From positions 1 to 61,298 of the forward strand of contig SHXV01000001.1 in assembly GCA_009693105.1 (NCBI GenBank): a DNA stretch of 61,298 nucleotides, written 5' to 3'. The notes beneath the pieces were generated by a model. It worked only from the letters and a program-made list of their open reading frames with translations. It made no database searches and was not told where the DNA came from. The translations under genes were made by a program, and so were the position numbers. Shown piece by piece: positions 1-61,298 of this stretch (within the stretch, counting starts at the first letter, position 1; every line of letters starts with the position of its first letter). Source of the stretch: Dehalococcoidia bacterium (GTDB lineage: Bacteria > Chloroflexota > Dehalococcoidia > SHXV01).

Positions 1-1
1 G

Positions 2-442
2 GGTGAGCCGGCGTTTGACGTGTCGACGGTGGAGGCGGAGCGGGAAGGACCATCCTATACCGCGGAGACGTTGGCGGCGATGGCCGCTTCCGGGGATGAG
101 CTGTTCCTCATCCTGGGGGCCGATTCCGCCGCTGACCTGCCGAACTGGAAGGCGCCGGAGGAGATCGCGCGGCTGGCCCACGTCGCGGTGGCGCTGCGTC
201 CGGGCTGGGATGATGCGGCGGTGAATAAGGCCGCCGCCGCTGTGGCGGGGCTGGCGGAGCGGCTCATCTTTTTCCCCATGTCCCTGATCGCGGTGAGCGG
301 GACGGAGTTGCGGGCGCGCTGTAGGGAGGGGCGATCGCCCCGGTACTACACGCCGGACGCGGTGGCACGCTACATTGTGGAGGGCCGCCTCTACCCGCCG
401 GGCGGGAGCGATGGCCCGGGCCTCCATCCCCACCACGACTAG
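2..442 (+). CDS. nadD: nicotinate-nucleotide adenylyltransferase, C-terminal part (5' end lies outside window)
   Basis: Frame is open from nt 2. '..REGPSYTAETL..LILGADSAADLPNWK..IAVSGTELR' resembles the NadD C-terminal motifs. Confidence 0.8.
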   Translation, partial: GEPAFDVSTVEAEREGPSYTAETLAAMAASGDELFLILGADSAADLPNWKAPEEIARLAHVAVALRPGWDDAAVNKAAAAVAGLAERLIFFPMSLIAVSGTELRARCREGRSPRYYTPDAVARYIVEGRLYPPGGSDGPGLHPHHD

Positions 443-1119
443 AGGACGAGGCGAACGGCGACCCGCGGGATGGGGGGCCAGAGGAACGGCCCCGGATCGA
501 TCCGCTCCACGTAGCTGAAGCCGGCGTCCATGGCGGCGGAGGCGATGACGTGGAAGGCGCGCAGGTGAGCACCGCGGACCCCTCCCCGTTCCAGCACCCA
601 GCGGTTCCAGCGGTTGAGCAAGGTGGAGGAGCGGGGCGCGAACTCCCACGCCACGCATGACCCTCCCGTGCGCAGGACCCGGCGCACTTCCAGCAGATCG
701 TGCAGGAAGGTGCGGTCGTCCAGGTGCTTCCACACGTGGGCGGCGATGACGAAATCGAACGATTCATCGGCGAAGGGGAGGGCGCTGGCGGAGGTGGCGA
801 CCAGCGCCACCGGCGCCGCCGGGTCCGCCAGCGCGCGGGCCAGCCGGAGCATCGTCCGCGAGATGTCCATCGCCACGGGTGGTTGGGTAAACCCCACGCT
901 GCGTTGCAGGTAACGGGCGAGCGTGCCCTCCCCGCACCCCAGGTCCAGCAGCCGGTGCTCCGGTTGCAGCGCCAGCGTCTCCACCAGGGCAAGCACGGGC
1001 GTATTGGCCACGAACAGCCCCAGCGGGCCCATCAGCCAGCGCATGTGGCGGGAGATGGGGCCGTTGCCGGAGAGCCAGCGATCGTAGGCGCGCGCAGTTT
1101 CGCGCTCATCCCAGAGCAT
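439..1119 (-). CDS. class I SAM-dependent methyltransferase
   Basis: 226-aa ORF with the SAM-binding motif I 'LLDLGCGEGTL' and an acidic loop 'AMDIS'. It lies downstream of gyrB on the same strand. Confidence 0.75.
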   Translation of the reverse strand: MLWDERETARAYDRWLSGNGPISRHMRWLMGPLGLFVANTPVLALVETLALQPEHRLLDLGCGEGTLARYLQRSVGFTQPPVAMDISRTMLRLARALADPAAPVALVATSASALPFADESFDFVIAAHVWKHLDDRTFLHDLLEVRRVLRTGGSCVAWEFAPRSSTLLNRWNRWVLERGGVRGAHLRAFHVIASAAMDAGFSYVERIDPGPFLWPPIPRVAVRLVL

Positions 1120-1147
1120 GGGGCCATTGTACGCGGTAGACGGTGGG

Positions 1148-1567
1148 TTAGAGGCGGTAGGTCAGCCGGATCTCCGCCTCGCGTTCGCCCGCCCAGCGGG
1201 CCATTGCCTCCAGCTCCGCCAGCAGGGGGGCCAACGCCGGGAAGTCTTTCGTGCTGGCGTCAAGCTGGAGGTCGCCGGAGGAGAGCGTCGCGCTCACGGC
1301 GGCCGCCGTCTCCGCCAGGGGGGCGGCCGGCTGCCATATCCGCTCCAGCTCCTCCGTGTCGTCGTCATCGGCGGCGGCAAAGCGAAGGAGGGTGCGCATC
1401 CGTAGCTTGTATTTGTGGCGCATCACCGTGGTGGCCAGCGAAAGCTCATGCTGCGAGCCGAACTGCTCCACGGCGGCGAAGGAAAGGAACCAGACCAGAT
1501 CGCTGCTGTCCCCGCTGAAGCGCAGGGGGCAGGGCTCCGGCCGTGTTTCTACGATGAGGGTGGCCAT
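1148..1567 (-). CDS. hypothetical protein (139 aa), tightly linked to gyrB
   Basis: The start codon is 3 nt after the gyrB stop. No family recognised; acidic and Ala-rich. Confidence 0.5.
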   Translation of the reverse strand: MATLIVETRPEPCPLRFSGDSSDLVWFLSFAAVEQFGSQHELSLATTVMRHKYKLRMRTLLRFAAADDDDTEELERIWQPAAPLAETAAAVSATLSSGDLQLDASTKDFPALAPLLAELEAMARWAGEREAEIRLTYRL

Positions 1568-1570
1568 GGA

Positions 1571-3499
<1,929 letters not shown>

Positions 3500-3521
3500 C
3501 TAAGAGAAACGGAGGTGCGGC

Positions 3522-3992
3522 ATGGGACTCGGGTGGAGGAAAGTATCGGTGGAGGCGCCGGCTCCGGCCCCATACAGGGACATCGGCCACGTCCGGCATG
3601 CTCCCTCACGTGTCCCCGCCGATTGGGCCGCTATCGATTCTGAGCTCGCCCTCAGCGATGACTGCGTTCCCGCCTTGCGCGGGCTCGCCGATTACTCGCA
3701 CATCTGGGTGCTGTTCGCCCTCCACGAGGTCGGCGACGACGGGCGGGACGTGCGGACGCAGTCCCCGCCCGCTGCGCCGGGGGAGATCGGCGTGTTCGCC
3801 CTGCGAACGCAGGCGCGCCCCAACCCCATCGGGATGACGGTGGTGCGGCTGCGGGGGATAGATGGCGCCACGGTGCGGGTGCGCGGGCTAGATGCGCTGG
3901 AGGGCACGCCGGTGCTCGATATCAAGCCGTACATCCCGTATTACGACAGCGTCCCTGACGCACGGGCGCCCGCGTGGATCGGCCAGCCCTGA
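3522..3992 (+). CDS. TsaA/TrmO-like tRNA methyltransferase (YaeB family)
   Basis: 'SHIWVLFALHEV', 'RPNPIGMTVVRL' and 'LDALEGTPVLDIKPYIPYYD' are typical of the YaeB/TrmO fold. Confidence 0.8.
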   Translation: MGLGWRKVSVEAPAPAPYRDIGHVRHAPSRVPADWAAIDSELALSDDCVPALRGLADYSHIWVLFALHEVGDDGRDVRTQSPPAAPGEIGVFALRTQARPNPIGMTVVRLRGIDGATVRVRGLDALEGTPVLDIKPYIPYYDSVPDARAPAWIGQP

Positions 3993-4660
3993 CGGCGGGG
4001 AAGGTCTACGATCGCCTGCTCGCGGTGTATGGCCCCCAGGGCTGGTGGCCGGGCGGGCACGACGCGTTCGAGGTCATCGTGGGGGCGGTCCTGACCCAGA
4101 ACACGGCGTGGACCCACGTGGAGCGGGCGCTGGCGGCGCTGCGAGGGGCCGGCGTGCTGTCCCCGGAGCGGATGAGCGGGCTGGGGGAGCCGGAACTCGC
4201 GGAGCTGATCCGTCCCTCCGGCACCTTCCGGGTGAAGGCGCGCCGGCTGCGGGCGTTCCTGGACATGCTCTACGCCCACTTCGATGGTGACCTCGCGGCG
4301 CTGCTGGCGCTCCCGGTAGGCGCCCTGCGAAAGACGCTGCTGGCGGTGCCGGGCATTGGCCCGGAGACGGCCGACGCCATCGCCCTCTACGCGGCGGGCA
4401 AGACGGCGTTCGTCATCGACGCCTACACCCGCCGCATCGTCGATCGGCTTGGCCTCGCGCCGATCGAGCGCAGCTACGGGGACTACCGCGCGTTGTTCAC
4501 CTCTGCGCTTCCGGCGGACGCGGCGCTTTACAACGAGTACCACGCCCTGCTGGTGGAGCACGGCAAGCGCCGCTGCACCAGGCGCGCGCCCCGCTGCTGC
4601 GGCTGCCCGCTGGTGGACGGCTGCGCCTACGCCCGGTCATCCGGCGCGGCGATGCTATGA
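3974..4660 (+). CDS. endonuclease III-related HhH-GPD DNA glycosylase domain protein
   Basis: 'VIVGAVLTQNTAW', helix-hairpin-helix 'LLAVPGIGPETADAIALYA', and a C-terminal Cys cluster 'CTRRAPRCCGCPLVDGC' (a 4Fe-4S type loop). Confidence 0.8.
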   Translation: MDRPALTAGKVYDRLLAVYGPQGWWPGGHDAFEVIVGAVLTQNTAWTHVERALAALRGAGVLSPERMSGLGEPELAELIRPSGTFRVKARRLRAFLDMLYAHFDGDLAALLALPVGALRKTLLAVPGIGPETADAIALYAAGKTAFVIDAYTRRIVDRLGLAPIERSYGDYRALFTSALPADAALYNEYHALLVEHGKRRCTRRAPRCCGCPLVDGCAYARSSGAAML

Positions 4661-4667
4661 TGACGGC

Positions 4668-5774
4668 ATGCAGGTAGGAATCATCGGGCTCGCCCGCTCC
4701 GGCAAAACGACGGTGTTCAACGCGGTGACGCGTGGGCAGGCGGCCACCGGCGCCTACAGCGCTTCCACGGAGCCGAACATCGGGGTGGTCAAGGTGCCGG
4801 ATGAGCGGCTAGATCGGCTCTCCGCCCTTTTCAAGCCGAAGAAGCACACGCCCGCCGACATCCATTATGTCGATTTTCCCGGCGCAGGCACGGCCTTCGG
4901 CAAGGGCAGCACCGGGCCAGGTTCGCGCTTCCTCGCCGACCTCGGCCGCTGCGACGCGCTTATTCATGCGGTGCACGCCTTCGACGATCCGGCCGTTCCC
5001 CACCCGGAGGAGACGGTCGATCCGAAGCGGGACATCGCGGCGATGGAGCTGGAGCTCGCCTTCGCCGATCTCGCCCTGATCGAGAAGCGGGTGGAGCGCA
5101 TCCAGTCGGAGATGAAGTCGATCAAGGCGTCCGAACGCGGGGAGGCGGAGCGTGAGCTGACGTTGCTGCGCCGGATGCAGGCGGGCATCGAATCAGAGGT
5201 GCCCCTGCGCACCCAACCGTTCACGGACGATGAGCGGAAGCTCTTGTCCGCCTACCAGTTCCTTACTCTGAAGCCGCTGCTCGTCGTCCTCAACGTGGGG
5301 GACGACGCCGCCGGCCGCACGCGGGAGATGGAGGCGGAGATTCGCGGGGAAGGGATGCCGCTCAACACGGAGGTCGCGGCGCTGGCCGGGAAGCTGGAGG
5401 AGGAGCTGGCGCGCCTGCCGGAAGAAGAGGCGGACCAGTTCCGCCGCGAGCTCGGCCTGGCGGATGAAGAATCGTCCCTGGCCCGCATGATCCTGCTCTC
5501 CTACGCCCTCGTCGGCCTTATCTCCTTCTTCACTGCCGGGGAGGACGAATGCCGCGCCTGGACCGTCCGTGACGGGGCGCTGGCGCCGGAGGCGGCGGGG
5601 AAGATCCACAGCGACCTGGAGCGCGGCTTCATCCGGGCGGAGGTCGTGCGCTGGGACGACCTGCTGGAGGCGGGCTCGATCGCCGAGGCGCGCAAGCGGG
5701 CGAAGCTCCGGGTTGAAGGCAAGCTGTATCGGGTCCAGGATGGGGACGTCATGAACATTCTGTTCAACGTCTGA
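4668..5774 (+). CDS. ychF: redox-regulated ATPase YchF
   Basis: Starts 'MQVGIIGLARSGKTTVFNA' (P-loop) and ends with the TGS-like C-terminus 'RVEGKLYRVQDGDVMNILFNV'. The long ORF-track extension from 4356 is rejected because it overlaps the previous gene. Confidence 0.93.
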   Translation: MQVGIIGLARSGKTTVFNAVTRGQAATGAYSASTEPNIGVVKVPDERLDRLSALFKPKKHTPADIHYVDFPGAGTAFGKGSTGPGSRFLADLGRCDALIHAVHAFDDPAVPHPEETVDPKRDIAAMELELAFADLALIEKRVERIQSEMKSIKASERGEAERELTLLRRMQAGIESEVPLRTQPFTDDERKLLSAYQFLTLKPLLVVLNVGDDAAGRTREMEAEIRGEGMPLNTEVAALAGKLEEELARLPEEEADQFRRELGLADEESSLARMILLSYALVGLISFFTAGEDECRAWTVRDGALAPEAAGKIHSDLERGFIRAEVVRWDDLLEAGSIAEARKRAKLRVEGKLYRVQDGDVMNILFNV

Positions 5775-5776
5775 CG

Positions 5777-6631
5777 ATGATGCCTGATTCCACCATTGCG
5801 ATTACGCAGGCGGTGCTCCGCGCCCTGGAAGGGGGCGAGGCCGTCGCCACCGCCACCGTCATCGCCCGGCCGGAGGGCGCTGCCGGCCCCGACGTGAGCG
5901 CCCGCCTGCTGGTGCGTGCCGAAGGCGAGGGGCTGGGCTCGCTGGGGGGCGGCCCGCTGGAGGACGGCGCCCGCGCCGCGGCGCTGGAGGCGCTGCGCGA
6001 TCGGATCAGCCACACCGTGTGGCTGCACCCGGACGGGACGCCGGCGCAGCGCGCCGATCCGTCCGCCTACCAGGTGCTGATCGAAGCCATCGCCGCGCCG
6101 GAGACCTTGCTGATCGTCGGGGGCGGACATATCGGGCTATCGCTCGCCACCATCGGGGAGCACCTGGGCTTCTCCGTGGCCGTGATCGATGAACGGCCGG
6201 AGTACGCCAGCCCGGAGCGCTTTCCCATGGCCGATCAGGCTATTTGTGGCGAGTTCGATGAGGAAGTGCGCCGCTTTCCCATCGGCGCGGACACGTACGT
6301 GGTCATCGTAACGCGGGGCCACCGCCAGGATGAGACGGCGCTGCGAGAGGCCGTGGGCCGGGGCGCGCGCTATGTGGGCATGATCGGCAGCCGGCGGCGT
6401 GTGGGCGCGGTGCTGCGTCACCTGGTGGCAGACGGAGTCCCCCCTTATGAACTGGAGCGGGTGCACACGCCCATCGGGCTGGACATCGGGGCGGAGACGC
6501 CAGCGGAGATCGCCGTCAGCATCATCGCGGAGATCATCCAACTCCAACGTGGCGGTAGCGGCAGGCCGATGCGGGAGCGTCGGGCCAAGTTGCCGACGGC
6601 GGACGCCGACGCAGTAGCCGACGCTGAATGA
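5777..6631 (+). CDS. XdhC/CoxI family accessory protein (N-terminal XdhC_CoxI domain plus Rossmann-like XdhC_C)
   Basis: 'LLIVGGGHIGLSLATIGEHLGFSVAVIDERPEY' and 'VVIVTRGHRQDETAL..YVGMIGSRRR' match the family. Confidence 0.8.
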   Translation: MMPDSTIAITQAVLRALEGGEAVATATVIARPEGAAGPDVSARLLVRAEGEGLGSLGGGPLEDGARAAALEALRDRISHTVWLHPDGTPAQRADPSAYQVLIEAIAAPETLLIVGGGHIGLSLATIGEHLGFSVAVIDERPEYASPERFPMADQAICGEFDEEVRRFPIGADTYVVIVTRGHRQDETALREAVGRGARYVGMIGSRRRVGAVLRHLVADGVPPYELERVHTPIGLDIGAETPAEIAVSIIAEIIQLQRGGSGRPMRERRAKLPTADADAVADAE

Positions 6632-6673
6632 CGCGCCGTTGAAGCGGCGGAGCGCCCGGCGTATCATGGCTGT

Positions 6674-7015
6674 ATGAATGACGTGTATGAGGCTCTGGCC
6701 CGGGCGATCCGTACCGGTGAGCGCGTGGCGGTAGCGACGGTGGCGCATACGCGCGGGTCCACCCCCCGCCGCGCCGGGGCGAAGATGCTGATCCGGGCGG
6801 ACGGCTCCTTTTGCGGCACCATTGGCGGCGGGTGTGGGGAGGCGGAAGTGCGGATCGAGGCGATGGCGATCGTGCAGGGTGGGGCGGCGCGCGTGGTGAC
6901 GGTCGACCTGACGAACGAGATCGACGGCCCGGACAAGATCTGCGGCGGGGTGATGGAGGTCTACATCGAGCCCGTGGACCCTTTTCTGCGCGTGGACAAC
7001 GCCGGGACCGCGTGA
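6674..7015 (+). CDS. XdhC_CoxI-domain-only protein
   Basis: 'VAVATVAHTRGSTPRRAGAKMLIRADGSFCGTIGGGCGEAEV' is the XdhC N-terminal domain signature. Confidence 0.75.
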   Translation: MNDVYEALARAIRTGERVAVATVAHTRGSTPRRAGAKMLIRADGSFCGTIGGGCGEAEVRIEAMAIVQGGAARVVTVDLTNEIDGPDKICGGVMEVYIEPVDPFLRVDNAGTA

Positions 7016-7068
7016 TAGGCTAACGCTCTGTCGGAAGGTCCCCGCGGAGTGAGCGGGAGGAGGGGTAC

Positions 7069-7278
7069 ATGCCAAATCTCGGTGTTCCTGAGTTACTGAT
7101 TATCCTGGTCGTTATAATCGTGATCTTCGGGGTAGGCAAGCTGCCGGAGATCGGCGGCGCCCTTGGCCGCGGCATCAAGGAGTTCCGCTCCGCGTCCAAG
7201 GACGGGGAAGCGGTGCAGATGAACAGCCAGGCGCAGCCGGCCCCAAAGCCGGAGAACACGGACCAAAAGAGCGGCTAG
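7069..7278 (+). CDS. tatA: twin-arginine translocase TatA/E family subunit
   Basis: 'GVPELLIILVVIIVIFGVGKLPEIGGALGRGIKEFR' is the canonical TatA transmembrane helix plus amphipathic helix. Confidence 0.93.
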   Translation: MPNLGVPELLIILVVIIVIFGVGKLPEIGGALGRGIKEFRSASKDGEAVQMNSQAQPAPKPENTDQKSG

Positions 7279-7383
7279 TCCTACCCTGCCTCCTGGCCAG
7301 CCTTGAACCTCGTAGCCCGTAGATTGATCACAACGTGAGACGCCGGGTCGTTGACCCGGCCTCGCTATTTCTGGTGAGCGCAT

Positions 7384-8136
7384 ATGGCGATCCGCGCCGT
7401 CATCTTCGACCTGTGGCAAACGCTGATCCTCGATACACCGGAGGTGCAGCAAAAGCGGCGGGAACTCCGCACGGGGGAGATCGGCCGGACGCTGGCCCTC
7501 GCGGGCTTCCCCGCCGACCGCGCCCAGATCGAGGACGCGTTCCTGACGAACGTGCGCGCCTGCTCCGCCCGGCGGGCGCGGGAGCTGGACATCTCCGGTG
7601 AAGAGCAGGTGCGCACGTTCCTCACCCATCTCGGCGCGCCGGAGACTCTGCACGAAGGCGGTGGCTTCGACGCCGTCTTTCGCGCCTATACAGAAGGCGT
7701 GGTGGATATACTGCCGACGGTTCTCGAGGGCACCGTGCCGGCGCTGCAAACGTTATGCGATGCGGGTGTGCGCATGGGGCTTATCTCCAACACCGGAAGC
7801 GCCCCCGGCCCCACCCTGCGGCGGATGCTGGAGCGGCTGGAGCTTTTGCACTACCTGGAGCCCGCGGCCCTCACCTTTTCCGATGAACTGCGCCGGTGCA
7901 AGCCGGACCCGGCCGTGTTCCATCACACGCTGGCGACGCTCAGCATCGCGGCGGAGGATGCGGTGTTCGTGGGCGATACCCCGCGGCTCGATATCGCCGG
8001 GGCGCATCGGGCGGGCATCCGCAGCGTCCTTGTCGGGGGCAAGGCGCCGGGAGAACACGTCCCCCACGCCACGATCGCCCATCTCGGCCAGCTCGCCACC
8101 GCCCTGCGCGACATCGACCCGGAGTGGGGCGGCTAG
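7384..8136 (+). CDS. HAD-superfamily hydrolase
   Basis: Motif I 'VIFDLWQTL', motif II 'ISNT', and motifs III/IV 'KPD..FVGDTPRLDIAGA'. Confidence 0.8.
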   Translation: MAIRAVIFDLWQTLILDTPEVQQKRRELRTGEIGRTLALAGFPADRAQIEDAFLTNVRACSARRARELDISGEEQVRTFLTHLGAPETLHEGGGFDAVFRAYTEGVVDILPTVLEGTVPALQTLCDAGVRMGLISNTGSAPGPTLRRMLERLELLHYLEPAALTFSDELRRCKPDPAVFHHTLATLSIAAEDAVFVGDTPRLDIAGAHRAGIRSVLVGGKAPGEHVPHATIAHLGQLATALRDIDPEWGG

Positions 8137-8187
8137 CCGGTTCCACTTTCCCGCGGAACGGGCGGACACGCCCGGTGGTATGCCTCC

Positions 8188-8214
8188 TTACCCCCCTACC
8201 GGGGGTTTATGGTA
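8188..8214. promoter_or_regulatory. putative CsoR operator (GC-rich pseudo-palindrome)
   Basis: 'TTACCCCCCTACCGGGGGTTTATGGTA': ACCCCC/GGGGGT arms followed by TATGGTA. From memory this resembles CsoR operators of the TACCC-N-GGGGTA type. It sits about 40 nt upstream of the first ORF of the cop module. Confidence 0.45.
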
Positions 8215-8253
8215 TGCTCCTCCGTGCCCCTACGCGGGGTTGGGAGGAGCGAG

Positions 8254-8532
8254 ATGAAATACACTACCCGTTCCGGCGACGTCCCCCACCAGGCCCACGT
8301 GAATTACGCATGTCCCTGTGGATGTATCGCGGGCGTTATCTACGATGCTGCCGCTCCCCCCGAGAAGCCGGGCGCTTGTTGCTGCGGGCGGCTGCTCATG
8401 GTCGGGCCGGGTGCACGGCAGCGGCTGGAATCGAGGTTGCCCGGGGACGAGGCGTTTGACCTGGACGCGGGCACGGTGAAGCTGCCCTGGGGTGAGGTCG
8501 TGGAAACGGCGCTGGCGGTGCCGCAAGAATGA
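8254..8532 (+). CDS. small Cys-rich protein (92 aa), first gene of the copper module
   Basis: A GGGAGGAG RBS lies 5 nt before the ATG at 8254. The sequence contains 'CPCGC' and 'CCCG' clusters. The stop overlaps the csoR start (ATGA). Confidence 0.6.
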   Translation: MKYTTRSGDVPHQAHVNYACPCGCIAGVIYDAAAPPEKPGACCCGRLLMVGPGARQRLESRLPGDEAFDLDAGTVKLPWGEVVETALAVPQE

Positions 8533-8840
8533 ACCACGCGATGGACGAATCCCACGCGCATCACCGCGTTCCGGTGAACACGGACACCCGCCCCCAGGTC
8601 CTTCGGCGGCTCAGCTACATCGAAGGGCATCTCCAGGGCGTGCGCCGGATGATCGAGGAAGACCGCTACTGCGTGGACGTGCTGAAGCAGACCTACGCGG
8701 TGCGCAAGGCTATCGAAAAGCTGGAGGCGCTTATCCTGGAAAACCACCTCAACGGATGCGTTGTTCAGGGGATCAAAGAGGGCCACGAAGGCGAAGTGGT
8801 GAGCGAACTCCTGGAACTGTATGAATCGGCGGGGCGTTAG
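8529..8840 (+). CDS. csoR: CsoR-family metal-sensing transcriptional repressor
   Basis: 'RLSYIEGHLQGVRRMIEEDRYCVDVLKQTYAVRKAIEKL..ENHLNGCV' shows the DUF156/CsoR fold with the Cys-His-Cys ligand pattern. Confidence 0.9.
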   Translation: MNHAMDESHAHHRVPVNTDTRPQVLRRLSYIEGHLQGVRRMIEEDRYCVDVLKQTYAVRKAIEKLEALILENHLNGCVVQGIKEGHEGEVVSELLELYESAGR

Positions 8841-8858
8841 CTCTAACGCCCCCAACAG

Positions 8859-11183
8859 GTGATGGACATGGCGGTACAGACACCCCTGCCGGGGCAGGAT
8901 CTCTCCGAAGAGATGACGCTGGCGGTCGATGGCATGACCTGCGCCTCCTGCGTCATGCGGGTGGAACGCGCGCTGAAGAAGGTCCCCGGCGTTGTCGAAG
9001 CGAACGTGAACCTGGCGACCGAGCGCGCCACCGTGACGCTCCTACCGGGCACGGTCGAGCCATCGGTGCTGGTGGCGGCGGTCGCTGCCTCCGGCTACGA
9101 CGCCCGGCCGATCACGGATGAACAGCCCGGCCCGGATGTCGGCGCGGGCCACGCCGAAGATGCGCGCCGGCTGCGGGCCAGGGTACTGGTGAGCGCGGTG
9201 GTTTCGCTCCTCACCATGACCCTGATGCAGTGGCAGCGCCTGCCCCTTATCGACGCCATGCCGATGCGGGTGATGCACCCCCTCTTCTTCCTGATCGCCG
9301 CGCCGGTGCAGTTCTGGGCGGGCTGGCAGTTCTATCGCGGGGCCTGGGTCATGGCGCGGCATGGCGCCACCGATATGAACACGCTCATCGCCGTCGGCAC
9401 GACGGTAGCGTATGGCTACAGCGTCGTGGCGACGTTCGCCCCGGGGCTGTTGACGACGGGTGGCGCACCGGAGCCGCACGTGTACTACGAGACCAGCTCC
9501 GCCATCATTGCCTTCATCCTGCTCGGCCGTTACCTGGAGGCGCGGGCGAAGGGACGGACATCGGCCGCCATCACCCGGTTGCTGGGGCTGCGGGCGAAGA
9601 CGGCCCGCGTCATTCGCGACGGCGTGGAGAGCGACATCCCGGTGGAGGAAGTCCTCCCCGGCGATATCGTGCTGGTGCGGCCGGGGGAGAAGATCCCGGT
9701 GGATGGCGAGGTGGTGGAGGGGCGCTCCGCCATCGATGAATCCATGCTGACCGGCGAGAGCGTCCCCGTGGAGAAGGGGCCGGGCGACGCGGTGTACGGC
9801 GCCACCCTGAATCGCACCGGGGCTTTCCGCTACCGCGCCACGCGCCTGGGGGCGGACAGCGCCCTGGCCCAGATCGTGCGGTTGGTGGAGCGGGCGCAGG
9901 GCTCCAAGGCGCCCATCCAGCGGCTGGCGGACGTGGTCTCCGGCTACTTCGTGCCCGTGGTCATCGTCATCGCCATCGTCGATTTCGTCCTCTGGCTCTG
10001 GCTGGGTCCGGAGCCTGCTCTGCAGTATGCCGTGCTTAACGCCGTGGCGGTGCTGATCATCGCCTGTCCCTGCGCCCTGGGGCTGGCAACACCCACGGCG
10101 ATCATGGTAGGGACGGGCAAGGGAGCGGAGCACGGGCTGTTGGTGCGCGGCGGCGAAGCGCTGGAACAGGCGCACCGGATCACCACCGTCGTGTTGGACA
10201 AGACGGGCACGGTGACCCTGGGCAAGCCCCGCCTGACCGATGTCGTCACGCTGGGGGATATCGACGAAGGTGAGCTGCTGCGTCTGGCCGCCAGCGCGGA
10301 ACGGGGCTCCGAGCACCCGCTTGCCCACGCGATCATCGATGGCGCGCAGGAACGCGGGCTCACGCTGGCGGAGCCGCTGGAGTTCCACGCTCTTCCCGGG
10401 CACGGCATCGAAACCGTGGTGGAGAATCGCCACCTGGTCATCGGCAACGCCCGGCTTATGGGGGAGCGCGCGCTTGCTTTGGAGCGGGCGGTGGAGCTGG
10501 GAGGGGGAATCGAGGCGCAGGGGCGGACGGCGATGTACGTCGCCATCGACGGCCGGCTGGCCGGCATCCTCGGTGTGGCGGACACGGTGAAGGCGGGGTC
10601 GGCGGCGGCCATCGATCGGCTGCGGCGGATGGGGCTGACGGTCGTCCTCCTTTCCGGCGATAACCGGGCGACAGCGGAAGCCATCGGCAAGGAAGTGGGC
10701 GTCGACCGCGTCATGGCGGAAGTGCTGCCGGAAGCGAAGGTGGATGAGGTGCGCCGGCTGCAGGAAGTGGGTGAGGTGGTGGCCATGGTGGGGGACGGCA
10801 TCAACGACGCGCCTGCCCTCGCCCAGGCCGATGTCGGCATCGCCATCGGCACCGGCGCCGATGTCGCCATCGAAGCGGCGGACATCACCCTGATCCGCGG
10901 CGATCTGGCGGGCGTCCCCGCGGCGATCCGGCTGAGCCGCGCCACGATCGGGACGATACGGCAGAATCTGTTCTGGGCCTTCTTCTACAACGTGGCGCTC
11001 ATCCCCGTCGCCGCGGGGGCGCTGTACCCGCTGCTCTCCCACGGCGTGCCGGAGAGCCTGCGCTGGGCGCTGGGCGACCATGGATTCCTCAACCCGGTGC
11101 TGGCGGCAGCGGCGATGGCCTCCAGCTCGATCACGGTCATGCTGAACTCGCTGCGCTTGCGTCGGTTCACGCCGGAGGGCTAG
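8859..11183 (+). CDS. copA: copper-translocating P1B-type ATPase
   Basis: N-terminal HMA '[12 protein letters not shown]', TM6 '[10 protein letters not shown]', phosphorylation site 'DKTGTVT', and '[12 protein letters not shown]'. Confidence 0.96.
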
Positions 11184-11234
11184 CATAATTATGTATCGCG
11201 ATCGTTTTCAGCCGGTCGCGCGGGGGTTACGAGG

Positions 11235-12362
11235 ATGAGGGCTTCGATTCCACTGGGCCGGGTTCTGGGTTTCCCGGTAGGGCTTAGCCCATCCTGGTTC
11301 ATCGCCTTCGCATTCGTCACCGCCCTCCTCGCCCTGCGGGTGTACCCGCTTGCCCTCCCCTTCCAGGCCTCCCATCTCTACTGGACGATGGCCGCCCTTT
11401 CCGGGCTGCTCCTCTTCGCCTCCGTCCTGGTCCATGAGCTGGCCCATAGTGTCGTCGCGCGGGCGTTCGGCATCCCCGTGCTGGGCATTCGGCTGTTCCT
11501 CCTCGGCGGCGTCTCCCAGATCACGCGCGAAGCATCGAAGGCGCGGGATGAGTTCCTCGTCGCGTTTGTCGGTCCGGCAACCAGCTTCGTGCTGGCGGGG
11601 CTGGCGCTGGGCGCGTGGGCGGCTATCGGCGCCGGGCACCGCCCGATCACCGTGGTCATGGAGTGGCTGTGGCTGATGAACGCCGGACTGGGCCTGTTCA
11701 ATCTGATGCCGGGCCTTCCCCTAGATGGCGGGCGGCTGCTGCGGGCCGTGCTCTGGGGGGTCTCCGGCAGCTACTTCTGGGCGACACGTTTGGCCGCCTG
11801 GGCGGGCCGAGCCGTGGCCTGGGGCCTCATCGGGTTGGGGCTGCTCTCTGTGCTGGGCCCGGGATACGGCCGCTGGAGGGTCGATCCGCTCAGCGGCTTA
11901 ACTTTTATCGTCATCGGGGGGTTCCTTGAAGTGGCGGCCAGAAGTGCCTGGGGGCAGGCACGGGACTTCCTGCTGCTCCGCTCTGCCCCCGTTAGCCAGG
12001 TGCTGGAACGGGATTGGCCCCGGGTGGCGCCGTGGGCGCGCCTGCGTGCTATTGAAGAAGAAGGAATACTGGCCGAGGACGGGGATCACCTGCTGGTTGT
12101 CGATGAGGGCACGGTTGTGGGCATTATCCCCGGTACGGCTGCCCTAGAATCGCTGGCCGCCCAGCCCGGGGCGCCCGCGAGCGAGGTCATGCGCCCGGCG
12201 GCCGAATTCACCGCTCTTCGCGTGGATGGGACCGCTTTCGATGCCTGGGAGCGCATGACGGCCACGGGGTGCGATCTGCTCCCTGTCGTGGACGGAAACG
12301 GACGATTCCTCGGGCTGGTGCTGCAGCAGCGTCTCCTCCGCTTTGTTGAGCAGCGGCGGTAA
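11235..12362 (+). CDS. site-2 (M50) family metalloprotease with C-terminal CBS pair
   Basis: 'HELAHSVVA' (HExxH), 'NLMPGLPLDGGR', and a C-terminal CBS-like segment. Confidence 0.85.
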   Translation: MRASIPLGRVLGFPVGLSPSWFIAFAFVTALLALRVYPLALPFQASHLYWTMAALSGLLLFASVLVHELAHSVVARAFGIPVLGIRLFLLGGVSQITREASKARDEFLVAFVGPATSFVLAGLALGAWAAIGAGHRPITVVMEWLWLMNAGLGLFNLMPGLPLDGGRLLRAVLWGVSGSYFWATRLAAWAGRAVAWGLIGLGLLSVLGPGYGRWRVDPLSGLTFIVIGGFLEVAARSAWGQARDFLLLRSAPVSQVLERDWPRVAPWARLRAIEEEGILAEDGDHLLVVDEGTVVGIIPGTAALESLAAQPGAPASEVMRPAAEFTALRVDGTAFDAWERMTATGCDLLPVVDGNGRFLGLVLQQRLLRFVEQRR

Positions 12363-12370
12363 CGCGCCGC

Positions 12371-13819
12371 ATGCCAACCGGGAGCGCCTTGCCAACGACC
12401 GCCGGTGAACGGGCTGCCCCCGTGGGCATCCGCTTACGCACCGTCGCCGCCGTTCTGGCGGGCAAGGCGGCGGGCTCGCTGGCGCGCAGGCTCGGCCGGG
12501 GCGGAGGCACGGCGCTGCCCGGCCTGCTCGCCGAGCGGATTGAGCCGCAGGTAGTGCGGCGGCTGGCGGGGCAGATACGGGGGCCCCGGGTGCTGGTTAC
12601 CGGCACCAACGGCAAGACAACCACGTCACGTCTGCTGGTCTCCATCCTGCGCGCGGCCCGCCACGATCCGATCCGCAACGGGGCGGGGTCGAACCTGATG
12701 CGTGGCATAGCGGCGACGCTGCTGCGGGAGGCGGACCTGCGCGGCGGGCTGGCCCCGGAGCGCCCCGCTGTGCTGGAGATCGATGAAGCGACGCTGCTCA
12801 TGGCCGTGGGAGAACTGCACCCGGATGTGATCGTGTTCACCAACCTGTTCCGCGATCAGCTTGACCGCTACGGGGAGATCGACGCCGTCGCCGAGGTATG
12901 GCGCACAACGCTGGGTCTCCTCCCCGCGGAGGCGACGGTGGTGCTGAACGCGGATGACCCGCTCGTCTGCGGGCTACAGGAGGGCACGCGCGCGCGTATC
13001 CTCACCTACGGCATCGACGATCCGTCCGTCGCGGGAGCGGCGGAACATGCCGCCGATTCCCGCTGGTGTCCCCGCTGCGGTCGGGATTACGCCTACGATG
13101 CGCTTTACTTCGGCCACATCGGGCTGTGGCGCTGCCCCGGCTGCGGCGATAGCCGCCCCACGCCCGATGCGACGGCGACGTCGATCGACCTTTCCGATGA
13201 CGCCGCTCGCTTCACGTTGACCCTGCCGGAGGGCAAGAGGACAATCGAGTTACCGCTGGTTGGCCTGTACAACGTGGCCAACGCCCTCGCCGCCGCCGGC
13301 GCCGCGCTGGCGATGGGGTTGGCCGGGGAGTATGTAGGGGCCGGGCTGGCGGCGGCGACGCCGGCGTTCGGCCGCCAGGAGCGGCTGAACGTGAACGGCC
13401 GGGAGGTCCGGCTCCTGCTGGGGAAGAATCCGGCGGGGCTGAACCAGGCGCTCCATACTATTGTTGCCGCGAAAGGGGAGAAGAATCTGGTATTCCTCCT
13501 CAATGATGATATCGCCGATGGCACCGACGTATCCTGGATATGGGATGTCGATTACGAGATGCTGGCCGGGCGGGCCCGAACCGTCATCGCCGGCGGGCAG
13601 CGGGCGGAAGATATGGCCTTGAGGCTGAAGTACGCCGGGCTGCCGCCCGCGCTGGTGACGCATGACATCGCGGCGGCGTTGCAGGGGGGGCTGCTCCGGT
13701 CGGGCGAGGGCGAGCCGCTCTACGTGCTGCCGACCTACACCGCCATGCTGGAGGCGCGAGAATCGCTGGGGCGCTGGGCGTCGGCGGGACACTACTGGGA
13801 GCGGGACGATGGAATATGA
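12371..13819 (+). CDS. murT: lipid II isoglutaminyl synthase, Mur-ligase-like subunit MurT
   Basis: 'VTGTNGKTTTSRL', the Cys4 ribbon 'CPRCGRDY..WRCPGCG', and a C-terminal DUF1727-like tail. It overlaps the downstream gatD. Confidence 0.88.
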   Translation: MPTGSALPTTAGERAAPVGIRLRTVAAVLAGKAAGSLARRLGRGGGTALPGLLAERIEPQVVRRLAGQIRGPRVLVTGTNGKTTTSRLLVSILRAARHDPIRNGAGSNLMRGIAATLLREADLRGGLAPERPAVLEIDEATLLMAVGELHPDVIVFTNLFRDQLDRYGEIDAVAEVWRTTLGLLPAEATVVLNADDPLVCGLQEGTRARILTYGIDDPSVAGAAEHAADSRWCPRCGRDYAYDALYFGHIGLWRCPGCGDSRPTPDATATSIDLSDDAARFTLTLPEGKRTIELPLVGLYNVANALAAAGAALAMGLAGEYVGAGLAAATPAFGRQERLNVNGREVRLLLGKNPAGLNQALHTIVAAKGEKNLVFLLNDDIADGTDVSWIWDVDYEMLAGRARTVIAGGQRAEDMALRLKYAGLPPALVTHDIAAALQGGLLRSGEGEPLYVLPTYTAMLEARESLGRWASAGHYWERDDGI

Positions 13820-14594
13820 AATCCGCATTGCCCACCTGTATCCCAACCTGATGAACATCTATGGTGACAGGGGCAACCTGCTTTGCCTGCGCTGGCGCTG
13901 CGAAGCGCGCGACATCGGCGTGAAGGTGGAGGAGATCGGCATCGGGCACTACTTCGACTCGGAGAGCTATGACCTTATCCTCATCGGTGGGGGGCAGGAC
14001 CGGGAGCAGCGCCGCATCGCCGGTGACCTCGCGGAGAAGGGGGAGCGCATTCGTGCCGCCATTGAGAGGGACACGCCGATGCTCGCCGTGTGTGGGGGCT
14101 ATCAGCTGATGGGGCGGGAGTACCGTACCGCTGCCGGCGATGTGCTCCCCGGCGTGGGCGTGTTCGACGCGGTCACGGTCCATCCGGGGGAGGACGCCCG
14201 CCGCTGCATCGGCAATGTCGTCGCGGAGTCTACGCAGGTGGATGCGCCGCTGGTCGGGTTCGAGAACCACGGTGGCCGGACGTACCTGGGTCCCGCTGCC
14301 CGGCCGCTGGCGCGGGTGACGAGGGGCAACGGCAACAATGGCGAAGACCGGACGGAAGGGGCGGTTCACCGCAACGCCTACGGCACCTACCTCCACGGCT
14401 CATTGCTGCCCAAGAATCCGCGCTTCGCGGACCGGCTGATCGCGCTGGCGTTGGAGCATCGCTACGGGGCGGACGCGCCCGCCCTTTCGCCCCTGGACGA
14501 TGCGCTGGAGCTGAGCGCGAACGTCGCGGCACGGGCGCTTTCCGGGAGGACGTGGCGCGGCCAGGCGGCCCGGGGAGGTCGATCATCCAGCTAG
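13809..14594 (+). CDS. gatD: lipid II isoglutaminyl synthase glutaminase subunit GatD (CobQ-type GATase)
   Basis: 'IAHLYPNLMNIYGDRGN', 'LAVCGGYQLMG' (catalytic Cys) and 'AYGTYLHG' (His). The start overlaps the murT end by 11 nt. Confidence 0.88.
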   Translation: MEYEIRIAHLYPNLMNIYGDRGNLLCLRWRCEARDIGVKVEEIGIGHYFDSESYDLILIGGGQDREQRRIAGDLAEKGERIRAAIERDTPMLAVCGGYQLMGREYRTAAGDVLPGVGVFDAVTVHPGEDARRCIGNVVAESTQVDAPLVGFENHGGRTYLGPAARPLARVTRGNGNNGEDRTEGAVHRNAYGTYLHGSLLPKNPRFADRLIALALEHRYGADAPALSPLDDALELSANVAARALSGRTWRGQAARGGRSSS

Positions 14595-15343
14595 GGAGAA
14601 GTCGCCGGTCCGGCGGGCTCTCGCGGGCGGGGTGGATCGCCATCGCGGCGGGCATCTTCGTGCTGTCGCTGTTGGTCCGCACCTGTGTTTCGGGAGGCGA
14701 CGGCCAGGAAGCGAGCGGCGCCCCCCCGCAGGTCGCCTCGCCTACGCCCAGCCTGACGGCAACGCCGGTGCACTTCGACGCGGTGCTCCAGCAGCTCACC
14801 GGGTTCATCTTCCCCATCAGGGGCGCCTGCATACCGGACGCGGACTCCGTCATGCCGAACGCGCCCCGCACCTATCGCAACGGCGTCCATGAGGGGGTCG
14901 ATTTCTACGATGAGCTTAGCTGCGCTACCGTGACGCGGGGGACCAATGTGATGGCTACGCGCGATGGGCTGGTTACGCGGGCGGACCGGGACTACCGGCC
15001 GCTCACCCGGGCGGAGGCGGCGAACGCGGACTCCCTGCCGGAGACGCTCGACCGTTTCCGGGGCAGGCAGGTCTGGATCGATCATGGCGCCGACGGCAGC
15101 GGGCGGCGCATCGTAACGCGCTACGCCCATCTGGATAGCATCGAGCCGGGAACGGTGGTGGGGCAGCGGGTTCGCGCCGGTCAGGTCATCGCCCATGTGG
15201 GGAACAGCGGCACACCGGAATCGCTCGATCAGCCGAATGCGGAGCTGCATCTTCACTTCGAGCTTCGCATCGGCGAGGGTTTCCTGAGCCAGGGCGATGC
15301 CCCAGACGTGGTCCGCCGCGCCTACGCGCGGTTGTTCGCCTGA
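14552..15343 (+). CDS. M23 family metallopeptidase, membrane-anchored
   Basis: TM 'WIAIAAGIFVLSLLV', 'HEGVDF', 'GNSGTPES' and 'HLHFELR'. The start is uncertain: there is no in-frame ATG, and GTG 14552 is the last canonical start before the TM segment. Confidence 0.75.
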   Translation: MARPGGPGRSIIQLGRSRRSGGLSRAGWIAIAAGIFVLSLLVRTCVSGGDGQEASGAPPQVASPTPSLTATPVHFDAVLQQLTGFIFPIRGACIPDADSVMPNAPRTYRNGVHEGVDFYDELSCATVTRGTNVMATRDGLVTRADRDYRPLTRAEAANADSLPETLDRFRGRQVWIDHGADGSGRRIVTRYAHLDSIEPGTVVGQRVRAGQVIAHVGNSGTPESLDQPNAELHLHFELRIGEGFLSQGDAPDVVRRAYARLFA

Positions 15344-15354
15344 GGTGAGGAAGC

Positions 15355-16011
15355 ATGACTGACGAAGAGACGGACGGCTCGGAAGGCTTCCCGGAGGAGC
15401 TGGACGAGCGGCCGCAGCGCCGAAGAGAGTGGTCGGGGCCGCTCCGCAGCATCGTGCTGCCGATCCTCGCCGTCGCTGCCATCGTCGGGGTCGTCTGGCT
15501 GGTGGAACGCGGCGGCGGTGGAAGCGGCGGGGCAGAGAGCGACGGCACCGGCGTTGTCGCCCGGCCTGGGGGCGCCTCCGGCCCGCCCGTGGGGCCGCGG
15601 ACGGGTAACCTGGCCCCCGACTTCCTCCTGACGACGCTGGACGGGGGGCAGTTGCGGCTGAGCGATCTGGCTGGCCGCCCCGTGTTCCTCAACTTCTGGG
15701 CGTCATGGTGCGGGCCCTGCCGAAAGGAAATGCCGGAGCTCGTGGCGGAGAGCCAGCGCCGTCGGGGCAGCGATCTGGCGATCATCGGCGTCAACGTGCA
15801 GGAGAACGCCAACCTCGCCCGCGGCTTTGTCGAGGAGTTCGGCATGGACTTCGCCACGGTGCTGGACATGCGGGGGCAGGTGGCGGCGGCGTATCGTGTT
15901 AGCGGACTTCCCAGCAGCGTTTTCATCGATCGGAACGGGGTGATCCGCGGGATATTCTTCGGTCCCCTCACGCCGGATGAGCTGCAAGGGCAGCTCGGCC
16001 GGATCTCCTAG
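15355..16011 (+). CDS. resA: TlpA/ResA-type thiol-disulfide oxidoreductase
   Basis: TM anchor plus the thioredoxin motif 'FWASWCGPCRKEMP'. It lies directly upstream of resB. Confidence 0.88.
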   Translation: MTDEETDGSEGFPEELDERPQRRREWSGPLRSIVLPILAVAAIVGVVWLVERGGGGSGGAESDGTGVVARPGGASGPPVGPRTGNLAPDFLLTTLDGGQLRLSDLAGRPVFLNFWASWCGPCRKEMPELVAESQRRRGSDLAIIGVNVQENANLARGFVEEFGMDFATVLDMRGQVAAAYRVSGLPSSVFIDRNGVIRGIFFGPLTPDELQGQLGRIS

Positions 16012-16022
16012 GCGGAGGCGTC

Positions 16023-17708
16023 ATGGCAAAAGCTGGCACGTCCGCTTCCGCGCGCGGCCGGGTCGATACCGACCTGTGGTGGGACCCGTTTCGGCTGCTC
16101 TGGCAGCTGTTTACCTCCGTTCGGTTCGCCTTCGCCCTGACGGGCGGTCTGGCGCTGGCCGGGTTGTTTGGCACGCTCATTCCTCAGGTGCCCATTCCCA
16201 TGCGCGGCAACGATGTGGCGGTGCAGGCGTGGGTGGAGTTCCAGCAGGGTAAGTTTGGGATGTTCACCGGGGCGATGGACCGGCTGGGCCTGTTCAGTGT
16301 CTTCACCAGTTGGTGGTTCCGCGCCGCCATGGGCGTGCTGGTGGTCTCCGTCACGGTGTGCACAGCCAACCGCCTGCCGCCCACCCTTCGCAACGTGTTT
16401 CGTCCCAGAGAGCGGGTGCCGGAGAACTATTTCGAGCGCGCCCGCTCCCGAACGCACGCTGCTGAGCCTCTGGACGCGGATCGACTCGCCCGCGCCCTGC
16501 GCAGGCGGCGCTACGCCGTCCGCCAGAGCGGGGAGGACGGCGCAACCTACCTCTTCGCCGATCGGTTTCCCTGGGCCGGGCTGGCCACGTTTGTCAGCCA
16601 CCTGGGGCTCATCCTGATCCTGGCGGGGGTCGTCGTGTCCCTCTTGCTGACGAGCGAAGCGCAGCTACTCATCCCGGAGGGGACGGCAAAGGTGTATGGC
16701 AAACTGGATGATCCGAATTTCATGCTGGTGCAGGTGCTGGACACGGTGGAAGGGCGCGACCCGCAGGGAAACATCATCGATTACCACACCGACCTCGCGG
16801 TCTTCCGCAACGGGCAGGAGCTGTGCCGTGGCCGCTCCACTGTGAACACCCCCTTGACCTGCGAAGGCTTTCGCTTCCACCAGAGCATGTTCAGCCCCAA
16901 CGCGGCGCGGCTCCTGGTTAAGGACGCGGCCACCGGCCGGACGCTGTACGATGAGACTCTGGTGCTGGGGGACATGCTGCCGCTGCCGAACGTCCGCGTG
17001 CGCGATGCCGTTACGGGCGAGGTCCTGTACGATGACTTCCTTCCCCTCACGGATACGCTAGAGGGGGGCCAACTGGGCGTGCTGACCCTGCCCCAGCGCG
17101 ACCTGACCCTGCTGGCGGGGGTGAAGCCGGACGACGCCAGCGGCAAGAGCTGGACGCTATTGGTGTTCCAGATCGGAGCCGCGGCTTCGGCGGGCGCCCC
17201 GGTGCAGGCGCGGATCCCGGAGGGGGGCGTCGTAACTGCGGGAGGGCTGGAGTTCGAGTTCGCCGCGCTGGGTGGGGCGCTTGCCACCGTCCTGACTGAT
17301 CTGCCGGGGGCGCGATCCGCCCTGGTCCAGATGCCGCGGGATCGCGCAGGCCGCCCCTACGTTTTGCTCGCGGGCGCCGGCGATGCCCCGGTCCTGCTCA
17401 CGGAGGGACATTCGCAGCTGATTGATGGGCGGCGGTACACGTTCGAGGGACAGCGCGATATCGCCGGGATCACGGTGAAGCGTGACCCCGGCAGTAAGAT
17501 CATCTGGATCGCCGGGGGCTTGATGTTGCTGGGATTGCTCGGTACGTTTTATCTGCCGCGGCGGCGCTTGTGGGTGCGCATTCGCCCCGATGGCACCGCC
17601 TTCGCGGGGATCGCTGAGCCCACGGTGGACTTCCGCCGGGAGATGGCGCGTATTGCCCGGGACACCGGTGGTTCGCTACCGCCCGACGAGGGCGAAGAGG
17701 AGGACTGA
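16023..17708 (+). CDS. resB: cytochrome c biogenesis protein ResB/Ccs1
   Basis: 561 aa. N-terminal 'SVRFAFALTGGLALAGLFGTLIPQ', a large soluble middle domain, and a C-terminal TM 'IIWIAGGLMLLGLLGTFYLPRRR' fit ResB topology. Confidence 0.85.
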   Translation: MAKAGTSASARGRVDTDLWWDPFRLLWQLFTSVRFAFALTGGLALAGLFGTLIPQVPIPMRGNDVAVQAWVEFQQGKFGMFTGAMDRLGLFSVFTSWWFRAAMGVLVVSVTVCTANRLPPTLRNVFRPRERVPENYFERARSRTHAAEPLDADRLARALRRRRYAVRQSGEDGATYLFADRFPWAGLATFVSHLGLILILAGVVVSLLLTSEAQLLIPEGTAKVYGKLDDPNFMLVQVLDTVEGRDPQGNIIDYHTDLAVFRNGQELCRGRSTVNTPLTCEGFRFHQSMFSPNAARLLVKDAATGRTLYDETLVLGDMLPLPNVRVRDAVTGEVLYDDFLPLTDTLEGGQLGVLTLPQRDLTLLAGVKPDDASGKSWTLLVFQIGAAASAGAPVQARIPEGGVVTAGGLEFEFAALGGALATVLTDLPGARSALVQMPRDRAGRPYVLLAGAGDAPVLLTEGHSQLIDGRRYTFEGQRDIAGITVKRDPGSKIIWIAGGLMLLGLLGTFYLPRRRLWVRIRPDGTAFAGIAEPTVDFRREMARIARDTGGSLPPDEGEEED

Positions 17709-18541
17709 TGACGCTACTCACGATCAACATCGGCATCAACCCGGAGATCATCTCGATATTCGGCCTGCTCATCAGCTGGCACGGCGTGTTCACCGCGGTT
17801 GGCATCGGCACCGGGCTGTGGCTCGCCCTGCGGCTGGCGGCGGCGCGCGGCGCCGACCCGGACGATGCCTACACGCTGGGGCTTGTGGTCGTCATCGGCG
17901 GCATCATCGGCGCACGGCTGCTCTACGTGGCGGAGAACTGGAGCCGGTTTGAGGACAATTTCGGCGGGGTCTTCGCGATCAATGAAGGGGGCATCTCTAT
18001 TTACGGCGCCGTGATCGGCGGCATCGTGACCGGCTTCGCGTTTGCCGCCTACCAGAAGAGCCGCGTGCCGCTGCTCACGATCGGGGACGCCGGGGCCGCG
18101 GGCGGCATCTTGGGCATGGCGATCGGGCGCATCGGCGACATCATCAACGGGGAACACCTTGCTGAATCGTCCGGGCTGCCCTGGGCCGTGCGCTACACCC
18201 ACGCCAACAGCCCCGCCATCGGGCTGCCGCCGCAGCACCCCGCTGTGGCGTACGAGATGCTGGGTGACCTGGCGATCCTGGGGTTGCTTCTATTGCTCTG
18301 GACGCGTGTGGGCCGTCCCGGCGTTGGCTTCTTCACCTGGGTGCTGGCGTACGGGGTGCTGCGCTTCTTCCTCAGCTTCCTACGGGAGGATAAGCTGGTG
18401 CTGGACGGGCTGCGCATGGCCCAGGTCATCGCCATCGGCGCCATCGTCGCCGGAGTGATCGGGCTGGTCTGGGTGCTGACGCACTGGGCGCCCGTCGGCT
18501 CCAGCCGGGCGGAGCGGCGGCGCGCGGCGGCCGGGCGCTGA
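17708..18541 (+). CDS. lgt: prolipoprotein diacylglyceryl transferase
   Basis: 'ISWHGVFTAVG', 'GISIYGAVIGG' and 'GRIGDIINGEH'. The start overlaps the resB stop (ATGA). Confidence 0.9.
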   Translation: MTLLTINIGINPEIISIFGLLISWHGVFTAVGIGTGLWLALRLAAARGADPDDAYTLGLVVVIGGIIGARLLYVAENWSRFEDNFGGVFAINEGGISIYGAVIGGIVTGFAFAAYQKSRVPLLTIGDAGAAGGILGMAIGRIGDIINGEHLAESSGLPWAVRYTHANSPAIGLPPQHPAVAYEMLGDLAILGLLLLLWTRVGRPGVGFFTWVLAYGVLRFFLSFLREDKLVLDGLRMAQVIAIGAIVAGVIGLVWVLTHWAPVGSSRAERRRAAAGR

Positions 18542-18801
18542 TGGCGCGCGGCATCGTGCTGTACGAGCGGCCGGGCTGCGGTCTGTGCGAGGAAGCGGCG
18601 CGGATGCTGGGCCCGCTGGCGTCGGAACTGGGCTGCACGCTTCGCCGCGTCGATATCGAAAGCGACCCGGCGCTGGAGGCGCGCTACTGGCTGGTCATCC
18701 CGGTCGTGGCGCTGGAGGACGGGCGCGAACTGGCCCGCGCCCCCATCGATGAGGCGGCGCTGGAATCTCGGCTTCGCACGGAGTCGGCCCGTGGGCCCTG
18801 A
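18541..18801 (+). CDS. glutaredoxin-like protein (DUF836 type)
   Basis: 'VLYERPGCGLCEEA' is a CxxC motif and the protein is 86 aa. The start overlaps the lgt stop. Confidence 0.8.
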   Translation: MARGIVLYERPGCGLCEEAARMLGPLASELGCTLRRVDIESDPALEARYWLVIPVVALEDGRELARAPIDEAALESRLRTESARGP

Positions 18802-18807
18802 TCCCTG

Positions 18808-18837
18808 TTGACGTGACGTAACACGTCCCCGTAGAAT
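18808..18837 (+). promoter_or_regulatory. candidate sigma-70-type promoter of the ilv-leu leader
   Basis: TTGACG (18808-18813), an 18-nt spacer, then TAGAAT (18832-18837), just upstream of the T-box leader. Confidence 0.5.
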
Positions 18838-18844
18838 TGACGCT

Positions 18845-19112
18845 AATCGCTATCGAAAAGGCAGCGAAGGGGAGCAGTACGGTTCCCATCCGCACCAGCG
18901 AGCCGGGAGCACGGTGGAAGCCCGGCGGCGGAATGAGCCCGAACTCGCCCTGGAGCCGCCGTCCTGAAATCAGTAAGGACGGCCGGGGTCGCCCGTTACA
19001 GCGGAAGAGCGGGGCTCAACGCCGTATCCGTCAATGGCTGCGGACGTTGAACCAAAAAGGGTGGCACCGCGGGGCTTTTACGTCTCGTCCCTGTGGGGGA
19101 CGGGGCGTTTTC
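18845..19112 (+). ncRNA. T-box leader riboswitch, probable Leu (CUC) specifier, with intrinsic terminator
   Basis: Stem I elements are present: AGCGA (AG bulge), distal loop GGUGGAA, and a specifier region 'GAA-CUC-G'. The T-box sequence is 'AAAAAGGGUGGCACCGCGGGG' (19054-19074). An 11-bp terminator helix spans 19081-19107, followed by UUUU. Confidence 0.8.
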
Positions 19113-19313
19113 GATCTCCGGGGTGTGTCGAAGGATGGAACGATGATGACGAGCAGGGAGCACACACCGGCCCCTGGCCAGACCCGCGCCGCAAGGCGGG
19201 CGGGTAACGCCAGCGGCCGCGCCGTAGCGGGCTGATCCGGTTCACCCGCGGGGAGGGCCTTCGGAACGCGGAGGCCCGGTGGCTACGGTAGCAGCAGATG
19301 GAGGCACACCGCC

Positions 19314-21008
19314 ATGCGTATGAGCGGCGCGGACATAGTCCTGGAATGTTTGAAGCTGGAGGGCGTCGATATCTTCTGGGGGTACCCAGGAGGCGTTGTC
19401 CTGCCCTTCTACGATCGACTTCCCTCACACCCTGAGGTGAAGCACGTCCTGGTCCGGCATGAGCAGGCGGCGGCCCACGCCGCCGATGCCTACGCGCGCG
19501 TTTCTGGCAAAGTGGGCGTGTGCCTGGCCACCTCCGGCCCCGGCGCGACCAACCTGGTCACCGGCATCACCAACGCCATGATGGACTCCGTGCCCATGGT
19601 GGTCATCACCGGCAACGTCACCCGGACGCTACTGGGCCGCGATGGCTTCCAGGAAGCCGACATCACCGGCATTACCCTGCCGATCACCAAGCACAACTAC
19701 CTGGTGATGCACGCCGCCGACCTTGCCTACACATTCAAGGAGGCGTTTTACATCGCCAACAGCGGGCGCAAGGGCCCCGTGCTGATCGATATCCCCAAGG
19801 ACGTCTTCATCGAAGAGGCGGAGTTCGAGTACCCGGACACCGTCTCCATCCGCGGCTACAAGCCCACGGAGTCGAAGGCGGTGGACGTGGCGCAGGTGAA
19901 GCGCGCCGCCCGGGTCATCGATGAGGCACAGAAGCCAGTCATCCTGGCCGGGCACGGCGTTATCCAGTCAGAGGGCGGAACGGCGGCGCTGCGCCAGTTC
20001 GCGGAGAAGGCGCAGATCCCGGTCCTCACCACCCTGCTCGGCATCGGCGGCATCAGCGAAGACCACGTGCTGTCCTACGGCTTTATGGGCATGCACGGGA
20101 TGTACTGGGCGAACATGGCGGCCGTGGAAGCCGATGTCGTCATCGGCGTGGGTATGCGCTTCGATGACCGGGCGATGGGGCGCTTCGCCGACTTCAATAC
20201 GAAAGCGAAGATCGTCCACATCGACATCGATCCGGCGGAGATCGGCAAGAACTTCGTCACCCACGCGCCCATCCTCGGCGATGTTGCCCAGGTGCTCGAC
20301 CTGCTGACGCCGGAGATCGCGCAGGCCACCCACGGGGACTGGCTACGCTGGATCGATAGCGTGCGGGAGGAGCATCCCTCCTTGAAGATGCCGGACACCA
20401 CGGAGTTGACGCCGCAGTTCGTCATCCGGGAGATATTCGAGGCGACGAAGGGCGAGGCGATCATCGTCACGGGCGTCGGTCAGCACCAGATGTGGGCCGG
20501 TCAGCACTATATGTTCCGGCACCCCCGCCGCTGGGTGTCCTCCGGTGGTCTGGGCACAATGGGCTTCGAGGTGCCGGCGGCCATGGGGGCGCAGGCGGCG
20601 CGTCCGGATCTGGAGGTGTGGTCCATCGCCGGGGACGGCGGCTTCCAGATGACGCTGCAGGAGCTGGCCACCATCGTCGATCAGAAGCAGCCGATCAAGT
20701 TTGCCATCATGAACAACGGCTTCTTGGGCATGGTTCGCCAGTGGCAGGAACTGTTCTACCGCGACAACCTGGTGGACGTCCACATCTCCCAGCCGGACTT
20801 CGTGAAGCTGGCCGATGCCTACGGCATCCGGGCGCTTCGCATCGACGACAAGACGGACGTGGCGTCCGCCATCGCGGAAGCACGGGCGCACGATGGCCCC
20901 TTCCTCCTGGACTTCCACGTGCAGGAGGCGGGCAACGTCTGGCCGATGGTGCCCGCGGGCGCGTCGCTGCTGGAAACCGTGGAGAGCGCGGATGAGGTGA
21001 AGGTGTAA
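19314..21008 (+). CDS. ilvB: acetolactate synthase large subunit (biosynthetic)
   Basis: 'GYPGGVVLPFYD', 'GPGATNLVTGI' and the ThDP motif 'GDGGFQMTLQELAT..MNNGFLGMVRQWQ'. Confidence 0.96.
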   Translation: MRMSGADIVLECLKLEGVDIFWGYPGGVVLPFYDRLPSHPEVKHVLVRHEQAAAHAADAYARVSGKVGVCLATSGPGATNLVTGITNAMMDSVPMVVITGNVTRTLLGRDGFQEADITGITLPITKHNYLVMHAADLAYTFKEAFYIANSGRKGPVLIDIPKDVFIEEAEFEYPDTVSIRGYKPTESKAVDVAQVKRAARVIDEAQKPVILAGHGVIQSEGGTAALRQFAEKAQIPVLTTLLGIGGISEDHVLSYGFMGMHGMYWANMAAVEADVVIGVGMRFDDRAMGRFADFNTKAKIVHIDIDPAEIGKNFVTHAPILGDVAQVLDLLTPEIAQATHGDWLRWIDSVREEHPSLKMPDTTELTPQFVIREIFEATKGEAIIVTGVGQHQMWAGQHYMFRHPRRWVSSGGLGTMGFEVPAAMGAQAARPDLEVWSIAGDGGFQMTLQELATIVDQKQPIKFAIMNNGFLGMVRQWQELFYRDNLVDVHISQPDFVKLADAYGIRALRIDDKTDVASAIAEARAHDGPFLLDFHVQEAGNVWPMVPAGASLLETVESADEVKV

Positions 21009-21613
21009 TGGCGGGCAGAGAAGCTCGCTCTGCCACGCTGCACACCGTCATCGCGCTGGTGGAGGACCGGCCGGGCGTGCTCAACCGGGTGGCCAGTCTG
21101 TTCCGCCGCCGCGGCTTCAACATCGAAAGCCTGGCGGTCGGCCATTCGGAAACGCCGGGCATCTCCCGGTTGACCCTCGTCGTGGACGGCGCGAACACGG
21201 TCGTTGAGCAGGTGGAGAAGCAGCTGTTCAAGCTTATCGACGTGGTGAAGGTGGCGGACATCACCCATCTGCCCATCGTCGCGCGGGAGCTGGCGCTGGT
21301 GAAGGTGGCCTGCACCATTGCCAATCGGGCGGACGTGATCCAGATCGCGCAGGTCTTCCGCGCCGACGTAGTGGATGTGGCCGATATGTCCGTCACCATC
21401 CAGGTTGCCGGGGATGAGGACAAGAATGACGCCTTCATCGAGTTGATGGAGCCGTACGGAATCAAGGAACTGGCGCGCACCGGCCGGGTCGCGCTGACGC
21501 GGGGGATCGCCGAACCGACAAAGGTAGAGGAAGACGAGCCGGAGGAAGTCCGGGAGTTCCACGCTCAGGCGGGCCGCCGGCCGAAAAAGGCGCTCCCGTT
21601 TGTCAGCGACTAA
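21008..21613 (+). CDS. ilvN: acetolactate synthase small (regulatory) subunit
   Basis: ACT domain '[34 protein letters not shown]'. TAATG overlap with ilvB. Confidence 0.93.
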
Positions 21614-21632
21614 CGGGGAGAAGGGAAACGCA

Positions 21633-22646
21633 ATGGCGCAGATGTACTACGACAAGGATGGCGACCTCTCGGTTCTGAAGGGCCGCACCATCGGCATCAT
21701 CGGTTACGGCAGCCAGGGGCACGCCCACGCGCTGAACCTCAAGGACAGCGGGTGCGATGTCATCGTGGGGCTGTACCCGGGCAGCCCCAGCTGGAAGAAG
21801 GCGGAGCAGGCCGGGCTCAAGGTGGCGTCCGTGAACGATGTTGCCCAGGCGGCGGACATCATCATGATGCTGGTGCCGGATCAGATCCAGAGCCAGCTCT
21901 ATGAGCAGGCGATCGAGCCGCACATGCGGGCGGGGCAGACGCTGATGTTCGCCCACGGCTTCAACATCCACTTCGACCAGATCAAGGCGCCCCCGGACGT
22001 CGACGTGACGATGGTCGCCCCCAAGGGGCCCGGCCACCTGGTGCGCCGTGTCTACGAGGAGGGCGGCGGCGTGCCGGCGCTCTTCGCCATTCACCAGGAC
22101 GCCAGTGAGCAGGCGCGGCAGGTCACGATGGCCTATGCCAAGGGCATCGGCGCGTTGCGGGCGGGCGTGCTGGAGACCACGTTCAAGGAAGAGACGGAGA
22201 CGGACCTCTTCGGGGAGCAGGTCGTCCTGTGCGGCGGCATCACGTCGCTGGTGAAGAACGCCTTCGAAACGCTGGTCGGGGCCGGCTACCAGCCGGAACT
22301 GGCCTACTTTGAGTGCATGCACGAGCTCAAGCTCATCGTCGATCTGATGTACGAGGGAGGCATGGCCTACATGCGCTACTCCATCAGCGATACGGCGGAG
22401 TACGGCGACTACTCGCGCGGCCCGCGCATCATTGATGAGCACGTGCGGAAGAACATGGAGAAGGTGCTGGAGGAGATCCAGAACGGCGTCTTCGCCAAGG
22501 AGTGGATCCTGGAGAACCGGGCGGGGCGGCCGTCCTTCAACGCCATGCGCCGCCGCGATGCCCAGCACCCGGTGGAGCAGGTGGGGGCGGAGCTGCGGGG
22601 CATGATGACCTGGTTGAAGAAGAGCAAGGACGGTGGGGCATACTAA
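21633..22646 (+). CDS. ilvC: ketol-acid reductoisomerase (NADP+)
   Basis: 'MAQMYYDKD', '[21 protein letters not shown]' and '[14 protein letters not shown]'. Confidence 0.96.
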
Positions 22647-22814
22647 TGCGACTGGGATCGGGCGCGATGACGGCTCTGCTTGCACTATCCGGGGTGCGAC
22701 TCGCCCTTCCGCGGCCCTTCGTTTCCGCTTGACGGGAACGGAAGGGCCGGAGGAAGTGGAGCGATGAGTCGCGCCCGTGCGGAATGCCGGGCCCGTGCCA
22801 AGGAGTGAACTACA

Positions 22815-24368
22815 ATGGCCGATCGCGTACTGATTTTCGATACGACCCTGCGTGACGGGGAACAGTCCCCCGGCGTCTCCTATAACGTGGCAGACAAGCT
22901 GGAGATCGCCACCCAGCTAGAGAAGCTGAACGTCGATTACCTGGAGGCGGGGTTCCCCGCTTCCTCCCCCGGCGATCTGGCGGCGGTCGCTGCCATCGCC
23001 AGGCAGATTCGGGGCTGCGCTATCGTTGGGCTGGCCCGCGCCAACAAGAAGGACATCGATGCCTGCTGGGAGGCGGTACAGCACGCCGCCCATCCGCGCA
23101 TCCATGTGTTCCTCTCCAGCTCGGACATCCACATGCTGCACCAGCTGCACAAGGACCGCGAGGAAGTGCTGGAAATGGCGCGGTCCATGGTGGCCTACGC
23201 CAAGAAGTTCACCGATGACATCGAGTTTAGCCCCATGGACGCCACCCGTTCTGAGCGGGCGTACGTCTACCGCATGCTGAAGGAATGCATCGATGCCGGC
23301 GCCACGACGGTGAACATCCCGGACACCGTGGGCTACGCTATCCCGTCCGAGTTCCACGAGTTCATCCGGGGCGTGCAGGCCAACGTCCCGAACATCGACC
23401 GGGCGACCATTTCCGTCCACTGCCACAACGACCTCGGCCTGTCCACCGCTAACTCGCTGGCGGCCGTGCGGGCGGGCGCACGCCAGATCGAGTGCACGAT
23501 CAACGGCGTGGGCGAACGCGGCGGCAACGCGGCGCTAGAGGAAGTGGTGATGGCGATGCGTACCCGCAGCGACTTCTTCGCCATCGATAGCCGGATCAAG
23601 ACGCGGGAGATCTACCGCACCAGCCGGCTGGTCTCTGACCTGTCCGGCATGACGGTGCAGCCGAACAAGGCCATCGTGGGCGCCAACGCCTTCCGCCACC
23701 AGTCCGGCATTCACCAGGACGGCATTCTCAAGATGCGCGAGACCTACGAAATCATGGACGCCAAGGAGATCGGCTGGCCCTCCGGTGGCGCCGAAATGGT
23801 GCTGGGCAAGCTCTCCGGCAGGCACGGGTTCAAGGCGCGGCTGGAGCAGTTGGGTTATGACCTGAACGAGGAAGAGCTGGGCATGGCCTTCCTGGCGTTC
23901 AAGGAGCTAGCGGACAAGAAGACGGAGATCGACGACCGCGACCTTGAGGCGCTCGTTGCGGACAAGCTGCGTACCAACCAGGAGGTATACCACCTGGACC
24001 ACGTGCAGGTAACGGCGGGCGATCACATCACGCCGACGGCCACCGTGCGGCTGATCGCGCCGGACGGCACCATCCTGCAGGATGCGGCGCTGGGATCCGG
24101 TCCGGTCGATGCGGTGTGCAAGGCGATCAACCGGATCATCCAGGTCGATAGCCGCCTCACAGAGTTCAGCGTGAAAAGCGTGACGGAGGGTATCGACGCG
24201 CAGGGAGAGGTCACCATCCGCGTGGAAAAGGACGGGCACACCTACGTCGGAAGGGGGGCGGACACGGACATCCTTGTCGCCTCTGCCCGGGCGTACATGA
24301 ACGCGATCAACCGGCTGCTCTCCGCGAGCCAGCCCGCCGCCGACACTCAGGTCCGGCGCAACCCGTAA
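22815..24368 (+). CDS. leuA: 2-isopropylmalate synthase
   Basis: '[14 protein letters not shown]', '[16 protein letters not shown]', and a C-terminal LeuA allosteric domain. Confidence 0.95.
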
Positions 24369-24395
24369 CGGCACTGCCGTAAGAAAGGGGGAGAC

Positions 24396-25805
24396 ATGGC
24401 GCCCAAGACCATGTTCGATAAGATCTGGGATGCTCACGTCGTGCACCAGGAGCCGGGGAAGCCCGTCGTCCTCTACGTCGACCTGCACCTCGTTCACGAG
24501 GTGACATCGCCGCAGGCGTTCGAGGGGCTGCGCCTTGCCGGTCGCAAAGTGCGCCGCCCGGAGCTGACGCTGGCCACTGTCGACCACAACGTGCCGACGA
24601 CCGACCGCGATAAGCCGATCGCCGATCCGGTCTCCCGACAGCAGGTTGACGTGCTGGAGGGGAACACCCGGGACTTTGGCATCGAGACGTACGGGCTGGA
24701 CAGCCCGCTCCAGGGCATCGTCCACGTCATCTCGCCGGAGCAGGGACGCAGCCAGCCGGGGATGATCATCGTCTGCGGGGACAGCCACACCTCCACCCAC
24801 GGCGCATTCGGTGCCTTCGCCATGGGCATCGGCACCTCGGAGGTGGAGCACGTGCTTGCCACGCAGTGCATGGTGACAGACAAGCCGAAGACGATGGAAG
24901 TGCGGGTGAACGGCACCCTTCCGCAGGGCGTGACGGCGAAGGATCTGATCCTCGGGATCATCGGCCAGATCGGCACGACCGGAGGCGTCGGCCACGTCAT
25001 TGAGTACACGGGCGAGGCGATCCGCGGCCTTTCCATGGAAGGGCGTATGACCGTCTGCAACATGTCGATCGAGGGAGGCGCTCGCGCCGGCATGATCGGG
25101 CCGGATGAGGTGACCTTCGCCTACCTGCGCGGTAAGCCACAGGCGCCGCAGGGCGCGGCGTTTGACGCCGCCGTCCAGCGCTGGCGTGCGGCCGCCACCG
25201 ATCCGGGCGCAACCTACGATCGCGTCGTCCAGATCGACGCAGCAACGCTGGCGCCCCAGATGACCTGGGGCACGAACCCCGGCCAGGTGGCGCCGATCAC
25301 CGCCTCCGTGCCGGACCCGGCCTCTTACAGCGCTCCGGCTGACCGCGAATCCGTTCAGCGGGCATTGGAGTACATGGGGCTGAAGCCCGGTACCCCTTTG
25401 CAGGACGTGACCATCGACAAGGTGTTCATCGGGTCCTGCACCAACGGGCGGATCGAGGACCTGCGCGCCGCCGCCGCCATGGTGCGGGGACGGCAGGTGG
25501 CCCCCACCGTCAGCGCGCTGGTGGTGCCCGGCTCCGGCCCGGTAAAACGCCAGGCGGAGGCGGAGGGGCTCGATCGCGTCTTCCGCGAAGCCGGATTCGA
25601 ATGGCGGGAGGCGGGCTGCTCCATGTGCCTGGGCATGAACCCCGATATCCTGGAGCCGGGACAACGCTGCGCTTCCACATCCAACCGCAACTTCGAGGGG
25701 CGGCAGGGCCGCGATGGGCGGACGCACCTGGTGAGTCCGGCCATGGCCGCCGCCGCCGCCATTGCGGGGCACTTCGTCGATATCCGCGATTGGAAGGTAA
25801 ACTAG
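24396..25805 (+). CDS. leuC: 3-isopropylmalate dehydratase large subunit
   Basis: '[15 protein letters not shown]', '[15 protein letters not shown]' and '[19 protein letters not shown]' (aconitase Fe-S ligands). Confidence 0.96.
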
Positions 25806-25823
25806 TGCGGAGGGCTATTGAGG

Positions 25824-25858
25824 GTTCGTGGTTCGACAAGCTCACCACGAACGGTTTT
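25824..25858 (+). repeat. REP-like hairpin with U-tract directly after the leuC stop
   Basis: GTTCGTGGT (25824-25832) pairs with ACCACGAAC (25844-25852), followed by GGTTTTGG. The two strands translate to '..FDKLTTNG..' and '..VSLSNHE..'. I recognise these peptide strings from spurious ORFs over intergenic repeats in other genomes (from memory). Confidence 0.5.
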
Positions 25859-25887
25859 GGGAAAAGGTGAACTGACGTGAGTCAACC

Positions 25888-26082
25888 TTGAAGCATGGCG
25901 CAGGAGTTTATTTCTATGATGATGGTGTCGTTCTCGTGAAGCAGACTGTTCAGAAGAAGGCGTCCGGACAGTATGTGATCGATGTGGATGTGATGGGTAA
26001 GCATCGCGAACGACACATTGATCCGGGCAATAACCAATACCTGGGCGAAGTCGTTAGACTCGCCGGGCAAGGAATGTTATAG
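25888..26082 (+). CDS. small ORF (64 aa) in the AT-richer leuC-leuD spacer, unknown function
   Basis: TTG start. The stop TAG lies 2 nt before the leuD ATG. The composition is clearly AT-richer than the flanks. No family recognised, so it may not be coding. Confidence 0.3.
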
Positions 26083-26084
26083 CG

Positions 26085-26657
26085 ATGGAAGCTTTCAAGA
26101 AGATGACCGAACTCGTCGCCGCGCTCGATCGGGCGGACGTGGACACGGACCAGATCATCCCCAAGCAGTTCCTCAAGCGGATCGAGCGCACCGGCTTCGG
26201 CGAGTTCCTCTTCTTCGACTGGGCGAAGGCGCCGGACTTCGCCCTCAACGATCCGAAGTACAAGGGCGCCCGCATCCTGGTGGCGGGCCGCAACTTCGGC
26301 TGCGGCTCATCGCGGGAGCACGCGCCGTGGGCGCTGCTGGAGTACGGCTTCGGCGTGATCATCGCGCCCAGCTTCGGCGATATCTTCCGCAGTAACTGCT
26401 TCCAGAACGGCATGCTCCCCATTGAGCTGCCGGAAGATATGGTTCAGCAGCTCATGCGGAAAGCGGAGGCGGGGGGGTACCAGCTCAGCGTTGACCTGGA
26501 GCGTTGCGAAGTAGCGGACACCGGCGGGGTCATCGCCACCTTCCAGGTCGATCCGTTTCGGCGGGACTGCCTGCTGCGCGGGCTGGATGACATCGGCCTG
26601 ACGCTGGAGCACGTGGACGAGATCGCCGCCTTTGAGCGGCAGCACGCCAACGTATAA
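26085..26657 (+). CDS. leuD: 3-isopropylmalate dehydratase small subunit
   Basis: '[12 protein letters not shown]' and '[21 protein letters not shown]'. Confidence 0.95.
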
Positions 26658-26667
26658 GGAGCTTTCA

Positions 26668-27762
26668 TTGCGGACGAACATCATGGTCCTGCCGGGCGAT
26701 GGCATCGGCCCGGAGGTAACGGCGGAAGGCGTTAAGGCGCTCCTGGCGGTCGGTCGCCGCTTCAAGCACGACTTCGCCCTCCAGGAGGACATCGTCGGTG
26801 GCGCCTCGATCGACAAGTTCGGCGTCGCCCTGCGTCCGGAGACGCTGGAGCGCTGCCGCCAATGTGACGCGGTTCTGTTCGGCGCCATCGGCGGCCCCAA
26901 GTGGGATAACCCCGCGGCGCTGGTGCGCCCGGAGGACGCCATCCTAGGGCTGCGCAAAGGGCTGCGCCTGTACGCCAACCTGAGGCCGGTGAAAGTGGCC
27001 CCCTTCCTTGTGGACGCCGGGCCGCTCAAGGCGGAAACGGTCAGGGGCGTCGATATCGTCGTGATTCGGGAGCTGACCGGCGGCATCTACTTCGGCAAGC
27101 CGAAGCGCCGCTGGCGCACCGCCGCCGGCCGTCGCGCCGTCGATACGCTGCGCTATACGGAGCAGGAAGTCGCGCGGGTGGTGCGCGTCGGGTTCGACCT
27201 GGCCCGTCTCCGTCGCAAGAAGCTGACCAGCGTGGACAAGGCGAACGTCATGGAATCCAGCCGGCTCTGGCGCGAGGTGACGAACGAGGTGGCGAAGGAG
27301 TACCCGGACGTGGCGCTGGAGCACATGCTTGTCGATGCCTGCGCCATGCACCTCATCCGCCGCCCGGCGGACTTCGACGTCATCGTCACGGAGAACCTGT
27401 TCGGGGATATCCTCACCGATGAGGCCAGCGTGCTGGCCGGCTCCATGGGGATGCTGCCCTCCGCCAGCCTGGGCGCTGGCGTCCGCCGTGGCCGCCGCAT
27501 GGGGCTGTATGAGCCGATTCACGGCAGCGCGCCGGATATCGCCGGGCAGGGCAAGGCCAACCCGATCGCGATGGTGCTGAGCATGGCGATGATGCTGCGT
27601 CTCTCCTTCGGGCTGGAGAACGAGGCCGCCTGCGTCGAGCGTGCCGTCACCAGGGTGCTGGAGCAGGGCTACCGCACCGCCGATATCGCTAATGAGGGCG
27701 CGCCGGTGCTGACGACGACCGCGATGGGCGACCGCATCGCCGAGGCGATCGGGAGCGTTTGA
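26668..27762 (+). CDS. leuB: 3-isopropylmalate dehydrogenase
   Basis: '[11 protein letters not shown]', 'ELTGGIYFG' and '[26 protein letters not shown]'. The TTG at 26668 lies 6 nt after an AAGGAG RBS. ATG at 26632 or 26683 are alternative starts. Confidence 0.93.
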
Positions 27763-27896
27763 ACCGGACTTGAGGCCGAGAGCAGAGGGATCGATGTTGA
27801 AGTGCACAGGGGTTTGTTCCACCGTCCGCCACGCGCGGGCGGGCGCCATTGGGGCAGCGTCGTCGGCGAACCGCTGAATCGGACGAACGCGAGGAT

Positions 27897-29516
27897 ATGA
27901 CGTTGCCATCACGAACGATAGACCTGTACGACACGACGCTGCGCGATGGAGCGGGGATGGAAGGCATCTCTTTCTCCGTTGAGGACAAGATCAAGATCGC
28001 TCGTAAGCTCGATGAGCTGGGCGTCCACTACATCGAAGGCGGATTCCCCGGTTCCAACAAGAAGGACGCGGAGTTCTTCGCCCGGGCGGCGCTGCGGCGG
28101 GAGCTGGTGCTGCAGAACGCGACCCTTGTCGCCTTCGGCAGCACCCGTCGCGCCGGCACCCGCCCGGAGGACGACGCCAATCTGAAGGCGCTGCTGGCCT
28201 GCGGCGCGAAAGCGGTCACGCTGGTGGGCAAGGCCTGGGACCGCCAGGTGGAAGAGGTGCTGGAAACATCGCTGGAGGAGAACCTGGCGATGATCGCCGA
28301 TTCCATCGCCTATCTCAAGGGCGAAGGACTGGCCGTGTTCTTCGACGCCGAGCACTTCTTCGATGGTTTCCGCTCCAATGAGGACTACGCCCTCCAATGC
28401 GTCCGCGCCGCCGCCCGCGCCGGGGCGGAAGTGAGCGTGCTCTGCGATACGAACGGCGGCACCCTGCCGGACGGCATCTGGACGGCGATCCAGGCGCTCA
28501 AGCGCGCCGCGCCGGAACATGACCTGGGCATCCACGTCCATAACGATGCGGATGTGGCGGTGGCGAACACGCTCATCGCCGTGCAAGCGGGCGTGCGCCA
28601 GGTGCAGGGCTGCGCCAACGGCTACGGAGAGCGTTGCGGCAACGCCAACCTGTTCAGCGTCATCGCTGATCTCAAGCTGAAGCTCGGCATCGATTGTGTC
28701 CGGGATGATCAGCTTGCCCGGCTGACCGAGACCGCGCTCTACATCGCTGAGGTCGCCAACATGCTGCCCAACCCGCAGCAGCCCTACGTGGGGGTGAGCG
28801 CCTTCGCCCACAAGGCGGGGCTGCACGTTGCGGCGATCACGAAGAGCCCGGAATCCTATCACCACGTGTTGCCCGAGGTGGTGGGCAACGACCGCCGCTT
28901 CCTCGTCTCCGAGTTCTCCGGGCGGCGGAACATCAGCGTGAAGCTGCGTGAGCAAGGCTTTGACATGCCGCTGTCCGACGAGGAAACGCGGGCGCTGCTG
29001 GAGCGCGTCAAGGCGATGGAGGCGCGCGGCTACCAGTACGAAGGGGCGGAAGCATCGTTCGAGTTGCTGGCCCGGCGCTCCCTGCCCGGCTATCGCGCGC
29101 CGTTTGAGCTTGAGGACTTCCTCATCGTCGAACGGCGGCGTCAGGAGTCGGACGGCGGCGAGCAGCGGGAGATGCTGGCGGAGGCGATGGTCAAGGTCCG
29201 CGTGAACGACCGCCTTCTCCACACCGCGTCAGAGGGCAATGGCCCCGTGAACGCGCTGGACCAGGCTACCCGTAAGGCGCTGGTGGAGGTATACCCCGCG
29301 CTGGCCCGCGTCCGCCTGCTGGACTATAAAGTGCGCATCCTGGATACGGGGACCGGCACGGGTGCTTCCGTGCGCGTACTCATTGAGCTGACGGATGGGG
29401 AACACACCTGGCGCACGGTGGGCAGTTCAACCGATATCATCGAGGCAAGCTGGCTGGCCCTGGCCGATGGGCTGGAGTTCTGGCTGGTGAAGCACTACCC
29501 CGCGCTGGCCGGATGA
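27897..29516 (+). CDS. cimA: citramalate synthase (LeuA-family, CimA type)
   Basis: 'LYDTTLRDGAGMEGISFSVEDK', 'HVHNDADVAVANTLIA', and a C-terminal LeuA_dimer-like domain. It is the last gene of the ilv-leu cluster. Confidence 0.85.
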   Translation: MTLPSRTIDLYDTTLRDGAGMEGISFSVEDKIKIARKLDELGVHYIEGGFPGSNKKDAEFFARAALRRELVLQNATLVAFGSTRRAGTRPEDDANLKALLACGAKAVTLVGKAWDRQVEEVLETSLEENLAMIADSIAYLKGEGLAVFFDAEHFFDGFRSNEDYALQCVRAAARAGAEVSVLCDTNGGTLPDGIWTAIQALKRAAPEHDLGIHVHNDADVAVANTLIAVQAGVRQVQGCANGYGERCGNANLFSVIADLKLKLGIDCVRDDQLARLTETALYIAEVANMLPNPQQPYVGVSAFAHKAGLHVAAITKSPESYHHVLPEVVGNDRRFLVSEFSGRRNISVKLREQGFDMPLSDEETRALLERVKAMEARGYQYEGAEASFELLARRSLPGYRAPFELEDFLIVERRRQESDGGEQREMLAEAMVKVRVNDRLLHTASEGNGPVNALDQATRKALVEVYPALARVRLLDYKVRILDTGTGTGASVRVLIELTDGEHTWRTVGSSTDIIEASWLALADGLEFWLVKHYPALAG

Positions 29517-29544
29517 TCGCGATCGCTCTGCGAAGGGTATCCGC

Positions 29545-31914
29545 CTGAACGAGAAGACGCTCCGTACGCTCGAATTCGACCGCATCCTTGAGCGGCTTGC
29601 CGCCCATACCGGGTTCGCCGTGGGCCGGGAGCTTGCCTTGGCCTTGCGCCCTTCCCCTGACTACGACGAGGTGCGCTACCGCCAGCGGCTGACGGCGGAG
29701 GCGGTGGCGGTCCTGCGGGAGCGGCCCGCGTTCTCCCTGGGCGGGGTGCAGGACGTGCGCGCCACGGTGGGGCAGGCGGCGCTGGGCGGCGTGCTGGAGC
29801 CGCTCGATCTGCTGGACATCGCTTCAACGCTGGACGCGGCGCGGGAGGCACGTCGCACCCTGACGCGGGATGTGCAGGCCCCGCTGCTGGCCGCCGTGGC
29901 GGAGCGCATTGAGCCGCTGCCGTCCCTGGCCGCCGAGATCCGCCGCTCCATCGATCCGCGGGGGGGCGTGACCGATGCCGCCAGTTTGGCGCTGGCCGCC
30001 ATCCGGCGGGAGGTCCACGTCACCCATGAGCGGCTGATGGAGCGCATGCAGGAGCTCATGCGTTCCGCCGTGGCCCGGGGCGTGGCGCAGGAGCCCCTGG
30101 TGACGCTGCGGGAAGGGCGCTACGTCATTCCGATCAAGGCGGAACAGCGCTCCCAGTTTCCCGGCGTGGTGCACGACGTCTCCCAGTCCGGCGCGACGAT
30201 CTTCGTCGAGCCGCTGGCGGTGGTGGACGCGGGCAACCGCTGGCGGGAGCTGCAAATGGAAGAGCAGCGCGAGATCGAGCGGGTGCTGCGCGGGTTGAGC
30301 GCCGACGTCGGGTCGGAAGAAGCCGCCATCCTGGAAAGCATCGCCGCGCTGGGCGCGATCGACCTGGTGCTGGCGATGGGGCGATTCGGGTTCGCCATCG
30401 GCGCGCCGCTCCCCCTGCCGGGTGAGGACCCCGCCTGGATCGCTCTCGGGGGCGAATATCGGCTCATCGACGCGCGTCATCCCCTGCTCAAGGGCAGCGT
30501 TGTCCCTATCTCGCTCGTCGTCGGCGGGACGGAGGCTCGCGTGTTGCTCATCACGGGGCCAAACACCGGCGGCAAGACGGTAGCGCTGAAGACGGCCGGG
30601 CTGCTCGCCTGCATGGCGCAGGCGGGGCTGCCCGTGCCCGCCGAGGTGGGGTCGCGCCTGCCGGTGTATCGCGAGGTCTTCGCCGACATCGGCGATGAGC
30701 AGAGCATCGAACAATCGCTCTCCACGTTCAGCGGGCACGTCAGCAACATCATCGCCATCCTGCGGGGGGCCGACGTGGCCAGCCTAGTCCTCTTGGATGA
30801 GCTGGCGGCGGGAACCGATCCGGCGGAGGGCGCGCCGCTGGCCCGCGCCGTGCTGGAAGCGCTGCTGGAGCGCCGTTCCAGCGTGCTGGCCACCACGCAC
30901 CACGGCGAGCTCAAGGCCTTCGCGCATGAGACCCCCGGCGTGATGAACGCATCGGTGGAATTCGATCCGCGCACCCTGGCGCCGACGTACCGGGTGATCG
31001 CCGGGCTTCCCGGTGGCAGCAACGCCTTCGCCATCGCCCGGCGGCTGGGGATGCCGGAGGAGATCGTCCGGCGGGCAGAGGAAGCGGTCGCGCCGGAGCA
31101 GGCGCAGCTCAGCGGCCTGCTTACGCAGGCGCAGGCGGAGCGCGACCATCTGGCGGGGGAGTGGCAGCGGGAGCAGATCGCCCGCCGGGAGGCGGAGGAG
31201 ATCCGGACGGCGCTGGCGGACCGGCTCCGTGGCATCGAAGAGGAGCGGGAATCCCTTCTGGCGTCCGCCCGCGCCGAGATCGAGGAGGACGTGCGTGACG
31301 CCCGGCTCGCCCTCCGGCGCGCCCGCCGGGACATCGAGCGGGCGGAGCGGGAGACGTTGCTAGCGGCCGCTCCCCGGCTGGAGGAGGCCTCGGACGTGGC
31401 GGAGCGGATCGAGCGCAGGCGTCGGCTACGCCGCCGCCGCGGCGATGGCGAAGAGGCAACACCGGTCGATCGGATCGTCGCCGGCGACCGCGTCTGGCTC
31501 ACCGGACTGGAGCAGCCGGGGGAGGCGCTTGGCCCGCCGGACGAACGTGGAGAGCTGGAAGTGATGCTGGGCTCGCTGCATACGCGAGTGAGGCGGGAGC
31601 AGGTGCGCCGCGTCGCCCACGGCAGCGGCGTTGTCCTGGAAGTGTCGCTGCCGCCACCGCCGTTAAGCGCGGCGGAGGAGATCGAGGTGCGCGGGCAGAC
31701 GCTGAATGAAGCGATGCCGAAGGTGGAGACGTTCCTGGACCAGGCGTTTCGCGCCGGGCTTACGCGCGTCCGCATCATCCACGGCAAGGGCACCGGCACG
31801 CTGCGCCGGGCGGTGCGCGATCGGCTGGCGGCGCACCCGCTGGTGCGTTCCTACGAGACGGCGGAGCGCGCCGAAGGCGGGGAGGGCGTGACCGTGGCCT
31901 ATGTGGGAGGGTAG
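29545..31914 (+). CDS. mutS2: endonuclease MutS2 (MutS domain V plus C-terminal Smr)
   Basis: 'ITGPNTGGKTVALKT', 'DELAAGTDP', and the Smr domain 'IEVRGQTLNEAM..RIIHGKGTGTLR'. The conserved N-terminus 'LNEKTLRTLEFDRI' lies upstream of the first canonical start (GTG 29620). A CTG (29545) or ATC (29539) start is therefore inferred. Confidence 0.9.
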   Translation: MNEKTLRTLEFDRILERLAAHTGFAVGRELALALRPSPDYDEVRYRQRLTAEAVAVLRERPAFSLGGVQDVRATVGQAALGGVLEPLDLLDIASTLDAAREARRTLTRDVQAPLLAAVAERIEPLPSLAAEIRRSIDPRGGVTDAASLALAAIRREVHVTHERLMERMQELMRSAVARGVAQEPLVTLREGRYVIPIKAEQRSQFPGVVHDVSQSGATIFVEPLAVVDAGNRWRELQMEEQREIERVLRGLSADVGSEEAAILESIAALGAIDLVLAMGRFGFAIGAPLPLPGEDPAWIALGGEYRLIDARHPLLKGSVVPISLVVGGTEARVLLITGPNTGGKTVALKTAGLLACMAQAGLPVPAEVGSRLPVYREVFADIGDEQSIEQSLSTFSGHVSNIIAILRGADVASLVLLDELAAGTDPAEGAPLARAVLEALLERRSSVLATTHHGELKAFAHETPGVMNASVEFDPRTLAPTYRVIAGLPGGSNAFAIARRLGMPEEIVRRAEEAVAPEQAQLSGLLTQAQAERDHLAGEWQREQIARREAEEIRTALADRLRGIEEERESLLASARAEIEEDVRDARLALRRARRDIERAERETLLAAAPRLEEASDVAERIERRRRLRRRRGDGEEATPVDRIVAGDRVWLTGLEQPGEALGPPDERGELEVMLGSLHTRVRREQVRRVAHGSGVVLEVSLPPPPLSAAEEIEVRGQTLNEAMPKVETFLDQAFRAGLTRVRIIHGKGTGTLRRAVRDRLAAHPLVRSYETAERAEGGEGVTVAYVGG

Positions 31915-31991
31915 CGCTCCCCTATTGTTACCGATCTCCTGAAACCGTACACTGACTACATAATTCCGAACTGATCAGAGGACCACTGCCA

Positions 31992-32312
31992 ATGCCTACC
32001 TACGACTATCGCTGTTCCGCCTGCGGCGCTCAGTACGAGAAGCGCGAGGGGTTCGACGCCGCCACGGCGCATGCCTGCGAGCAGTGCGGGGAGGGCGAGG
32101 CAAAGCGCATGATCAGCGTCCCCGCCATCGTCTTCAAGGGCAGCGGATTCTACGCCACGGATAGCCGCGGCAGGGATGAGGACACAGCAATGGAAGGCGC
32201 CGCTGCCGCCGCCGTGAAGAAGGCGGAATCGCCCTCGACCGGTGGCAGCGAGGCGCCGGCTCCCGCTCCTGGCCACGGGCACAGCCACGGCCCCGGCGGC
32301 CACACCCACTAA
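31992..32312 (+). CDS. FmdB-family zinc-ribbon protein
   Basis: 'MPTYDYRCSACGAQYE..CEQCGEGEAKR' matches the CxxC_CxxC_SSSS signature. Confidence 0.85.
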   Translation: MPTYDYRCSACGAQYEKREGFDAATAHACEQCGEGEAKRMISVPAIVFKGSGFYATDSRGRDEDTAMEGAAAAAVKKAESPSTGGSEAPAPAPGHGHSHGPGGHTH

Positions 32313-32335
32313 GGGGTGGCGTCAAAGGACGAGAG

Positions 32336-32368
32336 ATCGGCCGAATGGGGCCGGTTTTGTCGTTTTCT
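32336..32368 (+). terminator. weak intrinsic terminator after the fmdB-like gene
   Basis: A CGGCC/GGCCG stem followed by TTTTGTCGTTTTC. Confidence 0.45.
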
Positions 32369-32394
32369 CGATTGCACGGACTGATAGCGTCTAT

Positions 32395-32466
32395 TTGACA
32401 CGAAGCCACTGCCGAAGATAATCTTATGGCACGACAGTAAGCGTAGAGAAAACACTTACTGTCGTG
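32395..32466 (+). promoter_or_regulatory. candidate nadABC promoter plus a 12-bp perfect inverted repeat (operator or 5'-UTR hairpin)
   Basis: TTGACA (32395-32400), 16 nt, GATAAT (32417-32422). Then CACGACAGTAAG (32430-32441), a 13-nt spacer, and CTTACTGTCGTG (32455-32466), ending 24 nt before the nadA ATG. Confidence 0.5.
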
Positions 32467-32489
32467 AGCGCCAGGCGCAGGGGTTCAGC

Positions 32490-33692
32490 ATGGTGACAAA
32501 GCCACGGGAGCAGGTTCTGCTCCTTTCGGACATCGTTTGCGAGACCAACACCGGGCTTGCCACCGTCCCGCTGGCGCAGGAGCGGTCGTTCGCGTCGTGG
32601 CAGCGGGACATCCCGGCGGAGTACTGGGCGCTCTCCGCCGATGCGCTGGCGCAGCGTATCCGCGCCGCCCGTGCCCGCCTGGGCGACCGCGCCGTCATCC
32701 TGGGGCACCACTACCAGCGAGAAGACATCATCCAGTTCGCGGACTTCCGCGGCGATTCGCTCAAGCTGGCCCAGTGGGCGGCGTCCCGCGGCGATACGGA
32801 ATTCATCGTCTTCTGCGGCGTCCATTTCATGGCGGAAGCGGCCGATATTCTCTCCCAGCCCAACCAGCAGGTGATCCTCCCCAACATGGCCGCCGGCTGC
32901 TCCATGGCGGACATGGCGGACCCGGACGATGTGTACGCCGCATGGGATGAGCTGGCGGCGACCATCGGCACGGACGACATCATCCCCGTGACCTACATCA
33001 ACTCCGCCGCCTCGCTGAAGGCGTTCTGCGGCCGCAACAACGGCATCGTCTGCACGTCGTCCAACGCGGCGAAGGTGCTGGCCTGGGCGTTTGAGCGCGG
33101 CAAGCGGGCCTTCTTCTTCCCCGATCAGCACCTCGGCCGCAACACGGCGATCGCTATGGGCATCTCCCAGTCGGAGATGGTGTTGTGGGACTACCACCGC
33201 CCCTCCGGCAGTCTCGGCGGCTCCACGCGTGAGCAACTGGAAGCGAGCCACGTCATCCTCTGGCAGGGGCACTGCTCTGTGCATGCCCGCTTCAACGTCG
33301 ACCAGATCCGGCGGGCGCGGGAGGAATACCCCGGCATCAGCATCATCGTGCACCCGGAGTGTCCGCTGCCGGTGGTGCAGGCGGCGGACAGCGCCGGCTC
33401 CACCGAGTTCATCGTCCGGCAGGTCACGGACTCGCCGCCCGGCAGCGCCTGGGGCATCGGCACCGAGATTAACCTCGTCGATCGGCTGGCGCATGAGAAT
33501 CCGGACAAGACGGTGTTCTGCCTCGATCCGGTCGTGTGCCCCTGCTCCACCATGTACCGGGTGCACCCCGCTTACCTGGCATGGGTGCTGGAGGAGCTGG
33601 TGGAGGGGCGCGTCGTCAACCGCGTGAGCGTGGACGAGGAGACGAAGCGCTGGGCCCGCGTGGCGCTGGACCGCATGCTGGCCGTGAAGTAG
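32490..33692 (+). CDS. nadA: quinolinate synthase
   Basis: 'ILGHHYQREDIIQFADFRGDSLKLA', 'FCGVHFMAE', 'GHCSVHARF' and 'CPCSTMYR' (Fe-S ligand Cys residues). Confidence 0.92.
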   Translation: MVTKPREQVLLLSDIVCETNTGLATVPLAQERSFASWQRDIPAEYWALSADALAQRIRAARARLGDRAVILGHHYQREDIIQFADFRGDSLKLAQWAASRGDTEFIVFCGVHFMAEAADILSQPNQQVILPNMAAGCSMADMADPDDVYAAWDELAATIGTDDIIPVTYINSAASLKAFCGRNNGIVCTSSNAAKVLAWAFERGKRAFFFPDQHLGRNTAIAMGISQSEMVLWDYHRPSGSLGGSTREQLEASHVILWQGHCSVHARFNVDQIRRAREEYPGISIIVHPECPLPVVQAADSAGSTEFIVRQVTDSPPGSAWGIGTEINLVDRLAHENPDKTVFCLDPVVCPCSTMYRVHPAYLAWVLEELVEGRVVNRVSVDEETKRWARVALDRMLAVK

Positions 33693-33714
33693 CGGCGTTC
33701 AGCGCCGCTCCCCC

Positions 33715-35283
33715 ATGAACACCCATGACTACATCGTCATCGGCTCCGGCGTCGCCGGGCTGTATGCCGCCCTGCTCGCCCGGGACCACGGCAACGTGGT
33801 CCTGCTGACCAAGGGCGCCATCGACGATACGAACACGAAGTACGCCCAGGGCGGCATCGCCGCCGCCGTGGGCCGGGACGACTCCCCGGAACTGCACCTG
33901 CGCGACACGATCGCCGCCGGGGCGGGCCTCGTCGATGAGGTGGCCGCCCGCGTGCTGGCGGAGGAAGCGCCCGCGCGCATCGCCGACCTGGCGCGGTTCG
34001 GCGTCCCCTTCGACACGTCGCACGGCGAGCTAGCGCTGGGCCGGGAAGCGGCGCACAGCCGTTCCCGCATCATCCACGCCGGCGGCGACCGCACGGGCGC
34101 CCACATAGAGCTGTCCTTGAGCGGTCTCGCCCGGCTGAGCGGCATCACGGTGCTGGAGCATCGCCTCGTGGAGCGGCTGCTGATGGAGGACGGCCGGGTT
34201 ACCGGCGTGGCGACGCTGGCGACGGAGGGGGCGCCCCTGCGGGAGGATTTCGTTGGGCGGCATATCATCCTCGCCACCGGGGGCGCCGGCCAGCTCTACG
34301 GCATCACGACAAACCCGGCCGTGGCCACGGGCGATGGCGTGGCGCTGGCGTACCATGCGGGGGCGGAGCTGCAGGACATGGAGTTTATCCAGTTCCACCC
34401 CACGGCGCTGCGCATGCCCGGCGTGCCCACATTCCTTATCTCTGAGGCGGTGCGCGGGGAAGGCGCCGTCCTGCGGGCGGTGGAAGGCCCCGTGGGGCGC
34501 ATGGCGGGACGCCCATTCATGGCGGAGTACGATCCGCGGGCGGAGCTTGCCCCGCGCGATATCGTCGCCCGCGCGATTGCCACGGAAATGCGGGCGGCGG
34601 GTTCTTCGCACGTGTTCTTGGACGTGACGCGGCTGGCTCCGGAGTACACCGCCGCCCGCTTTCCCCAGATCTATCGCTACTGCCTCGATCACGGGCTCGA
34701 CATCACCCGGGAGCCGATCCCCGTTGCGCCCGCCGCCCACTACATCATGGGCGGCGTCCGTACCGATGTCTGGGCGCGAACTACTCTGCCCGGGCTCTAC
34801 GCCTGTGGAGAGGTGGCTTGCACCGGCGTGCACGGGGCCAATCGGCTGGCCAGCAACTCCCTGCTGGAAACGGTGGTGTTCGCGAAGCAGGCGGTGGAGG
34901 CCACGCTGGGCCGGGCTGAGGGAGACCCGCCGGCGCTCACCGCGGAAACGCTCGATCTCTCCCCGTCCCAGCCGGTGAGGGGCGAAACGCCGACGCTGCC
35001 GCTCCTGCAGTCGATCATGTGGGAGAAGGTGGGCATTGAGCGCACCGGGCAGGGGCTGGCGGCGGCGCGGGAGCGGCTGGCCTCGTTGGCGGCGGCGCTT
35101 CCGGAACGGGGCGACCGGGCGGCGCTGGAGCTGGCCAACCTTGTGTGGGTCGCCCGCCTGGTGACGGAAGCCGCGCTGCAGCGCACGGAGAGCCGGGGGG
35201 CGCACTATCGCTCTGATTATCCTCGCACCGACCCCGCCTGGGCGCGGCGGATCACGTTTCGCAAGGGGGTCAGGAATGGCTGA
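33715..35283 (+). CDS. nadB: L-aspartate oxidase
   Basis: 'YDYIVIGSGVAGL', 'AQGGIAAA', 'IQFHPT', 'GLYACGEVACTGVHGANRLASNSLLE' and 'ESRGAHYR'. Confidence 0.95.
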   Translation: MNTHDYIVIGSGVAGLYAALLARDHGNVVLLTKGAIDDTNTKYAQGGIAAAVGRDDSPELHLRDTIAAGAGLVDEVAARVLAEEAPARIADLARFGVPFDTSHGELALGREAAHSRSRIIHAGGDRTGAHIELSLSGLARLSGITVLEHRLVERLLMEDGRVTGVATLATEGAPLREDFVGRHIILATGGAGQLYGITTNPAVATGDGVALAYHAGAELQDMEFIQFHPTALRMPGVPTFLISEAVRGEGAVLRAVEGPVGRMAGRPFMAEYDPRAELAPRDIVARAIATEMRAAGSSHVFLDVTRLAPEYTAARFPQIYRYCLDHGLDITREPIPVAPAAHYIMGGVRTDVWARTTLPGLYACGEVACTGVHGANRLASNSLLETVVFAKQAVEATLGRAEGDPPALTAETLDLSPSQPVRGETPTLPLLQSIMWEKVGIERTGQGLAAARERLASLAAALPERGDRAALELANLVWVARLVTEAALQRTESRGAHYRSDYPRTDPAWARRITFRKGVRNG

Positions 35284-36157
35284 AAGCGCGCTGCGTGCCC
35301 CGGATGAGGCCGCATTGCTGGCGCAGGCGGAGGCGGCGCTGCGGGAAGACGGCGCCTGGGACGATGTCACCACCTTCGCCATTGTGGGTCCGGGTGAGCG
35401 GGGGACGGCGCTGCTCCTGGCACGGGAGCCGGGCGTGTTCTGCGGCGGCCCCATGGTCTCCGCCACCTACGCGCTGCTGGATGAGCGGGTTGACGTGGAG
35501 ATGTTAGTCCCAGAAGGTGGGCGCTTTAGCGCCGAAGAGCCGCTCCTGCGGATCCGGGGGCCGCTGCGTGCCATCCTCCAGGGCGAGCGCGTGGCGCTCA
35601 ACTTCGCCCAGCGGCTGAGCGGCACCGCCACGCTGACGCGGGCCTACGTGGAGCGGATCGCGGGCCTGCCGGCGCGCATCCTCGATACGCGCAAGACGAC
35701 GCCGGGGCTGCGCGCGCTGGAGAAGTACGCTGTCCGCGCCGGCGGGGGGCACAACCATCGCTTCGGCCTGCACGATGGCGTCTTGCTCAAGGACAATCAC
35801 CTGGCGGCGGCGTATCGGCGTGGCCTGACCATGGCGGACATCCTGCGAGAAGCTCGTGCCAACGCTCCCCATACCCTTCGCATCGAGGTCGAAGTGACCG
35901 GCATCGATGAGGCGCGCGCGGCCCTGGGGGCTGGTGCGGACGTGGTGCTGCTGGACAACATGACGAACGATGCCATGCGCGCTGCCGTGGACCTGGGCCG
36001 GCACCGCGCCCTGTTCGAGGCATCCGGCGGGGTTACGCTAGAGCGCGTTCGCTCGATCGCAGAGACGGGCGTGGACTTCATCTCGGTGGGCGCGCTCACG
36101 CACTCCGCCCGCGCGCTCGACCTCTCGCTGGAGTTGGACCTGAACGCGAAGGGCTAG
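35276..36157 (+). CDS. nadC: nicotinate-nucleotide diphosphorylase (carboxylating)
   Basis: 'ILDTRKTTPGLRALEKYAVRAGGGHNHRFGL' and 'LLDNM'. It overlaps the nadB end. Confidence 0.94.
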   Translation: MAESALRAPDEAALLAQAEAALREDGAWDDVTTFAIVGPGERGTALLLAREPGVFCGGPMVSATYALLDERVDVEMLVPEGGRFSAEEPLLRIRGPLRAILQGERVALNFAQRLSGTATLTRAYVERIAGLPARILDTRKTTPGLRALEKYAVRAGGGHNHRFGLHDGVLLKDNHLAAAYRRGLTMADILREARANAPHTLRIEVEVTGIDEARAALGAGADVVLLDNMTNDAMRAAVDLGRHRALFEASGGVTLERVRSIAETGVDFISVGALTHSARALDLSLELDLNAKG

Positions 36158-37440
36158 TCGGCCGGTCCGGTGCTGGCCGCGGGACCGCCCCCTTCTCCGC
36201 CCCCGCCGCCGCGCCGACGCCTGCGCCTGCGTTTGCGCCGGGCCGGGTCATCCGTACCTTGAATGTCGCTCCCGGCCGGGGGCGTGCCCTGCGCTTGTGG
36301 CGGCGACGCACCCGGGCGCTGCCGCGCGAATGGTCGCTGGGGGGACGCCGCCGTAGGCGCGGGTTGAAGGTGCGTTGTCCCCGTTTCCGGCGGGGCGCCG
36401 CCTTCGTCCCGCCGCCGTCGCGAGCGCAGGGAGCGATCGCCCGCCCCCTGCTCCGGACGCGGCCCTCGCGGTCGCTCGACGCGGCTCTGGGGCGGGAGCG
36501 GCCGGCCGCCCCGTTGTTCGCGCGGGGGGAAACGCGAGATCATCGTTGCCGGAGGGGGTGGCGCAGGGTAGCCGTCTTCCTCCGGCGTCGGTTCACCCAG
36601 CGTCAGGCCGATGGGCCGGACGAGCTTGCCGAACTCTAGTTGCTCCTTCGTCACCTCGATGCGGCTGTGGTCCGCTTCCATCAGCAGCGTCACCGATTGG
36701 CCGAGCGGGTTCACGGCTATCACCTTGGCATCGCCGGAGGGGGTGCTCACGTGGGAGTTGAGCTTGGGAAGCGTTCCCCGCAATTCCCGGTACTGCTCGT
36801 ATTCGAACGTCAGGCAGCAGTAGAGCCTGCCGCACACCCCGGATATCTTCGCCGGGTTGAGGGCGAGGTTTTGCTCCTTCGCCATCTTGATCGAGACACT
36901 GGGAAAACTGCTCATCCAGCTCGCGCAACAGAGCCGCAGCCCGCAGCGGTCGTAGCCATCGACGAGCCGGGCGCGATCGCGTGAGCCGATGTGTTCCACC
37001 TGCACATCGGTGTCCATCGCTTCCCGCAGCTCGCGGACGATGGCGCGGTAGTCGACGTTCTCGTCCGATTCGTAGTAGAGGGTGAGCGAGGTGCCATCGA
37101 GGTTCATGTCTGCGGAGGCAATAGTGAGCCGCAGCCCTTCCGCATTGGCGACGCGGCGGGCCGCGCCGACGGCCTGCGCCGCCTCCGCCTGGCGCTGGGA
37201 GGCGGCATCCCGGTCCTCCGCCGTGGCGATACGGAGGATGGGCGGGATGTCGCGTCCGGACTCCCCCGCCAGCATCTGGCCGGGAGCGATGACGACGCGG
37301 CCCAGCTCCGGCCCGCGCTGCGTCTCCGCGACCACGTATTCGCTCAGGTCCAGTTGGAGGTCGCCGGCATCGAACGAGAAGATTCTGCCGGCATCGCGGA
37401 ATCGGATTCCCACCATGGTTTCGACGGATGTAGCCATCAC
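36154..37440 (-). CDS. PSP1 domain protein (YaaT/RicT-like) with a long Arg/Pro/Gly-rich C-terminal tail
   Basis: 'VGIRFRDAGRIFSFDAG..VVAETQRGPELGRVV' and 'LRLCCASWMSSFP..GVCGRLYCCLTFE' (PSP1 Cys motifs). The last ~165 aa are low complexity. Confidence 0.88.
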   Translation of the reverse strand: MMATSVETMVGIRFRDAGRIFSFDAGDLQLDLSEYVVAETQRGPELGRVVIAPGQMLAGESGRDIPPILRIATAEDRDAASQRQAEAAQAVGAARRVANAEGLRLTIASADMNLDGTSLTLYYESDENVDYRAIVRELREAMDTDVQVEHIGSRDRARLVDGYDRCGLRLCCASWMSSFPSVSIKMAKEQNLALNPAKISGVCGRLYCCLTFEYEQYRELRGTLPKLNSHVSTPSGDAKVIAVNPLGQSVTLLMEADHSRIEVTKEQLEFGKLVRPIGLTLGEPTPEEDGYPAPPPPATMISRFPPREQRGGRPLPPQSRVERPRGPRPEQGAGDRSLRSRRRRDEGGAPPETGTTHLQPAPTAASPQRPFARQRPGASPPQAQGTPPAGSDIQGTDDPARRKRRRRRRRGGGGGEGGGPAASTGPAD

Positions 37441-38501
37441 TTATTCTCCCCGATAGTCGCCGCCGCGGGCCTCGTGGCCGGCGGCAGCGAAAGCATAAGA
37501 ACTTCCAGCGCCAGGCGGGCGTTGGCGTTCTCTTCAAGCTGGCGGACGGTGTTGCGCACCGCCTCCAGCGTGTCAACGATAACGAGCGGCGCGTACTTTT
37601 CTGCTGCGATGGCGATGGCATCGGCCAGCTCCCGGTGCGTGACTAGGTCCGCCCGGCCCACGCGGGTCAGGAGGACGTCGCGCCACCACGCCTGCCAGGC
37701 GGCAAGCTCCGCCAGCACGTCATCCCGACGGGCGGGCCAGCGCTCCCCCATTTCTTCGGCGTAGGCCAGCCGCTCATCGCGCGGCGCTGCCGTGAGCGCT
37801 TCCATGCGGCGCATCAGCGTGAGCCGCTCATCGATAAGCCCCTCGTCGGCGAGGGCGGCCAGCGCCCAGCCGGAGCGGCCTTCCGCCAGCCGTGCCAGCC
37901 GGTCCGCCTCCGTTTCAGAGGCACCCTGAGCTTCGATCAGCGCCTGGCGTAGCGCCGCGGCCCGCACCGGCCCCAGCGTGAGGGCGCGGCAGCGCGAGCG
38001 CACCGTTGGCAGCACCGCTTCCGGGCTGCTGGCCAGCAGGATGAGGGTGCTGCTGGGCGGAGGCTCCTCTAGCGTTTTGAGGAAGGCGTTGGCGGCTTCC
38101 ACCGTGAGCGCATCCGCCGGGTCGATGATGACGACGCGGGTGCGGCCCTCGAATGGCGTCCGGGCGACGTCGCGCTCCACCCGCCGTATCTGACAGATGC
38201 GCAGGGATGGCGAACTATCGCGACTGTGGTCGTGTTCGGTCACATCGCAGAGGGAGCGCGGGGTCACGATCTCCACGTCGGCGTGCTTGCCCGCGGCGAT
38301 GCGCTCACAGGCGCGGCAATGCCAGCAGGGGCGCTCCGCCGTCGCCGCTTCGCAGTTGAGGGCGCGGGCGAGGTCGGACGCCAGGGCGCCCTTGCCGATG
38401 CCGGCCGGTCCGCTGATGAGGTAGGCGTGGGCCGCCCGTCCCGCGGCGATATCGCTTTGGAGGGAGGCAACCGCGCGTTCATGGCCGATGATGCTCCACA
38501 T
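37437..38501 (-). CDS. holB: DNA polymerase III subunit delta'
   Basis: 'HAYLISGPAGIGKGALA', the zinc module 'CWHCRAC', and 'VVIIDPADALTVEAANAFLKTLEEPP'. Confidence 0.9.
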   Translation of the reverse strand: MWSIIGHERAVASLQSDIAAGRAAHAYLISGPAGIGKGALASDLARALNCEAATAERPCWHCRACERIAAGKHADVEIVTPRSLCDVTEHDHSRDSSPSLRICQIRRVERDVARTPFEGRTRVVIIDPADALTVEAANAFLKTLEEPPPSSTLILLASSPEAVLPTVRSRCRALTLGPVRAAALRQALIEAQGASETEADRLARLAEGRSGWALAALADEGLIDERLTLMRRMEALTAAPRDERLAYAEEMGERWPARRDDVLAELAAWQAWWRDVLLTRVGRADLVTHRELADAIAIAAEKYAPLVIVDTLEAVRNTVRQLEENANARLALEVLMLSLPPATRPAAATIGENK

Positions 38502-39862
38502 TAGCCGATCACGTCCCCGTCTTCGAAGACATCCCGTTGCATCAGGTCCTCGTAGGTCTCGCGGCGGCGGACCAGGCGCGCCCGGCCCTCCGCCACCAGC
38601 ACCACGGCGGGGCCCAGCGCCAGATTGTAGTTGCTGGCCATCGCCAGGCAGTAGGCGCCGGAAGCGGGGATGGCCAGCACATCGCCCGCCTTCAGTGGGG
38701 GCAGGGCGATGTCCCTGATCAACACGTCGCCCGACTCGCAGTACTTGCCGGCGATGGTCACCGTTTCCTCCGCCGCGGCAAGGGGCCGCCCGGCGACCAG
38801 CGCTTCGTATTTGGAGCCGTAGATAGCGGGGCGAATGTTATCGGCCATGCCGCCATCGACCGAGACGTAGGTGCGCACGTCCGGGATCTCCTTGCGGGAG
38901 CCGACGGTGTACAGCGCGACCCCGGCCCGCCCGATGAGCGACCGCCCCGGCTCGATTGAGAGGTGGGGCAGTGGCAGCTCGCGCCCGGTGAATGCATCGC
39001 GCAGGGCTGAGGTGATCGCCTCTGCGTAGATGGCGGGCTCCGGCGCGGGAGTGTCCGTCACGTACTGGACGGCGAAGCCGCCGCCGGGGCTGAACTCCCG
39101 GCAGTCGAAGCCGTGCATTTGCTTCATCGCCAGAGCGAAGTCCGCCATGACGGCGATGGCCTGCGGGTACGGCTTCGTCTCAAAGATGGGCGATCCCAGG
39201 TGGGCGTGAATGCCAAGCAGGTCGATGTGGGGTGCGGCCAGCGCCCGGCGCAGGCCTTCCTCCGCCTGTCCGGTGGGGATGGGCAGCCCAAACTTGCTAT
39301 CGAGCAGGCCGGTCGTGGTGTGGCCGTGGGTGTGGGGGTCCACGTTGGGGCCAACGCGGAGAATGGCCGCCTGACGCACATTCAGGCGGGCCGCCGTCGC
39401 CTCCAGCAGCTCGATCTCGTCGTAGTTGTCCAGCACGACCCGGCCGATGCCGGCGCGCAGCGCTTCTTCCATCTCCTGCGGCGTCTTGTTGTTGCCGTGG
39501 AATTCGATGCGGTCCGCCCGGAAGCCGTTGGCCAGCGCCAGCGCGAGCTCCCCGCCGGAGACGACGTCCAGGCTCAGTCCTTCCTCCGCGAACAGCCGTG
39601 CCAACGCGCCGTTGATGTAGGCCTTGGCGGCGTAGCGAACGGTGGTGTCCGGGTAGCGCCGGCTGAACTCGCCCAAGAAGGCGCGGGCCTGGTGCCGCAG
39701 CGTCGCCTCATCGAAGACGTAGAGCGGCGTGCCGTAGCGCTCGACGAGGGCGAGCGTGTCGCACCCGCCGATGCGCAGGTGGCCGGCAGGGGAAATGTCG
39801 CTGGCGATGGGGAAGATAGAGGCCAGCGGCAGGGCCGCAGCCTCGTTCTCCTTCGTTGTCAT
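38501..39862 (-). CDS. lysA: diaminopimelate decarboxylase
   Basis: 'YGTPLYVFDE', 'YAAKAY' (PLP Lys), 'HAHLGS', 'GGGF' and 'CESGD'. ATG at 39862 is preferred; GTG at 39892 is an alternative. The stop overlaps the holB start by 1 nt. Confidence 0.93.
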   Translation of the reverse strand: MTTKENEAAALPLASIFPIASDISPAGHLRIGGCDTLALVERYGTPLYVFDEATLRHQARAFLGEFSRRYPDTTVRYAAKAYINGALARLFAEEGLSLDVVSGGELALALANGFRADRIEFHGNNKTPQEMEEALRAGIGRVVLDNYDEIELLEATAARLNVRQAAILRVGPNVDPHTHGHTTTGLLDSKFGLPIPTGQAEEGLRRALAAPHIDLLGIHAHLGSPIFETKPYPQAIAVMADFALAMKQMHGFDCREFSPGGGFAVQYVTDTPAPEPAIYAEAITSALRDAFTGRELPLPHLSIEPGRSLIGRAGVALYTVGSRKEIPDVRTYVSVDGGMADNIRPAIYGSKYEALVAGRPLAAAEETVTIAGKYCESGDVLIRDIALPPLKAGDVLAIPASGAYCLAMASNYNLALGPAVVLVAEGRARLVRRRETYEDLMQRDVFEDGDVIG

Positions 39863-40066
39863 GGCTTCACCATTCCCGCGCGATGATCTCACCGGCGGGC
39901 AGGAAATATTATTATCGGGTTGAGTATAGCCTGCTTCGGCGTGCGCAGGCGAATGAGGGCGGTGTCACACTTGCGCGACGGCACGGGTGCATCGTACGTT
40001 CCGATGCGATGAAGACGATGATGCTTGGCCGCGCTCCGGTGTTGGCGTGATCGCGATGGTGGCGTT

Positions 40067-40729
40067 GTGAGCGCGTCACTGTGGCAGCGCATGACCGCGG
40101 AGTTCATCGGCACGTTCATCATGGTGTTCGCCGGGACGGGCGCCGTCGTCGTCGGCGTAGTCGAGCCGGGGTCGATCTCGCACGAAGGTGTCGCGATCAC
40201 GTTCGGCCTCGTGGTGATGGCCATGATCTACGCGATAGGCCATGTGTCCGGCGCCCATCTCAACCCCGGGGTTACGATCGCCTTTGCCCTGGTGCGCCAC
40301 TTCAACCCCCGCGACGTGTTACCGTACTGGGCGTCCCAGTTCAGCGCGGCGATCCTTGCGTCGCTCACCCTGCGGGCGTTCTTCGGCAACACCGCCCACC
40401 TAGGGGCAACGTTGCCCACGGTATCGCTAGGGGCGGCGTTCGGGCTTGAAGTGTTGCTTACGTTCATCCTGATGTTCGTCATCGTCGCAGTAGCGACCGA
40501 TTCCCGTGCCGTCGGCCAGGCGGCGGCCATCGCCGTTGGCGGAACAGTGGGGCTGGCGGCGTTGTTCGCCGGGCCGCTCTCCGGGGCCTCGATGAACCCG
40601 GCCCGCTCGCTCGGCCCCGCGCTGGTGACGGGCGAACTGCACGCGCTCTGGGTCTACCTGCTCGCCCCTCCCATCGGGGCGTTGCTGGGCGCGCTTACGT
40701 ACCAGCTCATCCGCGGCGGGCAGCGTTGA
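40067..40729 (+). CDS. MIP/aquaporin-family channel (NIP/AqpS-like)
   Basis: 'AEFIGTFIMVFAGTG'. The first box reads 'HLNPGVTIAF' (N-P-G rather than N-P-A). The second box is 'GASMNPARSLGPAL'. The start is uncertain: GTG 40067 or 40025. Confidence 0.88.
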   Translation: MSASLWQRMTAEFIGTFIMVFAGTGAVVVGVVEPGSISHEGVAITFGLVVMAMIYAIGHVSGAHLNPGVTIAFALVRHFNPRDVLPYWASQFSAAILASLTLRAFFGNTAHLGATLPTVSLGAAFGLEVLLTFILMFVIVAVATDSRAVGQAAAIAVGGTVGLAALFAGPLSGASMNPARSLGPALVTGELHALWVYLLAPPIGALLGALTYQLIRGGQR

Positions 40730-41198
40730 GCGCCATCCGGGTGCTCTTTCTCTGCACCGGCAATTCGGCGCGAAGCATCATCGGCGCGGCGCTGCTCAAG
40801 GAGATGGGAGGGGACGATTTCGAGGTGCACAGCGCGGGGACGCACCCGAAAGGGATCACCCCTTCACCGTGCAGGCGCTCGGCCTCGTTCACATCGACAT
40901 CAGCGATGAGCGCTCGAAGTCGTGGCCGAGTACGAGGGCGCAATGTTCGACTACGTGATCACCGTATCGACCAGGCGGCGGAAGAATGCCCGCTGTTTCC
41001 CGGTGCGCCGGAGTGGATTCACTGGGCCTCCCAGATCCCGCCGCCGTTGAGGGCACGGACGTGGAGAAGCTGGCTGCGTTCCAGGGCGCGGTGCAGGACG
41101 TGCGACAGCGGCTGTCCGTGTTCATCCCGGCGGTGCGGAAGGCGCGGCGCGGGCGCGGCAGCGCATTTGACACGCATCATAACGCGCCCGTAAACTAG
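40726..41198 (+). pseudogene. arsC: LMW-PTPase-type arsenate reductase, disrupted by four 1-nt deletions
   Basis: ArsC-like peptide pieces are spread over all three frames. They are 'IRVLFLCTGNSARS..VHSAGTHPKGI', 'HPFTVQALGLVHIDISDERSKSW', 'EYEGAMFDYVITV', 'DQAAEECPLFPGAPEWIHW' and 'LPDPAAVEGTDVEKLAAFQGAVQDVRQRL'. The frame switches fall near 40857, 40926, 40967 and 41026. Confidence 0.8.
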
Positions 41199-41219
41199 CC
41201 TCTACAACTGAATAATGCG

Positions 41220-41368
41220 TACTCTCATCAAGAGCGGTGGAGGGTAAGACGGCCCTGTGAAGCCCGGCAACCGGGCCCTCGTCTTCAGTCGCAACGTACA
41301 GCGACAGGTATGAAGGCGAAGGTCGACTGGTGCCAATTCCGGTCCGCATAGCGGACAAGATGAGAGGC
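41220..41368 (+). ncRNA. SAM-I (S-box) riboswitch aptamer
   Basis: 'CUCUCAUCAAGAGCGGUGGAGGG..GGCCCUGUGAAGCCCGGCAACC..GGUGCCAAUUCC..AAGAUGAGAG' matches the S-box consensus, including P1 pairing of CUCUCAUC with GAUGAGAG. Confidence 0.88.
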
Positions 41369-41406
41369 GTGAACGGACACTATGTCCATTCGACGCCTCT
41401 TTGCTT
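41362..41406 (+). terminator. intrinsic terminator (expression platform of the SAM-I riboswitch)
   Basis: AGAGGCGT..ACGCCTCT stem with an inner GGACA/TGTCC, followed by TTGCTT. The 5' arm overlaps the P1 3' strand. Confidence 0.7.
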
Positions 41407-41476
41407 ATCCGGCAAACAGGCGTTTTCGTTTCCATCCGAATTGTCCGAGGCGCGCCCCTATTCGAAGGGTGAAGAC

Positions 41477-42736
41477 ATGAGCTATATGACAGCGCTGCAC
41501 TGTCGGGAGTGCGGGCGGGAGTACGAACCCGGCCCCCTCCACGTCTGTGAGTTCTGCTTCGGTCCGCTCGAGGTGACGTACGATTACGATGGTATGCGGG
41601 GCAAGGTGACGCGGAAGCGGATCGAATCCGGCCCACCGACGATGTGGCGCTACATCGACCTGCTGCCCATCGCCGGGGACGACCCGATCGAAATGGGCAC
41701 CGGCTTCACGCCGCTCCTCCGCGCGGAGAACCTGGGGCGGGAGCTCGGCCTGGATGAGCTCTACTTGAAGAACGATTGCGTCAATCCCACCTGGTCCTTC
41801 AAGGATCGCGTCGTCGGAGTCGCCGCCACGCGGGCGCGGGAGCTGGGCTTCACCACGCTGGCCTGCGCCTCCACCGGCAACCTGGCCAACAGCGTCTCCG
41901 CCCATGCCGCCAAGGCCGGTATGGACGCCATCGTCTTCATCCCCTCCGACCTGGAGCAGAGCAAGATCCTGGGCTCCGCCATCTACGCGCCCACGCTGGT
42001 GGCGGTGAACGGCTCCTATGACGATGTGAACCGGCTCTGCAGCGAGCTGGCCGGTCGCTACCCCTGGGCGTTTGTGAACATCAACGTGCGTCCCTACTAT
42101 GCGGAGGGCTCCAAGACGCTGGGCTATGAGGTGGCGGAGCAGCTGGGCTGGCAGGCACCCGACCACTGCGTGGTGCCCATGGCCAGCGGCTCCCTGTACA
42201 CGAAGATATGGAAGGGGCTGACGGAGCTGCACCGGTTAGGCCTCATCGATGAGCCGCACACCCGCATGTCCGGCGCGCAGGCGGAGGGCTGCTCCCCCAT
42301 CGCGACGGCGTGGATGGGCGGCACGATGAACATTCGCCCGCAGCGCCCCAACACCATCGCCAAGTCGCTTGCCATCGGCAACCCGGCGGACGGTTACTAC
42401 GCGCTGAAGACGATGCAGGAGACCAACGGCGCCGCCGCTGCTGTCAGCGATGATGAGGTGGTGGAAGGGATGAAGCTGCTGGCCCGCACCGAGGGCATCT
42501 TCGCGGAGACGGCGGGTGGTGTTACCATTGCCGCACTGAAGCGGCTGGTGCAGTCCGGCGTGATCCGGCGGGGGGAACGCACCGTGGTCTTCATCACCGG
42601 CGCGGGGCTGAAGACGCCGGATGCGGTGATGGGCCGGCTGGCCGCATCGCTGGACATTGAAGCAACGGTCGAGTCGTTCGAGGCGGCGAAGCGGGAGGTT
42701 GATGCCCGCGTGAGCGCGGCCCCGGCGACGGCCTGA
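41477..42736 (+). CDS. threonine-synthase-family PLP enzyme with N-terminal zinc ribbon; candidate homocysteine-forming enzyme
   Basis: 'CRECGREY..CEFCFGPLE' is a ribbon and 'NPTWSFKDRVVG' carries the PLP lysine; the rest has a ThrC-like fold. It is preceded by the SAM-I riboswitch and followed by NIL and MoaD-like genes. Confidence 0.85.
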   Translation: MSYMTALHCRECGREYEPGPLHVCEFCFGPLEVTYDYDGMRGKVTRKRIESGPPTMWRYIDLLPIAGDDPIEMGTGFTPLLRAENLGRELGLDELYLKNDCVNPTWSFKDRVVGVAATRARELGFTTLACASTGNLANSVSAHAAKAGMDAIVFIPSDLEQSKILGSAIYAPTLVAVNGSYDDVNRLCSELAGRYPWAFVNINVRPYYAEGSKTLGYEVAEQLGWQAPDHCVVPMASGSLYTKIWKGLTELHRLGLIDEPHTRMSGAQAEGCSPIATAWMGGTMNIRPQRPNTIAKSLAIGNPADGYYALKTMQETNGAAAAVSDDEVVEGMKLLARTEGIFAETAGGVTIAALKRLVQSGVIRRGERTVVFITGAGLKTPDAVMGRLAASLDIEATVESFEAAKREVDARVSAAPATA

Positions 42737-42748
42737 CGAAGGAGCGCA

Positions 42749-42991
42749 ATGGTGCGTAAGCGAGTGCGGTTCACGTTTGAGGGGGACCTGGTCAAGGATC
42801 CGGTCATCTGGCAGATGGGCCGCGACTTTGCGGTGGTGACCAACATCCGGATGGCGGACGTGGAAGAGCGCTACGGCTGGGTGATCCTGGAGGTCGACGG
42901 CGAGCCGGACGAGATCGACCGCGCCATTGCCTGGGCGGAAACCAAAGGTGTGCGTGTCGACCCGATCACGGGCGATGTGGTGGAAGGCTGA
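42749..42991 (+). CDS. NIL-domain protein
   Basis: 80 aa. 'FEGDLVKDPVIWQMGRDFAVVTNIRMADV..GWVILEVDG' resembles the NIL domain found at MetN C-termini. Confidence 0.7.
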   Translation: MVRKRVRFTFEGDLVKDPVIWQMGRDFAVVTNIRMADVEERYGWVILEVDGEPDEIDRAIAWAETKGVRVDPITGDVVEG

Positions 42992-43014
42992 ACATTACTT
43001 GGAGGTGAGTCGCC

Positions 43015-43290
43015 TTGAGCGTCTCCGTGCGTATCCCTACCCCGCTGCGAAAGATGACGAACGAACAGGACGTGGTGAAGTCCACGGGCGATAGCCTGGC
43101 GGCGCTGGTTGAGGCGCTGGAGGGCGAATACCCGGGCTTGAAGGACCGCCTGATGGACGAGAGCGGCGAACTGCGGCGATTCGTCAACGTCTACGTGAAC
43201 GGAGAGGACGTTCGCTTCCTCTCCGGCCTCGCCACCCCCCTCAAGTCCGGCGACGAGGTCAGCATCGTCCCCGCCGTGGCGGGAGGCTGA
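43015..43290 (+). CDS. MoaD/ThiS-family sulfur-carrier protein (C-terminal GG)
   Basis: 91 aa ending '..GDEVSIVPAVAGG'. It is a paralogue of the 51616 ORF and of the N-domain of the 50460 ORF. Confidence 0.88.
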   Translation: MSVSVRIPTPLRKMTNEQDVVKSTGDSLAALVEALEGEYPGLKDRLMDESGELRRFVNVYVNGEDVRFLSGLATPLKSGDEVSIVPAVAGG

Positions 43291-43379
43291 GGCGAAGCGT
43301 ACGCACGTTTAGGAAATGTGTATATATCCCCGGTGGATGGCTGCACTGACGGCGGGTCCGCGAAAGGCGAGAGGGGAAA

Positions 43380-43751
43380 ATGACTAATCCACGATCCATG
43401 CGGTACTCCATGGATGAAGTGTTGTCCGGGATACTGGCGACCTTTGAACGAGACACGTCCACGGATTACACCCAAAGGCTGGGTGAAGCGTTCAAGGGCT
43501 TATCCCAGCAGGCGCCGCTGTTTGCCCCGTTCGGCGCGATCGCCGAAGAGGGGGATTTCTCCGCGATTGTGGAGAAGGCGCTGGGCAGCCTCGTCGTTAC
43601 GGGACAGTTGAAGCGCAAAGCGGCCCACTATGAGCTGACGGCGGCCGGGCGTGCTCGCTGCGTTAGCAGCAAGCGTACCCTGTTGAACGCCAGCGATCTG
43701 AAGGACCTCGAGGCAGGCGCTCGCTACTTCGAGGAGCACTGCTCCGCCTGA
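43380..43751 (+). CDS. hypothetical protein (123 aa), first gene of the AT-richer islet
   Basis: A GAGAGGGGA RBS precedes the ATG. No family recognised. The C-terminal half could be winged-helix-like ('LVVTGQLKRKAAHYELTAAG'). Confidence 0.5.
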   Translation: MTNPRSMRYSMDEVLSGILATFERDTSTDYTQRLGEAFKGLSQQAPLFAPFGAIAEEGDFSAIVEKALGSLVVTGQLKRKAAHYELTAAGRARCVSSKRTLLNASDLKDLEAGARYFEEHCSA

Positions 43752-43821
43752 GCCACGCGTCATTCAGCCATATCTGAGCCCCCGCCCAAGCTCACGACAG
43801 GTTATCGCTCGCTGTGGGGTG

Positions 43822-44247
43822 TTAATGGTTCGGCCCAAGACCAATTCCAGACCGGACCCTGAACATCTCGTTCCGACCTTCTTCCAGCACGGCGAGCTCG
43901 TTGATGGCGATGGTCACCGGGAGGGACGGCGCCAGGTCCGAGCGGACCGCGCTTTCGATCTGTACTAAACGGTCTTCAGGAGACTCGGCGATTGTGAGAT
44001 GTGGGATCGTGTCGGGATAGCGGCCGCCGTACCGTGGATGTTCGGGAAATGTCGCGAAGAGTTTGGCCATCAACGCGGCGGTTTCTCCGTTATCCCCCGG
44101 TTGAGATAGAGCACGCCCGGGAAGCGCCCAAAATCGCCAAGCGTTATCCTGAATTGCTCGATGCCCTCCGCCAAGCAGCGGCGCGGCGCCAGAGTGCCTG
44201 AGTCGCTCTGACTGGAAGGCGCACGACGTAGGCAACGAGCACACCAC
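43822..44247 (-). pseudogene. C-terminal half of a 2H-phosphoesterase (LigT/2'-5' RNA ligase superfamily) gene
   Basis: '..FATFPEHPRYGGRYPDTIPHLTIAES..VTIAINELAVLEE' contains only the second H-x-T-x motif. The N-terminal ~45 codons of the ORF look unrelated. Confidence 0.6.
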
Positions 44248-44530
44248 CCGCCCCGAGTGCCAAAGCCGCTGGACTAGCCCGAGCTACGCGGGCAGCAAGG
44301 AACAGAAGCATGAATTCGGGGTCGCGGACGACACTGCCCCCCGACCACTGCGGGGAGTGAATGCCCCCCATTACTTCAACATCGACCCAGCTCAAACCCT
44401 CCCCGAATACCCCGAATGGAACGTGCTCGAAACCCAGGATCAGGTGCATCCCGAGATCGATAGCCATGAACGTGAGGGACAGCAGGGCGAGGATGCCGGC
44501 GGTGCGGGCGGTGGCCCCGAACGTCTTCAT
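44144..44530 (-). CDS. possible small membrane protein (128 aa), doubtful
   Basis: 'MKTFGATARTAGILALLSLTFMAIDLGMHLILGF..' is hydrophobic. The ORF overlaps the 2H fragment, and its 5' end is one copy of an 18-bp repeat. Confidence 0.25.
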   Translation of the reverse strand: MKTFGATARTAGILALLSLTFMAIDLGMHLILGFEHVPFGVFGEGLSWVDVEVMGGIHSPQWSGGSVVRDPEFMLLFLAARVARASPAALALGAGGVLVAYVVRLPVRATQALWRRAAAWRRASSNSG

Positions 44531-44778
44531 GCGCCGCACTCTAGCACCGCCGCGCGCAAGCCGTGGGTGTCGCCGTGACCGCCGCAGTAACGGTCGGCGT
44601 CGCGGCATCCGACATCACTTGCGTTGGCGAGGAGCTCTCTGCAGGTGACGACGAGACCGGAGGGTTCGCACCGCCGCCGCCGAGCGACGAGCCCGGACAG
44701 GAGAGTAGAATCCGCGGCGACGGATCAGCGCGACGTTGTTCCCATAGAGTGGTGACGTCCTTCCACGAGGTCACAACC

Positions 44779-44820
44779 GGCGGCCGAGGAGTCTAATTCC
44801 TCGGCCGCCACTTTATTTTC
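44779..44820 (+). terminator. strong stem-loop with T-tract (orphan intrinsic terminator)
   Basis: GGCGGCCGAGGA (44779-44790), 7-nt loop, TCCTCGGCCGCC (44798-44809), then ACTTTATTTTC. No convincing upstream plus-strand gene. Confidence 0.55.
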
Positions 44821-44884
44821 AATCTCCTCGGCGTGGGGGCAGTGATACCGCGCTGGCGGTTCGATCTCTGTGCAGGGGTTATGC

Positions 44885-45010
44885 CAGAACTCAGGGCTCG
44901 ACCCCGATTTCCGCCGTGAACGCTATGGGGAACCGCTCCACTTCGAATCTGAGCACAGGTGCGGGGAAGGCCGGATCGAACGCCTTTCGGACCCCGAGCC
45001 CTGAGTTCTG
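44885..45010. repeat. 16-bp perfect inverted repeat pair flanking 94 nt (MITE-like or long hairpin)
   Basis: CAGAACTCAGGGCTCG (44885-44900) and CGAGCCCTGAGTTCTG (44995-45010), ending 12 nt from the stop of the 45023 gene. Confidence 0.7.
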
Positions 45011-45022
45011 ACAGAACCCGTG

Positions 45023-46246
45023 CTAGAGGTAGGCGACGTACCGGTCGACTTCGAGTGTGAGGTTACCTGCTTCAGCAAATCCGAAGGGGTCCTGAACGCG
45101 GCGAATTTGTGCCGATTTGTTGAAAACCCCGTTCACGAGATACAGCCAGTACTGCGATCTGTGTCGTCCTGCCGCCCGCCACTCATTTGCGGTCAAGAAG
45201 TACGCGCTCTTGGTGCTGAGACTGGACTTTACTTCGATGTAGCGTTCGGTCTCGTCGTCGTTGAACGACAAGATGTCATAGCCCGGGAATTCTTCACCCG
45301 GTTCAAACCGCTCAGTTCTTGGGTGCCCGCAATCGCAGCCGACTGCACATGCGACATGAACGATTTGCGCTACCAGCGAAGTCTTGCCAGCCTCACTCAG
45401 TCGTTTCTTCTCCGCCTCGATGACTAGAAGTTCCCCGATTCTTCCAATGCGAGCGTGCTCCGCTCGTGGTTGGCTGGCCTTGTCGCGTCGCTCGCGTATG
45501 GGCCGTGGTGTGTTGACTCGGGCCGACGGTGTGAATTCAACCGCGACAATCTGCTGGTCAGCAGGTGCCGAAGCAGCACCTTCGATGATGTCATCGAGCT
45601 TCGGCATCGCAGGGTTATTGATCATCTTGAGGTAGAGCGTGACAAATCGCCGGAGGTCTGCCGTCAAAGCCGCTTCAGATGGCAGATTCGAAATCGAGTA
45701 GGCGATCGAAGCGATCGAACTTAGTTCGTAGCGCGCGTGAATTGATCCGCGCGGTGCATTGAGTTCGAGACGGTCTGTCGCCAGTCCCTCGAGTGCTGCT
45801 GCACCCATTCGTCCACGGTAGTCAGAAACCGCTTTGGTAAGTTCCCTCTGGAACTTTGGTTCAGGAAAGGCGTCATGAAACTTCGTGACACCCAGTGCGA
45901 GGGACAAATAGACCCACTCCATACCGATCGAGAACAGATAGGCGATGTAAGGCCCATCTTGAGCACTCGGTGCGACCACAGGGTCGTAGATGCGTACCCA
46001 CGGAGCCCGCGTTTGGTAGCCTGCTCCGACCGATCCTTCTGTGTTCAGGCGTTGCTGGGGGGCTAAGAGGTCCTTCAGTCGAGTAGGTGTGACGCGCTCG
46101 ACGAGGTCGTAGACCTCGCTCTTCTTGTCGACTGTTCTTTGGGATGCATCCCACGTCACCGCAATACCCAAGAAGAGTTCGGAGAGGGTCAGCGGGCTGT
46201 CGTTCGTCATCGATACATCCGCTTGCCGGCGGTGTTGCTGGAGCAC
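45023..46246 (-). CDS. McrB-N-like (DUF3578) DNA-reader domain fused to a DUF3883 PD-(D/E)xK-like nuclease domain; candidate type IV restriction enzyme
   Basis: N-terminal 'EGSVGAGYQTRAPWVRIYDP..SAQDGPYIAYLFS..VYLSLALGVT' closely follows the DUF3578/MrcB_N pattern (GSxGxG..PW..I.D..SAQ.G.Y.VYLF..YLSLNQG). C-terminal 'GRIGELLVIEAEKKRL..GYDILSF..RYIEVKSS..FLTANEWRAA..YWLYLV' follows the DUF3883 pattern. AT-richer than the surroundings. An alternative start is ATG 46210. Confidence 0.75.
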   Translation of the reverse strand: MLQQHRRQADVSMTNDSPLTLSELFLGIAVTWDASQRTVDKKSEVYDLVERVTPTRLKDLLAPQQRLNTEGSVGAGYQTRAPWVRIYDPVVAPSAQDGPYIAYLFSIGMEWVYLSLALGVTKFHDAFPEPKFQRELTKAVSDYRGRMGAAALEGLATDRLELNAPRGSIHARYELSSIASIAYSISNLPSEAALTADLRRFVTLYLKMINNPAMPKLDDIIEGAASAPADQQIVAVEFTPSARVNTPRPIRERRDKASQPRAEHARIGRIGELLVIEAEKKRLSEAGKTSLVAQIVHVACAVGCDCGHPRTERFEPGEEFPGYDILSFNDDETERYIEVKSSLSTKSAYFLTANEWRAAGRHRSQYWLYLVNGVFNKSAQIRRVQDPFGFAEAGNLTLEVDRYVAYL

Positions 46247-46304
46247 CCAACAGCGAGCACGAGCATCACGATGGCAGCGAGGATGGGGAGGCGGCGGCGC
46301 AGGT

Positions 46305-46511
46305 TCATGCCCCGCACTCTACAGTAAGCGCCGCCGTGAGTTCGGCGATGTCCACGTCCGACAACGGTGCAGGTCGCCAGGGATAGAGCAGCGTGATGTG
46401 CGCCGGCACGCTCCTGCGAGCTGATGGGTCGTATCGCGCGGGCCACTTCGAAACGAGACGGTCGATCTCCGGCGCCAGGATGACCAGCGCGCTTTCGCCT
46501 GGTTGGCTCAT
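46305..46511 (-). pseudogene. N-terminal half of a 2H-phosphoesterase gene
   Basis: 'SALVILAPEIDRLV..VPAHITLLYPWRP..DIAELTAAL' carries only the first H-x-T-x motif. It ends abruptly after 68 codons. Confidence 0.6.
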
Positions 46512-46622
46512 AGTTGTCCCCCAGCGCATTGATGATACCCCATCGGGCGTTGCGCCATCCCCGGGTCTTGTGCCATAATCCTGACTTAATCGCTCGATTT
46601 ACTCTCTTTTAGTGGAGGCCCC

Positions 46623-47804
46623 ATGTTCGCATCCAACCTCATCGCGCCGCACGGCGGCACGCTCGTCGATCGCCTCGCCCCGGAGGCGCAGCGTGCGTCG
46701 CTGCTCGCCGCCGCGGAAGCGCTGCCGCCCGTCGCCGTCGGCCCCCGCGTCCTCGCCGATCTCGAGCTGATCGCCGTCGGCGCCTACAGCCCGCTGGACG
46801 GCTTCATGACCAACGCCGACTACAAGGGCGTCGTGGAGAACATGCGCCTGGCCAACGGCACGGCCTGGTCACTGCCGGTCACCCTTCCCGCGACGAAAGC
46901 GGAGGCAGACGCCCTGCGGGAGGGCCAGCCCTTCGCCCTGCGCGATGAGCAGGGCCGCGTCGTCGCCACCGTCACCCTGACGGAGCGCTACAGCTACGAC
47001 AAGAAGAACGAAGCGGAGAAGGTCTACCGCACCGCGGACGAAGCCCACCCCGGCGTCGCCGCCATGTACGCCCAGGGCGATGTCCTCCTCGCCGGGCCGA
47101 TCACCCTTCTGCGTAAGGCGGAGCGTGGCCCTGCCGTCGTCGATCACTGGCTGGAGCCGGCGCAGAGCCGCGCCGCGTTCGCGGAGCGGGGCTGGCGCAC
47201 CATCGTCGGCTTCCAGACGCGCAACCCGGTCCACCGTGCCCACGAGTACATCCAGAAGTGCGCCCTCGAGATCGTCGATGGCCTGTTCCTCCACCCGCTC
47301 GTCGGCGAGACGAAGGGCGATGACATCCCTGCCGATGTCCGCATGCGCTGCTACACCGTGCTCCTGGACAACTACTACCCGAAGGACCGCACGCTGCTGG
47401 GGGTGCTCCCCGCCGCCATGCGCTACGCCGGGCCGCGGGAGGCCATTTTCCACGCGCTGGTGCGCAAGAACTACGGCTGCTCCCACTTCATCGTCGGACG
47501 GGACCACGCCGGCGTGGGCAACTATTACGGAACCTATGACGCCCAGCTCATCTTCAACGAGTTCAAGCCGGAGGATCTGGGCATCCGGCCCCTCATGTTT
47601 GATCACAGCTTCTACTGCAAGAAGTGCGAAGGCATGGCCAGCGCCAAGACCTGCCCCCACGGCGCGGAGGACCGCGTCACGCTCTCCGGCACCCAGGTCC
47701 GCGACATGCTCGCCGCGGGCACGATACCGCCCGTTGAGTTCAGCCGACCGGAAGTGGCGAAGGTACTGATCGAGGCGCAGCGCGCGGCAAGGGCCGCCGG
47801 ATAA
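46623..47804 (+). CDS. sat: sulfate adenylyltransferase (ATP sulfurylase)
   Basis: '[16 protein letters not shown]' and '[12 protein letters not shown]', with PUA-like N-terminal and catalytic domains. Confidence 0.95.
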
Positions 47805-48925
47805 TGGATGGCCCGGCGCCGCTGGAGCAGGGTGGGATCGCCCCGGGAGCGGCCGTTCGTCCGCTTCGCCTCCGGCTGGCGCTGGGCGGGGCGGTGCTGC
47901 GCCGCACGGCGATGGCGCTGGGCGCGCTCTGGCTGTTCGTCATCGCTGTGCGCACGCTGAGCAGCGGGGCGAAAGGGATCGAGCCGCTGCTCGATCTGCT
48001 CTCCGTCAACAATCCCGTCAACGCCCTGGGGTTCGCCTGGCTGGGGGCCTACGGCGTGCTTAGCGGCTCCCCCATCGCCGCCATCGCGGTCACCCTGTTC
48101 GATGGCGGGCTTATCTCGCGCATCGAGGCGTTCGCCATGCTGAACGGCTCCCGATTTGGGGCGTCGTTCATCGTGCTCGTCGTCGGGTTTATGTCTTACA
48201 TCCGGAATCGAAGGGGGCCGGATGGCGTGTACATCGGGGTGATCGCTCTGCTCACCGCCTTCGCGATGAACCTGCCGGTGCTCTTCCTGGGCGTCGCCCT
48301 TCTCCGCTCCGGCCTGCTCGATGGCGCGCGCTTCGACCTGCCGGGGCTGACTTCGCTGGTGGAGGTCATCGCCGATCCCGCTGTCCACCGCATCACCGAT
48401 GCGTTTTCGCCCACCCTCGTGTTCGTGGCCGGTGTGGCGCTGGTGCTGCTCACCTTCCAGCTGTTCGATCGCGCCCTCCCCCAGCTGGAGGCGGCCGATC
48501 AGCGCTTCGAACGGTTGGTGGCGTTCCTGCACCGGCGTTGGGCGATGTTCGCTGTCGGGCTGCTCATGACCTCGATGACGATGTCCGTTTCTATCTCCCT
48601 GACGGTGCTGGTGCCGCTATCGCTCAAAGGCTACATCCGGCGGGACGGCATCGTGCCCTACGTCATGGGAGCGAACATCTCTACCTGGATCGATACGCTT
48701 ATCGCCACGCTGCTGCTGGGCAATCCGGACGCGTTCGTCATCGTCCTGGCGGAGATGGTGAGCGGGTTCACCGTGGCGCTGGTGGTGCTCTCCCTGTGGT
48801 ATCGGCCGTTTGAAGGCGCGATCCTCTGCCTCACCCACTGGATCGTCGCCAGCCGGCGCAGCCTGGCCGTGTTCCTGGGGGCCATCTTCATGATGCCACT
48901 CGTGCTCCTGTTCGCCGTGCCCTAG
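47804..48925 (+). CDS. Na/Pi-cotransporter-family (PF02690-like) membrane protein, possible sulfate or thiosulfate importer
   Basis: Two internal repeats end in 'MLNGSRFGASF' and 'VMGANISTWIDT' (compare GANIGTT). The protein is polytopic. The start overlaps the sat stop (TAATG). Confidence 0.65.
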   Translation: MDGPAPLEQGGIAPGAAVRPLRLRLALGGAVLRRTAMALGALWLFVIAVRTLSSGAKGIEPLLDLLSVNNPVNALGFAWLGAYGVLSGSPIAAIAVTLFDGGLISRIEAFAMLNGSRFGASFIVLVVGFMSYIRNRRGPDGVYIGVIALLTAFAMNLPVLFLGVALLRSGLLDGARFDLPGLTSLVEVIADPAVHRITDAFSPTLVFVAGVALVLLTFQLFDRALPQLEAADQRFERLVAFLHRRWAMFAVGLLMTSMTMSVSISLTVLVPLSLKGYIRRDGIVPYVMGANISTWIDTLIATLLLGNPDAFVIVLAEMVSGFTVALVVLSLWYRPFEGAILCLTHWIVASRRSLAVFLGAIFMMPLVLLFAVP

Positions 48926-49003
48926 CGGTGGCTCCCGTTTTTCGCTCGTGCTAAGATTGTTGATAGAACCACTCGACTTTATGAATCGTCGAAGAGGCCA
49001 GGA

Positions 49004-49438
49004 ATGAAAGTATCGACCAAGGTGGACTACGGCGTTCGCGCCCTCATCGAGCTGTCCCAACACTACGGCGAAGGGCCGATGCAGAGCAGCGAGATCGCGG
49101 CGCGGCAGCACATTCCGGAGCAGTACCTGGACCAGCTGCTGACCACGCTGCGGCGCGCGGGCTTTATCCGCAGTGTGCGCGGCCCCCAGGGCGGTCACGC
49201 CCTGGTCCGGCCGGCGGAGGAACTGCCGGTGAGCGAGGTAGTCCTGGCGTTGGAAGGGTCGCTCGACCCCATCGCCTGCCTGGAAGAAGGGTCCGCCTGC
49301 ACCAAGGGGGGTGGATGCGCCCAGCGCGGCATGTGGGAAGACGTGCGAACGGCCATCCTGGGGGTGCTGGGAGCCACGACCATCGCGGACTTGCGGGAGC
49401 GCAGCCGAAGCTCACTTGTTGGGCACTACCGGATCTAG
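49004..49438 (+). CDS. Rrf2-family transcriptional regulator (CymR/IscR-like)
   Basis: 'MKVSTKVDYGVRALIEL..IPEQYLDQLLTTLRRAGFIRSVRGPQGG'. Confidence 0.9.
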   Translation: MKVSTKVDYGVRALIELSQHYGEGPMQSSEIAARQHIPEQYLDQLLTTLRRAGFIRSVRGPQGGHALVRPAEELPVSEVVLALEGSLDPIACLEEGSACTKGGGCAQRGMWEDVRTAILGVLGATTIADLRERSRSSLVGHYRI

Positions 49439-49448
49439 GGGGACTCTC

Positions 49449-50390
49449 GTGTCAGACGCCGCTACCCGTTCCCTGAGACCGCTCATCGCCGATAACGCGC
49501 TGGACCTGATCGGCCGCACCCCCATGGTCCGGCTGCGCCGGATCGTGCCCGCCGGCGGCGCGGATCTGCTGGCCAAGATGGAGATGATGAACCCGGCTGG
49601 GTCCGTCAAGGATCGCATCGCCCTGGCGATGATCGAGGAGGCGGAGCGTGCCGGTAAGCTACGGCCCGGCGACACCATCGTGGAGCCGACCAGCGGTAAC
49701 ACCGGCATCGGCCTGGCCATGGTCGCCGCGGTGAAGGGCTACAAGCTCATCCTCACCATGCCGGAAGACATGAGCGTGGAGCGGCGCAAGCTGCTGGCCC
49801 GTTACGGCGTTCAGTTTGTGCTCACGCCCGCCATCGAAGGGATGAGCGGCGCTGTTTACGCCGCGCAGGAAATCCTGGAGAAGACGCCGAACTGCTTCAT
49901 GCCGCAGCAGTTTGAGAATCCCGCCAACCCGCAGGTCCATCGCCTTACCACGGCCGTGGAGATACTGGACGCGACGGAGGGACGGGTTGATGCGTTTGTC
50001 GCCGGGGTCGGCACCGGCGGCACGATCAGCGGCGTCGGGCGCGTCCTGAAGGACCGCATCCCCGATGTTCTCATCGTCGCCGTGGAGCCGACGCGATCGC
50101 CGGTGTTGCAGGGCGGCCGCGCCGGGATGCACGCCATCCAGGGCATCGGCGCCAGCTTCGTCCCCGGCGTGTTCGACCGCGCCGTGGTGGACGAGATCAT
50201 GGGTGTGTCCGATGAAGATTCGATCGAGATGATGCAGCGGCTGGCCCGGGAGGAGGGGCTGCTCGTCGGCGTATCCTCCGGCGCCAACGTCTTCGCCGCC
50301 CTGAAGGTGGCGGCACGGCTTGGCGCCGGGAAGCGCGTGGTGACGATCCTGCCCGATACGGGCGAACGCTATCTGAGTCTGCCGGGCTGA
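49449..50390 (+). CDS. cysK: cysteine synthase A (O-acetylserine sulfhydrylase)
   Basis: 'LIGRTPMVRL', 'EMMNPAGSVKDRIA' and 'EPTSGNTGIGLA..GVGTGGTISG'. GTG start at 49449 after an AGGGGGA RBS. Confidence 0.9.
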   Translation: MSDAATRSLRPLIADNALDLIGRTPMVRLRRIVPAGGADLLAKMEMMNPAGSVKDRIALAMIEEAERAGKLRPGDTIVEPTSGNTGIGLAMVAAVKGYKLILTMPEDMSVERRKLLARYGVQFVLTPAIEGMSGAVYAAQEILEKTPNCFMPQQFENPANPQVHRLTTAVEILDATEGRVDAFVAGVGTGGTISGVGRVLKDRIPDVLIVAVEPTRSPVLQGGRAGMHAIQGIGASFVPGVFDRAVVDEIMGVSDEDSIEMMQRLAREEGLLVGVSSGANVFAALKVAARLGAGKRVVTILPDTGERYLSLPG

Positions 50391-50459
50391 CGCTGGTCTT
50401 CTCGGCGGAATTTGGCATAATACGTGGGTAATGGTGTCCTAGCCGTTCGGAGGCGAACG

Positions 50460-51596
50460 ATGACGATCGTCAGGGTGTATGTTCCCGCACCCTTCCGGAC
50501 GCTCACAGGAAACCGCGGTACAGTGGAGGCGCAAGGCGCTGACATCGAGGAGCTGTTGCGCGATCTTGATACGCGCTACCCTGGTTTCCGCGCGCTTGTC
50601 TGTAACGATCGGGATGAGATTCCGGCGCACATCAACATCTATGTGAACAATCGCGAGATTCACTCGCTGGAGGGCACCATGACAAAGCTCAGCGAAGGGG
50701 ACGAAGTGGCCGTCATTCCCGCTATCGCTGGCGGCGCGGACGGAAACGGCTCCGCCGGGCCCCAGGTGTGGACGCCGGACCAGGTGATCCGCTATTCGCG
50801 ACACATCATCATGCCGCAGGTGGGCAGCGCCGGGCAGCGCAAGCTGCTTCACGCAAAGGTGCTGCTCATCGGCGCGGGCGGGCTCGGCTCACCGGCGGCG
50901 CTGTACCTGGCGGCCGCGGGCGTGGGCACGATCGGGCTGGTCGATTTCGATGTTGTCGACCTGAGTAACCTGCAGCGGCAGCTCCTGCACCACACCAGCG
51001 ATGTGGGCCGGCCCAAAGTTGAATCGGCCCGCGACACAATCGCGGCGTACAACCCCGATATCAAGGTGATCCCCCACCAGGAGCCGCTGACGTCTGACAA
51101 CGTATTCGGCCTGTTCAAGCAGTACGACTACATCCTGAACGGGGTGGATAACTTCCCCGCCCGCTACTTGGCGAACGATGCGGCCTACATGCTGGGCAAG
51201 ACTTTGGTGGATGGCAGCATCTTCCTCTTTGAGGGGCAGGCTTCCGTCTACGAGCCGGGCAAGGGCTGCTACCGCTGCCTGTTTCCCGCGCCGCCGCCGC
51301 CGGGCATGGTGCCGTCCTGCGCTGAAGCGGGCGTGCTGGGCGTCCTGCCCGGCATCATCGGCTCCGTCATGGCGATTGAGGTGATCAAACTGATCCTGGG
51401 CGTGGGCGAGCCTCTTATCGGCCGTCTGCTCCTGTTCGATGCGCTTGCGATGGAGTTCCGGCAGGTGAAGACGCGGCGGGATCCGAAGTGCCCACTCTGT
51501 GGCGAGAACCCCACCGTTACGGAACTGATTGACTATGATGAATTCTGCGGATTCCCCTCTGACGCCGTCGCGACCGCGGCGGGGAGGACGGCGTGA
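50460..51596 (+). CDS. fusion protein: N-terminal MoaD/ThiS-like ubiquitin-fold domain (internal ..AIAGG) plus ThiF/MoeB-type E1 adenylyltransferase
   Basis: Residues 1-~92 end in 'GDEVAVIPAIAGG'. A linker is followed by 'YSRHIIMPQVGSAGQRKL..VLLIGAGGLGSPAALYLAAAGVG..DLSNLQRQ', with CxxC pairs 'CYRC' and 'CPLC'. No rhodanese domain is present. Confidence 0.85.
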   Translation: MTIVRVYVPAPFRTLTGNRGTVEAQGADIEELLRDLDTRYPGFRALVCNDRDEIPAHINIYVNNREIHSLEGTMTKLSEGDEVAVIPAIAGGADGNGSAGPQVWTPDQVIRYSRHIIMPQVGSAGQRKLLHAKVLLIGAGGLGSPAALYLAAAGVGTIGLVDFDVVDLSNLQRQLLHHTSDVGRPKVESARDTIAAYNPDIKVIPHQEPLTSDNVFGLFKQYDYILNGVDNFPARYLANDAAYMLGKTLVDGSIFLFEGQASVYEPGKGCYRCLFPAPPPPGMVPSCAEAGVLGVLPGIIGSVMAIEVIKLILGVGEPLIGRLLLFDALAMEFRQVKTRRDPKCPLCGENPTVTELIDYDEFCGFPSDAVATAAGRTA

Positions 51597-51615
51597 CCGC
51601 GGGGGAGGATAATCG

Positions 51616-51888
51616 ATGGCGGTAGAGGTACGGGTCACCTCCGTTCTGCAGCGGATCACGGGCGGCCGGCGCTCCGTGAAGGCGAACGGCGACACCGTGG
51701 GGGAGATGCTCGACGACCTGGAGGGGGCGTACCCCGGCCTGAAGGCGCAGGTAACCGATGACGGCGCTTTGCGGCGGTTCGTCAACATCTACGTGAACGA
51801 CGAGGACATCCGTTACCTGGACGCGCTTGCCACACCGCTGAAGGATGGTGACGTCGTCTCCATCCTTCCGGCGCTGGCTGGCGGCTAG
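51616..51888 (+). CDS. cysO: MoaD/ThiS-family sulfur-carrier protein (CysO-like)
   Basis: 90 aa ending 'GDVVSILPALAGG'. It sits immediately upstream of a CysM-type cysteine synthase. Confidence 0.85.
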   Translation: MAVEVRVTSVLQRITGGRRSVKANGDTVGEMLDDLEGAYPGLKAQVTDDGALRRFVNIYVNDEDIRYLDALATPLKDGDVVSILPALAGG

Positions 51889-51909
51889 CGCGGACGCGGG
51901 ATATTCGCC

Positions 51910-52854
51910 GTGCGCTACGCCAGCATTCTTGACCTCATCGGCAACACCCCGCTCGTGGAGATCCCGCGGCTCAGCCCCAATCCCAACGTGCACCTCTACG
52001 CCAAGCTAGAGGGGCAGAACCCCACGGGCAGCGTGAAGGATCGCATCGCCCTGCTCATGATCGAGCGGGCGGAGCGGGACGGCTTGCTCGTCCCCGGGTC
52101 CGCGAGGGTGCTGCTGGAGCCGACCAGCGGCAATACCGGCATCGGCCTGGCGATGATCGGGCGGCGCAAGGGCTACCGCGTGCGCGTCGTCATGCCGGAC
52201 TCCGTGAGCGAGGAGCGTACGCAACTGCTGCGGGCATACGGCGCGGAGATCGTGTACTCCGCGGGTTCGCGCGGCACCAACGGTTCCATCGCCCTGGCGC
52301 AGGAGATCGTGGCGGCGGAGCCGGACAAGTACGTCATGCTCTACCAGTACGGCAACCAGGCGAATCCGGACGCGCACTACACCACCACCGGGCCGGAGAT
52401 CCTGCGGGACCTGCCGGAGATCGATGTGTTCGTCGCCGGGCTGGGCACGGGCGGCACGCTCACGGGGGTGGGGCGCTACCTGAAGGAGCACAAGCCGGGG
52501 GTGCGCATCGTCGCGGCGGCGCCGCACCCCGGCGATCTCGTGCAGGGGCTGCGCAGCATGGAGGAGGGGTTCATCCCCCCCGTGTTCGATGAGCGGGTGC
52601 TGGATGGACGGATTGTGGTGGACAGCCGCTCCTCCTTCGCCGCCACCAAGGAGCTGACCCAGAAGGAGGGAATCTTCGCCGGCATCTCCAGCGGGGCGGT
52701 CATCCGAACGGCGCAGAGGGTGGCGGAGCGGATGGAGTCCGGCCACATCGTCTGCCTGCTGGCCGATGGCGGCTGGAAGTACCTCTCCACCGACCTGTGG
52801 ACGAAGGACTACGACGGTCTGGCGGAGGAAGTTGAGACCAAGATCTGGTGGTGA
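51910..52854 (+). CDS. cysM: cysteine synthase B-type (CysM-like; likely uses CysO thiocarboxylate)
   Basis: 'LIGNTPLVEI', 'LEGQNPTGSVKDRIA' and 'EPTSGNTGIGLA..GLGTGGTLTG'. Synteny is with cysO and an E1. Confidence 0.85.
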   Translation: MRYASILDLIGNTPLVEIPRLSPNPNVHLYAKLEGQNPTGSVKDRIALLMIERAERDGLLVPGSARVLLEPTSGNTGIGLAMIGRRKGYRVRVVMPDSVSEERTQLLRAYGAEIVYSAGSRGTNGSIALAQEIVAAEPDKYVMLYQYGNQANPDAHYTTTGPEILRDLPEIDVFVAGLGTGGTLTGVGRYLKEHKPGVRIVAAAPHPGDLVQGLRSMEEGFIPPVFDERVLDGRIVVDSRSSFAATKELTQKEGIFAGISSGAVIRTAQRVAERMESGHIVCLLADGGWKYLSTDLWTKDYDGLAEEVETKIWW

Positions 52855-52857
52855 GCC

Positions 52858-53192
52858 TTGCCCTGTAACGAAGCGCTGGCCGATCGCTTACGCCGGTCCT
52901 TGGCGGGGATGGCGGGCACTGATGAACGGAAGATGTTCGGCGCCTCTGCTTTATGCTCCGCGGCAACATGATCTTCGGCGTGGCGAACGAAGACCTGATG
53001 GTGCGCGTGGGGCCGGATGGGCACGATGCGGCGCCGGCTCAACCCGGCGCCCGGCCGATGGACTTCACCGGCAGAGCTATGCGCGGCTTCATCTACGTCG
53101 GGCCTGGAGGGTACGAGACGGATGAAGCGCTGGCGGGCTGGGTGGCGCGGTCACTAGAGTTCGTGAGCACACTCCCGCCGAAGGGGAAGTAA
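52858..53192 (+). pseudogene. TfoX-N-domain family gene with one frameshift
   Basis: '(M)PCNEALADRLRRSL..ERKMFGA' (TTG 52858) continues in another frame as 'CFMLRGNMIFGVANEDLMVRV..GFIYV'. A 1-nt deletion lies near 52940. Confidence 0.55.
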
Positions 53193-53196
53193 GCGG

Positions 53197-53736
53197 TCAC
53201 TCCCCTGCCCGTTCCTCCGGGCGTAGGCCGGTGTAGCCGCCGCGGTAGAAGATAAGCGGACCCGCGTCCGGGCGCTGAACACCCGCTCTCACCACCTCCC
53301 CCAGGAAGATATCGTGGTCCCCGCCCGGCAGGCGCGCCTGCACCCGGCACTCCAAGAATGACAGCGTGTTGTCCAGGATGGGCGCACCCGTCTCTCCGAT
53401 GCGGTAAGGAAGCCCGAACAGGTCCCGATTCTCGTGCTGCCCCGCGGAAAACTGCCGAGCAATAGCCTCCTTGTCGTCCGCCAGCACGTTCACCGTGAAC
53501 ACGCCGCTCTCCACCATGTAGGGGAGAATGTGGGCGCCGCGGGCGATGCAGACCAGCAGAAGGAGCGGCTCCAGCGAAACGGAGCTTACGGCGTTCACGG
53601 TTATGCCTTTGAGTTCGCCATCGCGTGCCGTCGTGATCACGGCCACCCCCGTGGCGAACGTACCAATAGCTCGGCGGTACTCCTCCCTGGTAACGGTCAC
53701 CGTGCCCTCCTGCGCCCTCCTGCGATGATGCCGCAT
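53197..53736 (-). CDS. flavin reductase family protein (FMN-binding split barrel)
   Basis: 'FRRAIGTFATGVAVITT..ELKGITVNAVSSVSLEPLLLLVCI'. Confidence 0.85.
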   Translation of the reverse strand: MRHHRRRAQEGTVTVTREEYRRAIGTFATGVAVITTARDGELKGITVNAVSSVSLEPLLLLVCIARGAHILPYMVESGVFTVNVLADDKEAIARQFSAGQHENRDLFGLPYRIGETGAPILDNTLSFLECRVQARLPGGDHDIFLGEVVRAGVQRPDAGPLIFYRGGYTGLRPEERAGE

Positions 53737-53763
53737 TGTACTACGCCGGCTCCGGCCCCGCGG

Positions 53764-54568
53764 TCAGGGCTGGCAGTGGCGGCAGAAGCTGGTGACCCGC
53801 TGCCCCGCCGTGATCTCGGAGATGGGGGCGCCGCACCGGGGTGTCCCCCCAGGCGGTGTACCCGCAGGTGCTCCCTGCGCTCCTCGTAGGACAGCTCATC
53901 GCGCATCTTCTCCGCCACGATCGGGATCGACCAGTCCAGCACCCCGTGGATCGCCCGATATAATGCGCCGATCTCGGCATCGGACATCGCTGTTCGTTTG
54001 CGGTAGGGGTGGACGCCGGTCACGAACAGGATCTCGTCCGCGTAAGCGTTGCCGATCCCGGCGATGAATCGGTGGTTGGCCAGGATGCTTTTGATCTGGC
54101 CGCTGTGCTTGCGTATTCGTTCGCGGAACACATCCTCCGTTAGAGCCGGGTCGAGCACGTCCGGCCCCATCTCTGCGAACTGGGCACCGTGTCCAGGTCC
54201 TCGCTCTTTATCAGGTAGAGCTTGCCCATGAGCCGGAAATCGGTATAGCGCAACGCGTGGCCGTCTTCGAACTCGATGACGGCGCAGGAGCGTCAGCCCC
54301 GCTTCTTGTCGCCGCTCGCCAGGTATTGCCAGCGGCCGGTGAGCATGGCGTTGACGGCCATGATGTGGTCGCTGGCCAGGAGGGAGAGGAGAAACTTGCC
54401 ACGACGGTCAACCACGGTGAAACGGTTGCCCTCCAGCGTCTGCGCGAAGTCCTCCTTCGGCATGCGGGAGATGATGGGGATGACGATCTCCGCTCGCGCG
54501 ATCGGCAGGCCGGTGATGCGCGCGTTCACGTAGCCCCGGATCGCTTCCAGGTCCGGCACTTCCGGCAT
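53764..54568 (-). pseudogene. mutM: formamidopyrimidine-DNA glycosylase (Fpg/Nei family), disrupted
   Basis: N-terminal 'MPEVPDLEAIRGY..'. An in-frame TGA follows '..GDKKRG' (stop codon at 54293-54295). The same frame then continues '..VIEFEDGHALRYTDFRLMGKLYL'. One frameshift lies near 54185, before 'FAEMGPDVLDP..IAGIGNAYADEILF' (H2TH). A second lies near 53846, before the zinc finger '..RCGAPISEITAGQRVTSFCRHCQP'. Confidence 0.8.
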
Positions 54569-54569
54569 G

Positions 54570-55820
54570 TCAGGCCCTCCCCCACGCCGCTGGATCGAAC
54601 GTGCGCGCGGACGTGTCCGTGCCGACCTCGGCGTAGCCCGCCGCCGCCACTGCGGCAAGCAGCTCTTCGATGTGGCCGCTGTTCCGTGTCTCCAGCAGCA
54701 GCCGCACTTCCACGCCTCGCACCGGCACGTGGACTCCTACCCGGTGGTGGGCGATGTCCAGCACGTTGGCCTCCATTGCCGCGATGATCTCAAGCAGCCT
54801 CTCCAGCGCTCCCGGCCGGTCTTGCAGCCGCACGGTGAGCGTGAGGTAGCGCCCGGCATGGAGCATCCCGTGCTGGACGGCCGTCGCCAGGAAGTTAATA
54901 TCGATGTTGCCGCCGGACAGCACGATGGTCGTGGACCGCCCCCGCGCTTCCACCGCGCCGGAGAGCAGGGCGGCCACGCCCAGCGCGCCCGCGCCCTCCA
55001 CCACCAGTTTCGTCCGCTCCAGCAGCAGGACGATGGCGTGCACGATCGCCTCTTCCTCCACCGTCACGATGTCGTCAAGGTAGCGGCGCAGCAGCGGCAC
55101 GGTGAGGTCGCCCGGCCGGGGCACGGCGACGCCGTCCGCGACCGTGGGCCCGGCGGCGACTTCCACCGGATGCCCCGCCCTGAACGAACGCTGCGCCCCC
55201 GGCGCCGCCGCTGCCTGCACGCCGATGATGCTGACGTCCGGCCGCAGCGCCTTGAGCGCGATGGCCATGCCGGCGGCAAGCCCGCCCCCACCCACCGGCA
55301 CCAGCACGAGGCGGGCATCCGGGCACTGCTCCGCCAGCTCCAGCCCCACCGTGCCCTGCCCGGCGATGATCGCTTCGTCATCGAAGGCGGGGATGAAGGT
55401 TAGCCCCCGTTTCTTCGCCAGCGCGCGCGCGTATTCCGCGGCCTGGCCGAATCCTGCACCGTGCAGCAGCACCTCCGCCCCGTATCCCCGCGTCGCCTCG
55501 ATCTTGGCCAGGGGCGCGGTTTCCGGCATGACGATGGTGGAGGCGACACCCAGCGCCGCCGCCGCCACGGCCACCCCCTGGGCGTGGTTGCCCGCGCTCG
55601 CGGCGATGACGCCGGCTGCTCGCTCCGATGGGGTAAGCGCGGTCAGCTTCGCGGCAGCGCCACGGGCCTTGAAGGAGCCGGTGCGCTGCAGGCATTCCGC
55701 CTTGAGGGCGATGTCCGCGCCGAAGCGGGCGCTCAGGTTGTGGGAATGCAGGACAGGGGTGATGTGGGCCACCCGGTAGACGGGTCCGGCTGCAGCGCGA
55801 ATGGAGTCCAGCGTGACCAT
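54570..55820 (-). CDS. ilvA: threonine ammonia-lyase (biosynthetic type with C-terminal ACT-like domain)
   Basis: 'LQRTGSFKARGA' (PLP Lys), 'SAGNHAQGVA' and 'VPVGGGGLAAG'. Confidence 0.9.
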   Translation of the reverse strand: MVTLDSIRAAAGPVYRVAHITPVLHSHNLSARFGADIALKAECLQRTGSFKARGAAAKLTALTPSERAAGVIAASAGNHAQGVAVAAAALGVASTIVMPETAPLAKIEATRGYGAEVLLHGAGFGQAAEYARALAKKRGLTFIPAFDDEAIIAGQGTVGLELAEQCPDARLVLVPVGGGGLAAGMAIALKALRPDVSIIGVQAAAAPGAQRSFRAGHPVEVAAGPTVADGVAVPRPGDLTVPLLRRYLDDIVTVEEEAIVHAIVLLLERTKLVVEGAGALGVAALLSGAVEARGRSTTIVLSGGNIDINFLATAVQHGMLHAGRYLTLTVRLQDRPGALERLLEIIAAMEANVLDIAHHRVGVHVPVRGVEVRLLLETRNSGHIEELLAAVAAAGYAEVGTDTSARTFDPAAWGRA

Positions 55821-55827
55821 AGGCCCG

Positions 55828-56328
55828 CTACCGCGTCGCCCCGATGGCGACCAGCGCCGCGCCCGTGACCACGAGCGCGCCCCCCGCGAGCATCCGCGTC
55901 GTCACCCGCTCCAGCCGTTGGAGAAAGATGGCGCTCAAGATCATCGCCAGCAGGGGATTGATCGCCATGACGGGGGCGATGATGACGACGGGGGCGTTCT
56001 TCAGGGCGAAGAACTGCCCCATGACCGCGGTGGAAGAGCAGATCCCCGCCAGCATTACCCACAGGTATGCTCGCCGGGGTGCACCCAGATCGCCGCGCGC
56101 ACCCCGCCCGTTGGTGATCAGGATGAGCAGCGTGCCGAACAGGAGGGCGAAGAAGGTCGCGACCTGGGGGGCGATCTCGCCGGTAACGAGGTCGCGGGAA
56201 AGGACTTGTCCCACGGAGTAGGCGACGGCGGCGCCGGCCGCCAGCAGCAGGCCCAGCCGCACCCGGCCGCGCTCTTCCGCCGTGTCCTCTCCCTGTTCCG
56301 GCGCGGCGTCTTCGGGGGTGCGGCTCAT
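55828..56328 (-). CDS. half-size EamA/DMT transporter subunit (second half)
   Basis: Single EamA-like domain, 166 aa. The start ATG overlaps the stop of the upstream half-gene (ATGA). Confidence 0.7.
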   Translation of the reverse strand: MSRTPEDAAPEQGEDTAEERGRVRLGLLLAAGAAVAYSVGQVLSRDLVTGEIAPQVATFFALLFGTLLILITNGRGARGDLGAPRRAYLWVMLAGICSSTAVMGQFFALKNAPVVIIAPVMAINPLLAMILSAIFLQRLERVTTRMLAGGALVVTGAALVAIGATR

Positions 56329-56750
56329 TGCGAACTCACGATCAGCCCCAGCCCGGCGACGATCGCTACCGTGCCCAGCAGGAGGAAGACGCCCCAATCC
56401 TCGCCCAGAAAGACGACGGCGAGGATGGAGGCGAACAGGGGCATCAGTCCCATCACCGGCATAGCCCGGCTCACCCCCGCCAGACTCACGGCGCGGTAGT
56501 TGAGCAGCCGGCCCATCTGGAAGTTCAACGCCCCCACTAGCGCCAGCGCCGGGAGCAGGGAGAGCGGAACGTGGAACAGGGCGCCGGGGTCGATGGCGAG
56601 GTTAAGGGCGAAGCTGAAGGGGATGCCGATGGCCAGGGAGATGAGCGTGCCCGTGCCGGCGTTCATCTCCCGCAGGCCCAGCCGGATGAAGATGGCGGAC
56701 GCCGCCCAGAGCAACGTGGCGCCGATGGCCATGAGGACGCCGACCAGCAT
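56325..56750 (-). CDS. half-size EamA/DMT transporter subunit (first half)
   Basis: Single EamA domain 'LMAIGATLLWAASAIFIRLG..'. [13 protein letters not shown] lies 6 nt before the ATG at 56750. Confidence 0.7.
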   Translation of the reverse strand: MLVGVLMAIGATLLWAASAIFIRLGLREMNAGTGTLISLAIGIPFSFALNLAIDPGALFHVPLSLLPALALVGALNFQMGRLLNYRAVSLAGVSRAMPVMGLMPLFASILAVVFLGEDWGVFLLLGTVAIVAGLGLIVSSQ

Positions 56751-56995
56751 AGAGCGCTCCCTCCCGATGCGATGTGCGCATCCTATCACGTGGGGAAAAG
56801 GTATGGATGCAGAGCCGGATTGCCGCCATCGTTCCCGTGGGACGGATTAACGGGGTGTTGTGACACCGCTGAGCAGCGGGAAGGACGGTATTCCGCTGTC
56901 TGGACCATTCCACGTATTGCGTCGCAGAGGGGACCTGAGTAGAGTGGCGGGAAAGTTCGACGCGACTATTCGCCGGAACCAAGCAGGAGGATCGT

Positions 56996-58204
56996 ATGGA
57001 TGTGCTCAAGGGCATTCGTGTTATTGACGTTACCTCATGGATATATGTCCCGGTGGCCGGAGCGATCCTTGCCCATTGGGGCGCGGATGTGATCAAAGTG
57101 GAACCTGCCCGCAGTCCGGATCCCGGGCGAAACACGCGCGCGCCCCGCACCGCTAACTGGCACGCGAACCGCGGGAAGCGGGGAATCGGCCTGGACCTGG
57201 CCAGCGAAGAGGGGCGGAATATCCTCTATCGGCTGGTTGAGAACGCGGACGTGTTCCTGACCAGCTACCTCCCAGACACGCGGAAAAAGCTGAAGATCGA
57301 CGTCGACGACATCCGTGCCATCAATCCGCGCATCATCTACGCGAGGGGCTCGGGCCGCGGCCCCCACGGGCCGGAAGCGGGGCGCGGGGGCTACGATCTC
57401 GCCGTTTGGTGGGGGAGGGGCTCCCTTGCCGCAAGTTCGGCCGATGCCTCCGGCGTCGATTTTGTGCCCGGGATGACCGGACACGGGGACACGATGTCCG
57501 GGCATATCCTGGCGGGCGGGATATGCGCCGCTTTGTTCCAGCGGGCGATGACCGGGAAGGCCTCAGTGGTCGACGGATCGCTGATGCACACCGCGGTCTG
57601 GTTCAATTCGCTGGCGATCAACGCGGCAGCCCAGGGGAACTCATGGCGGCTGTTCTCCCCCGGCCCGCGAGAAGATCGCAACCCATTGGTCAACAGCTAC
57701 AGGACGAAAGACGGGCGATGGGTCCAGCTCTGCATGCTCAGTAACCCGGGACCTGAATGGGTCGACCTGGTCACCCTTCTGGGCCGGCCGGATATCGCCA
57801 GCGACCCTCGATTCGCGAACGCCGCCGGCTGGGGTATCCATTCCGAAACCCGGGACGAGAACCAGGCCGAGGCCGTTACGGTGCTCGACGAGCTGTTCAG
57901 GCAATACACGCTCGATGAGGCAAAGGAGCGACTCGCGAATGCCCGCGGGGTCTGGGAGGCCGTCCAGACGCCCGCGGAAATCCTCGAGGATCCGCAGACG
58001 ATCGCGAACGGCTTTGTGCAGAAGGCGCGCCACGCTGACGGGACCGAGCTTTCGCTCACGGTGCCGGCCGTGCTCTTCGATGGAGAGGCTGGAGAACCGC
58101 AGCCCGGGCCTGACTGGGGGGAGCACACGGATGCTGTGCTGTCCGAGTTGGGCCTGACCGCGGACCAAATTGCCGGGTATCGGGAGCGTGGCGTGATCCA
58201 CTAG
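56996..58204 (+). CDS. family III CoA-transferase (CaiB/BaiF)
   Basis: 'LKGIRVIDVTSWIYVPVAGAILAHWGADVIKVE' and 'GYDL' motifs; 402 aa. Confidence 0.88.
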   Translation: MDVLKGIRVIDVTSWIYVPVAGAILAHWGADVIKVEPARSPDPGRNTRAPRTANWHANRGKRGIGLDLASEEGRNILYRLVENADVFLTSYLPDTRKKLKIDVDDIRAINPRIIYARGSGRGPHGPEAGRGGYDLAVWWGRGSLAASSADASGVDFVPGMTGHGDTMSGHILAGGICAALFQRAMTGKASVVDGSLMHTAVWFNSLAINAAAQGNSWRLFSPGPREDRNPLVNSYRTKDGRWVQLCMLSNPGPEWVDLVTLLGRPDIASDPRFANAAGWGIHSETRDENQAEAVTVLDELFRQYTLDEAKERLANARGVWEAVQTPAEILEDPQTIANGFVQKARHADGTELSLTVPAVLFDGEAGEPQPGPDWGEHTDAVLSELGLTADQIAGYRERGVIH

Positions 58205-58350
58205 CTTGACTTACTGCTCCCTCGGGCAGGCGGGGGCGCGTGGGCCAAGCTGGCGAGTAAGGCCAGGGCGGAGCCCCTTCGCTTTCAGGACCTACGCCAT
58301 TCCAGCGTCAGGCTTCTCCTCAAGAGCGGGAGCCGATGGCTGATGTGGCC
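58205..58350 (+). pseudogene. remnant of a tyrosine recombinase (phage-type integrase) C-terminus
   Basis: '..AWAKLASKARAEPLRFQDLRHSSVRLLLKSG' matches the box II region (hDLRH....ll..G). No start codon is present and the downstream part is out of frame. It lies about 60 nt from the tRNA-Arg 3' end. Confidence 0.5.
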
Positions 58351-58410
58351 GGAGGGTAGGGCGGGGGCACAAGAATGGAGGCTAGCGTGGGTATTTTTAA
58401 AATCGAAAAG

Positions 58411-58486
58411 TGGTACCCCCGGCAGGAATCGAACCTGCGACCGGCGGTTTAGAAGACCGCTGCTCTTTCCACTGAGCTACGGGGGC
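58411..58486 (-). tRNA. tRNA-Arg (anticodon TCT), CCA encoded
   Basis: The reverse complement reads GCCCCCGTAGCTCAGTGGAAAGAGCAGCGGTCTTCTAAACCGCCGGTCGCAGGTTCGATTCCTGCCGGGGGTACCA. It folds as a cloverleaf with anticodon loop CTTCTAA and T-loop GGTTCGATTCC. Confidence 0.93.
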
Positions 58487-58496
58487 GCTGAATGAC

Positions 58497-58988
58497 CTAC
58501 GCCGGTCGCGGGGGCGACCAGCGCGTCTCCACCTTGTACAGGTTCCCGCCGAAGGAGCGCACGCCCAGGACTTCCATGTGTTCCAGATCCGGGCAGGTGG
58601 TGACGTACCTCTGCACGAGCCGCCCTATCGGCTGGGCGGCGATGATCGCCAGCATCGCCGCTGTCGCCATCGGAGGGAGCCGGTCGATCGCCCGTCTCTG
58701 GCCGCCGGCCACCATGGCGGCGGCGCCGGCCAGCAGCCCGCCCACGGCGATGTTGGTGCCGCAGAGCGGGGTGACCGCCAGGGAGGCTTCCCCGTTCTTC
58801 AGTCGCGCTAGCGCTTCCCGCACGCTCACTTCCAGCGCCTCCGGGGTGACCTTCCCCCACAGGTAGAAGCCATCGCGCCAGGCGCGCGCGGCCATTCGCG
58901 TGGGGCGGAGCCCGCTCAGGAGCAGCGTGACAGTGGCATGCTCAAGGGCGTGGTTGCGCCGCACGGCGCCCGTCAGGCGTTCCAGCAT
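58497..58988 (-). CDS. conserved hypothetical protein ('NHALEHATV' family)
   Basis: A GGGAGGAG RBS precedes the ATG at 58988. There is a hydrophobic Gly/Ala-rich middle segment. The family name is not recalled with confidence. Confidence 0.55.
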   Translation of the reverse strand: MLERLTGAVRRNHALEHATVTLLLSGLRPTRMAARAWRDGFYLWGKVTPEALEVSVREALARLKNGEASLAVTPLCGTNIAVGGLLAGAAAMVAGGQRRAIDRLPPMATAAMLAIIAAQPIGRLVQRYVTTCPDLEHMEVLGVRSFGGNLYKVETRWSPPRPA

Positions 58989-59019
58989 GCTGCTCTCCTC
59001 CCTGGGGGCAGTATAACGT

Positions 59020-60177
59020 CTAGCCGCCCACACCCGCGGGCACCCAGCCCAGGAACTTGCTGTCCGCGTTGCCGAACACCAGCCGGGTGTTGCCCCGCGC
59101 GAGGATCGCCAGCCTCGCCCCCTGGACCGCGCCCAGGTCGCCGGTGATGGCGCGGGCGGCCAGCCCCGTCCCGTCCGGCGACCACGCCAGCGGGATATCG
59201 AAGCCGTTCGCCGGCGCGGACGCCAGCGAGTCAGCGGCGGCGGCGCGCAGGTCGCCGGAGCGCAGGGCGAGGGTTTGCCCGCCGGGAACCCCCACGGAGA
59301 AGGTGAGCTGGCCCTGCGGCGTCCAGGCCGGCCCCAGCGTCGGCCCCACCGGTGCGGACGAGGCGGCCACTGCTTCCGATGCGCGCAGGTCGCCGGTCAG
59401 GCTGAGGACGCGGACCTGCGGCAGCGCGCCCGGGGGCACCTCGACGTAGGCCAGCCGGAGGCCATCGGGGGAGAGCGCGAAATCGCGGGCGATGTTGGTG
59501 GAAAGCGGCGCTATGGTGCTTTGCCCCAACGCGGTCAGCGCGTCCAGCCGCGTTCCTTCCGCCGTGGTGACGGCGAGGTAGATCGCATCGCCGGCGCGGC
59601 TGAACGCCACCGGGCGCGCTGCCAGCGCCGCCGTTACGGCGCCGAAGGCGCGGGCATCGCCGCCCTCGGTGCGGGCGATGAGCACCGTGAACGTCCCGGA
59701 CGCGCCTTCCGGGGCAACGCCCTGTCCGAAGGCGACGCGCGCGCTGTCGGCGGACCACACCGGCGCCACCTGGAGATCGACGCCCTGCGCCACCCGGCGA
59801 TCGCCGTCGCCGGTGAGGGACAGCAGGTGCGCCTCCGCTTCCTTCTGGGGGTTGCGCGCCCCGACGGGCAGCACGGCATAGGCCAGCCAGCGGCCATCGG
59901 GCGAAAGCGCGCCGATGATTCCCCACCCTTGCGCGTGCTTGATCGTGGCGAACACGCTGCTGCGGCCCGGCGCGTCCAGCGGGGCGAGGTGCAGTATATC
60001 GGCGTCTTCTTGGAACGCCGCGTAGATGAGCTGGGGGACGGTTGCCGCCCTGATGGACGGGGCGCTCTCCCCCCGGCGCAGGAAGCCAACCCCCGCCGAA
60101 GCCACGATGAGGGCGAGGAGCAGGGCGGCCGCAAGCAGGGGGCGTCGGGAGAGGGGACGGAGCGGGGATTTTAACAT
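59020..60177 (-). CDS. secreted or membrane-anchored beta-propeller-like protein (TolB/PD40-like repeats)
   Basis: N-terminal signal/anchor 'RRPLLAAALLLALIVASAG'. Repeated '..SPDG..LAY..' and '..WSADS..VAF' units. Confidence 0.6.
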   Translation of the reverse strand: MLKSPLRPLSRRPLLAAALLLALIVASAGVGFLRRGESAPSIRAATVPQLIYAAFQEDADILHLAPLDAPGRSSVFATIKHAQGWGIIGALSPDGRWLAYAVLPVGARNPQKEAEAHLLSLTGDGDRRVAQGVDLQVAPVWSADSARVAFGQGVAPEGASGTFTVLIARTEGGDARAFGAVTAALAARPVAFSRAGDAIYLAVTTAEGTRLDALTALGQSTIAPLSTNIARDFALSPDGLRLAYVEVPPGALPQVRVLSLTGDLRASEAVAASSAPVGPTLGPAWTPQGQLTFSVGVPGGQTLALRSGDLRAAAADSLASAPANGFDIPLAWSPDGTGLAARAITGDLGAVQGARLAILARGNTRLVFGNADSKFLGWVPAGVGG

Positions 60178-60245
60178 AGGCAGTAGGAGCGCCCGGCACG
60201 AGTGCTCACTGCCAGTGTTGGGCGTTCCTGGGCGAGTGTCAAGTT

Positions 60246-60548
60246 TCAGACGTACACGGCAAAGAGGACAGCGTTGGTCGGGTCGGTGCCGTCGCCGAAG
60301 AAGGCGACGGCGCAGCGGCGTCCGGCCACCACGTCCGCCCCGACGATGTTCTCCGCGATCAGCTGGACGGCGCCGCCCTCTACGGAGAGCGCCGCGCAGA
60401 CGCGCAGGACGTTCTCCTCCGTCAGATCGCGCTTGGCGCCAACGCCGGCGATGCGGGTGGCGCGGTTCAGGATGCGGCGCGCCTGGCCATCGCCGGTGAT
60501 GGGGCTGAGGAGAATGAGCATGTCTTTGCGGTCGCTGAAATGTGCCAT
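60246..60548 (-). CDS. hypothetical protein (100 aa)
   Basis: ORF with good codon bias. No family recognised. The ATG at 60548 is preferred over the extended 60617 start. Confidence 0.4.
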   Translation of the reverse strand: MAHFSDRKDMLILLSPITGDGQARRILNRATRIAGVGAKRDLTEENVLRVCAALSVEGGAVQLIAENIVGADVVAGRRCAVAFFGDGTDPTNAVLFAVYV

Positions 60549-60672
60549 GTCGATATGGTCAGGCGGGAGACCCCTGGTTCGGCAGTGGGGAATCCCCTGA
60601 TATCGTGTCCGGCGCACGCCTATTCCGTCGCGCGGGTTTCCCCGAAGGGGCGCGGCAGCTTACCATCGATCC

Positions 60673-61298
60673 ATGACGTTCCTGCACCGGCGCTCCGCGA
60701 ATGTGCGTCTCTCCATCGCTCTCCTATTTGCCCTGGCGCTGGCCGGTTGCGGCGACGCGGGGTCGATAGCGGGAACGGAGACGGAGGACCTTTCGCCCGC
60801 CGGTCCCAAGCGCGCCTTCGCCATGGGCTTCAGCGCCTTCCCGGATGAGAACACCTCTGAGGCGTACCAGCGCACGTTTGCGCAAGCCGGCACGTATGGG
60901 GAGATGATTCTCATCCAGCGACCGGTGCCCTGGAGCGAGTTCATAACCGGCTCCCTGAACCCGTCAAAGTCCACTCAGGATACAACCCGGCTTGAGACCG
61001 CCCTTGCCCAGCGCAACGGGTTGGACGTGGCGATCGCCATCGATGTCACCGACCCGCGCGATCGACACCGGCTCGCCCCCCTTCCGGACGAGCTCAAGGG
61101 CAAGAACTTTGGCAGCGAAGAAGTGCAGCGGTCCTACCTCACCTACGTCCGCTACATGGCGGCCAGCTATCGGCCCAAGTACATGGCTCTGGCGGTGGAG
61201 GTGAATCTCCTCTACGGCGGCAACCCGGCGGAATTCAACCGCTTCCTCCCCGTCTACCGGCAGGCGTTCGATATCGTGAAAGAGGTTTCCCCGGATAC
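60673..61298 (+). CDS. lipoprotein, N-terminal part (3' end outside window)
   Basis: The frame is open from ATG 60673 to the window end (not in the ORF track). Signal peptide with lipobox 'LLFALALAGC'. The mature part looks like a glycoside-hydrolase-like or DUF-type sugar-binding fold (uncertain). Confidence 0.65.
   Translation, partial: MTFLHRRSANVRLSIALLFALALAGCGDAGSIAGTETEDLSPAGPKRAFAMGFSAFPDENTSEAYQRTFAQAGTYGEMILIQRPVPWSEFITGSLNPSKSTQDTTRLETALAQRNGLDVAIAIDVTDPRDRHRLAPLPDELKGKNFGSEEVQRSYLTYVRYMAASYRPKYMALAVEVNLLYGGNPAEFNRFLPVYRQAFDIVKEVSPD

Follow-up and report, generated by a model that had tools for sequence, protein, structure and literature searches.

A gene in the 61,298-nt stretch of Dehalococcoidia DNA analyzed here (the window) raises the question of whether one protein, joining an McrB-like reader of modified DNA to a nuclease, could act as a type IV restriction enzyme without a motor or a partner. 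Such an enzyme had been proposed in a preliminary description of the sequence. Our analysis favors this reading: we consider it probable (about 0.68) that the gene encodes a single-protein modification-dependent restriction enzyme directed against modified foreign DNA.

Gene Structure

The open reading frame comprises 407 codons (45023..46246, minus strand) and begins with GTG. These coordinates are exactly those given previously, and all of the motifs quoted then, both N-terminal (EGSVGAG, APWVRIYDP, SAQDGPYIAYLFS, and VYLSLALG) and C-terminal (GELLVIEAEKKRL, GYDILSF, YIEVKSS, ANEWRAA, and YWLYLV), were found in its translation. The true start is probably the ATG at 46210 (M13), which would give a protein of 395 amino acids. 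This start is favored by the NCBI call for an identical protein (P0001, 395 amino acids) and by the alignment, in which homologs begin at M13. Residue numbers used here refer to the 407-residue frame. The ORF is intact, and every family-invariant residue is present. Features of the locus are listed in table 1.

Table 1. Features of the candidate reader-nuclease gene and its surroundings (positions in the window)
Feature	Position	Strand	Remarks
Candidate reader-nuclease CDS	45023..46210	-	395 aa from the probable start, ATG 46210; open frame reaches GTG 46246
Putative modified-cytosine reader domain (MrcB_N / DUF3578 / "ADAM"), aa 32-208	45623..46153	-	Pfam, hhalign, Foldseek
Finger loop and base-pocket segment, S72...L104	45935..46033	-	Residue mapping to EcoK McrB
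Interdomain linker, aa 209-262	45461..45622	-	Variable in length and sequence; poorly conserved alignment columns
Predicted PD-(D/E)xK nuclease domain (NOV_C / DUF3883), aa 263-407	45026..45460	-	Pfam, conservation, model
Predicted catalytic codons	E272 45431-45433; D324 45275-45277; E338 45233-45235; K340 45227-45229; E355 45182-45184	-	
Insertion CAVGCDCGH (C-x3-C-x-C-x-H), aa 300-308	45323..45349	-	Follows the N-terminal helix and precedes the first strand of the nuclease core
Small upstream ORF, MNLRRRLPILAAIVMLVLAVGCSSNTAGKRMYR	46207..46308	-	Product similar to lipoprotein signal peptides
Hairpin with imperfect pairing (29-nt arms, 90% complementary)	44872..45023	-	Begins at the stop codon
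GC-rich hairpin, 12 perfect pairs, A/T-rich tract beside	44779..44809		Terminator scan counts 14 pairs
Inserted islet, 2,159 bp	44167..46325		blastn of empty-site loci L012/L013/L014 versus the window
Disrupted 2'-5' RNA ligase-family gene, N-terminal piece	46326..46511	-	79% identity to P0195 aa 1-62
Same 2'-5' RNA ligase-family gene, C-terminal two-thirds	43828..44166	-	Additional frameshift near 44100
Direct repeat copy 1, TTCATGCCCCGCACTCTA	46304..46321	+	Within the islet, a few bases from its upstream end
Direct repeat copy 2, TTCATGCGCCGCACTCTA	44526..44543	+	Together with copy 1, flanks the 1,778-bp low-GC module
Rest of the insert, GC-rich	44167..44525		No recognizable gene

The small upstream ORF starts with an ATG inside repeat copy 1 and ends in a TGA that overlaps the ATG of the main gene; it had no Pfam match. 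A promoter scan detected no sigma-70-like promoter. At the 3' end, the region 44765-45030 has a fold z-score of -4.47, and the long hairpin at the stop codon probably represents a structure at the 3' end of the transcript. The GC-rich hairpin downstream, whose T-run lies on the plus strand, looks like a terminator. Neither of these 3' hairpins matched Rfam.

The N-Terminal Domain Is a Putative Modified-Cytosine Reader

The N-terminal part had been assigned to the DUF3578/MrcB_N family, and Pfam, hhalign, and Foldseek all agree with this. MrcB_N (PF12102) was matched at model positions 6-181 of 183 with an E-value of 9.2e-35 (120.4 bits, cut-off 25). Both HMM matches that had been put forward as a check, to PF12102 and to PF13020 in the C-terminal part, are significant far beyond chance. 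Alignment with residues 1-164 of EcoK McrB by hhalign gave a probability of 95.5-96% (E-value 1.6e-8 to 3e-9). The top Foldseek matches were the DNA complexes of McrB-N (3SSE/3SSD, probability 0.98); in the fold searches, this one and that with the nuclease domain, E-values were weak (0.016-0.027 at best). A PDB search with the single sequence returned noise only; a family profile was required to reach McrB-N, its best PDB match being EcoKMcrB-N (E-value 0.022). Because the E-values of the fold and PDB-profile searches are weak, the significance of the assignment is taken from hhalign and Pfam.

Residues of the finger loop and base pocket can be mapped to EcoK McrB as S72=S38, A75=Y41, W83=W49, A95=A59, Y100=Y64, and L104=L68. 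In EcoK McrB-N, S38 and W49 are conserved phosphate clamps, whereas Y64 and L68 discriminate the 5-methyl group (PMC3424535). Their equivalents are well conserved among 82 family members (S72 and W83 in 78 each, Y100 in 77, and L104 in 80). Tyr41 is the intercalating residue of EcoK McrB-N, and its replacement by Ala weakens binding of methylated DNA (PMC3424535); the window protein has Ala at this position (A75). We speculate that another finger residue, such as Y77, may replace it. Candidates for the base-stacking Tyr117 are Y173 (81/82) and Y183 (82/82), in a region where the greedy hhalign alignment has low confidence.

It is conceivable, though unlikely, that the protein is a defense nuclease of this same architecture whose reader is not specific for the 5mC class and recognizes another flipped or hypermodified base, or DNA shape or sequence, and it could then, given some trigger, attack unmodified DNA. 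Readers of the McrB family differ in specificity, their intercalating position is variable and has been speculated to tune sequence preference, and the hydrogen bonds in the EcoK McrB pocket are mediated by the backbone, the residues themselves not being conserved (PMC3424535). Consistent with this, the Tyr41 position varies within the family (Q in 29, A in 9, K in 9, R in 6, and D in 5 of 82 members), and the second half of the reader domain aligns with low confidence. However, no reader positions are better conserved across the family than the equivalents of the 5-methyl contacts (Y64 and L68) and of the phosphate clamps, which speaks against this alternative.

The C-Terminal Domain Is a Predicted PD-(D/E)xK Nuclease

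NOV_C (PF13020) was matched at residues 317-382 with an E-value of 4.5e-17 (62.3 bits, cut-off 22.1). None of the 82 family members examined deviates at E272, D324, E338-x-K340, or E355, and the same invariant residues are found in DUF3427-DUF3883 proteins. The D...E-x-K arrangement of PD-(D/E)xK type recognized earlier in a DUF3883-type C-terminus is thus intact and part of an invariant set.

A model of the nuclease domain alone (pLDDT 84.9; secondary structure H-E-E-H-E-E) is predicted to contain the alpha-beta-beta-beta-alpha-beta core of restriction endonucleases, the nuclease core for which structure prediction had been suggested as a check. Foldseek matches of this model are almost all PD-(D/E)xK nucleases, including Hjc (probability 0.94), the SPARDA nuclease, HincII, Hje, RecU, and Cas4, with E-values of only ~0.03. 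The CAVGCDCGH insertion has low pLDDT and is lineage specific: apart from the window protein, only the closest homolog, P0002, has it (CNAACNCGH). Residues 245-262 of the linker that precedes the nuclease domain have pLDDT below 50.

Comparison with Known Restriction and Defense Systems

The protein contains no AAA/GTPase or other NTPase domain (Walker A/B, NxxD; AAA_5) detectable with Pfam or NCBIfam, no NCBIfam model matched it at all, and the chain runs from reader through linker to nuclease, in keeping with the earlier observation that the AAA+ motor is absent. By homology, it combines a putative modified-base recognition domain with a putative endonuclease domain, both with key residues intact, as type IV enzymes do. 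EcoKMcrBC consists of McrB (DUF3578/ADAM reader and AAA+ GTPase) and McrC (DUF2357 and PD-DxK nuclease). The window protein has a homologous N-terminal reader that keeps the clamp (S38 and W49) and methyl-contact (Y64 and L68) equivalents, but it is devoid of the GTPase motor, McrC, and translocation, and carries in cis a DUF3883 nuclease of a different PD-(D/E)xK family.

McaZI, BwiMMI, and EfaL9I (DUF3427-DUF3883) and YenY4I (PUA-DUF3427-DUF3883) are modification-dependent enzymes (Lutz et al. 2019, PMC6765204). McaZI, EfaL9I, and BwiMMI are toxic or impair growth in Dcm+ cells, bind DNA containing 5mC or 5hmC, and attenuate T4gt; the tested DUF3883 relatives of this group show poor cleavage in vitro and may depend on helpers (PMC6765204). 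Their design is the same single chain, with an N-terminal modified-cytosine reader, a C-terminal DUF3883 domain, and no NTPase, and, like members of the family studied here, they often occur stand-alone or in defense islands. The nuclease domains align column for column (E-value 1.7e-7), whereas the readers belong to different Pfam families: MrcB_N (PF12102) here and SauUSI-type DUF3427 (PF11907) in the McaZI group. PF11907 had no match in the window protein and was seen only in more distant matches (P0010-P0012). The single-chain design of reader and DUF3883 has already been tested with another reader, and the protein described here is a reader-swapped version of it. Its novelty is lowered by these precedents and by the abundance of the architecture (see below); reader-domain swaps among modification-dependent nucleases are an established theme, not a new principle.

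HmaA (Snf2 helicase-NOV_C) is a single-gene defense system of Halomonas; on its own, the NOV_C domain nicks DNA in a Mn2+-dependent manner, and defense is lost in a quadruple mutant (PMC11232893). D324, E338, K340, and E355 correspond to the four HmaA residues changed in that mutant, D1084, E1104, K1106, and E1121, with a K-to-E spacing of 15 in both, and both nuclease domains structurally resemble Hjc. In HmaA, however, targeting is achieved by the Snf2 ATPase and not by a modified-base reader. Enzymes of the MspJI family are independent of NTP and fuse a base-flipping 5mC reader to a PD-(D/E)xK-type nuclease (review, PMC12707154). Both domains of MspJI and AspBHI (SRA-like reader and Mrr-like PD-QxK nuclease) belong to other families, and tetrameric assembly and a fixed cut distance are features of MspJI.

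A PADLOC search, also recommended in the preliminary description, matched the nuclease module but no full-length system profile. The C-terminal DUF3883-type regions of Tiamat (TmtA), PD-T4-1, and PDC-S36 match residues ~232-404 (E-values 1.6e-19 to 5e-14), the TmtA profile at positions 1370-1531 of 1538 and PDC-S36 at 134-248 of 280. Their N-terminal parts differ and none has MrcB_N; TmtA profiles are ~1,100-1,800 positions long.

These relatives also bear on the outcome of cleavage. We regard it as improbable that the protein is an abortive-infection or toxic effector that senses modified phage DNA and then nicks DNA indiscriminately, including the host chromosome, to arrest the cell. Such an effector would be in line with HmaA, which has the same NOV_C domain, is Abi-like, and nicks only supercoiled DNA (PMC11232893), with the protection given in vivo by McaZI-type enzymes despite poor cleavage in vitro (PMC6765204), and with the TIR and Abi_C genes beside the closest homolog. 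On the other hand, the protein has no sensor or regulatory domain apart from the DNA reader, and its reader-nuclease layout fits direct-acting MDREs such as McaZI and MspJI.

Genomic Neighborhood and Family Distribution

No McrC partner (DUF2357 and PD-DxK) was found in the insert, on the contig, or beside homologs, and methyltransferase and R-M models matched neither the insert nor any of the other 56 ORFs of the 61-kb contig. Across 25 family loci, each neighboring family was seen in 2 at most. Since no neighbor recurs across these loci, the gene is stand-alone, in agreement with the earlier claim that it has no partner.

An exhaustive profile search detected the MrcB_N and NOV_C architecture in more than 150 clusters at 50% identity. 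A total of 726 clusters lie at E-values of 1e-30 or below. The architecture is common and not rare. A pattern scan of genome contigs found only 4 loci and is of no use for estimating abundance. Family members come from marine and environmental bacteria and from Listeria, and others reside on Staphylococcus and Lactobacillaceae plasmids or within a Vibrio mobile element; a scan of viral contigs revealed no relatives. The family is tied to mobile and defense contexts. Besides the TIR and Abi_C genes adjoining the closest homolog, these include MazG-like, SLFN/DUF2075 helicase, and reverse transcriptase genes in one locus, resolvase/excisionase genes, an S. aureus conjugative plasmid, a Vibrio phage-like element, and a lactobacillus plasmid on which the homolog has type I R-M fragments and a toxin-antitoxin pair as neighbors.

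One member of this MrcB_N and NOV_C family, a 432-residue protein encoded by a Listeria sequence, shows 24.9% identity to the window protein (tblastn). A single-gene "mcrB-like" type IV system has been reported for Listeria; 540 of 872 strains carry it, and its assignment was based on HHpred, BLASTp, and REBASE only. We infer that the Listeria family member is probably the gene already labeled "type IV mcrB-like" in silico, and it is probably also the commonest gene of the Listeria immigration control region.

Some of these neighborhoods would fit a protein that is inactive without a helper (for instance, an NTPase or helicase of the DUF2075/SLFN type) encoded at an unlinked or variably linked site, which would make the Dehalococcoidia copy an orphaned, nonfunctional passenger. 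The gene for homolog P0006 is followed directly by MazG-like and SLFN-g3/DUF2075 helicase genes, a MazG-like neighbor recurs at a second family locus, Lutz et al. noted the same MazG/DUF2075-type association for McaZI, and the tested relatives of the window protein show weak activity in vitro (PMC6765204). Nevertheless, we think such a dependence highly improbable: neither the insert nor the 61-kb contig revealed a helper, no neighbor is conserved across the 25 loci, the ORF is intact with all invariant residues, and McaZI, BwiMMI, and EfaL9I each protected Escherichia coli alone (PMC6765204).

Proposed Mode of Action

If the gene encodes a single-protein modification-dependent enzyme, the McrB-N/ADAM domain would scan duplex DNA from the minor groove and flip a pyrimidine into its pocket, holding on when the flipped base bears a small cytosine modification (5mC, 5hmC, or N4mC class). 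The DUF3883 PD-(D/E)xK domain would thereby be brought to nick or cut nearby DNA in a reaction dependent on divalent metal, probably with a preference for Mn2+/Mg2+ and probably as a dimer or oligomer. Phage or plasmid DNA that enters the cell with such a modification would be damaged, and the host would be spared because its own DNA does not carry the cognate modification.

In the literature searched, no experimentally characterized family member was found, as the preliminary description had stated for the MrcB_N-DUF3883 architecture. Modification dependence is deduced from homology; the modification read, the chemistry and geometry of cleavage, the oligomeric state, and expression are likewise inferred. 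If confirmed, the McrB methylcytosine reader would work here without a GTP-driven motor or McrC, by being tethered to a nuclease, and a compact (~45 kDa), NTP-independent family of type IV enzymes would be defined. The family would then affect plasmid transfer and phage host range in clinical and industrial bacteria, could matter for the transformability of strains, and could yield new small enzymes for mapping 5mC, 5hmC, or 4mC.

A Recent Insertion into a 2H Phosphoesterase Gene

The islet that carries the gene interrupts a 2'-5' RNA ligase-family (2H phosphoesterase) gene between codons 62 and 63. Related genomes (three empty-site loci) have an undisrupted copy of this gene at the syntenic position. 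The split was confirmed by tblastn with P0195, an intact 2H homolog. This insertion explains the "broken genes" noted earlier beside the ORF: broken pieces are indeed present, but the three of them derive from one 2H gene and not from several genes. An assembly chimera was considered and rejected, as the two flanks belong to one syntenic host gene, which they continue in frame over a distance of 2,160 bp.

The islet had also been described as AT-richer, and GC content is in fact 0.56-0.58 over ~44750-46250 compared with ~0.61-0.70 in surrounding windows. GC3 of the gene is 0.62, the lowest among the 57 ORFs of the contig, and in most loci the family gene is GC-poorer than its flanks. The clean insertion relative to empty sites, the lowest GC3, and the GC-poor family genes together indicate that the gene is horizontally acquired; it would have arrived on the 2.16-kb islet, which inserted into and inactivated the 2'-5' RNA ligase-family gene.

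Within the islet, the 1,778-bp low-GC module between the 18-nt direct repeats contains the gene. For this repeat, 0.09 matches are expected by chance, and two matches occurred in none of 100 shuffled sequences. The 18-mer is absent from other family loci and was rejected as a common att site, and only weak, unconvincing similarity to a target-site duplication or terminal inverted repeats was seen at the outer junctions. The remainder of the insert (44167..44525) was considered as a hidden partner gene and rejected: it had no Pfam match, its codon-position signal is ambiguous, and its ORFs on both strands had no homolog among 5.8 billion proteins. The insert had no match elsewhere in the contig or in the loci, and its origin as a repeat or translocated host piece was likewise discarded.

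It is highly doubtful that the 1.78-kb repeat-bounded module, with the nuclease gene and 3' hairpins, is a minimal self-propagating restriction cassette, in which the reader-nuclease, or host repair of its breaks, would drive insertion into new sites; the gene would then be a mobile, homing-like type IV gene and not a passive passenger. A selfish homing-like cassette, whose nuclease would aid insertion of the islet and not defense, is extremely improbable: the clean insertion without a recombinase, the single nuclease gene, the 18-nt repeat around the 1,778-bp module, and the foreign composition of the gene in most loci would fit it, but insertion sites and neighbors differ in every locus with no common target or repeat, the reader is homologous to a modification sensor and not to a long-site homing recognition module, and separate recombinases in two loci could mobilize the gene in trans. 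With an exact empty site in sister genomes, the locus is a very clear case of a putative defense gene as a fresh insertion.

Domain Architecture

The gene under study (hereafter reader-nuclease) lies on a complete 61,298-bp contig of a Dehalococcoidia MAG. The ORF placed at 45023..46246 (-) in the preliminary description was recovered there, with 407 amino acids from a GTG codon, and all the motif strings quoted for it occur in its translation. A shorter start, the ATG at 46210 (M13), is that of the identical NCBI protein (P0001, 395 aa, named "DUF3578 domain-containing protein") and also that of the homologs in the alignment, so we took the gene as 45023..46210; residue numbers follow the 407-aa frame. 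Pfam searches recovered both proposed domains, MrcB_N (DUF3578) at the N-terminus and DUF3883 at the C-terminus, far above the curated cut-offs, and gave nothing else in the protein, in agreement with the proposed lack of an AAA+ motor. No NCBIfam model matched reader-nuclease. PADLOC matches were confined to its C-terminal third and came from the nuclease ends of Tiamat TmtA, PD-T4-1 and PDC-S36, as well as from a type II REase model.

Features of reader-nuclease and its surroundings (window positions unless given as aa)
Feature	Position	Strand	Remark
MrcB_N/PF12102	aa 32-208		Pfam E 9.2e-35
NOV_C/DUF3883/PF13020	aa 317-382		Pfam E 4.5e-17
CAVGCDCGH (C-x3-C-x-C-x-H)	45323-45349 (aa 300-308)	(-)	insertion within nuclease domain
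2H gene pieces	43828-44166 and 46326-46511	(-)	split by 2,159-bp insertion
18-nt direct repeat TTCATGC[G/C]CCGCACTCTA	44526-44543 and 46304-46321		
GC-rich terminator-like hairpin	44779-44809		3' of reader-nuclease stop codon
Long hairpin	44872-45023		3' of reader-nuclease stop codon
33-codon ORF MNLRRRLPILAAIVMLVLAVGCSS…	46207-46308	(-)	resembles lipoprotein signal peptide cut short

Reader Domain

A PDB search with the single reader-nuclease sequence returned only noise. With a profile of nine two-domain homologs, the N-terminal domain of EcoKMcrB was the top match (E 0.022), and the alignment ran through SFGYGNFTSIPW / GIYPVILYY. Comparison of an 82-member family profile with residues 1-164 of E. 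coli K-12 McrB by hhalign gave a probability of 95.5-96% (E 1.6e-8 to 3e-9) over up to 148 columns. The best Foldseek matches of an AlphaFold2 model of the whole protein (pLDDT 80.8) were McrB-N-DNA complexes (3SSE, 3SSD, 8IK4, and others), with a probability of 0.98, a TM of 0.55 on target, and a weak E of 0.016.

In the McrB-N structure, Ser38 and Trp49 act as phosphate clamps on the flipped nucleotide, and Tyr64 and Leu68 tell 5mC from C through van der Waals contacts; these four residues are kept among McrB-N homologs, whereas the intercalating Tyr41 is not, Gln being a substitution found at its position, and Y41A weakens binding by EcoK McrB-N (PMC3424535). The equivalents of the four in the family alignment are S72 (78/82), W83 (78/82), Y100 (77/82), and L104 (80/82). 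Position 75, which corresponds to Tyr41, is variable in the family, with Gln the commonest residue, and is Ala in reader-nuclease. For the stacking Tyr117, the alignment gave no assignable equivalent; Y173 (81/82) and Y183 (82/82) are candidates.

Nuclease Domain

The PD-(D/E)xK arrangement suggested for the C-terminus proved to be the canonical set, E272...D324...E338-x-K340. All its residues are strictly invariant in an alignment of 82 members that average 29% identity, as are P82, Y183, D197, G268, G322, and E355. DUF3883 has been placed in the PD-(D/E)xK superfamily by Steczkiewicz et al. (PMC3424549), and is the catalytic domain of YenY4I (PUA-DUF3427-DUF3883) and the McaZI group (DUF3427-DUF3883) (Lutz et al. 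2019). McaZI and EfaL9I are toxic in Dcm+ E. coli; together with BwiMMI, they bind 5mC/5hmC DNA and attenuate T4gt, although cleavage in vitro is weak and better with Mn2+ (Lutz et al. 2019). Outside its own family, the nearest relatives of the nuclease domain are DUF3427-DUF3883 proteins (P0010-P0012, E about 1e-7), and proteins of this type have every invariant nuclease residue in common with reader-nuclease. Thus, reader-nuclease is a reader-swapped version of a kind of enzyme that has been tested.

Of all other members, only P0002, the closest homolog, also has the CAVGCDCGH insertion (as CNAACNCGH). This may be a small knuckle that binds metal, and was modelled at low confidence. Extra N- or C-terminal extensions of ~80-125 aa were observed in several family members (P0009, P0030, P0031, P0035, P0037, P0081, and P0093). 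In another protein, P0145 (939 aa), a tandem pair of MrcB_N domains precedes an AAA_5 motor, that is, McrB with a duplicated reader.

Insertion into a 2H Gene

The "broken genes" reported beside reader-nuclease are pieces of one 2'-5' RNA ligase-family (2H phosphoesterase) gene, split by the insert that carries it. Segments 46305..46529 (-) and 43822..44247 (-) match the N- and C-terminal parts of one 2H profile, with a third fragment (…FRITLGDFGRFPGVLYL…) at about 44103-44166. Reassembly of the three gives a protein that, over 99% of its length, is 69% and 65% identical to intact proteins of 186 and 177 aa. The contigs encoding intact 2H proteins (loci L012-L014 of related genomes) share the window's gene order exactly, PALP-NIL-ThiS-orf124-[2H]-Sat-Na/Pi transporter-Rrf2, with the 2H gene uninterrupted. 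In the nucleotide alignment, the empty site matches window 47000→46326 up to locus position 6186 (87.5% identity) and picks up again at locus 6187-6189 with window 44168/44166→43312. This gives an insertion of 2,159 bp (44167-46325) between 2H codons 62 and 63, without loss of target sequence. An assembly chimera is ruled out because both junctions are in frame with the same host gene. The downstream remnant has gained a frameshift near 44100 since the insertion, indicating that the host gene is decaying.

Within the insert, a low-GC module of 1,778 bp holds the reader-nuclease gene and is flanked by the two copies of the 18-nt repeat (0.09 matches expected by chance; two matches in 0/100 shuffles). 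The GC3 of reader-nuclease (0.62) is the lowest of 57 ORFs; the next-lowest (0.69) belongs to an ORF in the same insert, and the others range from 0.71 to 0.92. Both repeat copies include a stop/start overlap (…GCATGAA…) together with the ATG at which a short hydrophobic ORF starts, and the repeat core AGAGTGC is also found inverted near 44185. The 33-codon ORF starts inside repeat copy 1, and its TGA overlaps the reader-nuclease ATG (ATGA); this ORF may derive from a donor gene that was cut short and may now provide translational coupling or a promoter. The two 3' hairpins have a joint fold z-score of -4.5 and no Rfam match. The distal one has a T-run on the + strand, as if ending a convergent transcript, and no credible + strand gene was found for it. 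No integrase or transposase was detected in the insert, whose other ~360 bp (44167-44525) are rich in GC and carry no recognisable coding sequence.

The surroundings (window ~40000-53000) form a conserved sulfur-related cluster, syntenic across related Dehalococcoidia-like genomes (L012-L014), with ATP sulfurylase, a Na/Pi-cotransporter-like protein, Rrf2, PALP enzymes (one with a NinF-like zinc-ribbon match), ThiS/MoaD-like carriers, and ThiF. None of the other 56 ORFs matched R-M or methyltransferase models of PADLOC; the only matches were E1-E2 models, all to one protein that is probably a sulfur-carrier-activating ThiF-type enzyme, and "mad2" in one ORF (E 1e-12).

Distribution and Genomic Neighbors

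A word-indexed search found only 9 two-domain proteins. The resulting impression of rarity was overturned by an exhaustive profile search, which gave 726 representatives of 50%-identity clusters at E <= 1e-30; among the best 150 of these (E < 1e-59), most match over the full length and have about 360-420 aa. Members are named only "hypothetical" or "DUF3578 domain-containing", and their sources include Nitrospinaceae, Nitrospiraceae, Prochlorococcus, and Tara Oceans samples. [quoted passage not shown] Near-full-length tblastn matches on Limosilactobacillus and Lysinibacillus plasmids are annotated DUF3578 proteins.

The P0002 gene (55% identity) adjoins TIR and Abi_C genes, P0006 adjoins MazG-like, SLFN/DUF2075 helicase, and reverse transcriptase genes, and P0005 lies on an element with resolvase and excisionase. 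The family gene is GC-poorer than its surroundings in most loci. All-against-all comparison of flanking ORFs, many flanks being short, revealed no neighbor family in more than two of 25 loci, consistent with the absence of a partner gene in the preliminary description. Considering the mobile and defence surroundings as well, the gene therefore stands alone and travels with mobile and defence DNA.

A MazG-like gene adjoins the family gene in two unrelated loci (L001, 9144-11356; L030, 1049-1417). In L001, an SLFN-g3/DUF2075 helicase gene comes next, an association with an NTPase that Lutz et al. noted for McaZI as well. This may be an optional accessory module.

Possible Function

Reader-nuclease joins two homologous domains whose functional residues are conserved under strong constraint, has neither motor nor partner, and was acquired horizontally in a mobile or defence context. 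By analogy with characterized systems, it is most likely a stand-alone modification-dependent defence nuclease (probability about 0.68). As in McrB-N structures, the reader would flip a cytosine-type base, with a small C5/N4 substituent stabilising the hold; the tethered DUF3883 domain, by analogy with HmaA and McaZI experiments, would then nick or cut nearby DNA with Mn2+/Mg2+. A double-strand cut would require dimerisation or two sites close together.

Among the main weaknesses of this reading are the Ala in place of the intercalating Tyr41 and the weak fold-search statistics. A different ligand specificity of the reader is the foremost alternative, although we consider it unlikely. It is less probable still that the protein is an Abi-like toxic nickase, and slightly less again that it depends on an unlinked helper NTPase. 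A selfish homing-like cassette is very improbable.

Relationship to Known Systems

Having neither GTPase nor McrC, reader-nuclease is not a McrBC system, nor does it belong to the McaZI group, because its reader comes from a different Pfam family. The literature searched gave no mention of DUF3578 paired with DUF3883 and, as had been supposed, no experimentally characterized member of this architecture. McrBC-focused literature describes DUF3578/ADAM as a reader fused to the McrB GTPase, and one preprint includes ADAM/DUF3578 among readers recruiting HNH nucleases. The architecture is real and widespread, and probably has an informal type IV label already.

The 432-aa Listeria gene is located between GH1 glycosidase and beta-eliminating-lyase genes, a setting that we take to fit the lmo0301-lmo0305 hotspot; it is therefore probably the published "mcrB-like" type IV gene. 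The Listeria record with the family member, OR846725.1 (L042, 3809-5107), was deposited as "UNVERIFIED_ORG: Listeria phage"; the genes around the family member look chromosomal (GH1 glycosidase, beta-eliminating lyase/aldolase), and this record is probably host chromosome, not phage.

Follow-up and report, generated by a model that had tools for sequence, protein, structure and literature searches.

The gene at positions 50460-51596 on the forward strand of the window (the whole 61,298-nucleotide stretch of a Dehalococcoidia genome that was analysed) encodes a ubiquitin-like (Ubl) sulfur carrier whose Gly-Gly tail runs on into an E1, the activating enzyme of such carriers. This architecture is confirmed, and it is widespread, being found in at least 78 species genomes of several phyla. 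The fusion is probably a precursor, from which a JAMM metalloprotease cutting after Gly92 would release both a working carrier and the only E1 of the cell. Carrier-E1 fusions have already been catalogued by comparative genomics (PMC1779556, PMC2948915), and the gene described here adds a member to them; our literature search found no experimental work on a fusion of this kind.

The fusion gene is an intact open reading frame of 378 amino acids with an ATG at 50460 and a GGAGG Shine-Dalgarno sequence 6 nt 5' of it. Two Pfam families cover it: PF02597 (ThiS/MoaD) at residues 6-92 (E 2.3e-14; 54.1 bits, cut-off 22.5) and PF00899 (ThiF) at residues 112-345 (E 2.8e-80; 269 bits). The first of these marks a beta-grasp sulfur-carrier domain spanning residues 1-92 (50460-50735, + strand) and ending in VIPAIAGG, whose closest matches in the PDB are the CysO proteins of A. 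orientalis (4N6E_B, E 3e-13) and M. tuberculosis (3DWG_C, E 6e-10). The identity of this domain to the two free carriers of the window is 40% (51616-51888) and 35% (43015-43290). By its domain match and its terminal Gly-Gly it belongs to the CysO/SAMP1-like subgroup of the ThiS/MoaD family (PF02597). A preliminary description of this DNA had taken these ~92 residues for a paralogue of the two free carriers that keeps the diglycine, a reading borne out by both the identities and the profile score. The Gly-Gly is formed by residues 91-92 (codons GGC GGC at 50730-50735), and the frame continues past it without a stop, in agreement with the earlier statement that the internal Gly-Gly cannot be adenylated as translated. 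The carboxylate of the fused Ubl is therefore not free in the primary translation product and would have to be exposed by proteolysis; because adenylation requires a free carboxylate, the domain should be inert as a carrier until cut.

The remainder of the protein, residues 103-378 (50766-51596, + strand), is an E1 adenylation domain of the MoeB/MoeZ type, as judged by PF00899, conserved residues and structure comparison. It retains the arginine finger (R114), the GxGGxG nucleotide loop (138-143), the catalytic Asp D230 and the crossover-loop cysteine C287, and its Zn site consists of two CxxC pairs (C270/C273 and C344/C347). Sequence identity of the domain to E. coli MoeB/ThiF is 40-41%, and the Foldseek TM scores, normalised to the target, are 0.92-0.94. 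The adenylation domain and the two CxxC pairs place it among the MoeB/ThiF E1-like proteins (PF00899), where the preliminary description had put it. That description had also stated that the E1 lacks a rhodanese domain, and this holds: rhodanese (PF00581) has no match in the fusion, which stops ~30 residues past the second CxxC, and the protein falls outside MoeZ (NF005902), scoring 386.6 bits with that equivalog model against a cut-off of 647.

The two domains are connected by a linker at approximately residues 93-102 (ADGNGSAGPQ; 50736-50765, + strand), delimited by an AlphaFold2 (AF2) model and by comparison of homologues. Residue 7 of E. coli MoeB aligns with residue 107 of the fusion, and the linker is therefore ~8-10 residues long; the ~25 residues proposed earlier were too many. 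Its length and sequence differ between homologues, with 9-45 residues from the Gly-Gly to the RYSRH motif. The AF2 monomer model (64-sequence alignment) has a pLDDT of 84.6 and a pTM of 0.74. The beta-grasp fold is modelled confidently (block pLDDT 81-96), and pLDDT falls below 50 at residues 89-98, which comprise the Gly-Gly tail and the linker, and at the C-terminus. The linker is a predicted disordered segment of low complexity. Foldseek and PDB sequence searches found no solved chain that contains both a Ubl and an E1 domain, so the fused state is without structural precedent. An internal GTG (V100) was considered as a start codon for a free E1 and rejected, as it has no clear Shine-Dalgarno sequence and would leave the Gly-Gly of the carrier unfreed.

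An apparent fusion in a metagenome-assembled genome (MAG) may arise from a lost stop codon or a frameshift, here by merging cysO with moeB. One related MAG locus (L079) does carry an in-frame stop after GG-Y that separates the carrier from the E1, showing that the fused and split states lie one mutation apart. Such an error is effectively refuted for the gene studied here by the range of genomes in which the frame is continuous. A homologue search covered 5.8 billion proteins, and both domains are present in every one of the best 120 matches (65-96% identity), two of which, from Chloroflexota/Dehalococcoidia MAGs, bear the NCBI name 'ubiquitin-like small modifier protein 1'. Relatives are encoded on at least 570 stretches in contigs sampled at one genome per species, and a full-length fusion is present in 78 of the 80 best loci. 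These fused loci come from Chloroflexota, Acidobacteriota, Gemmatimonadota, Armatimonadota, Eisenbacteria and one Thermoplasmata MAG. The continuous frame is also found in finished chromosomes and in the nearest relative (96% identity), where it lies on an 871-kb contig in the same gene order as in the window, with no JAMM within 10 kb. Thousands of database entries share this carrier-E1 layout under the labels 'MoeB' or 'ubiquitin-like small modifier protein 1'.

Conservation is strict at the functional positions of both domains. In all 64 aligned fused homologues (50-96% identity), A90, G91 and G92 are invariant, as are R114, G138, G140, G141, G143, D230, C287 and the four Zn-site cysteines C270, C273, C344 and C347. 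In 45 of the 64, the Gly-Gly is followed by Ala or Ser.

The operon around the fusion is one of cysteine and sulfate assimilation. An Rrf2-family regulator (49004-49438, + strand) heads the cysK-fusion-cysO-cysM cluster, a place that it keeps in all loci of the Chloroflexota type, and is followed by a canonical CysK of the O-acetylserine sulfhydrylase A type (49449-50390, + strand). Downstream of the fusion lie a free CysO-type carrier of 90 residues ending in ALAGG-stop (51616-51888, + strand) and, 21 nt further on, a CysM of the M. tuberculosis O-phosphoserine sulfhydrylase type (51910-52854, + strand). The best class for this CysM is 3DWG/3DKI at 325 bits, with the next class 70 bits lower, and on this sequence match CysM is the probable acceptor for the carrier thiocarboxylate. 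An O-phosphoserine-type CysM beside a free CysO, as identified by sequence match, is the arrangement of the mycobacterial-type CysO-CysM-Mec pathway. A second free carrier, MetO-like and ending in AVAGG-stop (43015-43290, + strand), is encoded downstream of a ThrC-like (MetM-like) gene (~41477-42736), and we propose that it is another client of the E1 to which the Ubl is fused. The upstream CysK was considered as an ortholog of the synthase that precedes JAMM and fusion in other phyla; the tree resolves three separate synthase clades, and therefore no partner for the fused carrier can be assigned in this way.

The wider inventory of the genome was taken from an assembly of 1.23 Mb that is 83.6% complete, and its negative results apply to that portion. 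PF00899 is found only in the fusion, which is accordingly the one E1 counted. As noted earlier, the window encodes no JAMM: the sole PF14464 match of the genome lies on another contig (C55), whose GC content agrees with that of the genome. This single JAMM has an intact E...HSH...SPTD motif, and among NCBIfam models it comes closest to that of the desampylase HvJAMM1 (100 bits, under the 130-bit cut-off). It clusters with the JAMMs that are linked to cys clusters in related Chloroflexota and, as in those, adjoins folP/folK, with folP-folK downstream. The genome thus contains a JAMM/Mec+ protein with an intact metal site, as in the mycobacterial-type pathway, placed outside the operon. Two stand-alone, single-domain rhodaneses with a catalytic Cys are also encoded, which, together with the JAMM, are the partners recovered by the genome search that the preliminary description had called for.

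Five carrier domains are present in the genome: the MetO-like protein, the free CysO, the fused Ubl, a MoaD (contig C25) and a carrier that follows a xanthine dehydrogenase (XDH)-like gene (contig C17). MoaE is present, and the moaD gene overlaps its start. The MoaD ends in GG-AHV, making it a second carrier of this genome that needs trimming at the Gly-Gly. No TtuA/NcsA, a possible acceptor for the fused carrier, was found in the genome, nor was a true ThiG, the matches to which are weak and confined to part of a TIM barrel. A two-domain rhodanese and a small ORF known from related Chloroflexota gave no tblastn match here, and are therefore absent from this genome or unassembled.

Comparison of the 78 fused loci among the 80 best species-genome loci distinguishes two arrangements. 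Type A, that of the Chloroflexota including the window, has the order Rrf2, CysK, Ubl-E1, free CysO, CysM, and its fusion has lost the rhodanese; some relatives continue after CysM with the two-domain rhodanese, the small ORF, a JAMM, folP and folK. Type B, found in most phyla, encodes a Ubl-E1-rhodanese protein of ~480 residues in an operon of cysteine synthase, JAMM and fusion, without a free carrier nearby (Acidobacteriota, Gemmatimonadota, Armatimonadota). Within 10 kb of the fusion, a cysteine synthase is encoded at 71 of the 78 loci, a JAMM at 68 and a free ThiS/MoaD ORF (HMM, E<0.01) at only 8. At 58 of the 78, one end of the JAMM ORF lies within 400 nt of the fusion start, on either side, and the HxH...SxxD motif is kept in all 68 neighbouring JAMMs. 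Two type-B genomes were inventoried for carriers. Besides the fused Ubl, a 3.0-Mb Fimbriimonadales genome encodes ThiS alone, and a 3.4-Mb Acidobacteriota chromosome encodes ThiS, MoaD and an XDH-linked carrier; neither genome therefore has a CysO-type carrier other than the fused Ubl. Further architectures appear at the level of 50% clusters, namely Ubl-rhodanese-E1 and two single chains that include the protease itself, JAMM-Ubl-rhodanese-E1 in Teredinibacter waterburyi (WP_188152452.1) and JAMM-Ubl-E1-rhodanese in a Pseudomonas; in each of these architectures the Ubl still ends in Gly-Gly. Carriers elsewhere in the family are also extended past the Gly-Gly (GG+14 aa, GG-SL, GG-C and GG-SP) and so need trimming too.

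Several observations point to cleavage at the Gly-Gly by a JAMM. First, the Gly-Gly is invariant and precedes a small residue, and the linker behind it is variable and predicted to be disordered. Second, JAMM genes are neighbours of the fusion across phyla. Third, no other CysO-type carrier is present in type-B operons and genomes. Finally, there are single chains in which JAMM, Ubl and E1 are covalently joined. Our preference for cleavage comes from these observations in combination and from no single one of them. A JAMM beside cysM is expected even without precursor processing, since Mec+ acts as the hydrolase of the CysO-cysteine adduct; adjacency by itself is therefore no specific sign of such processing. 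As counterpoints, the JAMM is unlinked from the fusion in the lineage of the window, the free CysO sits beside CysM and leaves the fused carrier without a private acceptor, and the invariant Gly-Gly could instead be kept for binding in the tail channel of the E1. The preliminary description had offered processing by a JAMM/Mec-type protease, action as a cis regulator or decoy, and docking of the free carriers as alternatives. The intact JAMM of the genome, the JAMM neighbours (58-68 of 78 loci), the JAMM-Ubl-E1 chains and the invariant Gly-Gly favour the first of these. Regulator or decoy action may still apply to the uncleaved state, and nothing in the present data speaks for the docking of free carriers.

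We propose that a stand-alone JAMM/MPN+ metalloprotease, here the JAMM of contig C55, would cut the Gly92|Ala93 bond to give a 92-residue CysO-type carrier with a free Gly-Gly carboxylate and a 286-residue MoeB/MoeZ-type E1. The E1, working as a homodimer, would adenylate the freed carrier and would also serve the free CysO (51616), the MetO-like carrier (43015), MoaD and the XDH-linked carrier. The acyl-adenylates would then become thiocarboxylates, with sulfur coming from sulfide or a stand-alone rhodanese because the E1 has no rhodanese domain of its own. Such thiocarboxylates may supply CysM for cysteine, the MetM-like enzyme for homocysteine and MoaE for molybdopterin. The same JAMM would probably also hydrolyse the CysO-cysteine adduct and trim MoaD at its GG-AHV end. 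Cleavage, the identity of the protease, the sulfur donor and the acceptor that uses the fused carrier are what we infer in this scheme.

It is unlikely, but deserves consideration, that the Ubl is never removed. Acting in cis, or in trans on the other protomer of the E1 dimer, it could serve as a pseudo-substrate, as a regulatory lid or as a module that docks CysM or the free carriers, leaving the free CysO, MetO and MoaD as the sole true carriers. A precedent can be cited in the Campylobacter-type Ubl, which Iyer et al. described as distinct from ThiS and located in thiamine operons, and for which a non-carrier role was suggested (PMC1779556). The geometry is also permissive. The arginine finger R114 aligns with R14 of MoeB, and its counterpart in Uba4, Arg18, is supplied to the ATP pocket by the second subunit (PMC7527816). 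As R114 reaches the partner active site only 22 residues past G92, a tethered tail could plausibly lie there too. Furthermore, no dedicated acceptor for the fused carrier was seen in the genome. Against permanent retention, 70 of the 78 fused loci have no other carrier near the synthase-JAMM-fusion operon, and the fused domain is the sole CysO-type carrier in the two large genomes inventoried. The invariant Gly-Gly with its small following residue resembles a protease site, JAMM-Ubl-E1 chains exist, and all carrier fusions tested so far require cleavage (PMC4326299, PMC8832034).

A related idea, in which cleavage does occur, is that the fusion is a zymogen-like master switch, with the uncleaved Ubl docking in trans and its Gly-Gly tail blocking the active site of the partner; we regard this as doubtful. 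The distance from G92 to R114, 22 residues in the fusion, is as short as 12 in homologues with short linkers, and a pseudo-substrate or zymogen role is conceivable because a tethered Ubl could place its tail at the partner active site. Since the fusion is the sole E1 in a small genome, a JAMM cut would switch on all thiocarboxylate-dependent sulfur metabolism at once, from cysteine (CysM) and homocysteine (MetM) to molybdopterin (MoaE). If the idea were true, the same cut would also free a stoichiometric first carrier, making the JAMM a control point of sulfur assimilation.

In the Chloroflexota, the fused carrier may alternatively be a redundant leftover of the ancestral fusion, cleaved or not, whose job has passed to the duplicated free CysO. 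It looks redundant because the genes directly downstream already encode a free CysO and a CysM of the Mycobacterium type. In at least one Chloroflexota MAG (L050), moreover, the E1 found in this Rrf2...CysM setting is unfused. The evolution of the domain makes this reading doubtful. The fused Ubl of the Chloroflexota type forms its own clade (support 100/99), nested in a CysO-type group (98/87) to which the MetO carriers do not belong. Its mean identity within the type is 64%, and the Gly-Gly is intact in all 33 sampled members. Moreover, the ratio of Ubl to E1 divergence is 1.50 in type A, no higher than the 1.78 of type B, where the Ubl is the sole CysO-type carrier. The separate clade and this ratio indicate that the type A Ubl is under selection. 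The Ubl tree as a whole contains four solid groups, and the branching order among them, which bears on one versus two fusion events, has support of 81/0.

Within the window alone, the fusion is an explicable and tidy operon feature that causes no surprise. Its wider interest is that sulfur-carrier/E1/JAMM systems are prokaryotic forerunners of ubiquitin signalling, in which JAMM-cut fusions would be the closest bacterial analogue of ubiquitin-precursor processing. If the precursor reading is true, the annotation of a large family would be corrected, and the carrier for cysteine synthase would be identified in many Acidobacteriota and Gemmatimonadota. It also bears on whether the sole E1 of small Chloroflexota genomes stays inactive until processed.

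The system most similar to that of the window is the CysO/CysM/Mec+/MoeZ route of M. tuberculosis (3DWG; PMC3227635). In both, a single MoeB/MoeZ-type E1 with a Zn site serves several carriers, one of them of the CysO type, and the genome also encodes a CysM and a stand-alone JAMM. Unlike in the mycobacterial route, the E1 described here lacks a rhodanese at its C-terminus and has a second CysO-type carrier fused to its N-terminus, and the JAMM lies outside the operon. Among catalogued fusions, Iyer, Burroughs and Aravind (2006) reported N-terminal Ubl-ThiF proteins beside a solo carrier, one of them, in Pelobacter, with a cysteine synthase (PMC1779556), and Makarova and Koonin (2010) listed 'Ubl-E1-TBP' fusions shared with bacteria (PMC2948915). 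The present gene shares with the former the Ubl-then-E1 order and a solo carrier gene in the same operon. It stands apart from the Campylobacter type, as that type is described in print, in having a CysO/MoaD-family (PF02597) Ubl with an invariant Gly-Gly, in a cysteine operon of a genome where no true ThiG was found.

Removal of residues beyond the Gly-Gly is familiar from smaller carriers. In the QbsE/QbsD and HcyS/HcyD pairs, a carrier with a short C-terminal extension is trimmed by a JAMM. As in these pairs and in MetO/Mec, and as with the GG-AHV end of the MoaD in this genome, the residues past the Gly-Gly of the fused Ubl must go before adenylation can occur. The extension amounts to 1-3 residues in those carriers, against a whole enzyme of 286 residues here. 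Maturation of MetO is attributed to Mec by Hasebe (2024), as cited in bioRxiv 10.1101/2024.10.14.618325.

The closest parallels to the proposed precursor are fusions that carry an internal Gly-Gly in a carrier upstream of a partner enzyme, the group to which the window gene belongs by this layout. M. tuberculosis MoaX is inactive unless cleaved between Gly82 and Ser83 (PMC4326299), the MoaD-MoaE fusion of D. radiodurans (DR2607) is cut by DRJAMM (PMC8832034), and the linear SAMP1-MoaE of H. volcanii is cut by HvJAMM1 (PMC4443979). All share with the present protein an internal Gly-Gly followed by a small residue and a carrier N-terminal to its partner, and the Ala or Ser found after the Gly-Gly in 45/64 fused homologues matches the Gly82/Ser83 site of MoaX (PMC4326299). 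Processing is known, or likely, to be the work of a JAMM-family protease in every case. In MoaX, MoaD-MoaE and SAMP1-MoaE, the partner is the acceptor MoaE, whereas the carrier described here is joined to the E1 that activates it.

Residues beyond the carrier diglycine are not confined to the fusion. Free carriers in related loci (L005:3527-3913, L007:10660-11421, L067:1623-1931 and L070:5537-6070) also bear post-GG tails, the CysO proteins continuing for 14 residues (GG-ADWRPR...) or ending in GG-SL, and a MetO-like carrier ending in GG-C. Because these free proteins are tailed as well, JAMM-dependent maturation seems to be common in this carrier family. Within the window's own genome, MoaD (contig C25, about 16530-16790, equivalent to L088 1489-1743, minus strand) runs on for three residues beyond the Gly-Gly (...PPVSGG-AHV), with a stop codon that overlaps the start of moaE; MoaD would also need C-terminal trimming ahead of adenylation. 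An Acidobacteriota MoaD (L096) ends in GG-SP.

The genome encodes a fifth GG-ended carrier, a 99-aa ORF on contig C17 (L089 1498-1797, minus strand; ...IIPAIAGG), immediately downstream of a xanthine-dehydrogenase-like molybdenum subunit, a pairing also present on an Acidobacteriota chromosome (L104). In related Chloroflexota, cysM is separated from the JAMM-folP-folK block by a rhodanese with two domains (SseA-like) and by a conserved ORF of 126 aa (L006:12464-14121; likewise in L004 and L008), and tblastn matched neither in the window's genome.

Separately, an Fpg/Nei-type glycosylase in the window occupies two minus-strand ORFs (53697-54170 and 54293-54658), one carrying the N-terminal Fapy_DNA_glyco part and the other the H2TH and zinc-finger part. 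Both gene calls recur in the relative at 96% identity (L109, 13437-14248), reflecting either a conserved split or a frameshift common to both genomes.

Carrier and E1 are themselves separated in a Bryobacteraceae MAG (L079:3-1358, plus strand), where an in-frame stop immediately past ...SIAGG-Y divides the carrier from an E1-rhodanese; no obvious E1 start codon was found downstream of that stop. Three readings fit this locus: a natural split variant that a single mutation separates from the fusion, a pseudogene, or an error in the MAG. Elsewhere, single polypeptides annotated merely as 'MoeB' include the JAMM itself: JAMM-Ubl-rhodanese-E1 in Teredinibacter waterburyi (P0134, WP_188152452.1; 634 aa) and JAMM-Ubl-E1-rhodanese in Pseudomonas sp. 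(P0201; 619 aa), both retaining GG at the internal end of the Ubl.
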